A stretch of 64,000 bases of DNA from positions 2,172 through 66,171 of the IMG/VR virus record IMGVR_UViG_641736125_000004; one strand, written 5' to 3'. Shown in pieces: positions 1 to 64,000 of this stretch. Each line of letters starts with the position of its first letter. The first letter of the stretch is position 1. This stretch comes from a virus. Taxonomy: Duplodnaviria > Caudoviricetes. Position numbers and translations under genes: made by a program. The notes beneath the pieces are model-generated. The model saw nothing but the letters and a program-made list of their open reading frames with translations. It did not search any database and had not been told where the DNA came from.

Positions 1-71
1 ATCCGCTCCAGACGGAACCGCGCCGGCGATGGCCGCGAATCTTTCCGCCATCGTAACAATCCAGCCCGGTT

Positions 72-173
72 TATCTCCAGTATCTCCAGCGTTCTCCAAA
101 TCGTTTGGAGACACGCGAAGCCTTACCCCGCAAGGCTTTGCGGCCGATTCAGGCGTTTATCTCCAAATCTCCA
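72..173. repeat. TCTCCA-core iteron-like cluster (putative replication origin of the island)
   Basis: TATCTCCA at 72, 81 and 158, GTTCTCCA at 91, AATCTCCA at 166, inverted TTTGGAGA at 104, and an AAGCCTT..AAGGCTT dyad at about 118-138. Confidence 0.5.
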
Positions 174-351
174 ACTCGTTTTGCATTGAGCGGGCAGACG
201 TCGACCGTCTGCGTCGACCGCAAAGCCAGACGGGGCGCGGCTCTCCGGGATTTGAGGGGCATCAGGGGCGTGTTTTGGACGGGGGTGTCTGCGATGCACC
301 CCGATCGGGCATTGTTGCGCGGGCCGCAAGTGTCGGGGCGGCTGAAAAGCG

Positions 352-438
352 GGGGACCCTGCGTCTAGGGCAAACACGCGGGGGCTCACACCCGCGTTTT
401 CTCTCTAGCCGCGACACCCCAAGGGGGGTCATATTCAT
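352..438 (+). other. cos-like packaging site, homologous to 17292-17376 of the adjacent prophage
   Basis: Three colinear conserved blocks: GGGGACCCT, CACGCGGGGG..C.CACCCGCG..TTT..TCTCTA, and a 17-bp identical AGGGGGGTCATATTCAT. Confidence 0.7.
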
Positions 439-662
439 ACCGAATTGCAGGGAGCCGGCAGTGCGGTGCGAACTCTGAAAAATCGGTGGGAGGCGCGCGC
501 CAAGGGGGGCATATTCGTGCAGTGAGAATGCGGCGAACGCCGCCGCTCGATGGTCCGATCGAGCAGTCTGCAATTTTCGCTAGCACTGCACTTCAGCAAT
601 GTAAGAGGGGGTTGCTGCGGACCTTCGAAGAGCGCGACGAAGCCTTTCGATCGCTCACGAAC

Positions 663-1862
663 TTACTCGGTCCCGTCGATGTCCTCAGCGCGGGGCTTCG
701 CTGCGGGGGAATCCGCAGTCCGCAGTACGGTCTTCTTACAGTGCTTCGGATCGAAGGATTCAATGGGCTCGAACTGCAGATCAAACGGAGTGAAGCGGCC
801 CTTGAACTGCTTCTCGCCGGGCAAAGGTCTGATTTCCCGCCAGTATCCAACATTGTCGTTCGCAATGGGGCCACGTTGGCGGGGCCTCAAGATGCATCTA
901 CATTCGATCTTCGCCCGGATATCGTCCAGCGTGTGAATGTCGGCGTAGTCAGTCGCACACAGCGACATCAAATGGAAAAGACCGCTCAGAGCTGCGGTTG
1001 TCGCAGACAGGCTCGGTTGTTCGCCACTATGAACGAAATCGTTGCGGGCTTTCCTCGCCTCGTTTAATGAGCAATACAACTCTGCGTCGACGATCTTCTT
1101 CTGGAACAAAAGCTCGATACGAGCCGACGTTGTCCAGACGCGATAGTCCTTGAGAAAGCCGCCACGCCGAGGTACCCCCTCCGTCGAAGCTTTCCCTGCC
1201 ACTTCGGCCTCCCAAAGTCGGCTCACTAGTTGTTCGATACTCGTCCATAGACATGTAAGAGCTTCGGCCAGTGAGCCGGAAACAAAGTGGGAGCATCCTG
1301 ACAAGACAATCTCGTGGCTCAGGGGATCGCACTTGTCGACAATCCGTCTGCCTCGTTTTACTGCCTTCGCCAGATCCTTGATTGTTGTTGGCTTCAGATC
1401 AAGTAGGCGAATGTTGTCTATGGAGCTAGCGCTTCGATCACGAAGCGCCGAATGCAATTTCGCCGACGAGCCCGATTCCGGGAAAATTCGAACGTATCCC
1501 GTTTTGTAGAGAACCCCTTGAAAGATGTCGGCTGGGGTTGCCGCTTCCGTATAAATTCCACCGAGAAGCATTTCCAGAAGGACTCGATTGAATATTTGCA
1601 GCGCTTTATCGCGTCGAGAAAATTCCGGAAACGCCGGGAGCGCTAGAGTGCCATCGAAGCCGACGAGCATCGCGTAAGGGGCGACGTTACCGTCGATGAA
1701 GCCGCTCACGCGATTGAGCTTCAGATAGTCGTACGTGCTTCTGTTGATCTGCTCTAGTGTCGGATTCCAGCGATCACGGCGGTCCTTCGCAAACAGCTTG
1801 ATCGGAGCGCTCGCCGCCATGATGAGTGGCGTTCCTTCCGGGATATCATTCTCGGTGGTCAT
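663..1862 (-). CDS. HEPN-domain protein (ApeA-like), candidate anti-phage RNase
   Basis: 399-aa ORF with lower GC. It has a C-terminal RxxxxH motif (RNDFVH) preceded by the helical segment LWTSIEQL typical of HEPN domains. Confidence 0.6.
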   Translation of the reverse strand: MTTENDIPEGTPLIMAASAPIKLFAKDRRDRWNPTLEQINRSTYDYLKLNRVSGFIDGNVAPYAMLVGFDGTLALPAFPEFSRRDKALQIFNRVLLEMLLGGIYTEAATPADIFQGVLYKTGYVRIFPESGSSAKLHSALRDRSASSIDNIRLLDLKPTTIKDLAKAVKRGRRIVDKCDPLSHEIVLSGCSHFVSGSLAEALTCLWTSIEQLVSRLWEAEVAGKASTEGVPRRGGFLKDYRVWTTSARIELLFQKKIVDAELYCSLNEARKARNDFVHSGEQPSLSATTAALSGLFHLMSLCATDYADIHTLDDIRAKIECRCILRPRQRGPIANDNVGYWREIRPLPGEKQFKGRFTPFDLQFEPIESFDPKHCKKTVLRTADSPAAKPRAEDIDGTE

Positions 1863-1912
1863 GTCTCGGGTAGTGAGAGAGTGAGAGGGGGCGCGTGGGT
1901 GATGTTGGCACG

Positions 1913-3127
1913 CTATCGCGCAGACGCGATAGGGATAACTTCCGCCCCGGCCTTAAGGCGATCGAGGTGATCCGCCCAAACCTGCATCATCCGCCTGCGT
2001 TCGGGCAGATATTCGGCGTGGACGTAGGCGGCCGTCACTTGATTTCGTTCGGCGTGTGCCATCTGGCGTTCTACAACGTCCCGGCCGAAGCCGAGTTCAC
2101 GCAGAGCCGTGGCGGCCAGTCCGCGAAACCCGTGCCCCGTCATTCGCGACTTGTAGCCCATGCGATAGAGCGCGTAGAGCATGGTGTTGTTCGAAATATG
2201 GCTCCGGCCTTGCACGCTATAAAACACGAATCGATGCTGGCCGTTGAGCGCGCGGAGCTGGGCGAGCACGTCGAGCGCTTGCCGCGATAGCGGCACGATG
2301 TGCGGGTCGCGCATCTTCATGCGTTCCGGCGGTACGCGCCATTCTGCGGCGGCTTCGTCAAACTCCGACCATTCCGCACGGATCATTTCCGTTGTCCGCA
2401 CAAACGTCAGCGCCATCAGGCGGAGCGCGAGCCGGGTGACTAGGTCGCCTTGGTAAGCATCGATGTCGCGCATGAGTTGCGGGATCTCCGTCGCCTTGAC
2501 GCGGGCCATGTGCTGTACGCCCGGACCTTTCTTCAAGACCGTCTGCGCGTCGATGTCAGCCGCCGGATTCCTGGAGCATCGCCCGGTCATGATTCCGTAC
2601 TGGAAGACCGCGCGAGAGCGCTGGAGAATCCGCTTCGCAGTCTCGCGCACGCCGCGCGCCTCGACTTCGCGAACGATGCTGAGCATCTGTGGCGAGTCGA
2701 TCTCCGCGATCGGGCGAGGGCCGATCTTAGGGAACACGTCGACCTCAAGCGAATTCAGCACCTTCTCCGCGTAGCCGTCGCTCCAGCCCGGACGCTGGGA
2801 GTCGTACCACTCGCGCGCTACCGCTTCGAACGAGTTTGCCGCTGCAATTTCGGCAGCCCGTTTCGCGTCCTTCTTCGCTTCGCCCGGATCGACGCCGGCC
2901 GCGATCTGCTCGCGGGCCTCGTCGCGCTTCTTCCGTGCCGTCGCGAGCGTGACGGCCGGATAGACGCCGAGGGCGAGCGTCTTCTGCTTGCCAAGGAAGC
3001 GGTAGGACAAGCGCCAGTACTTCGCGCCGGTCGGCTGGACGAGCAAGAACATCCCGTTGCCGTCCGTGAGTTTGTACGGGGCCGCGCTGGCCTTCGCGTT
3101 CCGTACCTGTATGTCGGTGAGAGGCAT
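1913..3127 (-). CDS. P4/IntS-family tyrosine integrase
   Basis: N-terminal arm-binding domain MPLTDIQVRNAK..YKLTDGNGMFLLVQPTGAKYWRLSYRF..LALGVYPAVTL. Catalytic residues in FVRTTE, HGFR, MAH and AY. Confidence 0.95.
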   Translation of the reverse strand: MPLTDIQVRNAKASAAPYKLTDGNGMFLLVQPTGAKYWRLSYRFLGKQKTLALGVYPAVTLATARKKRDEAREQIAAGVDPGEAKKDAKRAAEIAAANSFEAVAREWYDSQRPGWSDGYAEKVLNSLEVDVFPKIGPRPIAEIDSPQMLSIVREVEARGVRETAKRILQRSRAVFQYGIMTGRCSRNPAADIDAQTVLKKGPGVQHMARVKATEIPQLMRDIDAYQGDLVTRLALRLMALTFVRTTEMIRAEWSEFDEAAAEWRVPPERMKMRDPHIVPLSRQALDVLAQLRALNGQHRFVFYSVQGRSHISNNTMLYALYRMGYKSRMTGHGFRGLAATALRELGFGRDVVERQMAHAERNQVTAAYVHAEYLPERRRMMQVWADHLDRLKAGAEVIPIASAR

Positions 3128-3181
3128 TGTTGGTATCTGTGTTGTTGGTATCTGCTGATACCAACAACACAGATACCAACA
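3128..3181. repeat. Perfect 25-bp inverted repeat containing four TGTTGGTATC units (integrase arm-type sites)
   Basis: TGTTGGTATCTGTGTTGTTGGTATC-tgct-GATACCAACAACACAGATACCAACA, abutting the integrase ATG. Confidence 0.8.
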
Positions 3182-3293
3182 CTTTCTCCGGCTGTCACTG
3201 AGCAACGTTGGGTAACGATGGGCGCGAGAGGGCCGCCAGACGGGCGTGAGCGGGGAGTTTCTTGCGAATCTTGGGGGAGGTTTGGGGCTTGAC

Positions 3294-3368
3294 TGGTCCC
3301 CCCGACAGGAATCGAACCTGTATCTAGCGCTTAGGAGGCGCTTGTTCTATCCATTGAACTACGGGGAG
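3294..3368 (-). tRNA. tRNA-Arg (anticodon CCT)
   Basis: Reverse complement reads CTCCCCGTAGTTCAATGGATAGAACAAGCGCCTCCTAAGCGCTAGATACAGGTTCGATTCCTGTCGGGGGGACCA: 75 nt, cloverleaf fold, GTTCGA T-loop, encoded CCA. Confidence 0.97.
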
Positions 3369-3390
3369 CGGATAGTTTGAGCGGGATGGA
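3355..3390 (+). repeat. attL core region (36-bp direct repeat, left copy)
   Basis: TGAACTACGGGGAGCGGATAGTTTGAGCGGGATGGA, identical to 50270-50305. It covers the first 14 nt of the tRNA and 22 nt upstream. Confidence 0.9.
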
Positions 3391-3504
3391 TTGAACCCTT
3401 GAAAATCAAGCTCTAAGCCTTGTCCCGCTTGCCTTTCGGCGATTTTCTCCAATCGACTGATGACGCATAATGACATGCGCTGACAGAGGGTTTAACGCCG
3501 CCTC

Positions 3505-3583
3505 TGCTACAATTTTGCTACAAAACCACCCTGTAGCACGCTATGTTCGGACCGCGTTGCTACAGTTTTTCAACGGGGTAGCA
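3505..3583. promoter_or_regulatory. TGCTACA arm-type integrase binding repeats
   Basis: TGCTACAATTTTGCTACA, inverted TGTAGCA, TGCTACAG and GGTAGCA. The same tandem TGCTACAAATTTGCTACA occurs at about 50200 next to attR. Confidence 0.6.
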
Positions 3584-3584
3584 C

Positions 3585-4685
3585 GTGGCGTCAATCATCC
3601 AGATTGGCTCTCGCTGGCGGGCTCAGGTCCGCCGGCTAGGGAGCAAGAGTATATCAAAGACATTCCGAACAAAGGGAGCGGCCGAGGCTTGGGCACGCGA
3701 CATCGAATCGTCGATCGACAAGGGGCGCGAGGCGGCGGTCGAAGAAACCATCACGGTTGGCGAACTGGTGAGGCGCTATCGAGAGGCCAGAAAGGAGTCC
3801 GGCCGACCGATTGGCGAGAAGTCGAATGAACACTACATGCTCGCACGACTAGAAAGTCACTTTGATGATGAAGTAGCCGCGAAGCTGTCAACGCAGCGAT
3901 TGGTCAAGTTCGCTCAATTGCGAAAGAAGGAGGGCGCTGGCCAGTACACCATCGACATGGATATCTCGAAGCTCGGGACCGTTTTCAAGCACATGGCGTC
4001 ACTCCTCGATCTGCGATTGCCGCATGCACCAAGTATCGCGCGGCCGACTCTCGATCACTTGCGGCTTATCGGACCAGGCAACCATCGGAATCGGCGACCG
4101 ACGCGCGATGAGATTGTGAAGATATTCGAGTGGTTCGCGGAGCATCCTGAGCGAGAGCAGGCAGTGCCGGACGTGATTCGTGTCGCTATGAAGAGCGCGT
4201 TCCGTCGCGGCGAATTGTTCCGGCTTACGTGGTCTGATCTGGACGTCGAGCGCCGCCTCGCGCTCGTGCGTGATCGAAAGCACCCTCGGCAGAAGAAAGG
4301 AAACGACGAGTGGGTGCCGTTGATTGGAGACTCGCTCGAAGTACTGCTACGTCAGCCGCGATATCCGGTGCCGCCCGAGTACGAAGCGAAGCGCAAGGCA
4401 GATCCGGCGATCGAGCCGCATCCGAACGAGTTCATATTCCGATTCGACAAGAGCACGGCCAGCAAGTACTTCAAGCGGGCGTGCGTGGACAAAGGAATCG
4501 ACGATTTGCGGCTGCACGATCTTCGGCATGAGGCGACGAGCGCGCTATTCGAGGATGGGTGGGATATCCCGGAGGTGGCGGCCGTTACCGGACACAAGGA
4601 CTGGCGCAACCTGAAGAGGTACACGAATCTGCGACCGGATCAGGTTGCAAAGAAGGGGCAGTTGACGGTCATGAACCGCGATTAG
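3585..4685 (+). CDS. Prophage tyrosine integrase
   Basis: 366 aa. N-terminus MASIIQIGSRWRAQVRRLG, with catalytic motifs FRRGEL, LHDLRH, TGHKD and LKRY. Confidence 0.95.
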   Translation: MASIIQIGSRWRAQVRRLGSKSISKTFRTKGAAEAWARDIESSIDKGREAAVEETITVGELVRRYREARKESGRPIGEKSNEHYMLARLESHFDDEVAAKLSTQRLVKFAQLRKKEGAGQYTIDMDISKLGTVFKHMASLLDLRLPHAPSIARPTLDHLRLIGPGNHRNRRPTRDEIVKIFEWFAEHPEREQAVPDVIRVAMKSAFRRGELFRLTWSDLDVERRLALVRDRKHPRQKKGNDEWVPLIGDSLEVLLRQPRYPVPPEYEAKRKADPAIEPHPNEFIFRFDKSTASKYFKRACVDKGIDDLRLHDLRHEATSALFEDGWDIPEVAAVTGHKDWRNLKRYTNLRPDQVAKKGQLTVMNRD

Positions 4686-4718
4686 TGGAGCCGCGCGGCG
4701 GCGGCCCATGCGCGGCCG

Positions 4719-4949
4719 TCAAGCCGCCTTCCGTCGCGCCTGCGCCGACATTTCATCGAGGTAATCCGCGACGGCATCGTAGGCGGCGAAGCGCCCGCTG
4801 CCCTCCTTGTACGTCGCGATCGGGAACGTCTCGGCGCTAATCTGATTGCGGATAGTTCCCTCCGACATGAGAAGGAGCTGTGCTAGCTGCGCTAACGTCA
4901 TGCGCGGGCCGTACTTCTCAAGTATGTATGCGCGAGTCAGAAGGCTCAT
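4719..4949 (-). CDS. Excisionase / AlpA-like HTH protein
   Basis: 76 aa, MTLAQLAQLLLMSEGTIRNQIS..FP. Last gene of the leftward operon, convergent with int. Confidence 0.75.
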   Translation of the reverse strand: MSLLTRAYILEKYGPRMTLAQLAQLLLMSEGTIRNQISAETFPIATYKEGSGRFAAYDAVADYLDEMSAQARRKAA

Positions 4950-5731
4950 TTGCGTTCTCCCGCGCGAGCCCGGAGCCGATCGAGCCGTTCGAGTTCCGCG
5001 AGGATCAGTGCGGCGGCCTTGACGAGATTGCGACGCTGCGTTGTCGGCTTCCACCAATCGGTGGCCCAAGGCCACGGCGGCGGTGGATCGCCAGCGGGAT
5101 ATGCGAGCGTGTACATGGCATAGCACCCTGCTGCACAGGACATCTCGAGGTCGCCGCATTTATCGTCGTGTTCAGGCGTCCAGCCTTCCTGTTCGATCTG
5201 GCGGCGGCGCTCGATGAGCACGTCGTGAGCAGCGTTGGTTAGTTGTATTGCGATCTGTGCGTCGTTGCTGCCGTTTAGGAGCGATTCAAGCGCGGCCACA
5301 TGCTGCTCGCCGGCTGGATGGCCGGCACATGCGCCGAGCGCAAATTCGATTGCCGCGTTCTGTTCGTGTGTCATCGCGATCGCGGGCGGGGGAGTGGGAT
5401 TTGTGCGGTCGATCTCGCGCAGCAGCGCGGAACGATATTGTCGTATCGTCTGAAACGACATCGAGTATTCGTCGGCGGCGATGAGCAGTCTAAGTCTCGT
5501 GAGCGCTTGGGACGTTGCGCTGCCGGTTGGCTTATTGGGTTCGACTCCATTCAAGGCTTCGCGAAGCTCTGCCGCGCGCGCAGCTCGTGCCCGCATATCA
5601 CGCGATCCTTCGGCCAGCGTGACATAAATCTCGTCATGGTTTTGCCGGTGCGTGTCGATCGTGAGGCGATAGAGCAGATCGCCTTCCTGCAACCAGTTCG
5701 GTGCGGTGTTCTGTTCGTCGTTCATGGTCAT
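4946..5731 (-). CDS. Phage early protein
   Basis: C-terminal DVLIERRRQIEQEGWTPEHDD..WPW..WWKP..RRNLVKAAALILAE domain that is common in phages. ATGA coupling to the next gene. Confidence 0.75.
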   Translation of the reverse strand: MTMNDEQNTAPNWLQEGDLLYRLTIDTHRQNHDEIYVTLAEGSRDMRARAARAAELREALNGVEPNKPTGSATSQALTRLRLLIAADEYSMSFQTIRQYRSALLREIDRTNPTPPPAIAMTHEQNAAIEFALGACAGHPAGEQHVAALESLLNGSNDAQIAIQLTNAAHDVLIERRRQIEQEGWTPEHDDKCGDLEMSCAAGCYAMYTLAYPAGDPPPPWPWATDWWKPTTQRRNLVKAAALILAELERLDRLRARAGERK

Positions 5732-5733
5732 CC

Positions 5734-6180
5734 TCAATTCTGTTCGTGTGGTATCGCCCGGCCGAGCTGCATCAAACCCGTTTCGAGCGTGACGCCGGCC
5801 GCCGCCGCCCACGTGCGAGCGTCCTGCGCTGCCTTGTGCCGTGCGTAGCTGCCGACGTCGTCGGCCATCAGGTCGAGCAGCACGATGTCGGCCGAGTGCG
5901 AGACGTCGCTCACAAGGGCGCGGATCTCGATGCAAAGCGCGTCGAGGCGTGCGTGCATGCCCCTGCGGGCATCCGCAGGGGCTTCGTTTCTCTGGATTGC
6001 TTTTCGCCGCGCACGCGGCGTGTCGTTCTTCTGGATTGCCTTTGCGGGCGCGAGCCCGCGCACACGCTTTGAAACCGCATTGCCGTCGACGCTCGCCAGT
6101 GTGATAGCCGGGCGCTTGTTCGCGCGTTCCCGCTTTCGCGGCAGCGGACGTGGGGTAGAAAGGGCCGGGCGCGGGGTCAT
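5734..6180 (-). CDS. Hypothetical phage protein
   Basis: 148-aa ORF, ATGA-coupled to the upstream gene. Confidence 0.55.
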   Translation of the reverse strand: MTPRPALSTPRPLPRKRERANKRPAITLASVDGNAVSKRVRGLAPAKAIQKNDTPRARRKAIQRNEAPADARRGMHARLDALCIEIRALVSDVSHSADIVLLDLMADDVGSYARHKAAQDARTWAAAAGVTLETGLMQLGRAIPHEQN

Positions 6181-7493
6181 TGGGCTGCCTCCCGCGCCAT
6201 TTCGGGCATCCAGTCGGGGTCGGGCATCGTGAACAGCTTGTCGAGCCACCGCCGAACGCCTGCCATTTCCTTCGCCTTCGAAGCGCTAGTGCTTTCGAGG
6301 GTGCGGGTGAGCACCTGAACCGCAGCCCGGATCGCTTCGACGCGCGTCCTGTACCGGCCGGGGGATTCGCCGTCGATGCGCTTGCATGGCGACGATCCGC
6401 CCGCGCTGTTGAAGGCGTACGAGAAACCGAACTCCCAATCGCCCTCTGCGATCTGCGCGAGCCGAATCTCGACGGACGCGCGCCCGGTGCGCTTCGAGAT
6501 GGGCGCGGACAGGATTTCCGATGGCTCATACACGCCATGCTCGTTTGCCTTGGCGATCGGATATTTCGGCCGACGCGTCGGCACGGCATCGAGCAGGTCT
6601 TCGAAGCCCGTCAACGCGCGATGTACGCCTGCGATCGTGCCCGGCGACAACTTGCCGAAGCCCGGATCGTGCAACACGCTTTGCAGCGCTTGCAAAAGTT
6701 GCTTTGCATGTTGCTCGCCAATCTTCCGTTGAGGCTCGGCGGCGGCCGTTGTCGCGACGCTCTTGGGCGACGCCGTGTGGAGATGCTTTTTCGTGACCTT
6801 CGTCTTGCCCGCGTCTTTCGCTTTCGACAGGCTCGAGACGATCCGCTCCAGCGTCCGTTCCGCGCCGTGCCGTCGTATCTGTTCGATCACGAGCGTGCCG
6901 GAGATGGAGCCGTCTCGGACGAACTGATGAATCTCCGCAGGTGCCTGCTCGAGCAGGCCGACGTCGCGAATGGTTTGATCCGTAACGTTCAGGCGCTTGC
7001 AGATCGTTTTCGTGTCGAGGCCATGTACGTCGCGCAGTTCCGCGACGACCGTGGCGAGGTCGAGCGGAGACGCGCGCTTGCTTTCGTTGCTAAGGTAGCC
7101 GTCGATCACCATCTCGGCGCGTTCAACCGTCTTCGCATCGCGCACGACGACCGGGATCTTGCCGAGGTCCTTTCCCGCACGGATTGCGTTACCAGCGGAG
7201 AGGTAGCGGTGTTGCCCCTTATAGACGTAGATCAGGTCCTTTCCGTCGACTTTCCGGACGTAGCAATGGAGCGGTTGACTCTTGTCGTAGCCGTTGGCGA
7301 TCATCAGCGCGGTGAGGTGCGACACCCACTGTTGATCGACGGGGCGCACGTTGTCGCGTGGATCGTAGTGGAGCTGTTCGTACGGCACCATCCAGAGATC
7401 CGCCGACGTCGCGCCCGCCGCCGCAGCGGCAGCCTTCGCATTGCCGGTGACGATCGGCTCGACGAGCGCGAGCGGTTGGGTGCGGGCGTCCAT
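6177..7493 (-). CDS. ParB/Srx-like domain protein with HTH
   Basis: YDPRDNVR..L..LMIANGYDKSQPL..YVYKGQHRYLSA, followed by HTH LDTKTICKRLNVTDQTIRD. TAATG coupling. Confidence 0.8.
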   Translation of the reverse strand: MDARTQPLALVEPIVTGNAKAAAAAAGATSADLWMVPYEQLHYDPRDNVRPVDQQWVSHLTALMIANGYDKSQPLHCYVRKVDGKDLIYVYKGQHRYLSAGNAIRAGKDLGKIPVVVRDAKTVERAEMVIDGYLSNESKRASPLDLATVVAELRDVHGLDTKTICKRLNVTDQTIRDVGLLEQAPAEIHQFVRDGSISGTLVIEQIRRHGAERTLERIVSSLSKAKDAGKTKVTKKHLHTASPKSVATTAAAEPQRKIGEQHAKQLLQALQSVLHDPGFGKLSPGTIAGVHRALTGFEDLLDAVPTRRPKYPIAKANEHGVYEPSEILSAPISKRTGRASVEIRLAQIAEGDWEFGFSYAFNSAGGSSPCKRIDGESPGRYRTRVEAIRAAVQVLTRTLESTSASKAKEMAGVRRWLDKLFTMPDPDWMPEMAREAAQ

Positions 7494-7942
7494 TACTCGG
7501 ACTCCTGCGGTCGGAGACTGTGAGCGAGTTCCATTGAGCAGTCGAGGATCAGGCGCGACTGCGTTTTCGGTCGCCGAAGCAGGAGATTCGACCAATTCGG
7601 AGCGGTATCAATGCGCTCGACGATCCAGCCGAGCGCGAGAAACGCGCGGATGGCGCGATCGGCCGTCTCGTTGAAAATCCCCGCGCGAACTCGGAGCGCC
7701 CATTTTGCCCGGCCGCTGTAGCGGTATTCGTCGGGTGCGCGGCAGTCTTCGAGGTACATCGAGTAGCCGTCAACGGCAATGTAAACGCCGGTTTCAGCGA
7801 CCAACGCAAGGTCGCGCTCGATCGCTCGGATGTGCTTCTCGGCCTTCTTGAGTTGAGCGAGACGACGCGCATGAATGGCATTCGCGTGAGCGACGATCTC
7901 GTTATACGACGTCGGATGCTTGTAGGTCGTCATGCGCTTCAC
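7493..7942 (-). CDS. Hypothetical phage protein
   Basis: 149-aa ORF with overlapping start/stop codons on both sides. Confidence 0.7.
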   Translation of the reverse strand: MKRMTTYKHPTSYNEIVAHANAIHARRLAQLKKAEKHIRAIERDLALVAETGVYIAVDGYSMYLEDCRAPDEYRYSGRAKWALRVRAGIFNETADRAIRAFLALGWIVERIDTAPNWSNLLLRRPKTQSRLILDCSMELAHSLRPQESE

Positions 7943-8544
7943 GCGGTCCTCCGGTTCTGGATCATCAGTTCGAGTCGCGACACTTCGAGGTCGATGCTCT
8001 GGCGGAACAGGCGCAGGAATCGCAACGTGCGGGTATCCGACCCAAGCAGCGAGTCGACGGAAATCTCAAGCGAGCGGAGATGCGGGAACGAGACGGCGAC
8101 GTGACGTTCCGCGTTTCGCGTGACGATCGTGTGGAGTTCGGGGCGCGTGTGCGCGGATCCGGCGGGCACGGCGGATCGCGACGCATGTCGAGGCGCGAGT
8201 GCGCTGCCGGCATCGTTCGAATAGGTGCCGTCCGCCTGCTTGCAGGGCACCGACAGCGGCGGGGCCGCGTCCGATCCCGTCAGCCAGTACAGGAAACGCA
8301 GGTCGTGCGGGCGCGGTTGGCGGCGCAGCCATCCGCCCCGCGCGAGCTTGTCGATGCATTGCGCAGCCGCGCCCGGCATGTCGGCGAAATGGGTCGTGCA
8401 CACCTCGTCGGACGTCATCGCGTGCGTGGCGTGCCTGAACACGGTCAGGATTCGAGCCGTCAGGTCGGCCCGTTGAGCGGGCGTGAGGTCGACGTATGGA
8501 TTGAGTCGGCGCGGAGCCGCGTTCGGGAGGGCGTTGTCGATCAC
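7939..8544 (-). CDS. Hypothetical phage protein, probable winged-helix
   Basis: RILTVFRH..MTSDEV..AQCIDKLARGGWLRR pattern. GTGA coupling. Confidence 0.6.
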   Translation of the reverse strand: MIDNALPNAAPRRLNPYVDLTPAQRADLTARILTVFRHATHAMTSDEVCTTHFADMPGAAAQCIDKLARGGWLRRQPRPHDLRFLYWLTGSDAAPPLSVPCKQADGTYSNDAGSALAPRHASRSAVPAGSAHTRPELHTIVTRNAERHVAVSFPHLRSLEISVDSLLGSDTRTLRFLRLFRQSIDLEVSRLELMIQNRRTA

Positions 8545-8876
8545 GATGCCTCCCTGATCCTGAACGCGCGCGGCTTCTGCGGGCGGGAGTGCTTTTCCGG
8601 CTCGGCGTGTGTCGCGGCGCGAAGGCGCTTGATCGCGTCCGCACACGTGGGTTCGTCTGGAATCGAGATCTGCTTCGCGGCAATGGTGTTGCCGTCCATG
8701 ATCAGATACTCGATATAGACGCCGTCCACGAGTGGCCGGCGCATGACGACATGCTTGCCGACGAGGATCGGCGACGTCGGAAGCTGGCGATCGCGTTCGT
8801 AACGGGCGACGGTCCGGGGCGACAGCGTGTCCCGGCGCGGGATGCCCGCGTGCTGTGCAGCGTTGATTCTGTGCAT
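8541..8876 (-). CDS. Hypothetical phage protein
   Basis: 111 aa with AAGGAG RBS upstream. Confidence 0.65.
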   Translation of the reverse strand: MHRINAAQHAGIPRRDTLSPRTVARYERDRQLPTSPILVGKHVVMRRPLVDGVYIEYLIMDGNTIAAKQISIPDEPTCADAIKRLRAATHAEPEKHSRPQKPRAFRIREAS

Positions 8877-8927
8877 GGCTTCATCTCCTTTACGCCGAGC
8901 GCGCAAGCCGTCCTCGGCGCGTGAGCG

Positions 8928-9146
8928 TCAGACGTTGGCGTGAAAGGTGGCGGGCTTGTCGGCGACGGGGCCGTTATCCAGCACGTTCGCCGCGATGATC
9001 AGGGCGGCGGCGGCAAAGACGCACTTGAACAGCAGCGACTTTTCCAAGTTACTTTGGCGGGCGGGTTCGGAGGGCGTAACGCGCGGGGCTTGCTCGTCGC
9101 GGAGCCAGTTCCGGCGGGCCTCAGCGTGAAGATCGGTCGGCTTCAT
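8928..9146 (-). CDS. Small phage protein with one hydrophobic helix (first gene of the left operon)
   Basis: 72 aa, GGAG RBS, hydrophobic stretch LLFKCVFAAAALIIAANVL. Confidence 0.6.
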   Translation of the reverse strand: MKPTDLHAEARRNWLRDEQAPRVTPSEPARQSNLEKSLLFKCVFAAAALIIAANVLDNGPVADKPATFHANV

Positions 9147-9188
9147 GGGGTAAATCTCCGGTTGAGCGTCATGTGACGCGACAGGTGG

Positions 9189-9232
9189 AGTATCCATTAA
9201 TGGAAAATGCCCTGTCAATCCATAAATGGATA
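9189..9232 (-). promoter_or_regulatory. PL-like promoter overlapped by two 16-bp palindromic operators
   Basis: On the minus strand, TTGACA (9218-9213), 18 nt, GATACT (9194-9189). Operators TATCCATTAATGGAAA (9191-9206) and AATCCATAAATGGATA (9217-9232). Confidence 0.75.
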
Positions 9233-9274
9233 AGTGCTCCCGGAATAATCCCCGCCGGGTTAGGCGGGGGCGCG

Positions 9275-9730
9275 TTATCGGGAGTTTCGTGGGGTCAGCA
9301 GCAGGGTTGCGGCGTGGCAGGTAAGGACTAGCGCCGCATCAAGCCACGCTGAAGTGTTTAGGTATGCTGCGGCTGCAATTCCGATCGTCGCGGTTGCGAG
9401 GATGCTGGCGGTTCCGCGTTGGCGGGCGAGCCGGTGTGAACGCTGATTCCGCGCGTATTCGATGCGCTCAGCCAATTGATGTGCGCCGGCCAAAACGTCT
9501 TCTGCGGTATCGGCGTCTACGCCTTTGGCGGAGATGGCGATTGTGCCGTCCTCGCGTAGAAGCACGGCAGCGGCGGCCACTGCGGGCGATCGATCGTGGC
9601 GCGCTACCAAATCGCGCAGAAACGCGCGGATGGCGGCCTGCCGAGTTCGTCTTCGTATCGTGGGCAGTTCGTAGACGTTATCGGTTTCGCGTTTTGGTCC
9701 CTCGGATGCGGGTTTTGTGGTTTTGTTCAT
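9275..9730 (-). CDS. Membrane-anchored protein downstream of the repressor
   Basis: 151 aa with two C-terminal hydrophobic segments. Lies between cI and the PL/OL region. Confidence 0.6.
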   Translation of the reverse strand: MNKTTKPASEGPKRETDNVYELPTIRRRTRQAAIRAFLRDLVARHDRSPAVAAAAVLLREDGTIAISAKGVDADTAEDVLAGAHQLAERIEYARNQRSHRLARQRGTASILATATIGIAAAAYLNTSAWLDAALVLTCHAATLLLTPRNSR

Positions 9731-10196
9731 CGCTCAACAATTCGTTCGATAATGGGCGTTGAGCGGCGGCTGACGCGCGCCTCTTCGATCCCGGCGTGGC
9801 CGGAATAACTTCTTCGATGGTCGTCGACCCGTCTTCCTCGGTGGTTGTGGCGGTGGTCTGACTCAGAACAAACTCGATATATCGCTCGATTGCCTTCTTC
9901 TCCGTCTCCGGGAGTTGGGCGTAGCGGACGCGATCGTAGTGAATTACCGATGCATCGTTCGCGTCGTCGATCAGCAGATCGGTAGGGGATATGCCGATCG
10001 CGTTAGCGAGAGATTCCACCACGCGCATCTGCGTGTCTACCTTCCCGGACAGGACTCGATTGACCGAGCTTTGGGAAATTCCGGCGCGCTTGGCGACCTT
10101 TTCTTGCTTGTCCACGTGCGGGTAGTGATCCATGTACCACCGCAGCTTGCGGGCCAAGATCATCCGAAGCGATGACTTCGTGGGCGGCGTTTTCAT
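9678..10196 (-). CDS. CI-like XRE HTH repressor
   Basis: KQEKVAKRAGISQSSVNRVLSGKVDTQMRVVESLANAIGI, divergent from a cro-like gene. No S24 peptidase domain is evident and the start codon is uncertain. Confidence 0.85.
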   Translation of the reverse strand: MKTPPTKSSLRMILARKLRWYMDHYPHVDKQEKVAKRAGISQSSVNRVLSGKVDTQMRVVESLANAIGISPTDLLIDDANDASVIHYDRVRYAQLPETEKKAIERYIEFVLSQTTATTTEEDGSTTIEEVIPATPGSKRRASAAAQRPLSNELLSDEQNHKTRIRGTKTRNR

Positions 10197-10253
10197 GCCG
10201 ACATCTTGCCGAATTTGGATAACCATTGGCGGATGGTTTGCCTTGCGTGTTGG

Positions 10254-10282
10254 TTGAATGAAATTCCTTAAATGGATAAACT
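10254..10282 (+). promoter_or_regulatory. PR-like promoter with operator
   Basis: TTGAAT, 17 nt, TAAACT. The operator ATTCCTTAAATGGATA (10263-10278) matches the OL palindromes. Confidence 0.7.
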
Positions 10283-10311
10283 CGCGGCTGGCCATTGTGA
10301 TTGGGGGCGTT

Positions 10312-10539
10312 ATGAAGACCGGAAGCGAGCCGATTCTTACTGCCGTGCTGCGGCATCTCGACGCGGCAAAGGGCGATTGGCCGGCAATTGCGAAGCAAAG
10401 CGGCGTGCCGTATCAAACCCTCGCGAAGATTGGTGGACGGGTCGTCTCAGACCCTCGCGTCTCGACCGTTCAGGCGCTTCTCGACTGCCTTGGGAAGCGG
10501 TGCGCTGGACAGCGTTCCTACAGTTCCGCCGCCGAGTGA
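10312..10539 (+). CDS. Cro-like HTH regulator
   Basis: 75 aa, WPAIAKQSGVPYQTLAKIG..DPRVSTVQALL. Confidence 0.8.
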   Translation: MKTGSEPILTAVLRHLDAAKGDWPAIAKQSGVPYQTLAKIGGRVVSDPRVSTVQALLDCLGKRCAGQRSYSSAAE

Positions 10540-10627
10540 GCCGATAGGCCCCTCGCGGGACAGAGCGAATCGTACGCCTCCCCCTCGAGCAGCAAAAGAT
10601 TGAAAACGACCGACCACCAATAGTTCA

Positions 10628-11155
10628 ATGACCTGCAGATACGACAGCACCGAATGGCTGGACGTGCTCTATACGTCCGTGCGCAACACGCCCGGCGGCG
10701 TAGCCGACGCCGCCAATCACCTGACGAACCGCCGAGGCAAGGGCATCACGCCGGAGTCGCTTCGTCTGCGCCTGCGCGGCGTCGGCGATAGCCGCCTCTC
10801 GATGGAGATGTTCGAGTTGCTGATCGAGTGGATGCAGGAGAAGAGCGAAGCCGAGGCGCACGCGCTCGATGCATTGCATGCGCTCAACGCTCGTTTCGGG
10901 CTTGTCGCGGAGCGCGTCGACGATCACCACGCGGTCGACGGCCATGAACCGGGAACGATGCATCTCGTGACGACGACGCTCCACTTGCAGGCGCACGTGG
11001 GGAAGGTCGCCGACGACGTGACGCGCGCGCTCGAAGATCAGCGCATCGACGATCGCGAAGCCGAGCAGATCATCGCGACCGGCCGCAAGGGGCAGCGCCT
11101 GTTCCAGCGGCTGATCCATGCCGCCCGTAACCTTGCTGCCCGCCGGCGTCGCTGA
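10628..11155 (+). CDS. CII-like regulatory protein (CP76-like)
   Basis: Follows cro. PGGVADAA..ESLRLRL N-terminus and D.RID.REA.QI C-terminus. Confidence 0.75.
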   Translation: MTCRYDSTEWLDVLYTSVRNTPGGVADAANHLTNRRGKGITPESLRLRLRGVGDSRLSMEMFELLIEWMQEKSEAEAHALDALHALNARFGLVAERVDDHHAVDGHEPGTMHLVTTTLHLQAHVGKVADDVTRALEDQRIDDREAEQIIATGRKGQRLFQRLIHAARNLAARRRR

Positions 11156-11156
11156 C

Positions 11157-11501
11157 ATGCAGCGATTCATGCCCGGCATGGGTTGCTGCCGCGTTGCGCG
11201 CGAGCAGGTGCAGTTGTGTTGCGAACGCCCGTATCAGCTCGCATGCGGCATTGCTGCGCTCGCGTACCGGATCGAAGTCGCTCCGGAGCAGGCCGGACGG
11301 TTGTTCGTCTCCCTGATCTCGACTTTCCCCGATCGCGTTGCGCTGTTTATCGAACGCGCCGCGTTGTCCTGCGCGGCACTGCCGACGAAGACTGAGCGCC
11401 ACGCGTTCCGCAATCAAATCGCGGGCCGTCTCAGTGCGGAGGATCTTGCGATCTTCGACGAATCAATGTCGACCGAGTGGCGACGCCTGCGTGGCAAGTG
11501 A
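11157..11501 (+). CDS. Hypothetical phage protein
   Basis: ORF directly after the CII-like gene. Start uncertain. Confidence 0.5.
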   Translation: MQRFMPGMGCCRVAREQVQLCCERPYQLACGIAALAYRIEVAPEQAGRLFVSLISTFPDRVALFIERAALSCAALPTKTERHAFRNQIAGRLSAEDLAIFDESMSTEWRRLRGK

Positions 11502-11508
11502 CAGGAGA

Positions 11509-11964
11509 TCAGGAATGGCCAATTTGCGTCTTAACGGCAGCCCACGCGAGCGATACGCCCGCCGACAAGGCGGTAGTGACGCCTTGCTTCAGCGCTTCGG
11601 TCGCGCCGTTCCTCGCGCTATCGACAAGATACGAGCCAAGCGTTTGCTTGCCTGTAAGGGACGACGGAGTGGCCTTGAGAATTTCAAGCGCTTTTGCGGT
11701 CAGCACCAATTCGCTGAAAGTCCCCGAATCGAGCTCCCTGTCGTAATCGATGTATCCGGCCCGTTTCAGCCATCGAACGGTATTGCAGAAGAATTCGAGG
11801 GCGGCCGCGATGTCTTGGTCGATGGTGCCGTCGCTGCGAAACATGTTTTCCGCATTGATGCCGTGGTCGCTCGCCGTGATTCCTGTTGCCACAGGGAAAC
11901 GCTCGTACAGGGTCGCAAGCAGTTCTGCAACGAGTAGATCAAATTTCTCAATATTCGAGGACAT
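11509..11964 (-). CDS. Moron-like hypothetical protein, antisense to the early operon
   Basis: 151 aa, lower GC, protein-like sequence (LYERFP..TVRWLKRAGYI..LVLTAKALEIL) with a winged-helix-like pattern. Confidence 0.7.
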   Translation of the reverse strand: MSSNIEKFDLLVAELLATLYERFPVATGITASDHGINAENMFRSDGTIDQDIAAALEFFCNTVRWLKRAGYIDYDRELDSGTFSELVLTAKALEILKATPSSLTGKQTLGSYLVDSARNGATEALKQGVTTALSAGVSLAWAAVKTQIGHS

Positions 11965-12487
11965 GATGAAGGGCTCCAGCGAAGGTTTGAAACAAGGGTT
12001 TGCGTATCGGGCAGAAGGATACTGGAAGAGCTGGTACGGCGACGCCGAAGTGCGCGCCGCGAGCCGCCTACTTGAAATGGCTGATCGCGATACCGCGATT
12101 GAGATTCTGTCCGCGCTATTCACCCGAATCTGCATCTGGGGCTTGGAGGCGCTGCGGATGGAATGTCCGAGGTGCGAGCTCGCGTCGGCCGTTGTCATTT
12201 CCACTCGGCATGCAGGCCCTCGCGCCGATCTTACGCTTGTCGAAATCTGCGACGCGTGTTTTCGCGGAACGATGAGCGGTAGCGAAGCTCGGGTCGCGGT
12301 GATCGGGCTTGTAGACCGGCACCCGCGTTCCGAGATCGTCGAGGCCGTCGAGGCACTTCTTATCCGCATCAAGGCTTTGGGGCGCGAGGCGCTTCGCCGT
12401 CGCTGCTGTGCCTATCGAGGCTGACCAGAAAAGCGACTTTGCAAAGCAGATGAGGTTCGCTCCGTCAGTTAGCACTGGAGACTCGAA

Positions 12488-12667
12488 GTGAATACGAACA
12501 GCACGAGCGGCGGCTTGCGTCGCCGAGCATCCCGCTACCGGCTCTCGCCGTCCGGGCAACAGCTCTACATCGCTGGACGGGCGCGTTGGCGGAACTACTC
12601 GCACCAGTTGGCGCACGATCGTCGCATGGCCGAGCTGGCCGGCATGTACGTATCGGACGCGCGGTGA
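12488..12667 (+). CDS. Small hypothetical phage protein (59 aa, below the ORF track cutoff)
   Basis: GGAG RBS, GTG start, open frame to TGA at 12665-12667. Confidence 0.5.
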   Translation: MNTNSTSGGLRRRASRYRLSPSGQQLYIAGRARWRNYSHQLAHDRRMAELAGMYVSDAR

Positions 12668-12683
12668 TGGACGGGGGTCAGCG

Positions 12684-13268
12684 GTGGAAAAGGATCACAA
12701 CGCATACAGGAGAGTTTATGCAAAAGGGTATTTCGATGGGCTCAAAGCGGCGAGGGCGGGCATGAACCCCGGCCGTCAGCAATCCATTCTGCGCGGCATG
12801 CCGTCTGTCGCGCAGAAGGTTTTCGAGTTCGTGCCGATTCAAGAATCGTGGACGACCAAGCAGATCGTGGCGCAGGTGAAAGCCACGACCAAGGCGCAAA
12901 TCGATTCACGAACGGCGGACAACTGCCTCGCGCGGTTGAAGGATGCCGGGCTCGTTCGCGAGGTCACGCGCGGCGAATTTCGACGCGTCCGGCTCGCGAC
13001 GTGTGGCGTCGAGGCCGATGCGGTCGACGACGCGGAGCCGGAAGTTCGTGCGCCCGTAAGCGAATCGCTGAACAGGCGCGACAGCAGCGCATCGCCGATC
13101 GATTTGCTGTCGGGCATCGCAAACCGCCTGACCGCGACCGTGGAATCGATACGCGAGATCGCCGTCGAGATCGAAACCGCCGCGCTCGTGATCGAGGAAC
13201 AGCAGGCGGCGAACGGCCGCGAGGCGGACAAGCTTCGCCAGTTGCAAGCGCTGCTCAAGACGCTGTAG
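12684..13268 (+). CDS. Hypothetical phage protein (wHTH plus coiled coil)
   Basis: 194 aa, AQKVFEFVP..CLARLKDAGLVREV. Confidence 0.7.
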   Translation: MEKDHNAYRRVYAKGYFDGLKAARAGMNPGRQQSILRGMPSVAQKVFEFVPIQESWTTKQIVAQVKATTKAQIDSRTADNCLARLKDAGLVREVTRGEFRRVRLATCGVEADAVDDAEPEVRAPVSESLNRRDSSASPIDLLSGIANRLTATVESIREIAVEIETAALVIEEQQAANGREADKLRQLQALLKTL

Positions 13269-13389
13269 CGACGCGAGCCAAGTTGCTTTGCGTTCGCTGC
13301 ATCGCATCTGTTTTTTCCCATTTCTTTCCCCTCGCCGTGCGTTCGGATTCGCGCGCGCGAGGGATTGCTTTCAAGAGGTGAATATCCCT

Positions 13390-15882
13390 ATGTCGACGCT
13401 CGATCAAATCATCCAGCAGCTCCGTAACGCCGATCATCCGGAACTGCCGTCCGGCCATCCGGTCGCGGACGGCAAGCATCATCGCTACGGCCCGCGCAAG
13501 AAGTACTGGTATCAGTTGCGCGAGGTCGTCAGCAAGGGCGCGGTGATCGGCTATACAGGCACGTTCGGTCACTTCTCCGGCGACGATCCGGGCACGGAGC
13601 GATTCCAGTGGAACGGTGCGCCGCTGAGCGAGGAAGCGCTCGCGGAGACGCGTCGCCGCCAAGAGGCCGCCGAGCAGGCGGAAGCGGAACGCGCGGCGCG
13701 TGCGGCGCGCATGGCCGCGAACCGCGCGTGCGACCAATGGGCGCGCGCGAGCGAACAAGGCGCGTCGGCCTATCTGGAACGCAAGCAGGTGACGGCCGAA
13801 GGCGTGCGGTTCGACTCGGACGGCACGATCTTCGTGCCGATGTATCAGTATGACGATGAAGCGCGGCTTGTGGGGCTTCAAAAGATCACGCCGGAAGGCG
13901 CGAAACGCTTCAACAAGGGCATGGAGAAGAAGGGCGCGGCCTGCCGGCTCGGCGAGGTGAAGGCGGACGACCAGCTCGTAATGATCGCCGAAGGCTATGC
14001 GACCGGCCGCTCGGTGCGCATGGCGACGGCCGAGGCGTTCGCGCTTTGCGTCTGTTTCGATGCGGGCGGGATCCTGTCGACTGCCCGCCATCTGCGCGAC
14101 GCGCATCCGAACGCGCACGTGCTGATCTGCGCGGACGACGACTGGAAGATCGAGCAGCGGATGCGCGACTGGCTCGCGGAGGAATTCGACTTCCGGGGCG
14201 AGCTGCCGTTCGATGCCGCGCCGATCCGGATCGAGGCGAAGAAGACGTGGTACATGGTCGCCGCGCACCGCCGCGTCGACGACAACGGCGTGGCCTACGT
14301 CGAGGTGACGTACGGTAACGACGTCCTGCCGCAGCGGCGCAAGCGCTTCGAGAACGCCGGCCTGAAACGGGCATACGAAGCGGCTGCCGAGGTCGACGGC
14401 GTCAGCGTCGTCTATCCGACGTTCACCGATCGCGGCGAGCGCAAGCTCACCGACTTCAACGATTTGCACGTCGAGGAAGGGTTGGAGGCCGTCACGCGGC
14501 AGGTGCAGGCGGCGATCCTGTCGATCCTCGCGCCAGCAAACGAAGACGTTCGCCCGGCTGCCGTCGACGCCGAGCGGTCGGCGCCGGCCGCGACGTCCGC
14601 TGCCGCAGGACCGGCGGAATGGGACGGACGCGAAGCTGAGAACGGCGCGCACACATGGGAGCAGGACCTCGCGCGGTCGGACAAGGGCACGCTGTTGCCG
14701 ACGCTCGGCAATGTCCACCTGATCCTCTCGAATCACAAGGCGTGGCGGGGTGTGATCGAGCAGGACGATTTCGGCGGTCGCGTGATGAAGCGCAAGGCCC
14801 CGCCGTTCCCGCAGGGCACCATCGGCGAATGGACGGACATGGACGATCAGCGCTGCGTGCTCTGGTTGTCGCAGCGGTACGGCATTTCGGTGCGCACCGA
14901 TATCGTGATGAACGCGGTGCTGCTAGTCGCGGACGCGACGCACTTTCACGACGTGCGTGAGTACCTGGAGGGGCTGGAATGGGATGGCGTGCCGCGCGTG
15001 CGCTCGATGCCGTCGACGTATCTGCGCGTGGCCGACAGCGAGTATGTGCAGTTGGCCTTCATGAAATGGATGATCGCGGCCGTCGCGCGCGTGATGCAGC
15101 CGGGCTGCAAGGTCGATAACGTGCTGATCCTCGAAGGCAAGCAGGGCGCGCGTAAGTCGACGGCGCTGAAGGTGTTGGCGGGCGGCCAATGGTTCACCGA
15201 TACGCCGATCCAGATCGGCAACAAGGACACCTATGCGGTGATGGCGGGCAAGTGGGTGATCGAGCTGGCCGAGCTGGATTCGTTGAACAAAGCGGACTCG
15301 TCGGCGGTCAAGAGCTTCTTCGCGACGGCCGTCGACCGGTTCCGGAACTTCTACGGCAAGCGCGCGACCGACGTGCCGCGTCAGTGCGTTTTCGCGGGCT
15401 CCGTCAACTTCGATACGTACCTCAAGGACGAGTCGGGCAACCGGCGCTACTGGCCGTTGCGCGTGGGCGGCTTGGTCGATATCGACGGCATCGCGCGCGT
15501 GCGTGATCAGTTGTGGGCCGAGGCCGTCCTCCTGTACCGCGCGGGCGTCGTGTGGCACGTGACAGAGCAGGAGCGCCCGCTGTTCGAGGTCGAGCAGGCC
15601 GAGCGGTACGAAGGCGACGTGTACGAAGACAAGATCGCGAAGGCGCTGGAATACGTGTCGCACACGACGATGGAATCGATCCTCGCGGACATCCTGAAGC
15701 TCGACACGTCGAAATGGACGCTCGCGGAACAGCGCCGTATCGGCAAGGCGCTGAAATCCCTCGGATGGGTGCGCAAGCGTGAGTCGACGGGCTCGCGTGG
15801 CTGGTACTACGTGCGCGAGGAGCAGGAGCCGGAAGCGGCGCTCGAAGCGGTCGCGGCAGGCGATGACGACAGCCCGCTTTGA
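13390..15882 (+). CDS. Primase-helicase (Toprim plus VirE/VapE-type P-loop domain)
   Basis: Toprim motifs IAEGYATG, CADDD and TDFNDL. Walker A LEGKQGARKST, ELAELD, and YLKDESGNRRYWP. Confidence 0.92.
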   Translation: MSTLDQIIQQLRNADHPELPSGHPVADGKHHRYGPRKKYWYQLREVVSKGAVIGYTGTFGHFSGDDPGTERFQWNGAPLSEEALAETRRRQEAAEQAEAERAARAARMAANRACDQWARASEQGASAYLERKQVTAEGVRFDSDGTIFVPMYQYDDEARLVGLQKITPEGAKRFNKGMEKKGAACRLGEVKADDQLVMIAEGYATGRSVRMATAEAFALCVCFDAGGILSTARHLRDAHPNAHVLICADDDWKIEQRMRDWLAEEFDFRGELPFDAAPIRIEAKKTWYMVAAHRRVDDNGVAYVEVTYGNDVLPQRRKRFENAGLKRAYEAAAEVDGVSVVYPTFTDRGERKLTDFNDLHVEEGLEAVTRQVQAAILSILAPANEDVRPAAVDAERSAPAATSAAAGPAEWDGREAENGAHTWEQDLARSDKGTLLPTLGNVHLILSNHKAWRGVIEQDDFGGRVMKRKAPPFPQGTIGEWTDMDDQRCVLWLSQRYGISVRTDIVMNAVLLVADATHFHDVREYLEGLEWDGVPRVRSMPSTYLRVADSEYVQLAFMKWMIAAVARVMQPGCKVDNVLILEGKQGARKSTALKVLAGGQWFTDTPIQIGNKDTYAVMAGKWVIELAELDSLNKADSSAVKSFFATAVDRFRNFYGKRATDVPRQCVFAGSVNFDTYLKDESGNRRYWPLRVGGLVDIDGIARVRDQLWAEAVLLYRAGVVWHVTEQERPLFEVEQAERYEGDVYEDKIAKALEYVSHTTMESILADILKLDTSKWTLAEQRRIGKALKSLGWVRKRESTGSRGWYYVREEQEPEAALEAVAAGDDDSPL

Positions 15883-15946
15883 TCGCGTTCGGCGCGCCGC
15901 GATGCTGTTCGCGGCGCGCCGCGTTGCCCGCTTTGGCGCGCCGTGG

Positions 15947-16086
15947 ACGTCCCGTGTCCCAGCGTCCCAAAGCACGGCTTCGTGTGCGGGTGCGGGCGCG
16001 CGACATGCGCGACGTGAGCGGCGCATGTCGCGGGCGCGCGCGCCCCTGCAAGCCTTTTCCCTTGGGACATTGGGACGTTAGGACGT
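15947..16086. repeat. Inverted GTCCC/GGGAC iterons, putative phage origin
   Basis: Three GTCCC units (15947-15970) face TTGGGAC, TTGGGAC and TTAGGAC (16062-16084), around a CGCGACATGCGC..GCGCATGTCGCG dyad, just after the primase-helicase. Confidence 0.6.
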
Positions 16087-16099
16087 TAAGGAGAAAGCG

Positions 16100-16873
16100 A
16101 TGATGGATCTGATGGAGCGGGCGGGCGTCGCGATGAGCGTGCGTGGTCAGTTCACCGACCCGATTGCCGATCCGAAAGTTACTTTGGGCGCGCTCGCCTT
16201 TGCGAACGATCTCGGTCGGTTGCTGGTTCGGATCAAGGTCGCGCAGCAGGCGAAGCCCGAAATGATTCGACGCGCGATGCTGCTGTTGGCGCAGATGATG
16301 CGAACGTCGGGGCGATTCAAGCGCGGAAAGTTTTCCGGGTTGAAGCGCGATGAGCGCCGCGAACAACGCGCCGGTCATGCGGTCGAGCGTGCGCAAGTGG
16401 ATGTGATCGAACGATTCGCGCTGCGGCTGCTCGACGAGTGGGTCAACGACCAATGTGGGACGTGCGAGGGCCGTGGCGTTGTTCGGCGCTCAACCGAACA
16501 ACCGAAGGCGACGATACGGTGCCTCGTCTGTGCAGGGCACGGGAAGGTATGTGTCGCGGAGGAGCGGATTCCGTTCTTTCACGGCCGCAATGGACCGCTG
16601 GTATTTAGGGAGTACGAAGGATGTGACGTTTGCAGCGGTGTGGGGCGCGTGCAGATCGCTGCGCCCGCAACTATTCACGGGCGGCAGATTTGCCCTGATT
16701 GTGGCGGGGCCGGTAAGCGGCCGATCGAAGAAGCGGCGCGAGCGCAGGCCCTTGGTGTGACGCTCAAGGAGTATCGGCGCAATTGGTCGTGGCGCTTTCA
16801 CGACATGCTTGCGCTGCTCGATGCGATCAATGGCTCTGTGAATGACACGCTGCGCTGCCAATTGCGAGAATGA
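16100..16873 (+). CDS. Q-like late antiterminator with DnaJ-type zinc finger
   Basis: Four CxxCxGxG repeats. Lies between replication and packaging modules. Confidence 0.7.
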   Translation: MMDLMERAGVAMSVRGQFTDPIADPKVTLGALAFANDLGRLLVRIKVAQQAKPEMIRRAMLLLAQMMRTSGRFKRGKFSGLKRDERREQRAGHAVERAQVDVIERFALRLLDEWVNDQCGTCEGRGVVRRSTEQPKATIRCLVCAGHGKVCVAEERIPFFHGRNGPLVFREYEGCDVCSGVGRVQIAAPATIHGRQICPDCGGAGKRPIEEAARAQALGVTLKEYRRNWSWRFHDMLALLDAINGSVNDTLRCQLRE

Positions 16874-16879
16874 AACGTC

Positions 16880-17076
16880 TTCCATTCCAAGAGCGGATCG
16901 CGTAAACTTCGCACATCCTTTACCGCGTCACTGGATATTCGCTGGCACCGCGCGTTAGTCGTGCAAACCTCTCGGGACAAAACAACGATACGAGGAGCCC
17001 GTTAGGTCGTGTGGGGGCGTTCGTCCCTACGAAATGAATTCCAAAGCCCTGAGTGCGAAAGCCCTCGGGGCTTTTT
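16880..17076 (+). promoter_or_regulatory. PR'-like late promoter, leader and terminator
   Basis: TTCCAT, 17 nt, TAAACT (16880-16908), then the hairpin AAAGCCCTGAG..CTCGGGGCTTTTT (17043-17076). Confidence 0.5.
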
Positions 17077-17092
17077 GCATTGGGGCGCTGAA

Positions 17093-17281
17093 ATGCGAAG
17101 CGAGTCGGCCAATGGCGGGCCGGGTGAAGTCTGGTCCGCGTGGGATGAGGATCGAAGCACGGGGCGCGTGACCGCGCGCGGTTTCGTATTCGACGATGCG
17201 ATGGACCGCATCGTGTGGGCGATGGACCGAGCGGGCGATCGCGCGGTCGCGGTGCTCGCGGTCGGGGTCGACGCTGCCTAG
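17093..17281 (+). CDS. Small hypothetical protein
   Basis: 62 aa, MRSESANGGPGEVWSAWDED.., first ORF of the late region. Confidence 0.4.
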   Translation: MRSESANGGPGEVWSAWDEDRSTGRVTARGFVFDDAMDRIVWAMDRAGDRAVAVLAVGVDAA

Positions 17282-17291
17282 AAGTTAGGCA

Positions 17292-17376
17292 GGGGACCCT
17301 ATGGTGCGGGCGCACGCGGGGGTGCGCACCCGCGCTTTTTCTCTACTGTTGAATGACCTAGGGGGGTCATATTCAT
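17292..17376 (+). other. Predicted lambda-type cos site
   Basis: GGGACCCT (compare lambda cosQ GGGTCCT), then ACGCG-GGGGTGCGCACC-CGCGCTTTTTCTCTA (compare lambda ACG-GGGCGGCGACCT-CGCGGGTTTTCGCTA), immediately upstream of terS. Confidence 0.75.
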
Positions 17377-17944
17377 GCCAACCCAACAACAAATCGCCGA
17401 GCATCTCGATCTCGATCAGTCGGCCGTTTCGCGGTTCGTCGACAAGGTCGGGCTCGACTATCGCTCGGCCACGATCGACCAGATCCGGATTGCCTACGTC
17501 CGGCACCTGCGCGAAATGGCTGCCGGCCGCGCGAGCGAAACCGGCATCGACCTCGTGGCCGAACGCGCGATGACCGAACGTGTCGATCGCGAAATCAAAT
17601 TGCTGACGCTGGCCGAGAAGAAAGGGCAGTTGGTCAACGCAGCGCAGCTTGAGCAGGCATATGGCCAGATGGTCGGTGCCTTTCAGACGGAATTGCTCGC
17701 GCTATCCGACAAGCTGGTGCAGGAACTGCGCGCGCTGTATGACGTTGAAATTGACCTCGAATGGTTGAACGAGCATATGTATGGGTGTCTTGAACAGCTT
17801 TCTGGATACGAGTCAGACGGTTCGGGCGGTGATCCGGCGGATCGCGCAACTGCTGCGTCCGCCGGAGAAGATCGGGACGACGGACTGGGCGCGCAAGCAT
17901 CGCCGGATGAGCGCGAAGGCGACGGCGAGCCCAGGCCGCTATAA
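17375..17944 (+). CDS. Terminase small subunit (Nu1-like)
   Basis: N-terminal HTH PTQQQIAEHLDLDQSAVSR and coiled coil ending KKGQLV, upstream of gpA. Confidence 0.85.
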   Translation: MPTQQQIAEHLDLDQSAVSRFVDKVGLDYRSATIDQIRIAYVRHLREMAAGRASETGIDLVAERAMTERVDREIKLLTLAEKKGQLVNAAQLEQAYGQMVGAFQTELLALSDKLVQELRALYDVEIDLEWLNEHMYGCLEQLSGYESDGSGGDPADRATAASAGEDRDDGLGAQASPDEREGDGEPRPL

Positions 17945-19895
17945 CCCGAACATCACGCCGTGGGTGTTCGGCATGCATGCGGCGCTCGACGATCCGACCG
18001 TGCAGAAAGTCGTGTGCATGAAGTCGGCGCAGGTCGCGTGGACGGATGGGGTGCTGTTGAACTACATCGGCCGGCGGATTGACGTCGACCCGTGCCCGAT
18101 GATCGTCATGTTCGCGAAGGAGAAGTCGGCGAAGAAGTTCAACATGGAGAAGTTCGAGCCGATGGTCGAGGTGACGCCGCGCCTGTCGGCGAAGCTGCCC
18201 GTGCATGCGAGCCGCGACAAGAACAACCTGTGGGACCACAAGACGTTCTCGCGCGGGTTCCTCAAGTTCATCACGTCGAACGCGCCGGACGATGTGAAGT
18301 CGACGCCCGCGCCCGTCGTCGCGGTCGAGGAGCCGGACGATGCGAACCAGAACGTGCGCGAACAGGGCGATTCGATCACGCTGCTCGAAGAGCGTAACAA
18401 GAGCTACTCGGACAGCCGCCGCAAAGTGATTTTCGGCGGCACGCCCACCGTCGACGGCTTCTCGCGCATCCAGCAGGCCTACGAGGCATCGGATCAGCGC
18501 GTCTATCTGGTGCCGTGCCCGGACTGCGGCGAGGAACACGAGCTGGTATGGGAAAACGTCACGTGGACCGACGACGCGGAGATCGCGCACGAGGTGTACG
18601 GTCGCGCCCGCCCCGAGTCGGCGCGGTACACGTGCCCGCACTGCGGCTCGTTGTGGGACGACTCGATGCGGATTCGCGCGGTGCGCCGGGGGCGGTGGGT
18701 TGCGACGGCCCCGTTTCACGGCGTGGCCGGATTCCGGCTCAACGAGCTGGTATCGCCGTTCCCCGGCTCACGCATGGCCGAGCTGGTGAAGAAGTGGCTG
18801 ACGGCGGAAAAAGCCCTTCGCGCGGGCGACGACACGAAAATGCGCTCGTTCGTGAACAACTCGAAGGGCCGGCCGTACAAGTACAAAACCGATCTGCCCG
18901 AGATCGACGCGCTCGCCGAGCGCGCCTTGCCGTATCCGGCGTTCGTGGTGCCGGCGGGCGGCTTGCTCCTGACGCTCGGCGTCGACGTGCAGCATGATCG
19001 CCTCGCGATCGTGCTGCGCGCGTGGGGACGGGGCGAGGAAAGCTGGCTGGTCGTGTGGGACGAGATCTTCGGCAACGTGCTCGATCAACGCGAAGACCCG
19101 TTGACGGGCGGCGTATGGGGCGCGCTTACGACGCTGCTCACGCATGCCTACCGCCACGAGTCGGGCGGGCTGCTGCGGGTCCGGGCGATGTCGATCGACT
19201 CGTCGGACGGCTCGACGTCCGATGCGGTCTACAAGTACGTGCGCGCGGCGCAGCGGCAGGGCCTGAACGTGATGGCGATCAAGGGCAGCACGGACGCCAA
19301 CGCCGAAATCTTCAGCACGCCGCGCGCGTCCGTGGACTCGACGCGGAACAACAGCAAGGCCGCGAAGTATGGGCTGCGGCCGTTCATGGTCGGCGTCAGC
19401 AAGGCGAAGGACCTGATTCTCGACAACCGGCTCAAGCTGGACGGCGACGGACCGGGGCGCATGCATTGGTATCGCGATGTTCGGTCCGATTATCTGTCGC
19501 AGCTGACGGCCGAGGTCAAAGTGCCCGCCCGCCTCGGCACCAAGCGTGTCTGGCAGAAGAAGGCCGGTGCGCGAAACGAGGCGCTCGACTGCGAGGCGTA
19601 TGCGCTGCACGCGGCGCGCAGCGTCAAGACGCACCTGATGACGGAGGCGCACTGGCAGGTCGAGCAGCAGCGCCTGTCGCAGGTGTCGCTGTTCGAGGCG
19701 GTGCCGGTGCTCGACGCGTTGCCGTCGGCGCTGCCGGTCGAGGCGCTGCCGGATCCGCCGGACGATCACGGTACGGACACCGCACCGCCACCGCAGCAAC
19801 CCGCACAACCCATCGAAACCCCGCCGCCGAGCGGGGTTTCGCGCATTCAGGGGCGTCGCGTCGGCCGTTCCGGCTATCTGACGCGTCGCCGCTAG
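17781..19895 (+). CDS. Terminase large subunit, lambda gpA family
   Basis: MKSAQVAWT, GGTPT, CPDC/CPHC, LGVDVQ, IDS and RNEALDC motifs. Exact start uncertain. Confidence 0.96.
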   Translation: MGVLNSFLDTSQTVRAVIRRIAQLLRPPEKIGTTDWARKHRRMSAKATASPGRYNPNITPWVFGMHAALDDPTVQKVVCMKSAQVAWTDGVLLNYIGRRIDVDPCPMIVMFAKEKSAKKFNMEKFEPMVEVTPRLSAKLPVHASRDKNNLWDHKTFSRGFLKFITSNAPDDVKSTPAPVVAVEEPDDANQNVREQGDSITLLEERNKSYSDSRRKVIFGGTPTVDGFSRIQQAYEASDQRVYLVPCPDCGEEHELVWENVTWTDDAEIAHEVYGRARPESARYTCPHCGSLWDDSMRIRAVRRGRWVATAPFHGVAGFRLNELVSPFPGSRMAELVKKWLTAEKALRAGDDTKMRSFVNNSKGRPYKYKTDLPEIDALAERALPYPAFVVPAGGLLLTLGVDVQHDRLAIVLRAWGRGEESWLVVWDEIFGNVLDQREDPLTGGVWGALTTLLTHAYRHESGGLLRVRAMSIDSSDGSTSDAVYKYVRAAQRQGLNVMAIKGSTDANAEIFSTPRASVDSTRNNSKAAKYGLRPFMVGVSKAKDLILDNRLKLDGDGPGRMHWYRDVRSDYLSQLTAEVKVPARLGTKRVWQKKAGARNEALDCEAYALHAARSVKTHLMTEAHWQVEQQRLSQVSLFEAVPVLDALPSALPVEALPDPPDDHGTDTAPPPQQPAQPIETPPPSGVSRIQGRRVGRSGYLTRRR

Positions 19896-19905
19896 GAGAG
19901 AGCCG

Positions 19906-20112
19906 ATGGCTTACACAAGGCAGGATCTCGATCGCATCCAGTCCGCGATCGCGAAGGGCGAGCTCGAAGTGCAGTATGCGGATCGCCGCGTGAAGTATCG
20001 CTCGATCTTCGAGCTGCGCGAGGCGCAAACCGAGATCATTCGCGCGCTCGATGGCGCGAGCGGGCGCTCGCGCATCGTTCGACTTCGGCATGCCGGCAAG
20101 GGGGTTCGATGA
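19906..20112 (+). CDS. Head completion protein (gpW-like)
   Basis: 68 aa, IAKGELEVQYADRRVKYRSI.EL, between terL and portal. Confidence 0.85.
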   Translation: MAYTRQDLDRIQSAIAKGELEVQYADRRVKYRSIFELREAQTEIIRALDGASGRSRIVRLRHAGKGVR

Positions 20113-21602
20113 GTCGCGCCTATCCGATGCTCGCCCAACGCGGGTTCGTGGTGCCGACGCGCCTGAAGGCAGCGGCTTACGAATCGGCAGGCTCGGGCGG
20201 TGCTCGCGCGCGTTCGTGGAAAGCGTCAGGCGCGGGGCCGAACGCCGCGGCCGTTCAGAATCTGCCGCTCATGCGGCATCGGGCGCGCGATGCGATTCGA
20301 AACAACACATGGGCGAAGGCCGCGATCATTCGGCTCGTGTCGAACACGATCGGTACAGGCATCAAGGCGCATCCGCAGCATCCCGACGACGTGATCCGGA
20401 AAGCGCAAAAGCAGCTTTGGGACGACAGCGGCGAGGAAATCGACGTGAATGCGGCGTGCGATATGGCGGGCTTGCAAACGCTGGCCGCACGTACGTTCTT
20501 CAGCGACGGCGAGGTATTGGTGCGACGCCGGTTGCGCAGTCCGCGCGACGGGTTGGCCGTGCCGATGCAGGTGGAGTTGCTCGAAGGGGACCATCTGCCC
20601 GTCACGAAGAACGAGCGCCTGCCGCACGGTGAGATCGTCAACGGCGTCGAGTTTGACGACGACGGCCGGCGCGTCGCCTATCACCTGTTGACTCGGCATC
20701 CCGGCGAGTACGGGCGGCAGGCCGGCGACAGCACGCGGACGGTGCGCGTGCCGGCCGACGAGATCGCGCATGTGTTCCTCGCGCTGCGGCCGGGGCAGGT
20801 GCGCGGCGTGCCCGAATTGTCGACGGTGCTGTTGCGGCTGCATTCGCTCGACAACTTCGATGATGCGGTGTTGTTCCGGCAAGAGGTCAGCAACCTGTTT
20901 ACTGGTTTCATCGTGAAGCCGAATGCCGAACTCGGCCCGCTTGGCGATCCCATTTCCGGTGCGTCGCTGCAATACGACGTCGACGGCTTCTCTCCGGTCG
21001 TGTCGCTCGAACCGGGCGGCATGCAGGAGCTTGCGCCCGGCGAGGAAGTGAAGTTCTCGGAGCCGCCGGGCGCGGGCAACGATTATGCGTCGTTCATGCG
21101 GCAGCAACTGATGGCGGCGGCCGCATCGGTCGGCATGCCTTACGAGGTGCTCACGGGCGATCTGCGTGACGTCAGCGACCGTGTGCTGCGCGTGATCCTC
21201 AACGAGTTTCGCCGCACGATCGAACAGCTTCAATGGAACGTGTTCATCCACCAGTTCTGCCGCAAGGTGTGGCGCTGGTGGGTCGACGCGTGCGCGCTGT
21301 CGGGCGCGATGCCGATGCCCGATTACTTCCGCCGGCGTCGCGACTATCTGCGCGTGCGATGGGTGCCGCAGGGCTGGCCGTACATCCATCCGGTGCAGGA
21401 CGTCACCGCGAAGCGCATGGAGATCCGCGCGGGCCTTGCGAGCCGTGCGGGTGCGGTGCTCGCGCGCGGCGATGACCCGGAGCAGGTCGACGCGGAAAAC
21501 GCGGCGGATCTCGCGCGCGAGCAGCGGCTCGGCCTGCGATACGACACGCAGCTCGCGATGGATGACGGCAACGGCAGTGTTTTGAAGGAGGATGGGGAAT
21601 GA
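20109..21602 (+). CDS. Portal protein, lambda family
   Basis: RARDAIRNN, RPGQVRGVP and W.PQGW.YIHP motifs. Confidence 0.96.
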   Translation: MSRAYPMLAQRGFVVPTRLKAAAYESAGSGGARARSWKASGAGPNAAAVQNLPLMRHRARDAIRNNTWAKAAIIRLVSNTIGTGIKAHPQHPDDVIRKAQKQLWDDSGEEIDVNAACDMAGLQTLAARTFFSDGEVLVRRRLRSPRDGLAVPMQVELLEGDHLPVTKNERLPHGEIVNGVEFDDDGRRVAYHLLTRHPGEYGRQAGDSTRTVRVPADEIAHVFLALRPGQVRGVPELSTVLLRLHSLDNFDDAVLFRQEVSNLFTGFIVKPNAELGPLGDPISGASLQYDVDGFSPVVSLEPGGMQELAPGEEVKFSEPPGAGNDYASFMRQQLMAAAASVGMPYEVLTGDLRDVSDRVLRVILNEFRRTIEQLQWNVFIHQFCRKVWRWWVDACALSGAMPMPDYFRRRRDYLRVRWVPQGWPYIHPVQDVTAKRMEIRAGLASRAGAVLARGDDPEQVDAENAADLAREQRLGLRYDTQLAMDDGNGSVLKEDGE

Positions 21603-22675
21603 AACGAAACCGCAAGTGGTGGGATATCCGCGCGCAGGCGCAGGCGGGCGGCGGCAAGGTCGCCGAGATCCGGATCTATAGCGACATCGGGTTTTGGGGC
21701 ACCGACGCGCAGAACTTCGTGTCGCAGCTCGACGCCATCGCGACCGACGCATCGTCGATCACGGTCGCAATCAATTCGATGGGCGGCGACGTGTTCGACG
21801 CGTTCGCGATCTATAACGCGCTGCGGCGGTATGCCGGCAAGGTGAAGGGGCGCGTCGACGGCATCGCGGCGTCCGCCGCGTCGCTGGTGCTGATGGCGTG
21901 CGACGAGATCGAGATGCCCGAGAACGCGTTGCTGATGATCCACCATCCGCACACGGTCGCGGCCGGCGAATCGAAGGATCTGCGCCGGGTCGCCGAGCTG
22001 CTCGACAACGCGAGCGCCGGCATTCTGGCGGCATACGCGCAGCGCAGCGGTCTGTCCGAGGATGACGTGCGGGCGATGATGGACGCGGAGACGTGGCTGA
22101 CGGCCGCGCAGGCGAAGGAAAAGGGTTTCTGCGACGTGATCGAGGCCCCGGTCAAGCTGGCGGCATCGGCCGGTGCTGCGCCGCTTCTCGCGCGTTTCTC
22201 GGCCGTGCCCGAGCAGGTTGTGGCGCTGCTCGATGCCGCCGGCGAGCCGGACGCGGAACCGATCGTTCCGCCCGAGAACCCGCCGACCGATCCAACGCCG
22301 CAACCGCCAGACGTCGCGGCGCTCGCCTCGCACGTGTTCAACGCACTGCGTGACGCGAATCTCGTCGCATGCGCCGAAGGCGTGATCGCGGCGACCGGTC
22401 TGCGCGATCGCGAGACGGTTGATCGCGCGATCCGCAACGCGACCGACATCGCCGGGATCTGCCTCGCGGCGAACCAGACGGATCTGACCGCGCAGTACGT
22501 CGCGGACGGCCTGACGCCGGATCAGGTGCGCGCGCGGTTGTTCGAGCGCCTCACGGCATCGAGCGCCCGTATCAACAGCCGGCCCGATCCGGCGCAGCAG
22601 CAGACGCAACCGCAGGCACGCGGCCGCACGTTGCGCACGTCCGACATCTACGCGGCTCGCCGCGTGGCCAAGTAA
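21599..22675 (+). CDS. ClpP-like head maturation protease with scaffold-like C-terminus
   Basis: INSMGGDVF, DGIAASAAS, LMIHHP and ETWLTA motifs. Confidence 0.93.
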   Translation: MKRNRKWWDIRAQAQAGGGKVAEIRIYSDIGFWGTDAQNFVSQLDAIATDASSITVAINSMGGDVFDAFAIYNALRRYAGKVKGRVDGIAASAASLVLMACDEIEMPENALLMIHHPHTVAAGESKDLRRVAELLDNASAGILAAYAQRSGLSEDDVRAMMDAETWLTAAQAKEKGFCDVIEAPVKLAASAGAAPLLARFSAVPEQVVALLDAAGEPDAEPIVPPENPPTDPTPQPPDVAALASHVFNALRDANLVACAEGVIAATGLRDRETVDRAIRNATDIAGICLAANQTDLTAQYVADGLTPDQVRARLFERLTASSARINSRPDPAQQQTQPQARGRTLRTSDIYAARRVAK

Positions 22676-22701
22676 CTTTTCATCGCTGAAAGGAGCGCTG
22701 A

Positions 22702-23046
22702 ATGTCCAACATCCAAACCATGGGCGCGTTGCCCGCCGAATTCCTGATTTCGGAGGGGCCGGGCCAGATCTCGCGCGATGCGATTCTCGTTGCGGCCGGC
22801 CCGGCGTTGCCGGCGGGGTGCGTGCTCGGCGTGATCGGATCCGGCGAATACGCGCCGTACGACAACGCCGCGACGACCGGCGCGGAGGTCGCCGTCGGCA
22901 TCCTCTACGCGCCGTTGCCGGCGTCCGACAAGCCGCGCCCGGCGGTTGCGATCAAGCGGCTCGCCGAAGTCGACGCACGCCTGCTCGCGGGGCTCGACGC
23001 GCCCGCGCGCGACGATCTGGCCTCGTACCACATCGTCATCCGCTGA
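22702..23046 (+). CDS. Head decoration protein (gpD-like)
   Basis: SRD..AG.VLG..YAPYD..G.EVAVGILY, upstream of the capsid gene. Confidence 0.85.
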   Translation: MSNIQTMGALPAEFLISEGPGQISRDAILVAAGPALPAGCVLGVIGSGEYAPYDNAATTGAEVAVGILYAPLPASDKPRPAVAIKRLAEVDARLLAGLDAPARDDLASYHIVIR

Positions 23047-23069
23047 TCGCAGCGAATTCCCTGATTTCG

Positions 23070-23095
23070 AAGCCGCGCCGACGCGCGGCTTTTTT
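23070..23095 (+). terminator. Intrinsic terminator-like hairpin
   Basis: AAGCCGCGC-cgac-GCGCGGCTTTTTT. Confidence 0.6.
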
Positions 23096-23111
23096 CTATT
23101 CTGGAGTGCAT

Positions 23112-24107
23112 ATGGCAGACATCGCTATCTTCAACGACGACGCATTTTCGCTGTCGTCCATGACCGCCGCCATCAACGAGCAGCCGCACGTGCCGGGCCG
23201 GCTCGGCGAGGCGGGCCTGTTCGACGAGGAAGGCATCACGACGACGACGGTGCAGATCGAGCGCGACGGCGACACGCTCGCGCTCGTGCAGTCCGGCGTG
23301 CGCGGCCAGCCCGCGCCGAACGTGCTGGGCAGCAAGCCGAGCCTGATTCCGTTCAACACGGTCCACCTGCCGCAGCGCGCGGTCATCAAGGCGGACGAGA
23401 TCCAGAACCTGCGCGCGTTCGGCGACGATTCGGAGCTGGAGACGGTGCAGCGCTACGTCGACAAGCGGCTCGCGAAGATGCGCCGCCAACTCGAAGCGAC
23501 GCACGAGTATCACCGCCTCGGCGCGGTGCGCGGCGTGATCCTCGACGCGGACGGCAAGCACGTCGTCGCGAACCTGCTCGACCGCTTCGGCATCGAGCAG
23601 CAGGTGATCGAATACGAACTGTCGAATGCGAAGACCGAGATCCGGATCAAGAACGAGGACACGCTCGAAGCGATCGAGGATGCGCTCGGCAACGTGCCGC
23701 TTTCGAGCGTGCGTGCGTTCTGCGGGCGTAACTTTTGGCGCAAGCTGCTGACGCTGCCGACCGTGAAAGAGACGTTCCTCAACACGGCGGCGGCGGCGGC
23801 TCTGCGCGGCGATCCGCGCGGCGCGATCGAAATCGACGGCATCGTGTTCGAGCGTTACCGGGGCAAGATCGGCGGCATCCCATTCGTCGGCGACGACGAG
23901 GCGTATGCGGTGCCCGAAGGCGTGCCGGATCTGTTCATCTCGCGCTTCGCGCCCGGCGATTACGTCGATGCGGTGAACACGATCGGGCTGCCGTACTACG
24001 CACGGCAGGAAGTCATGCCGTTCAACAAGGGCGTCGAGATCGAGGCGCAGTCGAACCCGATCCATCTGTGTACGCGCCCGCGCGCGTGCATTCGTCTGAA
24101 GGCGTGA
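23112..24107 (+). CDS. Major capsid protein (lambda gpE family)
   Basis: 331 aa, FSLSSMTAAIN..THEYHRLGAVRG..EAQSNPIHLCTRP. Confidence 0.95.
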   Translation: MADIAIFNDDAFSLSSMTAAINEQPHVPGRLGEAGLFDEEGITTTTVQIERDGDTLALVQSGVRGQPAPNVLGSKPSLIPFNTVHLPQRAVIKADEIQNLRAFGDDSELETVQRYVDKRLAKMRRQLEATHEYHRLGAVRGVILDADGKHVVANLLDRFGIEQQVIEYELSNAKTEIRIKNEDTLEAIEDALGNVPLSSVRAFCGRNFWRKLLTLPTVKETFLNTAAAAALRGDPRGAIEIDGIVFERYRGKIGGIPFVGDDEAYAVPEGVPDLFISRFAPGDYVDAVNTIGLPYYARQEVMPFNKGVEIEAQSNPIHLCTRPRACIRLKA

Positions 24108-24110
24108 CGC

Positions 24111-24401
24111 ATGGCGTTCCACGATCTGATGATGGACGTCGACGCGGCCGTGCTGCGGGATCTGGGCGACGACGATGTATTCGTCGACGGCCGGCCCGTG
24201 CGCGGCATGTTCAACGCGCCGTGGCTCGGTCCCGATCTCGGCTCGCAACGCACGAACCTCGTCGCGCCGATGTTGCACGTGATCGACGCGGACGCCGCCG
24301 GCATCCAGCCGGGCAGCGTCGTGACTGCGCGCAGCGGGCGCTATCGCGTCATCGAGGCGCAGCCGGACGGCACGGGCTGGACGATCCTGACACTGCAATG
24401 A
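24111..24401 (+). CDS. Head-tail joining protein
   Basis: 96 aa ending YRVIEAQPDGTGWTILTL. Position after the capsid gene. Confidence 0.8.
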   Translation: MAFHDLMMDVDAAVLRDLGDDDVFVDGRPVRGMFNAPWLGPDLGSQRTNLVAPMLHVIDADAAGIQPGSVVTARSGRYRVIEAQPDGTGWTILTLQ

Positions 24402-24402
24402 C

Positions 24403-24933
24403 ATGAACCGACTGAAAGTCGAAATCGACGTCGGCGCGGTCACGGCCGTCTTGCAGGGCCTGTCGCCGTCCGCGATGCAGGCCGCATGGCGGCGCACGCT
24501 GCGCAAGACGGCCGCATGGATCAAGAGCCAGACGGCGAAGGAAGTCAGCGCGGCGACGCGCATTCCGCAGAAGACGATCCGCCGCCGGCTGTATTTCTTC
24601 CTGCGGTCGGCCGATACCGGCAAGGTGTGGCTCGGCCTGAACCCGATCGAGGCGCACCGCCTCGGCTCGGTGGCGAAGACGCGCAAAGGCATGCGCGCCG
24701 GCCGCACGTCGTTCGAGGGCGCATGGCGGCAGTCGAAACGGCAACCGGACGGGCCGATCTTCGAGCGCGTCGGGAGGGCACGGCTGCCGTACCGCGTCGT
24801 GACGGTCAATTGGCACGAGACGGGCGAGCCGGCGTTTCGCCGCGCGGCGAAGGCTTGCGAGGAACGGCTCTTGACGATCCTGAGGCAGGAAGTGAACTAC
24901 GAACTACAAAAGGTAATGGGACGTGCTCGATAA
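24403..24933 (+). CDS. Minor tail protein Z-like
   Basis: Basic 176-aa protein with IFERVGRARLP. Position in the neck region. Confidence 0.75.
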   Translation: MNRLKVEIDVGAVTAVLQGLSPSAMQAAWRRTLRKTAAWIKSQTAKEVSAATRIPQKTIRRRLYFFLRSADTGKVWLGLNPIEAHRLGSVAKTRKGMRAGRTSFEGAWRQSKRQPDGPIFERVGRARLPYRVVTVNWHETGEPAFRRAAKACEERLLTILRQEVNYELQKVMGRAR

Positions 24934-25456
24934 CCTCAAATTGCTGCACGACGCGATCGTGAAGGGCCTGCGAGAAGCGCTGCCGACCTTCGAGCGGATC
25001 GAAGCGTATCCGAAGATCGGTGCGCAGATCCGGACGCCGCTGATCGCCGTCGAGCTGTCCGAAATGGAACCCGGACACGACGACGGGACCGGCTGCATTT
25101 CGCTGATCGCGCGCATGCAGGCGCGCATCATCGTCGATCCATACGGCGCGGAACACGAGCTGCACGTGCGCGAAATCGCCGCGCGTCTCGCGCTCGCGGT
25201 TCACATGCAGACGTGGGGCCTGCCGATCGCGCCCGGCAGGGTGGTTCAGGTTGGCGAAGACCCGTTCCGCCCGCAGCTCGACACGTACCTCGTGTGGCTT
25301 GTCGAATGGACGCACGAATTCGGCATCGGCGGCGAGCCGGAAGCGATCCCGGACGGCAGCACGCTCGTATGGGGCGTCGATCCGTCGACGGGGCCGGGCA
25401 ACGAAAGCAGCTATTGGGATCCGGCGCAGGACGCGCCGGCCGACTATCCGGAGTGA
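24923..25456 (+). CDS. Tail completion/terminator protein
   Basis: 177 aa in the neck region with a YLVWLVEW motif. Confidence 0.65.
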   Translation: MLDNLKLLHDAIVKGLREALPTFERIEAYPKIGAQIRTPLIAVELSEMEPGHDDGTGCISLIARMQARIIVDPYGAEHELHVREIAARLALAVHMQTWGLPIAPGRVVQVGEDPFRPQLDTYLVWLVEWTHEFGIGGEPEAIPDGSTLVWGVDPSTGPGNESSYWDPAQDAPADYPE

Positions 25457-25458
25457 CG

Positions 25459-26139
25459 ATGCTCGAGTATGAAATCGGCGAGATCGACCGGCGGCTCGCG
25501 TGTCTCGTGCAGCAAGGCACGGTCGACGCGGTGTCGTACGACCCGCCGCGATGCCGCGTGCGGGTCGGCGATTGGGTCAGTGACTGGTTGCCGTGGTTCA
25601 CGGTCGCGGCGGGCGCGGTGCGCTTCTGGCGGCCGCCGTCCGAAGGCGAGCAGGCATCCGTCCTGTCCGCGTCGGGCGAGCTGTCGAGCGCGTACGCGGT
25701 GCCGGGCTACTACGCCGAGCAGCACGGCGGGGCAGCACGGCGCAGCCCGAACGAAACGGCGTTTGATTTTCCGGATGGGGCGTCGCAGGTCTACGACCAC
25801 GCGTCGCACGAGTACCGGGTCGATGTGCCCGCAGGCGGGCGGATCGTTTTCCGCATCGGCGAGACGGAACTGGAGCTACGCGCGGACGGCGTGACGTTGC
25901 GCACCGAGAAACTACTCGGCGACGTTCCGGATTCGACGTTCACGGGCAACACGACGACCGGGCAGCGCCTGACGTTCAACGGCGGCATGCAGGGCCGGGC
26001 AGGCGCGGACGGCGGGCCGGCGGTGGAAGTCGACGGCGGTGCTCGCTACACGGGCGATGTCGAGATCGGCGGCAAGTCGTTCCTCGGCCACAGCCACAGG
26101 GAGCAGGGCGACGGAGCGCCCGTGTCGCCGCCGCTGTAG
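25459..26139 (+). CDS. Baseplate spike, P2 gpV-like
   Basis: SDWLPW..AG..FWRPPSEGEQ..GEL, and C-terminal HSH metal-binding motif. Confidence 0.93.
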   Translation: MLEYEIGEIDRRLACLVQQGTVDAVSYDPPRCRVRVGDWVSDWLPWFTVAAGAVRFWRPPSEGEQASVLSASGELSSAYAVPGYYAEQHGGAARRSPNETAFDFPDGASQVYDHASHEYRVDVPAGGRIVFRIGETELELRADGVTLRTEKLLGDVPDSTFTGNTTTGQRLTFNGGMQGRAGADGGPAVEVDGGARYTGDVEIGGKSFLGHSHREQGDGAPVSPPL

Positions 26140-26203
26140 CCGGTCGGTATTCCAAGTCACTTTGCCCCGCAATCGCGGGGTTTCGCATTTTTGGAGTCAG
26201 CAC

Positions 26204-26410
26204 ATGGCAAAAGAACCATCGCACACGAGTGCGCCGCTCGTCCAGCCGCGCGCCACGTTCGTCGATACGCGCTTTCGGACACGCGTCGTCGTGTTCCCGG
26301 ACGGTTCGGTGCTGCGCGTCATCAAGGGCGAGGTGCTCGCGAGCGTCGCGTCGCATATCGAGTATCTCGACGCGCATCCGGACTTCAAACGGCTTGAGGG
26401 CCACGCATGA
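26204..26410 (+). CDS. Hypothetical phage protein
   Basis: 68 aa, GGAG RBS, ATGA-coupled to gpW. Confidence 0.65.
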   Translation: MAKEPSHTSAPLVQPRATFVDTRFRTRVVVFPDGSVLRVIKGEVLASVASHIEYLDAHPDFKRLEGHA

Positions 26411-26751
26411 GCGACATCGATGAGATGGTCGGCATGGATCGATGGACCGGCGCACCGCTGCGCGGTCTCGCGCACCTGAAGCAAAGCATCGGCGACATCC
26501 TCGGCACGCGCCGGGGCACGCGCCGCGAGCGGCCCGAGTACGGCTCGGACATCCCGGCGATGGTCGACCTGCCGATCACGCGCGGCTGGATCTCGTCGGC
26601 GCAGGCGGAAGCCGCGCGCGCGATCGGGCGATGGGAGCCGCGTATCAAGCTCGATCGTGTCGCCGCGCTTGCGGTCGTCGACGGGCGCGTGACGTTCGAG
26701 ATTCGTGGCCATGTCGACGGCAAGGCGGAGATCTTCGAGGTGACGGTATGA
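26407..26751 (+). CDS. Baseplate protein, P2 gpW / gp25-like
   Basis: HLKQSIGDILGT..GTR..RPEYGS..WEPRI. Confidence 0.93.
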   Translation: MSDIDEMVGMDRWTGAPLRGLAHLKQSIGDILGTRRGTRRERPEYGSDIPAMVDLPITRGWISSAQAEAARAIGRWEPRIKLDRVAALAVVDGRVTFEIRGHVDGKAEIFEVTV

Positions 26752-27641
26752 CGATGATCGATCTGTCGCTGCTCGATCCGCCCGATCTGGTCGAGACGCT
26801 TGACTTCGAAGCGGCGTATCAGATGAAGCTCGCGTACTTCAAGCGCATCTATCCGGACTGGAGCGCCGCGCTCGAATCCGATCCGGTCGTCAAGCTGATC
26901 GAGCTGGCCGCATACGACGAGATCCGATCGCGCGCACGCCTCAACGATGCCGCGCGGGCGACCATGCTCGCGTACGCGACCGGCGCGGATCTCGAACACG
27001 TTGCCGCACTGATGGGCGTCGAGAAGGCGCTCGTCGATCCCGGCGATCCGGATGCGACGCCGCCGCGCTCGCCGATCTACGAGCGAGACGAGCGATTCCG
27101 ATTGCGCACGCAACTGGCGATCGAGACGTCGACCGACGCGGGGCCGATCGACGCCTATCGCAAGCACGCGCTCGACGTGTCGCCCGAGGTGCTCGACGTG
27201 CAAGTCGATCGTCCGGAGCCGGGCACGGTTCGCGTGACGATCATGTCGCAGTCGAATGGGGGTATCGCGAATGACGCGCTGCTCGCGAAGGTGCGCGCGG
27301 CGTTGTCCGCCGAAGACGTGCGGCCGTTGACCGACACGGTGCTTGTCGTGCCGGCCCGGCCGGTTGCATACGTGATCGAGGCGGACGTCTACGTGGGACG
27401 CGGCCCGGACCCCGCCGTCGTGCTGGCCGAGCGACGGCGCGATCTCGACGCCGCGATCGACGCGGCACGCCGGCTCAAGCTCGGGATGGCGCGATCGGCG
27501 ATCGCGGGCGCGCTTCATCCGCGCGGCAGCAGCGTCGCGCGCGTCGATCTGAAAGCTCCGCTGGGTGACGTCACGTGCAACGGGCAGGAGTTCGCCGATT
27601 GCACGTCCGTCGTCCTGAATCTGAAGGTGCTCGATGAGTGA
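26748..27641 (+). CDS. Baseplate assembly protein J
   Basis: IDLS.L.PP..VETLDFE, LESDP and VRPLTDTV. Confidence 0.95.
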   Translation: MTMIDLSLLDPPDLVETLDFEAAYQMKLAYFKRIYPDWSAALESDPVVKLIELAAYDEIRSRARLNDAARATMLAYATGADLEHVAALMGVEKALVDPGDPDATPPRSPIYERDERFRLRTQLAIETSTDAGPIDAYRKHALDVSPEVLDVQVDRPEPGTVRVTIMSQSNGGIANDALLAKVRAALSAEDVRPLTDTVLVVPARPVAYVIEADVYVGRGPDPAVVLAERRRDLDAAIDAARRLKLGMARSAIAGALHPRGSSVARVDLKAPLGDVTCNGQEFADCTSVVLNLKVLDE

Positions 27642-28209
27642 ACGTCTATTGCCGTCGAATCAGACGCCGCTCGAAGCCGCGCTCGCTCGCGTGCTGCGGC
27701 CGAGCGTCGATCCGGAGATCCTGCGCACGCTGATGGACGTCGATCGATGTCCGGCCGCATTCCTGCCGTGGCTCGCATGGTCGGTCGCCGTCGACGGGTG
27801 GGAGTTGGCCGAGTCGGACGACGCGCGGCGTGCGCTGATCAAAGGCTCGTTGGCGTTGCATCGCAGGAAGGGCACGCCGTGGGCCGTCCGCGAAATCGTT
27901 CGGCGGCTCGGCTTCGGCGAAATCGAGATTCAGGAAGGACGGATCGCGAAGCGTCGCGACGGCACAGCGCGGCGGGACGGCAACTACGTTCATGGCCGCG
28001 CAAGCGCGTGGGCCGAGTACATCGTGACGCTGAAGCAGCCGATCACGCGCGGTCAAGGGCAGGCGCTGATGCGCGCGATCGAGCGCTACGCGCCCGCGCG
28101 CAGTCAACTGGTGAAGCTCGACTATTCGGCGATTGCGATCCGCCATAACGGCACGGCCGTCCGCAACGGCCAATATTCTCGGGGAGTGGTAGCAGCATGG
28201 CAAACCTGA
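27634..28209 (+). CDS. Tail protein I (P2 gpI)
   Basis: LLPSN.TPLE, CPAAFLPWLAW and HRRKGT. Confidence 0.93.
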   Translation: MSERLLPSNQTPLEAALARVLRPSVDPEILRTLMDVDRCPAAFLPWLAWSVAVDGWELAESDDARRALIKGSLALHRRKGTPWAVREIVRRLGFGEIEIQEGRIAKRRDGTARRDGNYVHGRASAWAEYIVTLKQPITRGQGQALMRAIERYAPARSQLVKLDYSAIAIRHNGTAVRNGQYSRGVVAAWQT

Positions 28210-29660
28210 AAGAACAAGCCCAATGGGAAGACGGCGTATATCAATTGGAGACGTCGGATCCGGTGATAGGTGGCCCGGATGGGATCGACAACCTGCAAGC
28301 GAAGCAACTGGCCAATCGCACGAAGTACCTCAAGCAACAGCAGGAGTCGCATGCGTCCGCCGTCGATCCGCATCCTCAATACGCGACGAAAACCGATCTT
28401 TCGCAGCGGTTGGCGGATCTGGTCGGCCAGTCTCCGTCGACGCTCGACACGTTGAACGAGCTTGCGAAAGCGCTCGGGAATGATCCGAACTTCGCGACGA
28501 CGATGACGAACGCATTGTCTCAGAAGGCGCCGCTGGATTCCCCGACGTTCACTGGCGCACCGAAAGGGACCACGCCAGCTCCGCTCGACAGCAGTACGAG
28601 AATGGCGACCACCGAGTTCGTCAGGCGCGCGCTCGGGAATGTGAATTTCGCGTCATACATTTCGTCGCAGAAGCTCACGGCATCGCAAGCGGGAAGCTGC
28701 ATCAATTTCTGGGGAGGCGCTGCGGCGACGTTCGCCTTGCCGGCCGTGTCGACCATGCCGCTTGGGGGCACGTTCCTGTTCAACAACAGCAGCGACGCCC
28801 CTTTGACGATCGTTCGCGACGGCAACGATTCGATTCTCCTGAACGGAGGGAATCCGAGCGCGACGTTGACGCTCGGGGATAGTTTGCTCCTCGTCGCTGT
28901 CCCGCCAGGACAGTGGATCGCAGCCGGCGGTAGCGCGCAGTTGCCGTTCTCGTCGGTCATGGCCGGTCCGAACTGGTCGACCGCGTCGCAGTTCGACAAC
29001 TCGGCCCGCCTCGCGACGACCGCATTCGTGCAGCGTGCGCTCGGCAGTTTCTCGGGAGCGGTCGATGCGGAAGGCGCGATCACGCTGAAAGCCGGACAGG
29101 CGGGGATGGTCGTCTATAGCACCAAGTCGCCGACCGTCACGCTTCCGTTGGTCTCGACCGTTCCCGAGGGCGCGGCGTTCTTTATTGCTGCGGCGGGCAC
29201 GATCGTGACGCAAGGCAGCGACGTGATTTACAACGCGAGCGGCAGCGCGGTGGGAGCGTCGTATGTCACGGGGCCGACCCCGACGTCGCCGGCCCCCGCG
29301 CTGGTCGTCCGAAACGGGGGCGTGTGGCAGATTCTCATGGGTTCGTCTGCCCTCAAGGGGGACAACCTGTTCGCCGCGACGCTGGCGATACCGGGATTCT
29401 CGAAATTCCCGAACGGGCTGATTTTGCAGTGGGGCAGCTTCATGTCGTCAGGCACGGGTAATCCCAACGCCACAGTGACGTTCCCGATTGCCTTCCCGAA
29501 TGCGTGTCTGGGGCTGTCGCCCACGATCGGCGGCGGCTCGATCGGCAATTTCACGGTGCAGACCTACGCCGCATTCAGGACCGGCGCGACCTTGAGTTGC
29601 CAGAACAACGCTGGCATGTCGGGCGGCGTAGGCGGCAATTATTTCGCGATTGGATTTTGA
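28197..29660 (+). CDS. Tail fibre protein
   Basis: DPHPQY, PSTLDTLNELAKALGNDPNFATT, two ATT.FV.RALG modules and C-terminal PNGLILQWG..FPIAFPN. Confidence 0.93.
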   Translation: MANLKEQAQWEDGVYQLETSDPVIGGPDGIDNLQAKQLANRTKYLKQQQESHASAVDPHPQYATKTDLSQRLADLVGQSPSTLDTLNELAKALGNDPNFATTMTNALSQKAPLDSPTFTGAPKGTTPAPLDSSTRMATTEFVRRALGNVNFASYISSQKLTASQAGSCINFWGGAAATFALPAVSTMPLGGTFLFNNSSDAPLTIVRDGNDSILLNGGNPSATLTLGDSLLLVAVPPGQWIAAGGSAQLPFSSVMAGPNWSTASQFDNSARLATTAFVQRALGSFSGAVDAEGAITLKAGQAGMVVYSTKSPTVTLPLVSTVPEGAAFFIAAAGTIVTQGSDVIYNASGSAVGASYVTGPTPTSPAPALVVRNGGVWQILMGSSALKGDNLFAATLAIPGFSKFPNGLILQWGSFMSSGTGNPNATVTFPIAFPNACLGLSPTIGGGSIGNFTVQTYAAFRTGATLSCQNNAGMSGGVGGNYFAIGF

Positions 29661-29675
29661 CTCAGGAGTGGGACA

Positions 29676-30128
29676 GTGGCTCAGAAATTCGCGGCACATG
29701 ATTCGAAGAATTTCATCACGGCGTTTTACGACAGCGTGGACAGCCCCGCGCCGGCGGGCGTGACGTGCACCGAGATCACGGACGAGCAATGGAAGATGCT
29801 GCTCGACGGCGAGTCGCGGGGCAAGCGCATGGCGCTGGACGATAGCGGCGTGCCGGTGCTGCTGGATCCGCCGCCGCCGACCATCGAACAGATCATCGTG
29901 AGCAATACGGCGATGCGTGATCGGCTGCTGGAGCGCGCGAGCGTCGCCCTGACGCCGTTACAGACCGCGATCATGCTGGGAGACGCAACCGACAGTGAGG
30001 CGCAGCAGGCCCGTGCATGGATCGCGTACACGCGTGCGGTTAAGGGGATCGACCTGACCCGGCACGAGCCGACGTGGCCCGAGCAACCCGAGATTGCCGG
30101 CGAGCGTAACGCGTCGACGCGACGATAG
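29676..30128 (+). CDS. Tail fibre assembly protein
   Basis: Follows the fibre gene. RDRLL..W..Y..WPEQP. Confidence 0.88.
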   Translation: MAQKFAAHDSKNFITAFYDSVDSPAPAGVTCTEITDEQWKMLLDGESRGKRMALDDSGVPVLLDPPPPTIEQIIVSNTAMRDRLLERASVALTPLQTAIMLGDATDSEAQQARAWIAYTRAVKGIDLTRHEPTWPEQPEIAGERNASTRR

Positions 30129-30194
30129 GCATCGCTACTCACTCGCAATCGAAGTCGCTTGCCCAAGCGGCTTTTTTCTTTTCTGGAGACCTGA

Positions 30195-31364
30195 ATGGGT
30201 GCTACCTCGTTTTATCACGGCGTCACGACGACGATCGTCGACGTCGGCCCGCGCACGATCGCCGTGCCGTCGTCGTCGGTGGTCGGCCTCGTCGATACGT
30301 ACGCGCCGGGCGCGGATCTCGTGCAACCGGACGTTCCGGTGCGGCTCACGAGCGAACACGACGCGGCGCAGGCGTTCGGCGAGCACAGCGCCGTCGCGCG
30401 AGCCGCGCGCGCGATCTTCGCGCAGAGCAAGGCGGCGATCGTCGCGGTCGGCGTCGAGAAGAAGGGCGACGCCGCGCAGCTCGCGACCGACGTGATCGGC
30501 GGCGTTTCGGCGGCCGGCAGACGGACTGGCCTGCAAGCGCTGCTCGATGGGAAATCGCTGTTCAACCTGCAACCGCGCCTGTTGATCGCGCCGGGCCATA
30601 CGTCGAAGCAGGCGGTGGCGACGGCGGCCGACGCGCTCGCGAACAAGTTGCGCGCGGTCGCGATCGTCGACGGGCCGAACACTGACGACGAGGCCGCGAT
30701 CGCCTACGCAAAGAACTTCGGCAGCAAACGGCTGTATCTGGTCGATCCGGGCGTGCGCTACTGGGACACGGGCGCGAACGTCGACGCCGATGCGCCGGCG
30801 TCCGCGTACGCGGCCGGCATGTTCTGCCAGACGGACGCCGCGATCGGCTTCTGGGCGTCGCCGTCGAACAAGGAAATCGTCGGGATCACGGGCACGAGCC
30901 GGCCGATCGAGTTCCTCGACGGCGACGAGACGTGCCGCGCGAACCTGCTGAACAACGCGTTCGTCACGACGATCATTCGCGACGGTGGTTTCAGGCTGTG
31001 GGGCAACCGCACACTGTCGGCCGATCCGAAATGGTCGTTCGTCACGCGCGTGCGCACGCTCGACATCGTCATGGACGCGGTGCAGGCCGGCCACAAGTGG
31101 GCGGTCGACCGCGGCATCACGGCGACCTACGTGAAGGACGTCACGGAAGGGCTGCAGGCGTTCATGCGCGACCTGCGCGCACAGGGCGCGATCATCAATT
31201 TCGAGGTCTACGCGGATCCGCGCCTGAACAGCGCGAGCCAGCTCGAACAGGGCAAGGTGTACTGGAACATCCGGTTCACTGACGTTCCGCCAGCAGAAAA
31301 CCCGATCTTCCGCTTCGAGGTCACGAATCAGTGGCTCACGGAAGTGCTCGATACCCAATCGTAG
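30195..31364 (+). CDS. Tail sheath protein (P2 FI)
   Basis: FYHGV, GFWASPSN and GFRLWGNRT. Confidence 0.96.
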   Translation: MGATSFYHGVTTTIVDVGPRTIAVPSSSVVGLVDTYAPGADLVQPDVPVRLTSEHDAAQAFGEHSAVARAARAIFAQSKAAIVAVGVEKKGDAAQLATDVIGGVSAAGRRTGLQALLDGKSLFNLQPRLLIAPGHTSKQAVATAADALANKLRAVAIVDGPNTDDEAAIAYAKNFGSKRLYLVDPGVRYWDTGANVDADAPASAYAAGMFCQTDAAIGFWASPSNKEIVGITGTSRPIEFLDGDETCRANLLNNAFVTTIIRDGGFRLWGNRTLSADPKWSFVTRVRTLDIVMDAVQAGHKWAVDRGITATYVKDVTEGLQAFMRDLRAQGAIINFEVYADPRLNSASQLEQGKVYWNIRFTDVPPAENPIFRFEVTNQWLTEVLDTQS

Positions 31365-31374
31365 GAGGTGAACC

Positions 31375-31878
31375 ATGGTTCCGGAAACGCTTTTCAATCT
31401 CGCGATGTACGTCGACGGTCGCGGCTTCGTCGGCCGCACGACCGAGGTGACGCCGCCGAAGCTGAAGATCAAGACGGACGATTTTCGCGCGGGCGGCATG
31501 GACGCGGCGGTGAAGACCGACCAAGGCATGGAGGCGCTCGAAGCGTCGTTCGCGATGTCGACGCTGGAGCGCGACGTGCTGAAGTTCTTCGGCATCGCGG
31601 ACGGCACCGCGTTCAACGCGACGTTTCGCGGGTCGTTCCGCGACATCAAGGGCGGCTCGAAAGCCGTTGCCGTTCATATGCGCGGCATGCTGACCGAGGT
31701 CGATTCCGGCTCGTGGAAGCCGGGCGAGAAGGCTGAAATCAAATACGCCGCGTCGCTGAACTACTACAAGCTGGAGATCGCGGGTTCGGTCATGCATGAG
31801 ATCGACGTCTTCGGCTTCGTGCGCGTGATCGACGGCGTCGACCAGCTCGCGCAGGTGCGCCGCGATCTCGGCATGTGA
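31375..31878 (+). CDS. Tail tube protein (P2 FII)
   Basis: PPKL..DDFRAGGMD..YYKLEI.G..EID. Confidence 0.95.
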   Translation: MVPETLFNLAMYVDGRGFVGRTTEVTPPKLKIKTDDFRAGGMDAAVKTDQGMEALEASFAMSTLERDVLKFFGIADGTAFNATFRGSFRDIKGGSKAVAVHMRGMLTEVDSGSWKPGEKAEIKYAASLNYYKLEIAGSVMHEIDVFGFVRVIDGVDQLAQVRRDLGM

Positions 31879-31947
31879 CGCGCGGCAAAGCAACTTTGAA
31901 CCCAAGGGGCGCGTCGTGCGCCCTTTTCTATATTTCGAGGAAACCCG

Positions 31948-32250
31948 ATGGACACGATCACGATCAAGCTCGAATACCCGATCACGCTCGACGGCGTGCT
32001 GCGCGACACGCTGACGATGCGCCGCCCGAAGGTGCGCGACGTGCGCGGCGCGAGCAAGCGCGCGCAGGACGACGACGAACTGCGCGAGATCACGCTGTTC
32101 GCGATGCTCGCCGACGTTGCGCCCGACGAGCTGGAGCAGATGGACATGGCCGACTACGTGGCGATGCAGCGCGCGTACGACTCCTTTCGAACCTCTGGCC
32201 CGATTGCACGAAAAGACCGTCAAGGCGATGGCGAAGCGCCTGCTGCGTGA
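31948..32250 (+). CDS. Tail assembly chaperone (gpE-like)
   Basis: L.YPI..LTMRRPKVRD..LEQMDMADY, between tube and tape measure genes. Confidence 0.9.
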   Translation: MDTITIKLEYPITLDGVLRDTLTMRRPKVRDVRGASKRAQDDDELREITLFAMLADVAPDELEQMDMADYVAMQRAYDSFRTSGPIARKDRQGDGEAPAA

Positions 32251-32320
32251 GTGCGCGGTGAGCCCTCAGGCGGTCGACGATCTGACGCTTGAGGATCTGG
32301 TGTGGTGGTTGACGGACTGA
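32186..32320 (+). CDS. E'-like chaperone extension in the +1 frame (probably reached by programmed frameshift)
   Basis: FEPLARLHEKTVKAMAKRLLRECAVSPQAVDDLTLEDLVWWLTD resembles gpE' C-termini. Its frame is +1 relative to 31948. Confidence 0.65.
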   Translation, partial: FEPLARLHEKTVKAMAKRLLRECAVSPQAVDDLTLEDLVWWLTD

Positions 32321-32337
32321 TGTGACAGGGAGCGGAG

Positions 32338-34752
32338 ATGGCACGCGAAATCGCGTTGGGGATCGTGATCGGTGGGGCGGTATCCGCGACGTTCGGCAAG
32401 GCGATCTCCGACACGCAATCGAAGATCGTCGGGCTGCGCAAGACGGCCGCCGAGAAGGGCATGTGGCAGCGTCAGATCGGCGAGACGATCAAGTTACAGG
32501 ATGAGTTCCGCCGCCTGCATCGCGCGGGCGACAGCGCGGCCGAGACGATCCGGCGCAAGCTGGATTCGAATCTGCGGACGTTGCGCGACGCCGGCATCGA
32601 GGTCGACCGGCTCGATCGCGCGTATGCGCGGCTCGGCCGCACCGCGCGCGGGCTTGAACTGCGCGCGATGGGGCACGAGCGCCTGAGCGGCGGCCGGGAG
32701 GCGATGCGCGGCGCGGTCGGCGACTCGATGAAGCTGACCGCCGCGATCGCGGTGCCGACGATGGTGTCGGCGCAGTATCAGGCGATCATCCGCGACATCG
32801 CGATCAAGGCGGGCATCGCGCGCACGGGAGAAGAGCGCGCGATGTCCGACCGGATTCGCCGAGACGCGACGGCGAACGGGATGAACCGCAACGAGCTGGC
32901 CGAGGCGGTGAATCAGATGGTGGCGGCCGGCATGGACGTCGATCGCGCGCTCGGTTTCGCGCCGGCTGTGGCGAAGTTCTCGATCGGTCAGGGCGCGACG
33001 AGCGTCGAGACGGCGAAGATGATTCAGGCGCTGGAGCAGAACGCGGACATCAAGGATCCGGCCGCGATGCTCAAGGCGCTGGAGGCGATCGCGTATCTCG
33101 GCAAGGAGGGGTCGTTCGAGTCGGTCGACATGGCCCGCTGGTTCCCGGTGCTGCTCGCCGAAATGAAGAAGATCGGCATCACGGGGCAGGATTCGGTGAC
33201 GCAGCTGGGCGCGATGCTTCAGGTTCAGATGAAGACGGCGGGCAACGCCGACGAAGCCGCAAACAACCTGAAGAACTGGTTCTCGAAGATCGGCTCGGGC
33301 GAGACGGAACGCAACTACAAGAAAGCCGGTGTCGGTTACGAAACCAAGATGAAGGAAGCGGTCGGCAAGGGCTGGTCGACGCTCGAAGCGTCGTTCGTGC
33401 TCGCGCGTGCGTACATCGAGCGGGTCGATCCGGCGAAGGCGAAGCAGTTGGCCGAGGCGGCGAAGTCGATCAACGCCGAGCTGGATCCGGCCAAGCGTCA
33501 GAAACAGATTCGTGCGTTCGAAGAGACGATGAAGACGGGCGATCTGTTCAACGACATGCAGGTGAAGGCGGCGCTCACGGCGTACTTGCAGAACGCCGAC
33601 CTCTACTCGAATCTGAAGCGCAACGCCGCATCAGCGAGCGGCGAGATCGAGAAGGATCTCCGGGACCGCCGCGAGACGTCCAAGCAGATCTGGAAAGAGG
33701 TCGTCGATCAGTGGGACGACGCGATGCGCAGCATCGGCGACGCGTTGAGGCCGGTGACGGATCTGGCGGGCGAGCAGGCGAAGAAAGCGGGCGGCAAGGT
33801 GCGCGACATCGTCGATGCGTCGCCGCGCGCGGCGGCGGCTGTCATCGGCATCGCGGGCGCGGCGATCGCGTATCGCGGCGCGCGTGCGGCGTGGTCGATC
33901 GGTCGCGGCGTGCTCGATGTCGCGCGTGGTGGCTGGATGACGCGCGGCAGTGAGCGTAGCGGGAAGGGCGGCAAGGGGGCGAAGCCGGGGCGCGACGCTC
34001 AGGCGCTCGACGCGCTCGGGGCAGCGGCCAGCGGCGTGCAGCGCGTGTTCGTTGTCAACCTGCCGGGCGGCGGCATCGGCGGCGGCTCCGTCGGCGATCT
34101 GATCGAGGGCGCGGCAGTTGCGGCGAGCGGCAAGGCGGGCCGGGCCGGACGCTTCGGCCGGCTCGGCCGGGCACTGGGCGGCATTGCCGGCCGCGTATTG
34201 CCGTACGCGGGAAAGATCGCGCTCGCCGGGACGGTGCTGAAGGTCGGGCTCGCGGCGAAGGACGCATACGCGGTCGCGGCCGGCGACGATCCGCGCGCGC
34301 GGAAGGCCGAGAACTTCGCGGGCATCGGCGGCAGTCTCGCGGGCGGCGTCGTCGGCGCGAAGCTCGGCGCGTCGATCGGCGCATTCGGCGGGCCGATTGG
34401 CGCTGCGATCGGCGGCGTCGCGGGCGGGGCGATCGGCACCTTCGCCGGCCAGAAGCTGCTCGGGGCGCTCACGCGCTGGGCATTCCAGCAGCGCGGCGAC
34501 GCGCCGGAAGCCGCGCGCGCGGTCGCGAACGCGAAGGCGCTCGTCGAGCCCGGCGTCGCCGAGCGTCGGGCGTTCAAGGTCGAGCAGCAAAACAGCTTTG
34601 CGCCGGTCTTCAACATCAAGCTGGAGGGCGGATCCGATCAGGCGATGGCCGACCGGCTGCTCGCGCGGATCAATCCGCAGATCCAACGGGCGATGACCCA
34701 ATCGATGACCAGTAACAACCGGTCGGCGCTGTTCGACGCGCCGCACCTGTAG
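32338..34752 (+). CDS. Tape measure protein
   Basis: 804 aa, Ala/Gly-rich and helical, with EAANNLKN. Position after the chaperone. Confidence 0.93.
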   Translation: MAREIALGIVIGGAVSATFGKAISDTQSKIVGLRKTAAEKGMWQRQIGETIKLQDEFRRLHRAGDSAAETIRRKLDSNLRTLRDAGIEVDRLDRAYARLGRTARGLELRAMGHERLSGGREAMRGAVGDSMKLTAAIAVPTMVSAQYQAIIRDIAIKAGIARTGEERAMSDRIRRDATANGMNRNELAEAVNQMVAAGMDVDRALGFAPAVAKFSIGQGATSVETAKMIQALEQNADIKDPAAMLKALEAIAYLGKEGSFESVDMARWFPVLLAEMKKIGITGQDSVTQLGAMLQVQMKTAGNADEAANNLKNWFSKIGSGETERNYKKAGVGYETKMKEAVGKGWSTLEASFVLARAYIERVDPAKAKQLAEAAKSINAELDPAKRQKQIRAFEETMKTGDLFNDMQVKAALTAYLQNADLYSNLKRNAASASGEIEKDLRDRRETSKQIWKEVVDQWDDAMRSIGDALRPVTDLAGEQAKKAGGKVRDIVDASPRAAAAVIGIAGAAIAYRGARAAWSIGRGVLDVARGGWMTRGSERSGKGGKGAKPGRDAQALDALGAAASGVQRVFVVNLPGGGIGGGSVGDLIEGAAVAASGKAGRAGRFGRLGRALGGIAGRVLPYAGKIALAGTVLKVGLAAKDAYAVAAGDDPRARKAENFAGIGGSLAGGVVGAKLGASIGAFGGPIGAAIGGVAGGAIGTFAGQKLLGALTRWAFQQRGDAPEAARAVANAKALVEPGVAERRAFKVEQQNSFAPVFNIKLEGGSDQAMADRLLARINPQIQRAMTQSMTSNNRSALFDAPHL

Positions 34753-34760
34753 GAGAGGCG

Positions 34761-35642
34761 ATGGATTTCGTGAAGAGCATCACGCAGGCGGCGACGCAGG
34801 CCAGTATCGCGGCCGAGCGCGCGCGGCACGTGAGCCGCGTCTACGAGCGCAATCGCGCGGCGAGCCAAAACACCGTCGACACGTTGACGAAGCTCGCGAC
34901 GGGCAATCTGACGTCGGCCGCCGAGCTGCTGAACGGCGCGAGCAGCGCACTGTCGGTCGCGACCGATCTGAGCCCGAAGGTCGGCGAGGTGACGCGCGGG
35001 TTTCGGGCGACGGCGGGCGCGGTCGGCAGCGTGCTGCGGATCGCGAACGCCTCGAACCATCCGCAGATCCACGCGGCGGCGCAATCGGTCACGACGGCGC
35101 TGAAGGGCGTCGAGACACAGTTCGCCGCCGTGGTCGGCACCGACACGGCGAAGGCCGTGAAATCGGTGTTGCAGGCGACCGGGCTCGGCGCGGTGTTCGA
35201 TGCAGTGGGCGGTGACGCTTCGTCGGCTACCCCTCATCTGCTGACGCTGACGACCGATGAAGGGCGACGCTTCAACTTTGGGCTGTCGACGGCCGCATTC
35301 GACAAGCTGCGACGCACGACGCGCTACAAGGTCGCGTCGCAAGAGCGCCTGAACCGGCCGGAAGCGTTGCAGGCGGTGAGCCAGGGCGGCGAAACGATCG
35401 TGCTGTCCGGCGTCGTGTTCCCGGCGCTCGGGGCGGGCGCGCGCCAGTTGGAGACGCTGCGCGCGATCGGCGGGAAGATGAAGCCGGTGCAGCTCACGGG
35501 CGGCACGGGCGACGTGTTCGGGCGGTGGTATCTGCAATCGATCGAGGAAGAACAGGAGGCGCTCATGTCGGACGGAGCGCCGCGCAAGCAAACCTTCAGT
35601 CTGGAGTTTGGCCGCTATGGCGAGGACTTTAAGAACATCTGA
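34761..35642 (+). CDS. P2 gpU-like tail protein with N-terminal extension
   Basis: C-terminal LSGVVFP..G.VFGRW..DGAPRK..FSLE. Confidence 0.85.
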   Translation: MDFVKSITQAATQASIAAERARHVSRVYERNRAASQNTVDTLTKLATGNLTSAAELLNGASSALSVATDLSPKVGEVTRGFRATAGAVGSVLRIANASNHPQIHAAAQSVTTALKGVETQFAAVVGTDTAKAVKSVLQATGLGAVFDAVGGDASSATPHLLTLTTDEGRRFNFGLSTAAFDKLRRTTRYKVASQERLNRPEALQAVSQGGETIVLSGVVFPALGAGARQLETLRAIGGKMKPVQLTGGTGDVFGRWYLQSIEEEQEALMSDGAPRKQTFSLEFGRYGEDFKNI

Positions 35643-35823
35643 CGGCGACGTGCTCGACACGCTCTGCTATGCCGCGTACGGCACGCTGAGCGGGACCGTC
35701 GAAGCCGTCTACGAAGCGAATCCGGGCCTCGCGCGCGAGCTGCAGCCGTTCCGCTCGGGCGTGTTGATCACGTTGCCGGATCTCGACGCGCCGCGCGATG
35801 AACCGATTCAGCTTTGGTCGTGA
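35617..35823 (+). CDS. Tail protein X (LysM-like)
   Basis: GDVLDTLC..YG..VEAVYEANPGLA..IQLW. Confidence 0.92.
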   Translation: MARTLRTSDGDVLDTLCYAAYGTLSGTVEAVYEANPGLARELQPFRSGVLITLPDLDAPRDEPIQLWS

Positions 35824-35832
35824 GGGCGGGCG

Positions 35833-36885
35833 ATGCAGGCGATATTCCAGATCATCGCGAACGGCGCGGACATCACGCGCACGATTCAGGATCGCGTGCT
35901 GCGGATCCGGACGACCGACAAACCGGGCCTCGAGGCGGACGATTGCGAGATCGAACTCGACGACCGCGACGGCGTAATCCGCTTCCCGCCGAAGGGCGCG
36001 ACGCTGAAGATCTCGCTCGGTTGGGCGGGGCACGGGCTGTCGGCGCTCGGCGAGTACGCGATCGACGAGATCGTATTACGTGGGCCGCCGGCGACGATCG
36101 TGATCCGAGGGCGGCCGGCGAACCTGCGGGCGACGTCGAAGACGCACCGTTACGGCAGTTGGTCGAACGCGAAGCTCGCCGACGTCGTCGGCGACATCGC
36201 GCGTCGCAACAAGTGGGCGGCCGCGTGCTCGATCGACGTTGTCGTGCCGCGCGCGGATCAGTTCGGCGAAAGCGACCTGCACTTCGTCACGCGGATCGCG
36301 AGGCAGTACGGGGCGACGGCGACCGTGAAGGCCGGCAAGCTGATCGTCACGCCGATCGGCGGCGGCAAGAGCGCGAGCGGCAAGGTGCTGCCGTCGCTCG
36401 CGCTCGCTCCCGATCAGTTGATCGACTACGAGATCTTGTTTCCGGATCGTGCGAGCTTCGCGGCCGTGCGCACGAAGGTGCATGACGCGAAGTCGGGCAA
36501 GAAGATCGATCTCGTGATCCCGAACCCGGATGCGCCGCCCGGTGCGGCAGCCGTGCACACCGAGCGTCACGCGTTCGCGAGCCCGCAGGCGGCGAAAGCC
36601 GCGGCATCCGCGCGACTCGCGAAACTGAATCGGCACACGGCCACGAGCCGCTTGCGGATGCTCGGCCGCGCCGACGTGTCGGCGGAGAAGACGGTGACGC
36701 TGAAGGGCTTCAAGCGCGACGCGGACGGCGACTTCCTTGTCGAGTCGGTGACGCACGAATACGCCGGCCGCAGTTGGGAGACCGAAGTCGTGCTCAACGC
36801 CGGCAACAAGGGGAAGGCGAAGGCCGGACACGGCAAGAAACAGGCAAAGAAGATCAATCTCGTTGTCCCGGCGCCGCAGCCGTAA
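35833..36885 (+). CDS. P2 gpD-like baseplate hub / late control protein
   Basis: G.EAD..IELDD and DQ..ESDLHF.TR.A..Y.A.ATVK.G.L. Confidence 0.93.
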   Translation: MQAIFQIIANGADITRTIQDRVLRIRTTDKPGLEADDCEIELDDRDGVIRFPPKGATLKISLGWAGHGLSALGEYAIDEIVLRGPPATIVIRGRPANLRATSKTHRYGSWSNAKLADVVGDIARRNKWAAACSIDVVVPRADQFGESDLHFVTRIARQYGATATVKAGKLIVTPIGGGKSASGKVLPSLALAPDQLIDYEILFPDRASFAAVRTKVHDAKSGKKIDLVIPNPDAPPGAAAVHTERHAFASPQAAKAAASARLAKLNRHTATSRLRMLGRADVSAEKTVTLKGFKRDADGDFLVESVTHEYAGRSWETEVVLNAGNKGKAKAGHGKKQAKKINLVVPAPQP

Positions 36886-36906
36886 CGCGGACGTCGGACA
36901 TGCAGC

Positions 36907-36945
36907 AGAGCCGCTCACGGGCAACCGGAGCGGCTCTTTCTTTTT
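36907..36945 (+). terminator. Intrinsic terminator-like hairpin before the lysis genes
   Basis: AGAGCCGCTC..GAGCGGCTCT followed by TTCTTTTT. Confidence 0.6.
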
Positions 36946-36960
36946 GTGGAGTCAATCACT

Positions 36961-37155
36961 GTGAAAAGCGAAATTGCGGCGAGCGCTGCGAAGAGCGCCC
37001 CGCCGGTTGCGTCGTCGCTGTGGCTGTGGGCGTCGGGACACGATGCGAACTGGTGGGCGTCGCTGCTCGTGTCGATTCTGACGGGCGGCTACATCTGCCT
37101 TCAGTGCTACTACCTGATCAAGAACAAGGGGCGTCGAGGTGGCAGGCATGGTTAG
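36961..37155 (+). CDS. Putative holin
   Basis: 64 aa with a hydrophobic segment and basic C-terminus, directly before the endolysin. Confidence 0.7.
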   Translation: MKSEIAASAAKSAPPVASSLWLWASGHDANWWASLLVSILTGGYICLQCYYLIKNKGRRGGRHG

Positions 37156-37645
37156 GGTGCCGAAGAAGACGCTCGCCGGCGTCGTCGGCGCGATCGCGGC
37201 AGGCGTGCTGGCCGTGGTCGTGCCGAAGTTCGAGGGCGTCAAGCTGGTGGGCTATCTCGATCCGGTCGGCATCCCGACGAAGTGCATGGGCGACACGCGC
37301 GACGTCGTGGTCGGGAAGGCGTACAGCGAGGCCGAGTGTCGCGCGTCACTCGAAACGCAGTTGATCGCGCACGCCGAACCCGTGCTGCGTTGCACGCCGG
37401 GGCTGAAAGATCGTCCGTATCAGCTCGCGGCGGCCGTTAGCTTTGCATACAACGTCGGCACGAACGCCTATTGCGACAGCACGACGGCGAAGCGCTTCAA
37501 TGCGGGCGACCTGCGCGGCGCGTGCCGCGCGATTAACGAGGCCGATGACGGTCGCCCGCAATGGGTGACGGCGCGGGGGCGCGTGCTGCCCGGTTTGGTG
37601 AAGCGGCGCGCGGAAGAGCGCGCGATCTGCGAGCGGGGGCTGTGA
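37148..37645 (+). CDS. GH24 lysozyme, SAR-type endolysin
   Basis: N-terminal Gly/Ala-rich SAR segment, E-8-D-5-T triad (FEG..YLDPVGIPT), SFAYNVG and LPGLVKRR. Confidence 0.93.
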   Translation: MVRVPKKTLAGVVGAIAAGVLAVVVPKFEGVKLVGYLDPVGIPTKCMGDTRDVVVGKAYSEAECRASLETQLIAHAEPVLRCTPGLKDRPYQLAAAVSFAYNVGTNAYCDSTTAKRFNAGDLRGACRAINEADDGRPQWVTARGRVLPGLVKRRAEERAICERGL

Positions 37646-38190
37646 TGACGAAAGCAACGCCCTATCTGTTGGCCGCGCTGCTTGGCATGGCGGCCGGCGC
37701 GGGCGTCGAGCACCTGATCGGCGCGCATCGGCTCGCCGACGAGCAGGCCGCGCGGGCGCTCGACGCGCAACGGCACGCCGAAGCGTTGGGCGCGATCTCG
37801 CACGCCGCGCTCGACGCCGAGCAGCGGGCGATCGCCGCGCATGACGCAGCCGCGTCGGCGGTGGCCGCCGTCGACCAACGAACCACGAAGGAGAGGAACG
37901 AGCATGAAGCAGAGAGTCGCAGCCTGCGGGCTGCTCTTGCCGCTGGCACTGAGCGGCTGCGCGTCGCCGTCCGACACTGCACGGCAGCCGATCGCGACGG
38001 CGTGCCCGGCGCTTCCGGCACCGCCGGCGTGGGCGATGGTGCCGCCGCCTATGCAGACGTCGACGCAGCGGTTGCGGAACGCGTTTTCGGCGTCGCCGGC
38101 GACGATCAGCGCGAGATCGACAAACTGACGGCCCTACAGGGCTACGTGTGCGCGGTACGGCCCGAGACGCCGGGCTGCGAGCGGAAGTAA
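37645..38190 (+). CDS. Rz-like i-spanin
   Basis: N-terminal TM, coiled coil, G..RLRV and LQGYV. Confidence 0.85.
   Translation: MTKATPYLLAALLGMAAGAGVEHLIGAHRLADEQAARALDAQRHAEALGAISHAALDAEQRAIAAHDAAASAVAAVDQRTTKERNEHEAESRSLRAALAAGTERLRVAVRHCTAADRDGVPGASGTAGVGDGAAAYADVDAAVAERVFGVAGDDQREIDKLTALQGYVCAVRPETPGCERK
37904..38128 (+). CDS. Rz1-like o-spanin lipoprotein embedded in Rz
   Basis: MKQRVAACGLLLPLALSGC lipobox and proline-rich CPALPAPPAWAM, in the +1 frame. Confidence 0.85.
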   Translation: MKQRVAACGLLLPLALSGCASPSDTARQPIATACPALPAPPAWAMVPPPMQTSTQRLRNAFSASPATISARSTN

Positions 38191-38332
38191 CGAGAAACAG
38201 GGCGGCCGGCGAGCGTGCTGTAACACGCGCGCCGGTCGCCTTTCCACTGTCTACGCCAGTGAATCGGCCAAGGCCCTGCTTACCTACGTAGGCGGGCCGG
38301 ATTCTACACCAAGTTTAAAAACGGCTTTCACA

Positions 38333-39121
38333 ATGGCAAATCCCATCATCCCTTGGATTGGCGGCAAGCGTCGTCTCGCGGATCACATCATCCCGCGCTT
38401 TCCGAAGCACGACTGCTACGTCGAGGTGTTCGCGGGCGGGGCCGCGCTTTACTTCATGCGACCGCCGGCCAAGGTCGAGGTGATCAACGATATCAACGGC
38501 GAGCTGGTGAACCTCTATCGCGTCGTTCAGCACCATCTCGAAGAGTTCGTGCGTCAGTTCAAGTGGTCGCTGACGAGCCGGCAGGTGTTCGAATGGTTGA
38601 AGCACACGGTCCCGGAAACCCTCACCGATATCCAGCGCGCGGCACGCTTCTACTACCTTCAGAAAAGTTGCTTTGGCGGCAAGCTGGAAGGGCAGACGTT
38701 CGGAACGGCGACGACTACGCCGCCCGGCCTGAACTTGCTGCGCATCGAGGAGGAGCTATCGGCGGCGCACATTCGCCTTGCGAATGCGTACATCGAGCGG
38801 CTCGATTGGGCGACCTGCATCGATCGTTACGATCGGCCGCACACGCTGTTTTACCTCGATCCGCCGTACTTCGAGACGGAAGGGTACGGCGTTGCGTTTC
38901 CGTTCGCGGAGTACGAGAAGATGGCCGAGCGGCTGCGGTCGATCAAGGGGCGCGCGATCGTCAGCCTCAACGACCATCCGGAGATCCGGCGCGTGTTCGC
39001 CGGCTTCCACATCGAGAGCGTGCCGATTCAGTATACGGTAGGCGGAGGGAAGGGCGTCGAGCGTCGCGAGCTGATTATTTTTAGCTGGGACGATTCAGCC
39101 GATCCTGCCGGGTTGTTTTGA
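38333..39121 (+). CDS. DNA adenine methyltransferase (D12/Dam family), orphan
   Basis: PWIGGK, YVEVFAGG, NDIN and FYLDPPY. Confidence 0.95.
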   Translation: MANPIIPWIGGKRRLADHIIPRFPKHDCYVEVFAGGAALYFMRPPAKVEVINDINGELVNLYRVVQHHLEEFVRQFKWSLTSRQVFEWLKHTVPETLTDIQRAARFYYLQKSCFGGKLEGQTFGTATTTPPGLNLLRIEEELSAAHIRLANAYIERLDWATCIDRYDRPHTLFYLDPPYFETEGYGVAFPFAEYEKMAERLRSIKGRAIVSLNDHPEIRRVFAGFHIESVPIQYTVGGGKGVERRELIIFSWDDSADPAGLF

Positions 39122-39156
39122 CGAATGCAGCAGGCGCGGTGATCGCGCCGGCTTGC

Positions 39157-39858
39157 TCAGATTTCGGCGTAGGCGGGGAGCAGGTCTTGATCGACGAGCC
39201 GGATCTCGATTCGATTCGCGATCGCGATGTGCTCGGGGTTGTCGACCGAGAACGGGGCGTCCGTGACGCTGACGATGATCGTGCCTGTCTGTTTGCCTTT
39301 GGCGGGTACGGGAATCAGCGCTCGTGCCTCGGGAACCTGCTGTTGCGTAATGACCTTCGGCAAGTAGAGCATCCAGCCGACGCCGGGCTTGTCGTCGAAC
39401 ACCTGTTTCTCGAAGTAGCCATACGGCTGAACGGTCAAATACGATGGCGACGTGAGCTGAATCAGAGTCGAGGCGATCGCAAGCGCCGAATCCATAGCGA
39501 ACAACTGATCGTTGACGAAGTCGGCTTCGATTTCCTTCGCATTGTCCTTCGGTGTAATCACGCAGCTCAGGGATGCGGATTCCTCTTCATCGTTGCCGCC
39601 GTCCCATAGCGAAATGGAGGCGTAGTCATTTCTGCCGCGCTCGGTGCGCACCACCGCGAGCGCTGCCGTCGTCGGCTTCCAGTGTTCGAATGCGCTGTAA
39701 AGCAATGCATCCTCTTTCGTCTCACCGGTCAGGTACCAATGATCGAACTTGGGAGCGTGTTCGTGGATCACCTCGGCGAGCTTCCCCAGATCGTCAAAGT
39801 ACTCAGCGACGTTGGACGCATCGCGCGATTTATCGATGAAGCGAGAGAAGAATTTCAT
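39157..39858 (-). CDS. Imm52-family immunity protein (TsiT-like)
   Basis: VFDDKPGVGWMLYLP..VPEA..GTIIVSVTD.PF..NPEH..AN.IEIRL, directly downstream of the toxin. Confidence 0.8.
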   Translation of the reverse strand: MKFFSRFIDKSRDASNVAEYFDDLGKLAEVIHEHAPKFDHWYLTGETKEDALLYSAFEHWKPTTAALAVVRTERGRNDYASISLWDGGNDEEESASLSCVITPKDNAKEIEADFVNDQLFAMDSALAIASTLIQLTSPSYLTVQPYGYFEKQVFDDKPGVGWMLYLPKVITQQQVPEARALIPVPAKGKQTGTIIVSVTDAPFSVDNPEHIAIANRIEIRLVDQDLLPAYAEI

Positions 39859-39860
39859 GT

Positions 39861-40463
39861 TTAACCTGTCACGACGTAGGCAATGCCGTTGCGGGCGAGG
39901 CGCTCGCGGAAATACGACGCCGTCAGTGGTGTTTGGAAGTAGTACCTGAGCTTCGTTGGAGGGTTGGCGCGTACGATATTGGCGCGAGCCTCGATCTGTA
40001 GATCTATTTTTCGGAACCCCGAAAACCACTTCATCGGTCGTCGTGTTTTGCGACTGAAGAACTGATCGAAGTTGCCCTTTGCCTCTTGGAGTAGACATTC
40101 ACTCGCTTGAAACCCATCATAGTCCAAGCCGAGCCAACTCCATTCTTCGCTCCATCCCTCTTCGATACTATACGGGCGGCCGGTGACGCGCCCTTGATAT
40201 TCTCGAGGCTCGCGGTTCATGCGGTAATACCTCCGCACGGGGAGGCCAGTCTGCTCCGGCGGACATTGCTTGCACTTCTCGCCGGTGCGCGGCAATGCCC
40301 GTACGTCCGGCGTCGCCTTGCTGTCCTCCTTCGGCGTGTCACCCGACAGACTCGCCGTTCCGGCCACCGTCGCCCCGCCCAACAAGGCGACGCCAACGCG
40401 CGCCAAGATCGGACCAAGTTCCACCGCCGCCGCTTCCACGATTGGCACCACCAATCCCGCCAT
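39861..40463 (-). CDS. Tox-REase-5 nuclease effector (TseT-like)
   Basis: C..CPP, EYQ.RVTG, YDGF...C.LQEAKGNFDQF (PD-(D/E)xK core) and L.YYFQTP. Confidence 0.85.
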   Translation of the reverse strand: MAGLVVPIVEAAAVELGPILARVGVALLGGATVAGTASLSGDTPKEDSKATPDVRALPRTGEKCKQCPPEQTGLPVRRYYRMNREPREYQGRVTGRPYSIEEGWSEEWSWLGLDYDGFQASECLLQEAKGNFDQFFSRKTRRPMKWFSGFRKIDLQIEARANIVRANPPTKLRYYFQTPLTASYFRERLARNGIAYVVTG

Positions 40464-40812
40464 GTTCCAGCCCTCCGTCCGGATGTTCGATGCGCCATTT
40501 GATGACGCGTAGATAATCATGAAAACGCGCGTCGGCCGAGCGGCCGGGACGCGTGAGCCACGCCTTCGTCGCGGGCTTCTCATAGAAGCTCGGCGCGTAC
40601 GCTTCGAGCCTCAGAAACGCGACGACGTTTTCGTCCCGCTGAATACCGAACGCGCGCGCGGCGCGATACGCGTTCCATAGTCGCGACGACAAGCCGCCGT
40701 CGTCGGCAAACGCAGGATTCTCCTTCACGAGATCCTGCCGGACGCGTTCGACGAAGCCGCGCTCGTCGATCTCCGCCAGTCTGGCGACCTGTTCTGCGGT
40801 CAATTCAAGCAT
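40339..40812 (-). CDS. Putative co-chaperone of the effector cassette
   Basis: 157 aa between the DUF4123 and toxin genes, the position of the co-chaperone in tseT-type operons. Confidence 0.6.
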   Translation of the reverse strand: MLELTAEQVARLAEIDERGFVERVRQDLVKENPAFADDGGLSSRLWNAYRAARAFGIQRDENVVAFLRLEAYAPSFYEKPATKAWLTRPGRSADARFHDYLRVIKWRIEHPDGGLEHGGIGGANRGSGGGGTWSDLGARWRRLVGRGDGGRNGESVG

Positions 40813-41314
40813 GCGGATGCACTCCGGTCAGCCGCCCGTCGATCTCGACAAGCCAGTCGTATGTCGCAACGAAGAATTGCGTGCGCTGTGCGTCGCTCAT
40901 CACGCGCGCGATGTCGAGCATGACGCGCGCGTCCTAGAACCGGAACAGCGCGGTGCGGCCATCCGGCAGCCGCACGTCGAGGTGCTCGCGCAGTTCGGCG
41001 GCCAGCCGCTCGAACGAATACGCGCTGATCAGCCACGACGTGCCAATTGGCCCGGCTGCCAGCTCGGCGAGCACGCGCCGGATCGGCCCCGGCGCGAGCG
41101 CGTGGTCGATCAGCCAAGGGCCGTGATCGGCGAGCGACGCGTCAGGTGTGCCGTCGAAGAGCGCGATCGAATAGTTCGCGCGACGCAGCGGCGGGGCGTC
41201 CGACGCTTCGGCGAAGAGCAGCGCGTCGACCGCCGCGAAGAGTCGCGCGGGCAGCGTGATTTGCTGGCGGCGCATCTCGAAATGCGCTTCGATGGTCGGC
41301 GGCGTCATGGTCAT
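40805..41314 (-). pseudogene. DUF4123 T6SS adaptor with an in-frame amber stop at 40934-40936
   Basis: GPWL..L..HL.V.LPDG..ALFRF*DARV: TAG replaces the aromatic residue of RF(Y/W)D.R. The frame continues 42 codons to TGA at 40805-40807. Confidence 0.8.
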
Positions 41315-41736
41315 CAGCGTGCGACCATCGTCGAGGCGTTCTTTGCCGCCGCCTTCAGGCATTCGAGGCAGAGCGTGGGGGATGGGGCGACCGCGGTCGC
41401 CGCTGCTGCGGCCGATCCGCCGGGCGAGCCGCCGTCCCCGCGTTCGCCTGCACCGACATCATCGATTGTCCCAGTGCCCTGCGACGCGATCAGCTCTGCG
41501 CCGCAGGCCGTGCGCATGCCTTCGACGGCGGTGTCGCGGTCGCCGATCGTGTGCGGGTAGCGGCGTCTGAGCAGATCGGGGAGGATCGGGAAAACGCCTT
41601 TGCAGCGAGGGCAAAGTACCTTGTGGCCGACGCCGGCCACATTGCGCCCGTTGAGCGTGAACGTCGGCGCGCCTTCGAGCACCTTGCCGCCGTGTGTCGT
41701 CGTGTCACCGACGCAGATGATCGCGCGATTGACCAC
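41314..41736 (-). CDS. PAAR protein with C-terminal extension
   Basis: GDTTTHGGKVLEG..GHKVLCPRCKG..EG.RTACGAELIASQ, with a CLECL tail. Confidence 0.9.
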   Translation of the reverse strand: MVNRAIICVGDTTTHGGKVLEGAPTFTLNGRNVAGVGHKVLCPRCKGVFPILPDLLRRRYPHTIGDRDTAVEGMRTACGAELIASQGTGTIDDVGAGERGDGGSPGGSAAAAATAVAPSPTLCLECLKAAAKNASTMVAR

Positions 41737-42308
41737 TGGCCCCTCTCGTGGAAATTTGCGTGGAAATTTACCATCGAGCACGTCCGGCGGGCGACTGTTA
41801 CGGTTGTGCAGTCGCGACACCTGTCAGGTTTGACAGTTGTGTGGTGTCTCGCAGTGGTGAGCGAATCGCTGTACTCGTCATAGATCGAACGGGCATCCCA
41901 AGGCAGCGTCACCTACTGATCCTTGACGTGATACACGCCGATCGAATGTTCGCTCTTATGGGTGTGGCCGTATGCGCTCTACAGCTGCCCAACCGAATTT
42001 GTGCAACTCGTCGCGGCTGGAGCAGGTCGTGCAGTCTTTGAAAGGGCCGGTGTGGGCCTCCCAATTTCCCTTTTTGGGGCGACCGATTGGCATCGTCGTA
42101 CCAATCTGGGATCTTCGCGAGCGGCTTTCGCAACGTTGAACGTGCCGTAGACGCAGGTAAGTGACGTGCTGAAGATCGGGCATAACTGGCTTCATGTTCG
42201 CGATCAATCGCAACAATTCGCGGGCAATGGTGTGCTGACGGCAGCAACAGCGCGGGGCGGCGAATCGGTTCATTCATGCGGAGACGAACCGATTCGCGTG
42301 ACATGCGC

Positions 42309-42545
42309 TTATGTGATTGTGATGCCGCGATCATCCAGCTCTCCGGTTACGCCCGATTGCTTCTCACCGCTATCAGTAGTCCAGAAGATGTACAGATATT
42401 TGCGTTGACCGGGGAAAGGATCGCCGTACTGATTGCTGGGGAGGAAAACACGCGTGCCGCTGGCGTATTGCCTTTGAACCTGTTGCGTGACGTCAATCGT
42501 CCTGTTCCATACGCCGTAGCCGGCATGGGTTATCGTTGAGCTCAT
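42309..42545 (-). CDS. Small SUEL/DUF3395-like putative lectin
   Basis: 78 aa, A.YG...IDVT..N.YGDPFPGQRKYLYI.W. Confidence 0.6.
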   Translation of the reverse strand: MSSTITHAGYGVWNRTIDVTQQVQRQYASGTRVFLPSNQYGDPFPGQRKYLYIFWTTDSGEKQSGVTGELDDRGITIT

Positions 42546-42857
42546 AGCTGTCCCCGAAGAAGTTGCGTTTCATGTGCGACAACTCTACAAGTGGAGAGGG
42601 AAGACAGCATCCATGGCACGTCGGAGCGGAGTTTTCGACGTTGTCTATCCCGCGCGTGTAGAACGCTATGTTGAGGATGGAAACCCCCCTATAGAGGGTA
42701 GTACGTCTAGCAATTCGCAGACCTACTAATTTTCGTAGGTATGGCTGAACTCGAATATCAAATTCATTGGCGCGTGGCTTACTTGACGTTGCCTATGCTA
42801 CGTGACAAAGTTTGTACGTGGGTCATGCTCACTTTTTCGTCTTTCAGGGGTGGCAAA

Positions 42858-43589
42858 ATGCCTACCAAGAAGATACGTAAGTCGACGGTTAGTGCGTCCA
42901 ACGTTATTGATGATCCAAAGCAAACCCTGCAAACCCTGCAAACGTTCAATCTTCTGGACCTACAGCAGTACACGTCTGAGGGCACTTATTCAGCGAACGC
43001 CAGCAACGACGTTCATCTGTTTTATGTCGGTAGGGACGATGTTCATGACATCCTTAAGCATATCCTCTCGCGTGTGAGTGTGTCGCTATATCTGAATATG
43101 TTCGGCTACGACGACCCGGAGCTCAACGACATCCTGATGCAGTTGGCGGAAGACCAGTCAGTCACGATGCTAGTGACGCTTGACCGATCGCAAGCCAAAG
43201 GCGTGAAGGAGAAAGGCATTCTCAGCAAAGACTTAATTCAGAATGCGGCGGCGCTCAATACGCACTTTGCGATTGGCGAGTCGCTCACCCATCAGATTAG
43301 CCATACCAAGGGGTTTGTGGCCGACGGTCGGGTTGCTCTTGAGGGGTCGACAAATTGGTCTACAACAGGGGAAGGGATTTTCATAACTCGTGCCGGCAGT
43401 AAACCTGTGGCGGGCGGTGTGGGCTATAAAGCTCAGAATAATACCGCCTGCGTAATCACCGATCCCGACTCGATCATACGCTTTCAGACTGAATTGATCA
43501 GAGAGCATATGGCTGCAACGAGCCAAGATAATTCAAAACCTGCCGATGCTCTAGGCGGAGCAGCGTCCAAATCACAAAATAGGAGGTAG
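42858..43589 (+). CDS. Phospholipase D superfamily protein (single HKD)
   Basis: SHTKGFVADG...EGSTNWS plus a downstream QNN. Low GC. Confidence 0.85.
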   Translation: MPTKKIRKSTVSASNVIDDPKQTLQTLQTFNLLDLQQYTSEGTYSANASNDVHLFYVGRDDVHDILKHILSRVSVSLYLNMFGYDDPELNDILMQLAEDQSVTMLVTLDRSQAKGVKEKGILSKDLIQNAAALNTHFAIGESLTHQISHTKGFVADGRVALEGSTNWSTTGEGIFITRAGSKPVAGGVGYKAQNNTACVITDPDSIIRFQTELIREHMAATSQDNSKPADALGGAASKSQNRR

Positions 43590-43674
43590 TTTAAAAAAGT
43601 GGCGTAGTTGCGATTAGCTTTTCTCACTAGCTGTTAGCCCGAGCCATCGTGAAGAACCGATCAAAGAGACGAGT

Positions 43675-43845
43675 AAGCAGATCATCGGCGATGAATTCCG
43701 GACGTTAATCGAGCCACTGCAACCACGTGCCAATCTACGCCGGTTCAATTATCGGGGGCGTAAGCTTGCCCCAGATCCGGTGGTGCTGACGGGCATTCTG
43801 ATCGTGCTGAAGATTGGCATTTACTGGTGTGATCTTCTTGCGATC
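43675..43845 (+). pseudogene. IS5-family transposase N-terminal fragment
   Basis: Translates to KQIIGDEFRTLIEPLQPRANLRRFNYRGRK..LTGILIVLKIGIYWCDL, a degenerate match to the IS5 DUF4096-type N-terminus. Confidence 0.65.
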
Positions 43846-43869
43846 ATCTGGCACTGAAAGTTGCTTTGC
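43846..43869 (+). repeat. 24-bp direct repeat, left copy
   Basis: ATCTGGCACTGAAAGTTGCTTTGC, 23/24 identical to 50112-50135. Confidence 0.85.
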
Positions 43870-43894
43870 AGTTTGGATGGGGCCGCTCCACTCG

Positions 43895-43934
43895 GACTCT
43901 AACTGCAGTCCGGACTAAAACCGGGGGCAGGTCA
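43895..43934 (+). mobile_element. Isolated IS407-like (IS3 family) terminal repeat
   Basis: Ends ..ACTAAAACCGGGGGCAGGTCA, resembling IS407-group ends as recalled. Confidence 0.5.
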
Positions 43935-44058
43935 GGAACATTTCTCACTTTGGGAAGACCCGATCTAAGCATTCTCTACTTGATTTCCCAGCCGCACGAC
44001 CTAGCATTCCGAAGCGAACGTCCGCGCCTTCTGGTCATTGGGACGGTAGGAGGACCGC

Positions 44059-45090
44059 GTGAAGATACACGATAAAATAAAAGCACTGGGCCCCGGCCTT
44101 GTTGCAGCGCTCGCTTTGCTCGTAATTGTTGGTCTGATTGGCTTTGCGCTTGTGGTGACAGCTTCCTTAAATGACGGCAATCGCAACGCCCTCGGCGTTG
44201 GGCTCCTCACAACCGCTGGTATCGGCTTCGCGGTCAGCAGCGTCAACCACGCAATCGAGCGACGGCGTGAGAGAAGAGACGATGAGAAGGCGAACGAGCG
44301 CCGCAAAGGATTCATCGAATCGGCCAGACTCAGCGTTGCGGCGCTCGTCATAGATCACGTAGAGCAACTCGCGATGAAACTCATGGCGTCAAGCGAGTTG
44401 CCGGACTCGAAGTCAAAGCCAACAGGTTGGCGGGGAGAATCGGATAAACGTCTCGTTGTCCGAGGCTTGATGTGGTCGGCGGAGCTTCCCCGACAGGGGC
44501 GAACCTGGTGGCGCGACCCGCGGAACATTGCGGCAGTCGATGCCATTTTCGTGGTCGCGACCGATGTCGCCGAACGATCCCTCGTGAATGTTACGGACGA
44601 AGAGGTCAACTGGCTCTACCAGACCGTCGGACGTTCTCTGGCAAGGATTGGTATCGCTGCCGAACGCCTCAGTCAGTCTGGCGATCCATATGGTGCTCAC
44701 GAGCTCGATAAGCTTGCAGACGTACTCCGCTTCGGGAACGTTCGTTGCGATCTTCCGAATCTGCGCGGCTGGGGAACGGAGACACATGACGACATCATTA
44801 CGGTCGGAGGGCACTTCGATAAGATGCGCAATTTTGTTGCCTACCTCATTGATCGGCTTCGCTCCCCCGACGCCATTTTTTCGACGCCTAATCCAAGCGA
44901 AGAAAGCGATCAAATCATCATGAAACGACGTTGGGCACCATTGTTCGAGGGCGGCGAATCATCGAGCGTTCCTGCATGGGGAGATCGGTTCAAGGATGAC
45001 GGGTGGGTACGCAAGCTGTTGGACCAGACCTCCACGGAAGTCCAGGCAATTTTCGGGGTCGGTCGCTCTGTGACGCCAGACTCTGATTAG
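44059..45090 (+). CDS. Uncharacterised protein with two N-terminal TM helices
   Basis: 343 aa, AGGAGG RBS, two hydrophobic helices followed by RRRERR and a soluble domain. Confidence 0.75.
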   Translation: MKIHDKIKALGPGLVAALALLVIVGLIGFALVVTASLNDGNRNALGVGLLTTAGIGFAVSSVNHAIERRRERRDDEKANERRKGFIESARLSVAALVIDHVEQLAMKLMASSELPDSKSKPTGWRGESDKRLVVRGLMWSAELPRQGRTWWRDPRNIAAVDAIFVVATDVAERSLVNVTDEEVNWLYQTVGRSLARIGIAAERLSQSGDPYGAHELDKLADVLRFGNVRCDLPNLRGWGTETHDDIITVGGHFDKMRNFVAYLIDRLRSPDAIFSTPNPSEESDQIIMKRRWAPLFEGGESSSVPAWGDRFKDDGWVRKLLDQTSTEVQAIFGVGRSVTPDSD

Positions 45091-45186
45091 CCGCAGCGGA
45101 CCTCAGTCACCCCCGCAGATCGATGATGAACCTCGTTAGTTCATCGCCGAATTCCGGGGAGGGTTCGTGGTCCGACGGCAGAGTTC

Positions 45187-45354
45187 GGCCGATTGTGTTG
45201 GAAAACTCGATTCAACCAGTCGTCGCGGCATGACTGCCGAAACTCGACCTCTCGGAACGCTCTGTATTGAACGATCGTCGACCGGTTGGGGGGGCGGGTA
45301 CCCCCGAAATCTCCCCTGAAATCGAGTCAGCCGAGTTTTTCAACACAATCGGCC
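45187..45354. mobile_element. 168-bp MITE-like element with IS1182-like inverted ends
   Basis: GGCCGATTGTGTTGGAAAACTCG ... CGAGTTTTTCAACACAATCGGCC (22/23 inverted match), no transposase inside. Confidence 0.7.
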
Positions 45355-45609
45355 AATACCTGCCACTGAACCATCCCACAGTACGGTCATTCGAACGGCT
45401 GTTCAATCACGAAAGGAGACAAGCGAACTCCCGTGTCGGCCATGCTGGGGTGAATGACCGAAGGGCTGACGAAACTCGACGCGACGGACATCTGGCATCG
45501 TGTGGTCAGGGGGAACTCAGCTCTCGGCTCAGTAGCACTTAGTGCTATACTTTTAATCTGCGGAGCTCTATTTGGCTGCGTACTGATAAGGGGGTACAGC
45601 GTGGTCTCA

Positions 45610-45924
45610 ATGCACAGCAAAAGGTCACTCGCTATCGAAGCCACGAGTGAAACGACCAAAGGCCTGCACAAGACAGGTGTACTCGATCAGGTCACGCTAC
45701 GCGAATTCGATCCGCTCTGGCTACCACCGATAGAGCCCTTGGAGCCGGCCGAGATCAAGCGCATCCGTGAAGGTGCCCATGTCAGCCAAGCAGTTTTCGC
45801 GCGCCTGCTCAACACCAGTCTATCGACAGTTCAGAAGTGGGAGATCGGTCAAAAAAAGCCTGCGGGCACAGCACTCAAGTTGCTGCATCTGGTTCAGAAG
45901 CGCGGCCTAGAGGTCATCGCGTGA
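45610..45924 (+). CDS. HigA-like XRE antitoxin/regulator, no toxin partner seen
   Basis: TLREFD..EIKRIRE..VSQAVFARLLN.S.STVQKWE.G.KKP.G.ALKLL. Confidence 0.8.
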   Translation: MHSKRSLAIEATSETTKGLHKTGVLDQVTLREFDPLWLPPIEPLEPAEIKRIREGAHVSQAVFARLLNTSLSTVQKWEIGQKKPAGTALKLLHLVQKRGLEVIA

Positions 45925-46045
45925 GCGCGGTGCTCCGGCAACACCCGGTCAGGGCGCAAAAGTACAATCCGACCTGTAGCCATCAGGTCCAGCCTGTTGG
46001 TGTGTCAGCACTTGTCCGGCGGCTCGCAAGAAAGGGGGAAATCGC

Positions 46046-47053
46046 ATGAATGCCGATATTCTAAAGAGAGTGGTACGAGCCATCGCCGATGGTTCACAAA
46101 CGGACCTAGACCGGCTCGCCGGCAAGATCGTCGAAGCGGAACGCAAGACCGGGCACGTCCGGCTTGCTGAACAGCTTGAGGCTATCCTGAAGCAGCCCAA
46201 GCCCAAGCGGCCAGCCGCGCCGCTGTCGACGCCCGACATCGACCGCACGCTTAAAGAGCTTCCGTTAAGCCGCCGACATGGCGAGACGCTGGCTACACTG
46301 ATACCGCACGATCAGCTTGAACATCACATGGTGCTTCCTGAATTGGTCGAGCAACGTTTCGCGCGCATCGAAGCCGAGTACGCTGCTCGCGATCGGCTTC
46401 GCACCTTCGGGCTCAAGCCTCGCAAGACTGTACTGCTCTACGGCCCTCCGGGTTGTGGCAAATCCCTAGGGGCCAAGCGGCTCGCCTGGAACACGGGCTT
46501 GCCGCTGATGAAGGTGCGCTTCGACGTTCTGATCTCTTCGTTCTTCGGGGAGTCGGCTCAGAACCTGCGATCGATCTTCAGCAGTGCCCGAGAGAAACCA
46601 TGCGTGCTGCTGCTCGACGAATGCGACTTCATCGCGCGATCGCGCACGGCCTCCAAGGACATCGGCGAGGTTTCACGCATCGTCAACTCCCTGCTGCAAT
46701 TGATGGAGGAGTACGACGCACCTGGCTTGCTCGTGGCGACAACGAACTTGGAGTCAGCTTTGGACCCTGCGCTTTTCAGGCGCTTCGACGATGTCTTCTC
46801 CATTCCGTTGCCAGGCGCAGCCGAGATTGAAAAGCTTCTGAAGCTGACGTTGTCCAGTGTGTGGCTGGACAGTCCCATTGCCTGGGAGCCATTAGTAGCC
46901 AAGCTAGAAGGTTCATCGGCTGCGATGGTCGTAAAGGCAGCGCAGGACGCCGCGAAAGCCGCCGTGCTGGCCGGCCGTAAATCTTTGTCGCAAGACAAGC
47001 TCCTGAAGGCCGTCGAAGAACTGCAACGGCACGACGCGGCGCAGAGGGCGTAA
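46046..47053 (+). CDS. AAA+ ATPase (IetA-like)
   Basis: Walker A GPPGCGKS, Walker B LLLDECD, ATTN..LDPALFRRFD. Confidence 0.92.
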   Translation: MNADILKRVVRAIADGSQTDLDRLAGKIVEAERKTGHVRLAEQLEAILKQPKPKRPAAPLSTPDIDRTLKELPLSRRHGETLATLIPHDQLEHHMVLPELVEQRFARIEAEYAARDRLRTFGLKPRKTVLLYGPPGCGKSLGAKRLAWNTGLPLMKVRFDVLISSFFGESAQNLRSIFSSAREKPCVLLLDECDFIARSRTASKDIGEVSRIVNSLLQLMEEYDAPGLLVATTNLESALDPALFRRFDDVFSIPLPGAAEIEKLLKLTLSSVWLDSPIAWEPLVAKLEGSSAAMVVKAAQDAAKAAVLAGRKSLSQDKLLKAVEELQRHDAAQRA

Positions 47054-47056
47054 TCA

Positions 47057-49756
47057 ATGCCGGCAGCACACAACTTTGAACACCTTCCGCTGCTCCTTCG
47101 CTACCAAGGTAGGGCGCGCCTGCGCTGGGGCGGCAAGCCTTCGCCGCAAACGCTCGCCAACAAAGGTGTGCAGCGCCAAGCGCACAGCGTCGCGCTTGAA
47201 ACGGCTGCCCAAGCGCTCAGCGCGAATTGGCAGGCGCGCAAGGCACAACGCCAAGCAGCCGGGGGGTCCTTGCCGGACATCCCCGCAGGCATTCCCATCC
47301 TACTGCAGATTGACACTGGCCTCGACCTCGATGCCCTGCGGGCCAAGTTTGAATTTGAGATCGTCGCGGAGCAGGAAGAGGGCTATGTGATCGTGGCGTC
47401 TGAAGACATTCAGCTCGCCGCGTTCCGGGCAATGGTCCAAGGCTTCGCCGTCACAGTACACGGCTCGGCGACCATCGCCCAAGTCCACACGCTGTTCGAC
47501 GATCCCAACCAAACAGACCGGCTGGGCCACATCCTCTCCGAACATCTCATGGCGTCGTGGGGCAATATTGACGACGATCAGCTCTACATCGTCGATATCG
47601 GCATCGCCTGCGCGGGCACTCAGGAGATTCCGCCTCGTCCCACCCGCGGCAAACGCGCGACGGACGCGCAATGGGCGGCCAAAGAGTTCGAGTGGTCGGA
47701 AAAGCGTACCAGCGCCTATAACGAGTGGGACGACATCAAGTTCGAACGAGAGGCTTCCATCCAGAAGTTCACCGAGTTCTACCACGCGGAAATTCTGCAT
47801 CTTATCGACAGTGCCGACTTCGATGCAGGCGTTCTTCCTGACAGCTTTACGGTCCGGCTGAAGATCTCGGGGAAGGGGCTCAAGGACTTCGTTCTCAATT
47901 ACCCCTACATCTTCGAGGTCGTCGAGCCGGAAGACATCGCTCTTCCCCAGAACCAGACCCAGCAGGGCGCACAAGCGGCACCAGCTGTAACGCCGGTCGC
48001 GCCCGATGTGGGCGCGCCCGCCGTCTGCGTCATCGACAGCGGCATTCAAGAAGCCCACGTCCTGCTTCAGCCCGGCATCGATCAAGCCACTTCCCATTGC
48101 TTTCTGCCGGGCGAGGCCCCGACGGCCGTCGCGGATGAAGTCGCGCCCGGCGGACATGGCACACGCATCGCAGGCGCGGTCCTGTACGGCGAGGATGTGC
48201 CAGCCGAAGGTGCGCCTCAGTTACCGTTTTGGATTCAAAACGCCCGCGTGCTGGACGCACAGAACGCGATGCCCGTCGAGTTGTTCCCTCCGGAGGCGCT
48301 GCGCAAGGCCGTAGAGCGCTTCAACGACGGTCCTCGCCAAACCCGCATCTACAACCACTCGATCAATGCGCATGGCTACTGCCGCACGCGCTATATGTCC
48401 TCCTGGGCCGCAGAGATTGACCAGTTGTGCAACGAGCGGGACATTCTCGTCGTGCAAAGCGCCGGCAATCTGCCGCTGCAGGGCACGTCCCCCTTTCTGG
48501 GGATCGCCGACCACCTGAGTGCAGGCCGGGACTATCCCGGGTATCTCGAAGAAAACGCGGCCCGCATTGCCAATCCCGGCCAGAGCCTGCAGGCGCTGAC
48601 CGTCGGGTCAATCGCTTACGACACCGCCGAGCTGGGCGCATGGCGGACTTTCGCTACGCAGCCCGCAGGCCCCTCAGCGTTTTCGCGGTCTGGTCCAGGC
48701 ATCTGGAACGTCATCAAGCCCGAAGTCGTCGAGTACGGTGGCGACGCCGTTCGGACGAACAACGTGCCACCTGACATCCAAGCCGGCGGCCGCATCCCCA
48801 CGGCTTGTCCCAACCTCGTCCGGTCAACGCTGCATGGGCCCGGACCCGCAGCGGATCGCGACGCCGCGGGCACGTCCTACGCGACGCCCAAGGTGGCGCG
48901 CATTGCGGCCCAGATCCAGCGCGTATTGCCCGAGGAGCCTGCGTTGCTGTATCGCGCCCTCGTCGTGCAATCGGCACAATGGCCGGCTTGGGCTGAAGAC
49001 CTCTTGACGCTTCTGCGCAATCCACCGCCGGACATGTCCCAGGCGGAAAAGCAGGCCTTGTTCGCCGCAGCGTCAAGCGCCTTCCGATGCCTGGGCTTTG
49101 GCATACCGGACGAAGCGCGGGCCACCACGAACACGGATCATCGAACGACGCTCATCACGAGCAGCGACACCGAGATTCACGCTGGCGAATGCCACATTTA
49201 TCAGGTGCCGATTCCGGCCGAATTGCGCCAGCAGGCCGACGAATTTGACATCCGCATCGATGTGACGCTTTCCTACGTCGCGCAGCCGCGGCGCACGAGA
49301 CGCAATCTGCGCGGCTATCTCTCGACATGGGTCGATTGGAAGGCCAGCAAGCTGGGCGAGGGACTGCGCGACTTCCGTGTGCGTGCCATGAAGGATGCGA
49401 CGAACGACGAGGCACCGCTGCCTGGCTCGACGCTGCCCTGGGTGCTGCACGACAAGCCGCAGGACGGCCTAATTAGGGACTTCAAGCGCAACAGCGGGAC
49501 AGTGCAGAAGGACTGGGCCGTCGTTCGCTCGAACAGCTTGCCCGACCACTTCTGCATCGCTGTGGTCGGCCATCAAGGCTGGAGCCATGACCCGGACTCG
49601 ACTGCGCGCTATGTACTCGCCGTAACCTTTGAAATCTTGGGAAGCGAAATCACGATATACGAACCGCTGCGTGCGGCGATCGCTGAACTTCAAGCTCAAA
49701 CCGAAGCCGAGATCGAGGCCGACGAAGTACAAGTGGAAATCGAAGCGACCGAATGA
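47057..49756 (+). CDS. S8 subtilisin-like serine protease (IetS-like)
   Basis: Catalytic triad VIDSG / GHGT / GTSYATP, oxyanion SAGN, FSRSGPG..IKPEVV.YGG. Starts 3 nt after the ATPase stop. Confidence 0.92.
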   Translation: MPAAHNFEHLPLLLRYQGRARLRWGGKPSPQTLANKGVQRQAHSVALETAAQALSANWQARKAQRQAAGGSLPDIPAGIPILLQIDTGLDLDALRAKFEFEIVAEQEEGYVIVASEDIQLAAFRAMVQGFAVTVHGSATIAQVHTLFDDPNQTDRLGHILSEHLMASWGNIDDDQLYIVDIGIACAGTQEIPPRPTRGKRATDAQWAAKEFEWSEKRTSAYNEWDDIKFEREASIQKFTEFYHAEILHLIDSADFDAGVLPDSFTVRLKISGKGLKDFVLNYPYIFEVVEPEDIALPQNQTQQGAQAAPAVTPVAPDVGAPAVCVIDSGIQEAHVLLQPGIDQATSHCFLPGEAPTAVADEVAPGGHGTRIAGAVLYGEDVPAEGAPQLPFWIQNARVLDAQNAMPVELFPPEALRKAVERFNDGPRQTRIYNHSINAHGYCRTRYMSSWAAEIDQLCNERDILVVQSAGNLPLQGTSPFLGIADHLSAGRDYPGYLEENAARIANPGQSLQALTVGSIAYDTAELGAWRTFATQPAGPSAFSRSGPGIWNVIKPEVVEYGGDAVRTNNVPPDIQAGGRIPTACPNLVRSTLHGPGPAADRDAAGTSYATPKVARIAAQIQRVLPEEPALLYRALVVQSAQWPAWAEDLLTLLRNPPPDMSQAEKQALFAAASSAFRCLGFGIPDEARATTNTDHRTTLITSSDTEIHAGECHIYQVPIPAELRQQADEFDIRIDVTLSYVAQPRRTRRNLRGYLSTWVDWKASKLGEGLRDFRVRAMKDATNDEAPLPGSTLPWVLHDKPQDGLIRDFKRNSGTVQKDWAVVRSNSLPDHFCIAVVGHQGWSHDPDSTARYVLAVTFEILGSEITIYEPLRAAIAELQAQTEAEIEADEVQVEIEATE

Positions 49757-50111
49757 TGCATGGGGCACAGCACCAAATCCGGAGGCAGAGTTGGTTGACA
49801 TCAAGAAGCGCTGTCCGGCAGGAAGGCTGAGCCGCGACCGACCCGGTTAAGCTCTATGACACGTTGGACCGCGCGCACGACACCGTCGGCCAAGGACGAT
49901 CACTAGCCAAGTCAAGTGCATGACCAATCAAGTGCATGACCAAATGACGCATGTGCTCTGCAAGCGGTCATTCCATTGACGTTGACTCCAGCGGCTGCTC
50001 CGGGTCGGGAGCGGTCGATCGTGAAAATGGACATGCGTAGGTCTTGGCGTAGCTTTCCGAGGGAAGGTCAGACCAATGCCTTGTCAGATAGGGCGAAGAG
50101 ACCTATGCATT

Positions 50112-50135
50112 ATCTGGCTCTGAAAGTTGCTTTGC
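50112..50135 (+). repeat. 24-bp direct repeat, right copy
   Basis: ATCTGGCTCTGAAAGTTGCTTTGC. Confidence 0.85.
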
Positions 50136-50170
50136 GACTGGGAATCGATCCAGTCAGCGCCAGATATGCC

Positions 50171-50195
50171 AAAGCCCGCTGATCGCGGGCTTTTT
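50171..50195 (+). terminator. Intrinsic terminator before attR
   Basis: AAAGCCCGC-tgatc-GCGGGCTTTTT. Confidence 0.7.
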
Positions 50196-50269
50196 CGAGT
50201 GCTACAAATTTGCTACAGCAAGGGGCGAGAGGCTTGTACCACAAGGCTTTCGCCTCTCATTCCATCCCC

Positions 50270-50305
50270 TGAACTACGGGGAGCGGATAGTTTGAGCGGG
50301 ATGGA
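50270..50305 (+). repeat. attR core region (36-bp direct repeat, right copy)
   Basis: Identical to 3355-3390 and preceded by TGCTACA arm repeats at about 50200-50217. Confidence 0.9.
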
Positions 50306-50627
50306 CCAAACCCGTGTGAATCGGGTTTTCAGCCTTGCCCTGCTTGCCTTTCGGCGATTTCTGCAATCGACTGATGACGCGGAATGACGCCCGATAACAG
50401 AGGACTTAACACCTTCTCCTCTGCATTCTTTGCTACAAATCGACCCTGTAGCATGCCATGCACGGCCCTCGTCGCTACCGTTTCCATCGGGGTAGCCCGT
50501 GCGCCAATCATCCAGTTTGTCCCTTGCCGGCGGGCTCAGCTCCGCCGACTTGGGAGCAAGAGTATATCAAAGACATGCCGGGCAAAGGGCGCGGCCGGGC
50601 TGGGGCATGCGATGTCGCATCGTCGAT
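50306..50627 (+). pseudogene. Decayed attL arm and integrase 5' end of an older related prophage
   Basis: Colinear with 3391-3717. Encodes PIIQFVPCRRAQLRRLGSKSISKTCRAKGAA versus SIIQIGSRWRAQVRRLGSKSISKTFRTKGAA. Confidence 0.85.
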
Positions 50628-51000
50628 CAGAGGTGGCCTCGCTCATCCGGACAGTTTTCTGCGATTTTTAAGTGGAACGTCCGACGCAATCATGCTGCCG
50701 ATTTGATCGCAGGCAGCGTCGCGATGCATGCCTCGTCCGGCGTCTGGTCCTCCAGGCTCGAATGGGCCGTTTCCGGTTGTACAGATTGATGTATTCGCGA
50801 TGGAGCACCGGGCGTGTCCGACCGACTCGTACGCTTTCAAATGGACTTCTTCGTACTTGATGCTGCGCCAGGTCCGCTCGACGAACACGTTGTCGCGCCA
50901 AGCCCCGTTGCCGCCCACCGACAACCGGAGCTGTCGGCCCAGCACGGCGTCGGTGAACGCGCCCGCCGTGAACTGACTGTCCTGATCGATGTTCACGATG
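50628..51000 (-). pseudogene. IS3-family transposase C-terminal fragment with right end
   Basis: NIDQDSQFT..G.GAWRDNVFVERTWRSIKYEEV.LKAY, then frameshifted YINLYNRKRP. Confidence 0.85.
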
Positions 51001-51436
51001 CCTGGCCGCCCGTAGCGGGCAAACGAAACGTCACCTCCGGCGCCTCAACAGCGTGCGAGGCTTCCAATGCGGTGGCAGGCCGGTGGGCGAAAATCGCCCG
51101 CCCGCCCAGTCCACCTCTTTGCGCGGCGTGCTTCGCGCGGCGATGCGGCCCGCATTTCGCCACAGCGAATTGCTCGGGTTGTTCCGTTTGACGCGGCCGG
51201 CTCGCCGCAGGTATCGGCATGACCGACTGGACTTCTCTGCGCGTGCGCGTATGATGGCCGCATTGGGATGCCGCGCCGAATGCGCACCACCCGACTGCCG
51301 CCGTGCCGCCGCTGCGCGGTGCTTTCCCGCCTTTGTACCCGCCGCATTTCTTGTTTCCGCCTTTTTCCAGTCAGTGACGCGAGCCGTGCGTGGCCGTGCG
51401 ATTCCTGGTCTCTGCGCGGCAACCCCGGAGACGTTC

Positions 51437-51721
51437 ATGAGCATGCATCTGTATCGGGGATTCGAGATTCATCCACTGATTTATCCGCGTCTCGCGTCCG
51501 TCGACGGGCGTGCACACAATTACGAGGCCGGCTTCGACGCGGCGGTGCGGATCTGTTTTCCGCGCACCGATGCGACCGCGAGCGCAAGCCGGGTTTTCAA
51601 GCTCGACAACGCGCAAGCCTTCGATAGCGCGGGCGATGCGCGCCGTGCATCGCTGCGCCATGCCGAATACCTGATCGACCGGCACGGCGGCGAACGGTGG
51701 AGTAGCGCCGGAGGCGCGTGA
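51437..51721 (+). CDS. Hypothetical protein
   Basis: 94 aa, MSMHLYRGFEIHPLIY.., GGAG RBS. Confidence 0.7.
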   Translation: MSMHLYRGFEIHPLIYPRLASVDGRAHNYEAGFDAAVRICFPRTDATASASRVFKLDNAQAFDSAGDARRASLRHAEYLIDRHGGERWSSAGGA

Positions 51722-52030
51722 CGATCAGCCATTGGCGCGCAACCGCGTATCGGCGGAGATTGCGGTCCGCATGGACGAGATACCGAGATGGCACGGCGCG
51801 TGGACGTCGTGCCTGCCGGTGCTGTATTGGCCGCCGTCAGAGAACGCGTCGAACTCTCGCTATTGCGTATTCCTCACGTTTCGCGTCGTGCGGGCGCTGT
51901 TCATCGGTGCCCGCGCTCGCGTCCGATTCGGCTTGATGGCCGGCAACGTCGGCGGCACGCCGGCTTGGCAGTTGCCGTTCGCGCAAGCGCCACATTTGCA
52001 AGATACGCCGTCTGAGACGGCAACGAGGAC

Positions 52031-52249
52031 ATGATGCGTTTCAATTCGACGGTGTTTCTGATCGACCCCACGCCGCGTCGCGCAGACGGCGAATACATGG
52101 CGCACGCGCGCATCAGCGCGAACCGCTCGGACGGCCGCGAATACGACGTGTGCCGCAGCGGTGATCTGGCCGGATTCGACCTGCGTGCGGACGCGATCGC
52201 GCACGCGAGAAGATGGGCCGAAACCTGGCTCGAAGATCACTTCGGCTGA
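52031..52249 (+). CDS. Hypothetical protein
   Basis: 72 aa with GAGG RBS. Confidence 0.6.
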   Translation: MMRFNSTVFLIDPTPRRADGEYMAHARISANRSDGREYDVCRSGDLAGFDLRADAIAHARRWAETWLEDHFG

Positions 52250-52762
52250 CGCCGCTGCCGACGACGTCGCCGCTCGGGTCAATCGGAAGTCTCTTCGCAC
52301 GCCGGCTCGCGGTTGTTTTCCGTGTGCGGATGGCGTGGCCAGTGTGGCCGCTGCGGCGCTCGCGTGCGTCGCGCCGCCCGTATTCGAGCGCGCGCGTCGA
52401 TCGCGGTGGCGAATCCGGCGCGTCGAATGCCGGATGGTTTCGTCCTGCGTCGGAACGCGGCCGGGCAAGTGGCGCCTGTCGTGTTCCGCCGATGCCGGGC
52501 GTCGTTCGCACGGATCGGGCGAAAGGCGCCCGTCGGCAAACGAATGCGCGGAAAGAGCGCGCCGCATAACCGCCGTAGTGCCGGGGACGAACGTGACGCG
52601 CGCGTGAATTGTCGCCCTCGTCGCTTCCATGGCGAACGAGGCGGCATCCGGGGTTTCCGGTCTTCCAGATAACGCGGGCGCTCGCCGGCACGGCGACCGC
52701 TGTTTTCCCTCCATCCACCCGGACATCGCGAAGCGGTGTTTCGGTCTACACAGGAACCTTGC

Positions 52763-53029
52763 ATGGCCAAAGAAGAATTGATCGAACTCGACGGGATCGT
52801 CGATGAAGTCTTGCCGGATAGCCGTTACCGCGTCACGCTCGACAACGGTGTGGTGGTGGGCGCTTATGCGTCGGGTCAGATGCGCAGGCATCGCATACGC
52901 ATTCTCGCGGGAGATCGCGTCACGCTGGAATTGTCGGTCTATGACCTCACGAAAGGGCGAATCAATTTCCGCCACAAGGACGAGCGAAGAAGCGATGCGG
53001 CGCCGAGGGCATCGGCTCGTCGTCGTTGA
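52763..53029 (+). CDS. infA: Translation initiation factor IF-1 (second copy outside the ribosomal cluster)
   Basis: [45 protein letters not shown]. Confidence 0.95.
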
Positions 53030-53489
53030 CGCGTTTCGGCGGCGGCGCATGACCTTGCTTTGCCGGCGGGCGGTCGACGCGCCACGCGGTTTGGCGGTCC
53101 AGTCACGATGCGATGCGTTCATCGAGGCGTCGCGGCGGATCGGCCGCAATGGGGCGCGGCCGTTCGCCGAGCGACCGGGCATGGGCGGCGGGGGCATTTT
53201 TCGATCGCGGCCTTGCCGCATCGTCGGACGCCGAAAGCGGCCTTGCAATCGACGGGCGAACGGAGATGCCATCCCACCGAGGCCGGATGTGCCAAACCCG
53301 CCGACATGACGGTTTGGCGCGTGCCGCCGATTGTCTTCGGCACGAGACGTGAGGGGCGCGAGTTGGCCGGCTCTTGTTTCGTCGCTTGAACGGCTACGCG
53401 AGGCGAATCGAACGAGCGACGCGCGTCGCGTCGCGTGCCTGCGTCTGCTCGCGCAGCACGCCACGCGTCGCCGCGCGAGCGCTTCCTTC

Positions 53490-54415
53490 TCAGCTTGCCG
53501 ATTGCAGCGCGACGTCGGGGCGCCGGCTGGCTTGCCGCACGAACGCGCCGACCGTTTCCGCGATTTCCTGCGGCCGGCTCAAGGGCGCCCAGTGCGCGGC
53601 GTCGACGGTCGATTCGCTGTATCGCGTCGTGAATTCGCGGCAGCCTTCGAAGAGCGCCGGAGGCAGGAAAGGATCGTGAATCGCCATCAGCGCATGTACC
53701 GGCGTCATACTGACGCGCTTCCTCGGGCGCAGTACGCGTTGCAGCAGGTTCGCCCGATAAATGCCGAGGTAGCGTATCGCGTCGCCTTCCATGCCGTCGT
53801 TTTTCCGGAACGTGATGCGCGGCTCGTAGTGCGCGATGATTCGACGGAACATCGCCATGGCGAGTCCGCTGGCGAACAGCAGCTCCGGCAGCAATGGCGC
53901 CGTGAAGAAGGTCATCAGGCTGTTGCGCATCAGTTGGCCGACCAACTGCGCGAGGTGGCGCGGCGTCGGGCGCAGCAACCGGCGGCGCAGATAGAAGCCG
54001 ATCTGATCCAGGCTCGGCGAAAGCGTGGTGAGCGACGCGATGCGGCGCGCGCCTTCCGGATCGGCGATCGCGTCCCAGCCGTAGACGCCTCCCCAATCAT
54101 GCCCGACGAGGTGCACGGGCCGGCCTGCCGAAACCGCGTCGATGACGGCGTAGAGATCGGCGAGAAGCAAGGCGAACCGATAATGCCGGGCCCCTTGATA
54201 TGCGTGGAATTGGCGCAGCCTCGCATGTCGTAGGCGACGACGTAGAAATCGCGTTGCAACGCGGCGGCGACCTGCTCCCAGAACAGTGCGCGATCGGGAA
54301 AGCCATGCGCCAGCACGACGATGTCGCGAGGCTTGTCCGCACTGGGCTTGTCGCCCCACGTATAGACCGCCAGGCGGACGTTGCTCGATTGAACGAAGAG
54401 GTCGGGCGTGTGCAT
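53490..54415 (-). CDS. Alpha/beta hydrolase, frameshifted near 54190 (probable sequencing error)
   Basis: HGFPD..YDMRG in one frame, and LVGHDWGG..AAHW in another. Confidence 0.8.
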
Positions 54416-54435
54416 GTCGGGTCGCTCCGAAGTGG

Positions 54436-56021
54436 TTAGTTGTGCTCTCGGGTTGCCTGGCCGAAGATCACATGGAAAGCGGCCAGAAAAAGCAGGCTGC
54501 TGCTGAAGCCGACCGGAATCACGAAGCCTTGGCCGGCCGCCAGGTACGCAGCCGGCAGCCGAATTCGGCCGACGGCCTCCAGCGTCGCGAAATACAACGC
54601 GGGGAAGGGCAGCATGCAAAGAAGGAAGACGAGGCTTTCCTTCGCGATCGCGTGTTGCCGGCGCCGTGCGGTCGCGGCGAGCATCAGGCTGAAGCCGGCG
54701 ATGACGAGCCCGTTGACCGTATACATCGTGCCGCCGGAGAACAGGTGATTGTCGGGGGCGATCCCGATGTGCCAACCGAGGAACACGCTCGCCGCGCCCG
54801 CGGCCAGTCCCAGGCACGCGGCGGTGGCATCGAGACGCGCGGCGACGCTTGCCGACGCGGCGCGAAGCCGCGCACCGAGGCTCAGGACGGCGGCGGGAAA
54901 TGCCGCGGTAAGCGACAGCGCCATCAGCCACGCGATGCCCGGATACGCATGCAGCGCCGCCTGCTCCCGCGTCAACAGATCGGCGGGAAGCATGCGGGCG
55001 GCGGCGTCGAGGCCGGCGGTGCCGTGTCCGAGCCCGTAGGCCCACACATTGACGGCGCCCCACACCGCGGTCGAGGCGAGCAACCCGGGTTGCGATCGAA
55101 GGAACCACGCGCCCGCGCGGCTCGCCAGCGGCGCCGGCGTGCGTTGCTTCATGGGCCGCGCGTACTGCCGATTGACGACGATCAGCGCATACGTGATCAG
55201 CTGCGCCTGCGGAAGCATGACGCCCATGGTGACGAGGTTCAGGGTTTCCTGATCGATGTGAGGAAAGAGCGGCGCGAGCAGCACCCAGTCGATGCGCAGC
55301 AGCGGCGCAACCAGCAGGCAGCCGAACGACAGCGCCATCCACGCCTGGTGTTCGAATCCCTGTGTGCCTTGAGGGCGCGCACCGCCATGGCGATCGCGAT
55401 GAGCGTCAGGACGCCGAATATCCACAGCGCGATCCAGCCGATCAGGTGTGCGTAGAGGTGATGCGGCGGCGTCAGGGCGAGATAGGCGAGTGCGCTCACC
55501 GTCGAGATCGGCACGGTGGCGACGTATACGGCGCCGATCAGCCGGTGCGCCCGCATGAAGCGCTTGCGGAACGACGGCCAGAACTGCAGGCTCCCGAACG
55601 TCACGCAGAACGCGCTGAACAGGACGTGAATCGCGATGAGCACCTGATTGACCCTGGGCATCGTCGTGTAATAGATGCCTTGCTCCATCAGTCTGGAATG
55701 GCTGAAACGCGTGACCGACGTCGGCAGCGACATCATCCATATTTCCTCGCTGACCTGGCGTATGCCTTCGAGCGACGGATGCGCACGGACGGATGCGATC
55801 GCGTCGGCGATCTGCCGGGTGGCGTTGCCGTTCACGAACGGGAGCAGGAAGCGATGCGTGCCTTCGCGCAGTGCGATCCAGCCGAACGCGGCCATGACCG
55901 TCATCAGGCTCAGCAGGAATGCGAGCGAGAGCAATCCGCCGAGCTTGCCGGCGGCTTGCTCCGCCGAACCTGCCGTTGCCTGTCTGGGTGATTCCACCTG
56001 TGCCACGTTTTCTCCTCCCAT
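54436..56021 (-). CDS. Multi-pass membrane protein (DUF2306-like), frameshifted near 55360
   Basis: IHV..GSLQF..RKR...HR.IG..Y in ORF 55239-56021 continues as HQAWM..SF in ORF 54436-55740. Confidence 0.7.
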
Positions 56022-56466
56022 GTTGGCCGCGATGCGTTCGCCGCGCGCGTGCCCGGCGAAATTGTACGTTCCAAAAAGGAACTTTATGGGGTGAGGAATA
56101 CCTTCAAACGTCGTCGGGCCGGTCGATGGCGCCCGCCGGACCGGCCCGCGGCGGGGTGTGGCTCAGTGAGCGCGCCTGTTTCGAACGGCGCGTCGCCCGC
56201 GGGCGGCGCAGCCTCGTTCGAGTGCGCGCAACGCAGATAAGAGAGAGGGGGGATCAGCCCGCGTGCGGCCGTTCAGCTCGGCGGCCATGCCGCAGCGGCG
56301 GCGTGCGCTGAAATCGCATCGGCATCGGGAAGCCCGCCACGCCGTTTGCGTCGAATTCGTTCGAGCCGGTGTGCTCGGGGCCGGCGTGTCGCGGGGCGGG
56401 GCGCGCCGGCGCGCGGAAATGACGAGGACTTCTCGCGCGGCCGTCGCCCGCCGCGCGACGCGAGCC

Positions 56467-56649
56467 TCAGAATTCCACGACGACGAAATCTTCCTTGCCG
56501 ACATCGCACAGCGGGCAGCGCCAGCCGTGCGGAATGTCGGCGAAGCGGGTGCCGGCCGCGATGCCTTCGTCCGGCAGCCCTTCCGCTTCGTTATAGATCC
56601 AGCCACAAATCAGGCAGACCCAGCTCTTGTATTCGACGACTTCGCTCAT
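56467..56649 (-). CDS. Rubredoxin
   Basis: CLICGWIY..G.P..GI..GT.F.DIP..W.CPLCDVGKEDF. Confidence 0.95.
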   Translation of the reverse strand: MSEVVEYKSWVCLICGWIYNEAEGLPDEGIAAGTRFADIPHGWRCPLCDVGKEDFVVVEF

Positions 56650-57021
56650 GTTGCACTCTTGAAGAACCATTGCATTCGACGTCGCCCGATCGCGCGAACG
56701 CGGCATATCGGGCGACGCAACGCGTAATGGTACCGGATTTGCCGCGCCCGCCCGTCCGAGCGCGCCGCAGCCTCATCGCCGACTGCCGACTGCCAACCGC
56801 CAACCGCCGATCGCCGTCCACCGCCGATGCGACGGATGCCTCAACCGCCCCGCATGCCGCGAGCGTTCCGCACGTGGGGCGCCCGCCGCCTGGGCGCGCC
56901 CTGTCGGCGCATCGTACGGCCCGGCGCTTGCCCGCGCGCTCGGCGCGCGCGCCAAACCCGCCACGCGCGGAGCGTGCGCGGTGTATCCTTCGATGGCCTT
57001 TCAACCCAAAAGGAGAGAGCA

Positions 57022-57429
57022 ATGCTCTACAACAAGTGGCTGGCCGGCGCATTCACCGCGGCCGCGCTCTTCGCGTCCGCCTCGGCGCACGCGGAAGCGA
57101 GGGTGTATTTCGTCGAGCCGGCCGACGGCGCGTCCGTCTCGAGCCCCGTTCACGTGAAATTCGGTCTCGAAGGCGACATCGTGCTTCGGCCCGCGGGCGA
57201 CATGACGCCCCACACCGGTCACCACCACCTGCTGATCGACGGCAAGCCGGTGGCCAGAGGCGACGTGATTCCCGCCAACGATCACTCGCTGCATTTCGGC
57301 AAGCCTCAGACCGAGACGGAGGTGAGGCTGTCGCCCGGTCGGCACACGCTGACGCTGCAGTTCGGCGATGGCGCGCACCGCTCGTACGGCCCGGAGATGA
57401 GCCAGACCATCACGGTCAACGTCAAGTAG
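57022..57429 (+). CDS. DUF4399-like exported protein
   Basis: Signal peptide, VYF.EP.DGA.V, TGHHHLLID, LHFGK.QTE and G.HTLTLQ.GDG.H. Confidence 0.85.
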   Translation: MLYNKWLAGAFTAAALFASASAHAEARVYFVEPADGASVSSPVHVKFGLEGDIVLRPAGDMTPHTGHHHLLIDGKPVARGDVIPANDHSLHFGKPQTETEVRLSPGRHTLTLQFGDGAHRSYGPEMSQTITVNVK

Positions 57430-57594
57430 GCCATCGGGCTGGCGAGGGCCGAGCGAGGTTCCCGCCAGCCCGCGCCGCCGGTCGCCGCGCGCGCCGGCGT
57501 TGCGCGTTTCGCGCCCGGCCATTGTGCCGTATCGGCGCCGTGCGCCGCCCCCGGTACAATGGGCGCTTCCGATTTTTTCTCCGCCGTCTTCCCC

Positions 57595-59541
57595 ATGTCG
57601 CTTTATTCCATTACCGGCGCGCAACTCGCGTTCGGCCACGTCGCGCTGCTCGATCACGCGGACTTCTCGCTCGAAGCCGGCGAGCGCGTCGGGCTCATCG
57701 GCCGCAACGGCGCCGGCAAGTCGTCGCTGCTGAAGATCGTCGCGGATCTGGCGAAACCCGACGACGGCCTCGTCACGCGGCAGCAGCACCTCGTGACGGT
57801 CTATGTGCCGCAGGAGCCGGAATTCGCCGCCGGGCAGACGGTGTTCGACGCGGTGGCCTCCGGGCTGACCGATACGCGCGCGCTGCTCGCCGAATACGAC
57901 GAGATCGCGCACCGGCTCGCCGATACGCCCGAGGGCGCCGAGCACGACGCGCTGCTTGCGCGGATGAACGCGCTGCAATCGTCGCTCGACGCGACGGACG
58001 CGTGGAACTGGCGCACGCGGGTGGCGACGACGCTCGCGCAGATCGGGCTCGACGGCGATACGAAGATCGACGCGCTGTCGGGCGGGATGCAGAAGCGCGC
58101 CGCGCTCGCGCGCGCGCTCGTCGTGCAGCCGGACGTGCTGCTCCTCGACGAGCCGACCAACCATCTCGATTTCGACGGCATTCGCTGGCTCGAGGAACTG
58201 CTCGTCGCGCAGCGCGCGGGCCTGTTCTTCATCACGCACGATCGCGCGTTTCTCGATCGCGTCGCGACGCGCATCGTCGAGCTCGACCGCGGCCGCCTGC
58301 TGTCGTATCCGGGCAACTTCTCCGCGTATCAGACGCGCAAGGCGCAGCAGCTCGAGGTCGAGCGCGTCGAGAACGAGAAGTTCGACAAGCTGCTCGCGCA
58401 GGAGGAGGTGTGGATCCGCAAGGGCGTCGAGGCGCGGCGCACGCGCAGCGTCGGCCGCGTCGCGCGGCTCGAGCAGATGCGCCGCGAGCGCGCGGAGCGC
58501 CGCAACGCGCAAGGCAACGTGAGGCTCGACGTCGCGCAGGGCGAGAAATCGGGCAAGATCGTCGCGGAGCTGACCGACGTGACGAAGCGCTACGGCGAGC
58601 GCACGGTCGTCGAGCGCTTCTCGGCCACGGTGATGCGCGGCGACAAGATCGGCTTCGTCGGCCCGAACGGCGCGGGCAAGACCACGCTGCTCAAGCTGAT
58701 CCTCGGCGAACTGAAGCCCGACGCGGGCACGGTGCGCACGGGCACGAACCTGCAGGTCGCGTATTTCGACCAGATGCGCGCGCAACTCGATCAGGAGAAG
58801 AGCCTCGCGGACACGATCAGCCCCGGCAGCGAGTGGGTCGAGATCGGCGGCGTGCGCAAGCACGTGATGAGCTATCTGGGCGACTTCCTGTTCGCGCCCG
58901 AGCGCGCGCGCTCGCCCGTCAAGTCGCTGTCGGGCGGCGAGCGCAACCGGCTGCTGCTCGCGCGCCTGTTCGCGCGCCCGGCCAACGTGCTCGTGCTCGA
59001 CGAGCCGACCAACGACCTCGACATCCCGACGCTCGAACTGCTCGAAGAGCTGCTGACCGATTACGACGGCACGGTGCTGCTCGTCAGCCATGATCGTGCG
59101 TTTCTCGACAACGTCGTCACGTCGGTGATCGCCTCGGAGGGCAACGGCCTGTGGCGCGAATACGTCGGCGGCTTCACCGATTGGCAGATCCAGCGCGAGC
59201 GCGCGCAGCGGATCGCGCACGAGGAGGCGGCCAAGCGCGCGGCGAAGGAGCCCGCGAGCGCGAAGGATGACGCGCCCAAGGGCGCGGCGGGCCGCAATGC
59301 GCAGCGCACGGTCAAGCTGTCGTTCAACGAGCAGCGCGAGCTCGACGCGCTGCCCGCGAGGATCGCGGCGCTCGAGGCCGAGCAGAAGGCGATTGCCGCG
59401 CAGCTCGAGGACGGCTCGATCTTCTCGAAGGATCCGCAGGAGGGCACGCGCCTGACCGAGCGCTTCGCGGCGCTCGACGACGAGCTGCTCGCGGCGCTGG
59501 AGCGCTGGGAGGCGCTCGAGGCGAAACGTAAGCCTTCATGA
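57595..59541 (+). CDS. uup: ABC-F family ATPase Uup
   Basis: Two ABC domains, QEEVWIRKGVEARRTR linker and C-terminal KLSFNEQREL..RWE.LE. Confidence 0.92.
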   Translation: MSLYSITGAQLAFGHVALLDHADFSLEAGERVGLIGRNGAGKSSLLKIVADLAKPDDGLVTRQQHLVTVYVPQEPEFAAGQTVFDAVASGLTDTRALLAEYDEIAHRLADTPEGAEHDALLARMNALQSSLDATDAWNWRTRVATTLAQIGLDGDTKIDALSGGMQKRAALARALVVQPDVLLLDEPTNHLDFDGIRWLEELLVAQRAGLFFITHDRAFLDRVATRIVELDRGRLLSYPGNFSAYQTRKAQQLEVERVENEKFDKLLAQEEVWIRKGVEARRTRSVGRVARLEQMRRERAERRNAQGNVRLDVAQGEKSGKIVAELTDVTKRYGERTVVERFSATVMRGDKIGFVGPNGAGKTTLLKLILGELKPDAGTVRTGTNLQVAYFDQMRAQLDQEKSLADTISPGSEWVEIGGVRKHVMSYLGDFLFAPERARSPVKSLSGGERNRLLLARLFARPANVLVLDEPTNDLDIPTLELLEELLTDYDGTVLLVSHDRAFLDNVVTSVIASEGNGLWREYVGGFTDWQIQRERAQRIAHEEAAKRAAKEPASAKDDAPKGAAGRNAQRTVKLSFNEQRELDALPARIAALEAEQKAIAAQLEDGSIFSKDPQEGTRLTERFAALDDELLAALERWEALEAKRKPS

Positions 59542-59746
59542 GCCCGCCGTTGCGGAACCAGTAAAATACGCCGCGCTCCGGGCGACGCATCGCGCGGCCG
59601 TCTGGCGCGGCGCGCCGCCCGCTTTCGGAGCAATGCGAGCACGCCATTGTTTCGACTCGGATTTTTATCGAATTCAACGTTTTGTCCACGATGTTATCCA
59701 CACGCGCTGGGGATAACGTCAAGGTGAATGACGAACCTGAGCTTCT

Positions 59747-61728
<1,982 letters not shown>

Positions 61729-61786
61729 GCGCGGCCGGGCGCGCGCCCGGCTTCGCATGCATCGCATATACGGACACGAAATCTAG

Positions 61787-64000
61787 ATGGACGACAACAC
61801 TCCCGATCTTTTCGCCGAGCCGGCCGCGCCCGAGGGCGATTTCCTGACGCTCGGCCGCTACGCGGAGCGCCAGTATCTCGACTACGCGGTGAGCGTGGTG
61901 AAGGGGCGCGCGCTGCCCGACGTGAGCGACGGGCAGAAGCCCGTGCAGCGCCGGATTCTCTACGCGATGAACGAGATGGGCCTCGGCGACAACGCGAAGC
62001 CCGTGAAGTCCGCGCGCGTCGTCGGCGACGTGCTCGGCAAGTACCACCCGCACGGCGACCAGTCCGCGTACGACGCGCTCGTGCGGCTCGCGCAGGATTT
62101 CTCGATGCGCTATCCGCTGATCGACGGCCAGGGCAACTTCGGCTCGCGCGACGGCGACGGCGCGGCGGCGATGCGCTACACCGAGGCGCGCCTCACGCCG
62201 ATCGCGAAGCTGCTCCTCGACGAGATCGACGAGGGCACGGTCGAGTTCATGCCGAACTACGACGGCTCGTTCGACGAGCCGAAGCTGTTGCCGGCCCGGC
62301 TGCCGTTCGTGCTGCTGAACGGCGCGTCGGGGATCGCGGTCGGTCTCGCCACCGAGATCCCGTCGCACAACCTGCGCGAGGTCGCGGCCGCCGCGGTCGC
62401 GTTGATCCGCCATCCCGCGCTGCCGCACGCGGAGCTGATGCGGCTCGTGCCGGGGCCGGATTTCCCGGGCGGCGGCCAGATCATTTCGAGCGACGCGGAG
62501 ATCTCCGCCGCGTACGAAACCGGCCGCGGCAGCCTGAAGGTGCGCGCGCGCTGGAAGATCGAGGATCTCGCGCGCGGCCAGTGGCAGCTCGTCGTCACCG
62601 AATTGCCGCCGAACACGTCGTGCCAGAAGGTGCTCGAGGAAATCGAGGAGCTGACGAACCCGAAGCTCAAGGCGGGCAAGAAGACGCTCACGCAGGAGCA
62701 GATCAACACGAAGAAGACGTTGCTCGATCTGCTCGACGCGGTGCGCGACGAATCGGGCAAGGACGCGCCGGTGCGGCTCGTGTTCGAGCCGAAGACGCGT
62801 GCGATCGACCAGACCGAATTCGTCAATTCGCTGCTCGCGCACACGAGCCTCGAATCGAACGCGGCGCTCAATCTCGTGATGATCGGCGAGGACGGGCGGC
62901 CCGCGCAGAAGGGGCTCGCGTCGATCCTCGGCGAGTGGGTGCGGTTCCGCCAGGCCACCGTCACGCGGCGCTGCCGCCACCGGCTCGGCAAGGTGAACGA
63001 TCGGATCCACATCCTCGAAGGGCGGATGATCGTCTTCCTGAACATCGACGAGGTGATCCGCATCATCCGCGAAGCGGACGAGCCGAAGGCCGCGCTCATC
63101 AGCGCGTTCGGCCTCACCGAGCGGCAGGCCGACGACATTCTCGAAATCCGGCTGCGCCAGTTGGCGCGGCTCGAGAAGATCAAGATCGAGAAGGAGCTCG
63201 AAGAGCTGCGCGCGGAGAAGGCGAAGCTCGAGGAACTGCTCGCGAACGAGAGCGCGATGAAGCGGCTGATGATCAAGGAGATCGAGGCCGATGCGAAGCA
63301 GTACGGTGACGAGCGCCGCACGCTGATCCAGCAGGAGAAGCGCGCGACGTTCGAGGCGAAGGTCGTCGACGAGCCGGTGACGGTGGTCGTATCGCAGAAG
63401 GGCTGGGTGCGCGCGCTGAAGGGCCACGGGCTCGATCCGGCGAGCTTCTCGTTCAAGGCGGGCGACGGCCTGTACGCGGCGTTCCAGTGCCGCACGCCGG
63501 ACACGCTGATCGCGTGGGGCAGCACGGGCCGCGTGTATTCGGTGGCCGTCCAGGTGCTGCCCGGCGGGCGCGGCGACGGTGTGCCCGTCACGTCGCTGAT
63601 CGAGCTCGAATCGGGCTCGCACCTGCTGCACTACTACGCGGCCCCGGCCGAGCAGCCGCTGTTGCTCGCGTCGAGCAACGGCTTCGGCTTCGTCGCGAAG
63701 GTCGGCGACATGGTGAGCCGCGTGAAGGCGGGCAAATCGTTCATGACGATCGACGACGGGGCGGCGCCGCTCGCGCCGATGCCGGTGCTGCCGGATGCGT
63801 CGCAGGTCGCGTGCCTGTCGAGCGGCGGGCGCCTGCTCGTGTTCGGCATGGACGAGATGAAGACGCTCTCGGGCGGCGGGCGCGGCGTGATCCTGATGGC
63901 GCTCGACGCGAAGGAGACGCTCGTGCAGGCGCTCGCGATCGACGCGGCGGGCGTCGTGCTCACGGGCACGGGCCGCGGCGGCAAGGCGCAGGAGGAGGCG
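61787..64000 (+). CDS. parC: DNA topoisomerase IV subunit A (runs off the window)
   Basis: [28 protein letters not shown] and AAMRYTE, downstream of parE. Confidence 0.96.

Follow-up and report, generated by a model that had tools for sequence, protein, structure and literature searches.

Positions 352–516 of the stretch of DNA analysed here (the window; 64,000 nucleotides, bases 2172–66171 of one 66,171-bp contig with 64% G+C, 2,171 bases of which lie to the left of the window) probably form the signal by which a compact, integrative satellite of phages is packaged, a reading to which we give a probability of roughly 0.6. In sequence the segment is a copy of what, with similar confidence, we read as the cosQ–cosN part of the cos region that precedes the small terminase gene (terS) in the neighbouring prophage and in the whole family of that phage, and the island family and the phage family seem on the whole to be a cos-type satellite and helper of Burkholderia. 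The island had been proposed to be a satellite in a preliminary description made from the window; every computational test run supported this, pointing to a cosQ–cosN-like copy of phage DNA in a compact island with alpA, primase and origin. Observed are the sequence copy, its conservation in blocks, its resemblance to lambda and PS3 cos, the genes of the island, its distribution and its co-occurrence with the phage; we infer that the site is cut, that the island is packaged in dependence on the helper and that the two boxes described below have a role in this.

The island copy of the element lies on the + strand and opens with a cosQ-like block (GGGGACCCT, 352–360), followed by a spacer (361–376) which, judged from the phage copies, is constrained in length and free in sequence. 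A cosN-like dyad (CGCG-GGGGCTCACACC-CGCG, 377–396), which also folds as a terminator-like hairpin, is followed directly on its 3' side by a T-rich run (TTTTCTCTCTA, 397–407) and, after an interval, by box 1 (422–438), a 17-nt AGGGGGGTCATATTCAT identical to the box before terS in the phage. Box 2 (502–516), a degenerate copy reading AAGGGGGGCATATTC, is specific to the island and is the final conserved feature of the backbone before a slot for cargo genes. The corresponding cos region of the prophage (17292–17376, + strand) consists of GGGGACCCT at 17292–17300, the dyad at 17315–17334, the T-run at 17335–17345 and the box AGGGGGGTCATATTCAT at 17360–17376. The preliminary description had aligned 352–438 with 17292–17376 block by block, had placed a second degenerate box at 502–516 and had noted that the terS start is absent from the island copy; all three statements were borne out, and all letters and coordinates given there were present in the sequence. 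In the phage the box runs into the start codon of terS (ATG at 17375), whereas the corresponding codon of the island is ATA and opens no ORF; the letters that follow the 17-nt box are AC in the island and GCC in the phage. In a MAFFT alignment the similarity between island and phage ended directly past the box.

The element is confined to these places in the window. The 20-nt dyad pattern CGCGGGGG-NNNN-CACCCGCG was present at 377–396 and 17315–17334, giving four matches (two sites on both strands), a number equalled by 0 of 100 shuffles, and a T-rich run ending in TCTCTA directly followed the dyad in both copies. A 15-mer of the box, searched with up to three mismatches through the 64 kb, matched at 422, 502 and 17360 only, and the looser motif GGGGG-N0-3-CA[CT]A[TA] was found at the same three places only. 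With word-7 blastn of the island part against the rest of the contig, 375–441 matched 17313–17379 (76% identity, E 3e-7); this was the second-best match after the att repeat of the prophage, and all others had E values of 0.007 or more. The cos-like pair is the sole significant DNA match between island and phage on the contig apart from that repeat.

Two-fold symmetry of the dyad is present in both copies, and the 12-nt 5' cohesive ends predicted within it, which are symmetric in the dyad and were placed by alignment to lambda only, would lie at 381–392 in the island and at 17319–17330 in the phage. The phage ends lie one base to the right of the 17318–17329 given in the preliminary description. 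The central four letters of the dyad are CTCA in the island versus TGCG in the resident phage; CTCA was found at the centre in 4 of 98 phage copies among the matches listed. Contig ends at the predicted nick were looked for in 31 metagenome stretches and found in none. Three RNA runs and one RNA contig set of other strains, compared with positions 1–20000, gave no coverage of this region, most of the island and prophage being absent from those strains.

The prophage (about 47 kb) lies to the right of a tRNA-Arg(CCT) gene (3294–3368, − strand), with the island at the 3' end of this tRNA and the prophage starting at its 5' end, and is bounded by an imperfect direct repeat (3345–3429/50260–50344, 81% identical). 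Among its genes are those for an integrase, a ParB-like protein, repressor-like and CII-like regulators, a VapE-type primase and a Q-like antiterminator (16100–16873, + strand; phrog_127, E 3e-32; DnaJ-type CXXCXGXG zinc finger). A small conserved gene (17009–17281) lies between the Q-like gene and the cos region, and the phage copy of the element is placed directly upstream of terS (17375–17944, + strand; phrog_57, E 8.5e-31; weak N-terminal HTH matches) and the large terminase gene of the GpA (lambda A) family (17781–19895, + strand; GpA_ATPase 8.6e-72, GpA_nuclease 6.8e-83). Of the named phages, Burkholderia phage vB_HM795 is nearest (terL 94.5% identical in DNA), and in it, too, the element precedes terS; its record is circular and opened at terL, that is, with arbitrary ends, and its paper is silent on termini. 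A study of 82 other Burkholderia phages, this phage type not being among them, found no fixed termini. The record of phage Mica opens inside an apparent terS reading frame.

For the survey of related phages, IMG/VR was searched with the exact first block and dyad (pattern 1; 67 stretches) and with the first block and T-run as anchors (pattern 2; at least 113 stretches); the patterns permitted spacers of 8–20 nt. A terS homologue started 84–86 nt past the element in 60 of the 67 pattern 1 stretches and was followed by a terL homologue; the rest were five islands, one stretch cut by the end of the locus and one phage (L067) with a different packaging module. Pattern 2 added at least 38 loci, all of them phage copies with variant dyads, which brings the related phage contigs that have the element to at least 98. 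The search patterns account in part for the constancy of the blocks from phage to phage. The spacer between block and dyad measured 15 nt in 73 and 14 nt in 6 of the 79 unique phage copies among the matches listed, and its sequence occurred in 53 distinct versions with a mean pairwise identity of 0.52; fixed spacing combined with free spacer sequence is the pattern expected of two sites recognised by proteins.

We read the element as the cosQ and cosN of a lambda-type cos. The whole lambda genome (NC_001416; circularised, 50.5 kb, both strands) was searched with a profile made of 102 unique elements. The top match (E 0.12, next 2.2; the score alone is not significant) spans the cohesive-end junction, with the dyad set against cosN and the T-run of the element against the T-run behind cosN; the chance of a top match falling within about 25 nt of the junction in a search space of about 101 kb is of the order of 5 in 10,000. 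The block GGGGACCCT of the island aligns with a GGGTCCT-containing block of lambda and of Marinobacter phage PS3, and the lambda block aligned here is one that we take to be cosQ. In PS3, whose large terminase is 53% identical to that of the window phage, a block identical to lambda ACGGGTCCTT, a 22-nt spacer, a G-rich 12-mer and CGCAGATTTTTCGC were found about 60 nt before terS. The score of the PS3 and lambda alignment exceeded those of all 1000 shuffles, and the element profile matched the PS3 site with E 0.028; on these alignments PS3 is a bridge between the Burkholderia element and lambda cos. When lambda, PS3, two Burkholderia phages, L067 and the island were aligned together, all four blocks were collinear. 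Taken on its own, the likeness to lambda is weak: 6 of 500 and 11 of 1000 shuffles scored as high as the window phage against lambda, 63 of 1000 as high as PS3 against the window phage and 72 of 1000 as high as PS3 against the island, and the island alone gave no cos alignment in pairwise comparison with lambda.

The preliminary description had likened the blocks to lambda cosQ, cosN and cosB. The cosQ–cosN part of this comparison is supported for the phage copy, which precedes terS and a GpA terminase as lambda cos does and is weakly alike in sequence; the assignment of the 17-nt box to cosB is uncertain. In the phages, which have one copy of the box where the islands have two, it overlaps the Shine-Dalgarno sequence and start codon of terS and may be kept there for translation. 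A search for cosB repeats in this phage family and for a second box inside the phage terS gene found neither. Exchange of the region to the right of the dyad is seen in L067, which retains the upstream genes, the first block (cosQ) and the dyad (cosN) and has, directly past the right edge of the dyad, a different sequence with GTCAAC/GTTGAC repeats. Its terS is related to that of the window phage in the C-terminal part only (28% identity over 79 aa), and its terL, also of the GpA family, is only 31% identical. This swap is in line with the modular picture of lambda-type cos in the passages of PMC6739421 used here, in which cosQ and cosN are common and cosB and TerS specificity are exchangeable.

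Since the dyad and T-run form a GC-rich stem-loop followed by a U-run, and both copies were called terminator-like in a terminator scan, the shared core might instead be an intrinsic terminator which gates the late/terminase operon behind the Q-like antiterminator and is not a packaging site; its role in the island would be to close the primase operon ahead of the convergent int or cargo genes, the likeness having arisen by recombination with phages. The hairpins of the two copies are stable (−21 and −22.9 kcal/mol, z −4.2 and −2.1), that of the phage lies downstream of the Q-like gene (420 nt upstream of it), and in cargo-less islands the hairpin stands between convergent genes. Some dyad variants among the phage matches listed preserve pairing (G-C to C-G at positions 8 and 13 in 4 copies; T-G and G-T wobbles), but others among them break it (G/G in 2 copies; the left arm CACGG, with an A-C mismatch, in 14 of 38), and symmetric paired changes would arise just as readily at a protein site with two-fold symmetry, so that they do not decide between an RNA stem and such a site. 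A terminator needs neither GGGGACCCT at a fixed 14–15 nt nor a box about 25 nt downstream, yet the island keeps both block and box although it has no gene to regulate there. Lambda and PS3, moreover, share the T-run after cosN without a strong hairpin, and L067 swaps terS and the cosB-like repeats exactly at the right edge of the dyad. We therefore consider a terminator in place of a packaging site unlikely; the dyad and T-run may double as a transcription terminator, which is compatible with a cos role.

The island that carries the putative packaging signal is cut by the contig end. The 2,171 bases to the left of the window hold the 3' part (694 codons, + strand) of a Toprim/DUF927 primase-helicase gene with its stop 85 nt before the window; because the contig ends inside this gene, it lacks the left portion of the island, and alpA was seen only in relatives. 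About 160 nt past the primase stop begins an iteron array (74–173, + strand) with five TCTCCA (74, 83, 93, 160 and 168) and one inverted TGGAGA (106), likely the replication origin of the island; the six hexamers compare with a mean of 0.05 per 120-nt shuffle, and the array is almost invariant in six island copies. Beyond the element follow a cargo gene, orf399 (663–1862, − strand; 399 aa; GC 0.55 versus 0.62 in the backbone), placed between box 2 and the integrase stop and matching no family in Pfam, PHROG, NCBIfam and PADLOC searches, and a tyrosine integrase gene (1913–3205, − strand) with Arm-DNA-bind_3, Phage_int_M and Phage_integrase domains. Of the features typical of phage-inducible chromosomal islands (PICIs), an integrase at one end with site-specific insertion was found, with the second att tentative, as were AlpA and a primase/replicase with adjacent origin, the primase and iterons on this contig and alpA in the related islands L078 and L080.

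Relatives were collected with the primase, which gave 31 loci in species-representative genomes; 15 of these were Burkholderia/Paraburkholderia islands (74–99% identity), and more than 10 named Burkholderia species share a primase that is 94–99% identical. The element, about 440 nt past the primase stop, matched exactly in 12 of the 15 genomic islands and was present as variants in L084 and L089; L086 was counted neither as exact nor as variant. Alignment of 18 island copies (3 of 21 were dropped, the anchor being absent) gave the first block exactly in 16, the dyad exactly in 16, box 1 of the CATATTCATA form in 15 and box 2 (G-run plus CATA) in 17, and several unrelated versions of the sequence between T-run and box 1. 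The backbone is joined to different integrases at four tRNA targets (Arg, 4; Leu, 4; Thr, 2; Ser, 1), with one of the 12 scanned island loci having no tRNA. The stretch common to the islands measures only about 5–6 kb and stops just past box 2: homology with three relatives breaks at window positions 513–522 and resumes at 1893–1907, with nothing between in L089, which makes orf399 a cassette inserted in a slot that box 2 and the integrase stop delimit.

These alignments also bear on whether the island copy is a functionless relic, for example of a lost island terS start or of past recombination with a phage, that survives through recent divergence. The change of ATG to ATA with no reading frame behind it would fit such an origin, as would the close relationship of the islands, evident in the primase, and island spacer variants that resemble different phage types and thus suggest exchange. 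A relic would however not be expected to retain blocks and spacing where the spacers have diverged to unrelated versions (L084, L089), to occupy a constant place before the cargo slot across four integrase/tRNA types or to have gained a second box and kept it in 17 of 18 islands, and we regard this explanation as very unlikely.

The missing left part of the satellite candidate was judged from near-identical islands. L080 (B. latens) is collinear with the first 5,539 nt of the contig at 96.6% and served as a stand-in; L080 and L078 contain alpA, small orphan ORFs (the conserved ones of about 92, 100, 115 and 108 aa), a 958-residue PriCT-2/Toprim/DUF927 protein and, at the left, an accessory region (in L080 with AbiU2, a resolvase and a PADLOC candidate), beyond which chromosomal genes begin (an SDR gene in L080, T6SS genes in L078). 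The order in the relatives is alpA, orphan ORFs, primase, iterons, cos, cargo slot, int and tRNA. Genes for capsid, tail, lysis or terminase did not turn up in the island relatives, and the size of the island is roughly 9–14 kb, with the left att tentative (12–18 nt repeats only). The preliminary description had proposed a search of the left flank for alpA, primase, any capsid-size or terS genes and the second att; in the near-identical islands alpA, primase and origin were recovered in a compact element with no capsid or terS genes, and the second att is tentative only. A decayed prophage, also considered for the island, was rejected on account of the backbone of about 5–6 kb with no structural genes. 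No Rpp-, Sid-, Psu- or TerS-like island gene was recognised in searches of Pfam, PHROG, NCBIfam, PADLOC, PDB sequences and the ESM Atlas; phmmer of terS against the island ORFs gave only E > 0.7, and psu, sid and delta (Pfam/PHROG families) were absent from the island ORFs of L078 and L080. AlphaFold models of the 108-aa and 115-aa island ORFs had a pLDDT of about 61, too poor to use.

The defence-type cargo of relatives (AbiU2 and the PADLOC candidate of L080), the variable slot adjoining the element and the two direct boxes, which could bind a phage protein, would also suit an element acting against the phage, as a decoy titrating TerS/terminase or a sensor of helper late proteins, and forming part of a defence island that itself goes unpackaged. 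This we hold to be highly improbable: integrase, AlpA, a replicase of its own and an origin are all present in the island, and species share its backbone at 94–99% identity, which points to a mobile element that must leave the cell, and known satellites couple interference with packaging in the passages of PMC6739421 used here.

For the spread of islands and phages, 94 Burkholderia species genomes were scored (one of 95 was not scorable), an island being called when the primase-end/ori/cos stretch reached at least the dyad (our own classification from the match table). An island with cos was found in 25, the phage packaging region in 25 and both in 12 (odds ratio 4.0, p 0.008, kinship among genomes being ignored); looser calls with two or three diverged or partial islands added gave odds ratios of 3.1–3.3 (p 0.02–0.04). 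The phage was absent from 13 of the 25 island-bearing genomes. Island and phage are far apart in most genomes that have both; the side-by-side layout recurs in one genome (G010, about 18 kb apart on one contig) and on one IMG/VR contig (island and phage loci L009 and L052). Box 1 equals the box of the resident phage in the window but differs in the L009/L052 pair.

In the proposed mechanism, a helper of the Burkholderia temperate GpA-terminase phage family would be induced in, or infect, the cell, and the island would be excised by its own integrase and AlpA and replicate from the iteron origin by its own PriCT/Toprim/DUF927 primase-helicase. The helper terminase would then nick the dyad at the predicted ends (381–392) and fill helper capsids with island DNA, probably in multimeric form given that a capsid-size gene did not turn up. 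Starting at cosN, packaging would pass the two boxes, the cargo slot and int in turn and finish at cosQ. A fuller version of this scheme, in which these undescribed satellites of the Burkholderia cepacia group would have copied only cosQ/cosN of the helper, the duplicated G-run/CATAT boxes would be a private cosB read by a conserved orphan protein that is analogous to Rpp in function but unlike it in sequence, and the unusually perfect cosN dyad would also be a Q-sensitive terminator in phage and island alike, seems doubtful.

If the satellite reading is true, it would provide a concrete satellite/helper system in a group other than the enterobacteria, vibrios and Gram-positive cocci on which nearly all studies have centred, and would extend the lambda cosQ–cosN layout to distant GpA-terminase phages. 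The islands are common (about a quarter of the sampled Burkholderia species genomes), and a backbone near-identical across many species points to ongoing phage-mediated transfer; they are a factor to weigh when temperate or therapeutic phages are used against Burkholderia. With orf399 and other unknown genes in the slot by cos, and defence-type genes there in relatives, the slot is a place to seek new anti-phage systems.

Among known systems, a close comparison is with the E. coli PICI EcCICFT073 (helpers lambda and 80), which has helper-like cosQ and cosN and a different cosB (Fillol-Salom et al. 2019, PMC6739421; passages used here). As far as these passages go, the Burkholderia island resembles it in its integrative nature, its int, alpA and primase/replicase and its lack of structural genes, in having cosQ/cosN like those of the helper candidate and a different downstream (cosB) region, and in having a helper candidate with lambda-type TerS and GpA terminase; some E. 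coli cos-PICIs described there also carry two cos-related sites. It differs in that no Rpp homologue or TerS-like protein was recognised, in host genus and orphan ORFs and in being a system known from sequence alone, and its phage has head genes of the lambda type together with tail ORFs of sheath and tube size, unlike the helpers of EcCICFT073. P4 shares core cos with P2 and has a defence hotspot next to cos (Ziermann and Calendar 1990, cited in PMC9122126, of which passages were used). Here too the cos core is, apart from the att repeat, the only DNA common with the helper candidate, a cargo/defence slot lies between cos and int, and a large primase-helicase, alpA and integration at a tRNA are found; in contrast to P4, no psu, sid or delta was found in the Burkholderia islands L078 and L080, the terminase is of the lambda GpA type and not of the P2 type, and cos follows the primase gene and origin.

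Like lambda cos, the phage element comprises a cosQ-like block, a spacer of about 20 nt, a two-fold-symmetric G-rich site and a T-run, followed by the small and large terminase genes; the similarity is weak, the distance from dyad to terS start is about 40 nt and not 190 as in lambda, the dyad is far more perfect, and no R-type repeats or IHF site were identified in it. The PICMI satellites of Vibrionaceae, in the parts of PMC10803314 used here, likewise have minimal genes, no capsid-remodelling genes and concatemer packaging; a similar fate would befall an island of 9–14 kb in a capsid sized for about 47 kb, although PICMI is a different satellite family with virulent helpers. The 'Type C PICI' class of SatelliteFinder (de Sousa et al. 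2023, PMC10085698) is defined in the passages used here by int, AlpA and primase/replicase, which the islands fit; these passages mention a putative PICI in Burkholderia in passing, set the Type C class aside as uncertain and give no cos site or helper for Burkholderia. The supplements of that paper may list these very islands, and in the library searched no published account of a Burkholderia satellite that has a cos site or a named helper turned up. By analogy, the Burkholderia system would probably work like the E. coli cos-PICIs and P4 without the defining accessory genes of either. It is credible that the satellite and its helper family are new and that their kind is one already known from P4 and the E. 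coli cos-PICIs.

On either side of the prophage lies one copy of an imperfect direct repeat (window 3345-3429 and 50260-50344; 81% over 85 nt) with an identical core of 37 nt. This repeat spans the first dozen bases of the tRNA-Arg(CCT) gene (3294-3368, minus strand) together with sequence upstream of the tRNA, which places the prophage at the 5' side of the gene. One tRNA-Arg(CCT) gene is thereby associated with two elements, the prophage at its 5' side and the island at its 3' end. In two related island loci (L085 and L089) homology was found to extend beyond the tRNA, into a related integrase. In the early region of the prophage, the integrase is adjoined by two overlapping minus-strand reading frames (4946-6589 and 6177-7595), a large ParB-like gene (phrog_1033) and a 547-codon ORF, the C-terminal half of which matches several unknown PHROGs.

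The variable cargo region of the island, between the second box and the integrase stop, contains, as a cassette adjoining cos, orf399 (663-1862, minus strand; 399 aa), for which searches of Pfam, PHROGs, NCBIfam and PADLOC gave no match. At 0.55, the G+C content of orf399 is lower than that of the surroundings (0.62), and the gene is also present in the near-identical island of B. latens (L080) with 99% identity; orf399 is an anti-phage candidate by position only. In L080, the left accessory region (1100-6800) encodes AbiU2 (HEPN), a serine resolvase and a match to the PADLOC candidate PDC-M36A; located ahead of alpA, it would be a second variable region.

Upstream of the prophage cos element (17292-17376), a Q-like antiterminator gene (phrog_127; 16100-16873) with DnaJ-type CXXCXGXG zinc-finger repeats was identified. 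Among relatives, inserted genes alter the spacing between the Q-like gene and the cos element, which is 455 nt at its shortest and about 2,260 nt at its longest. A related IMG/VR phage stretch with a different packaging module (L067) retains the cosQ-like block and the dyad but has a different small terminase, and in this region (L067 1900-1995) three GTCAAC/GTTGAC repeats in the interval from the dyad to the small terminase gene look like TerS-binding (cosB-type) elements. For Burkholderia phage Mica, which has a GpA-type terminase, cos was reportedly predicted by PhageTerm, with a 13-nt overhang. The Mica record (ends L073/L074) begins within the apparent N-terminal helix-turn-helix coding part of the small terminase gene, and for this reason the annotated terS start of Mica looks truncated.
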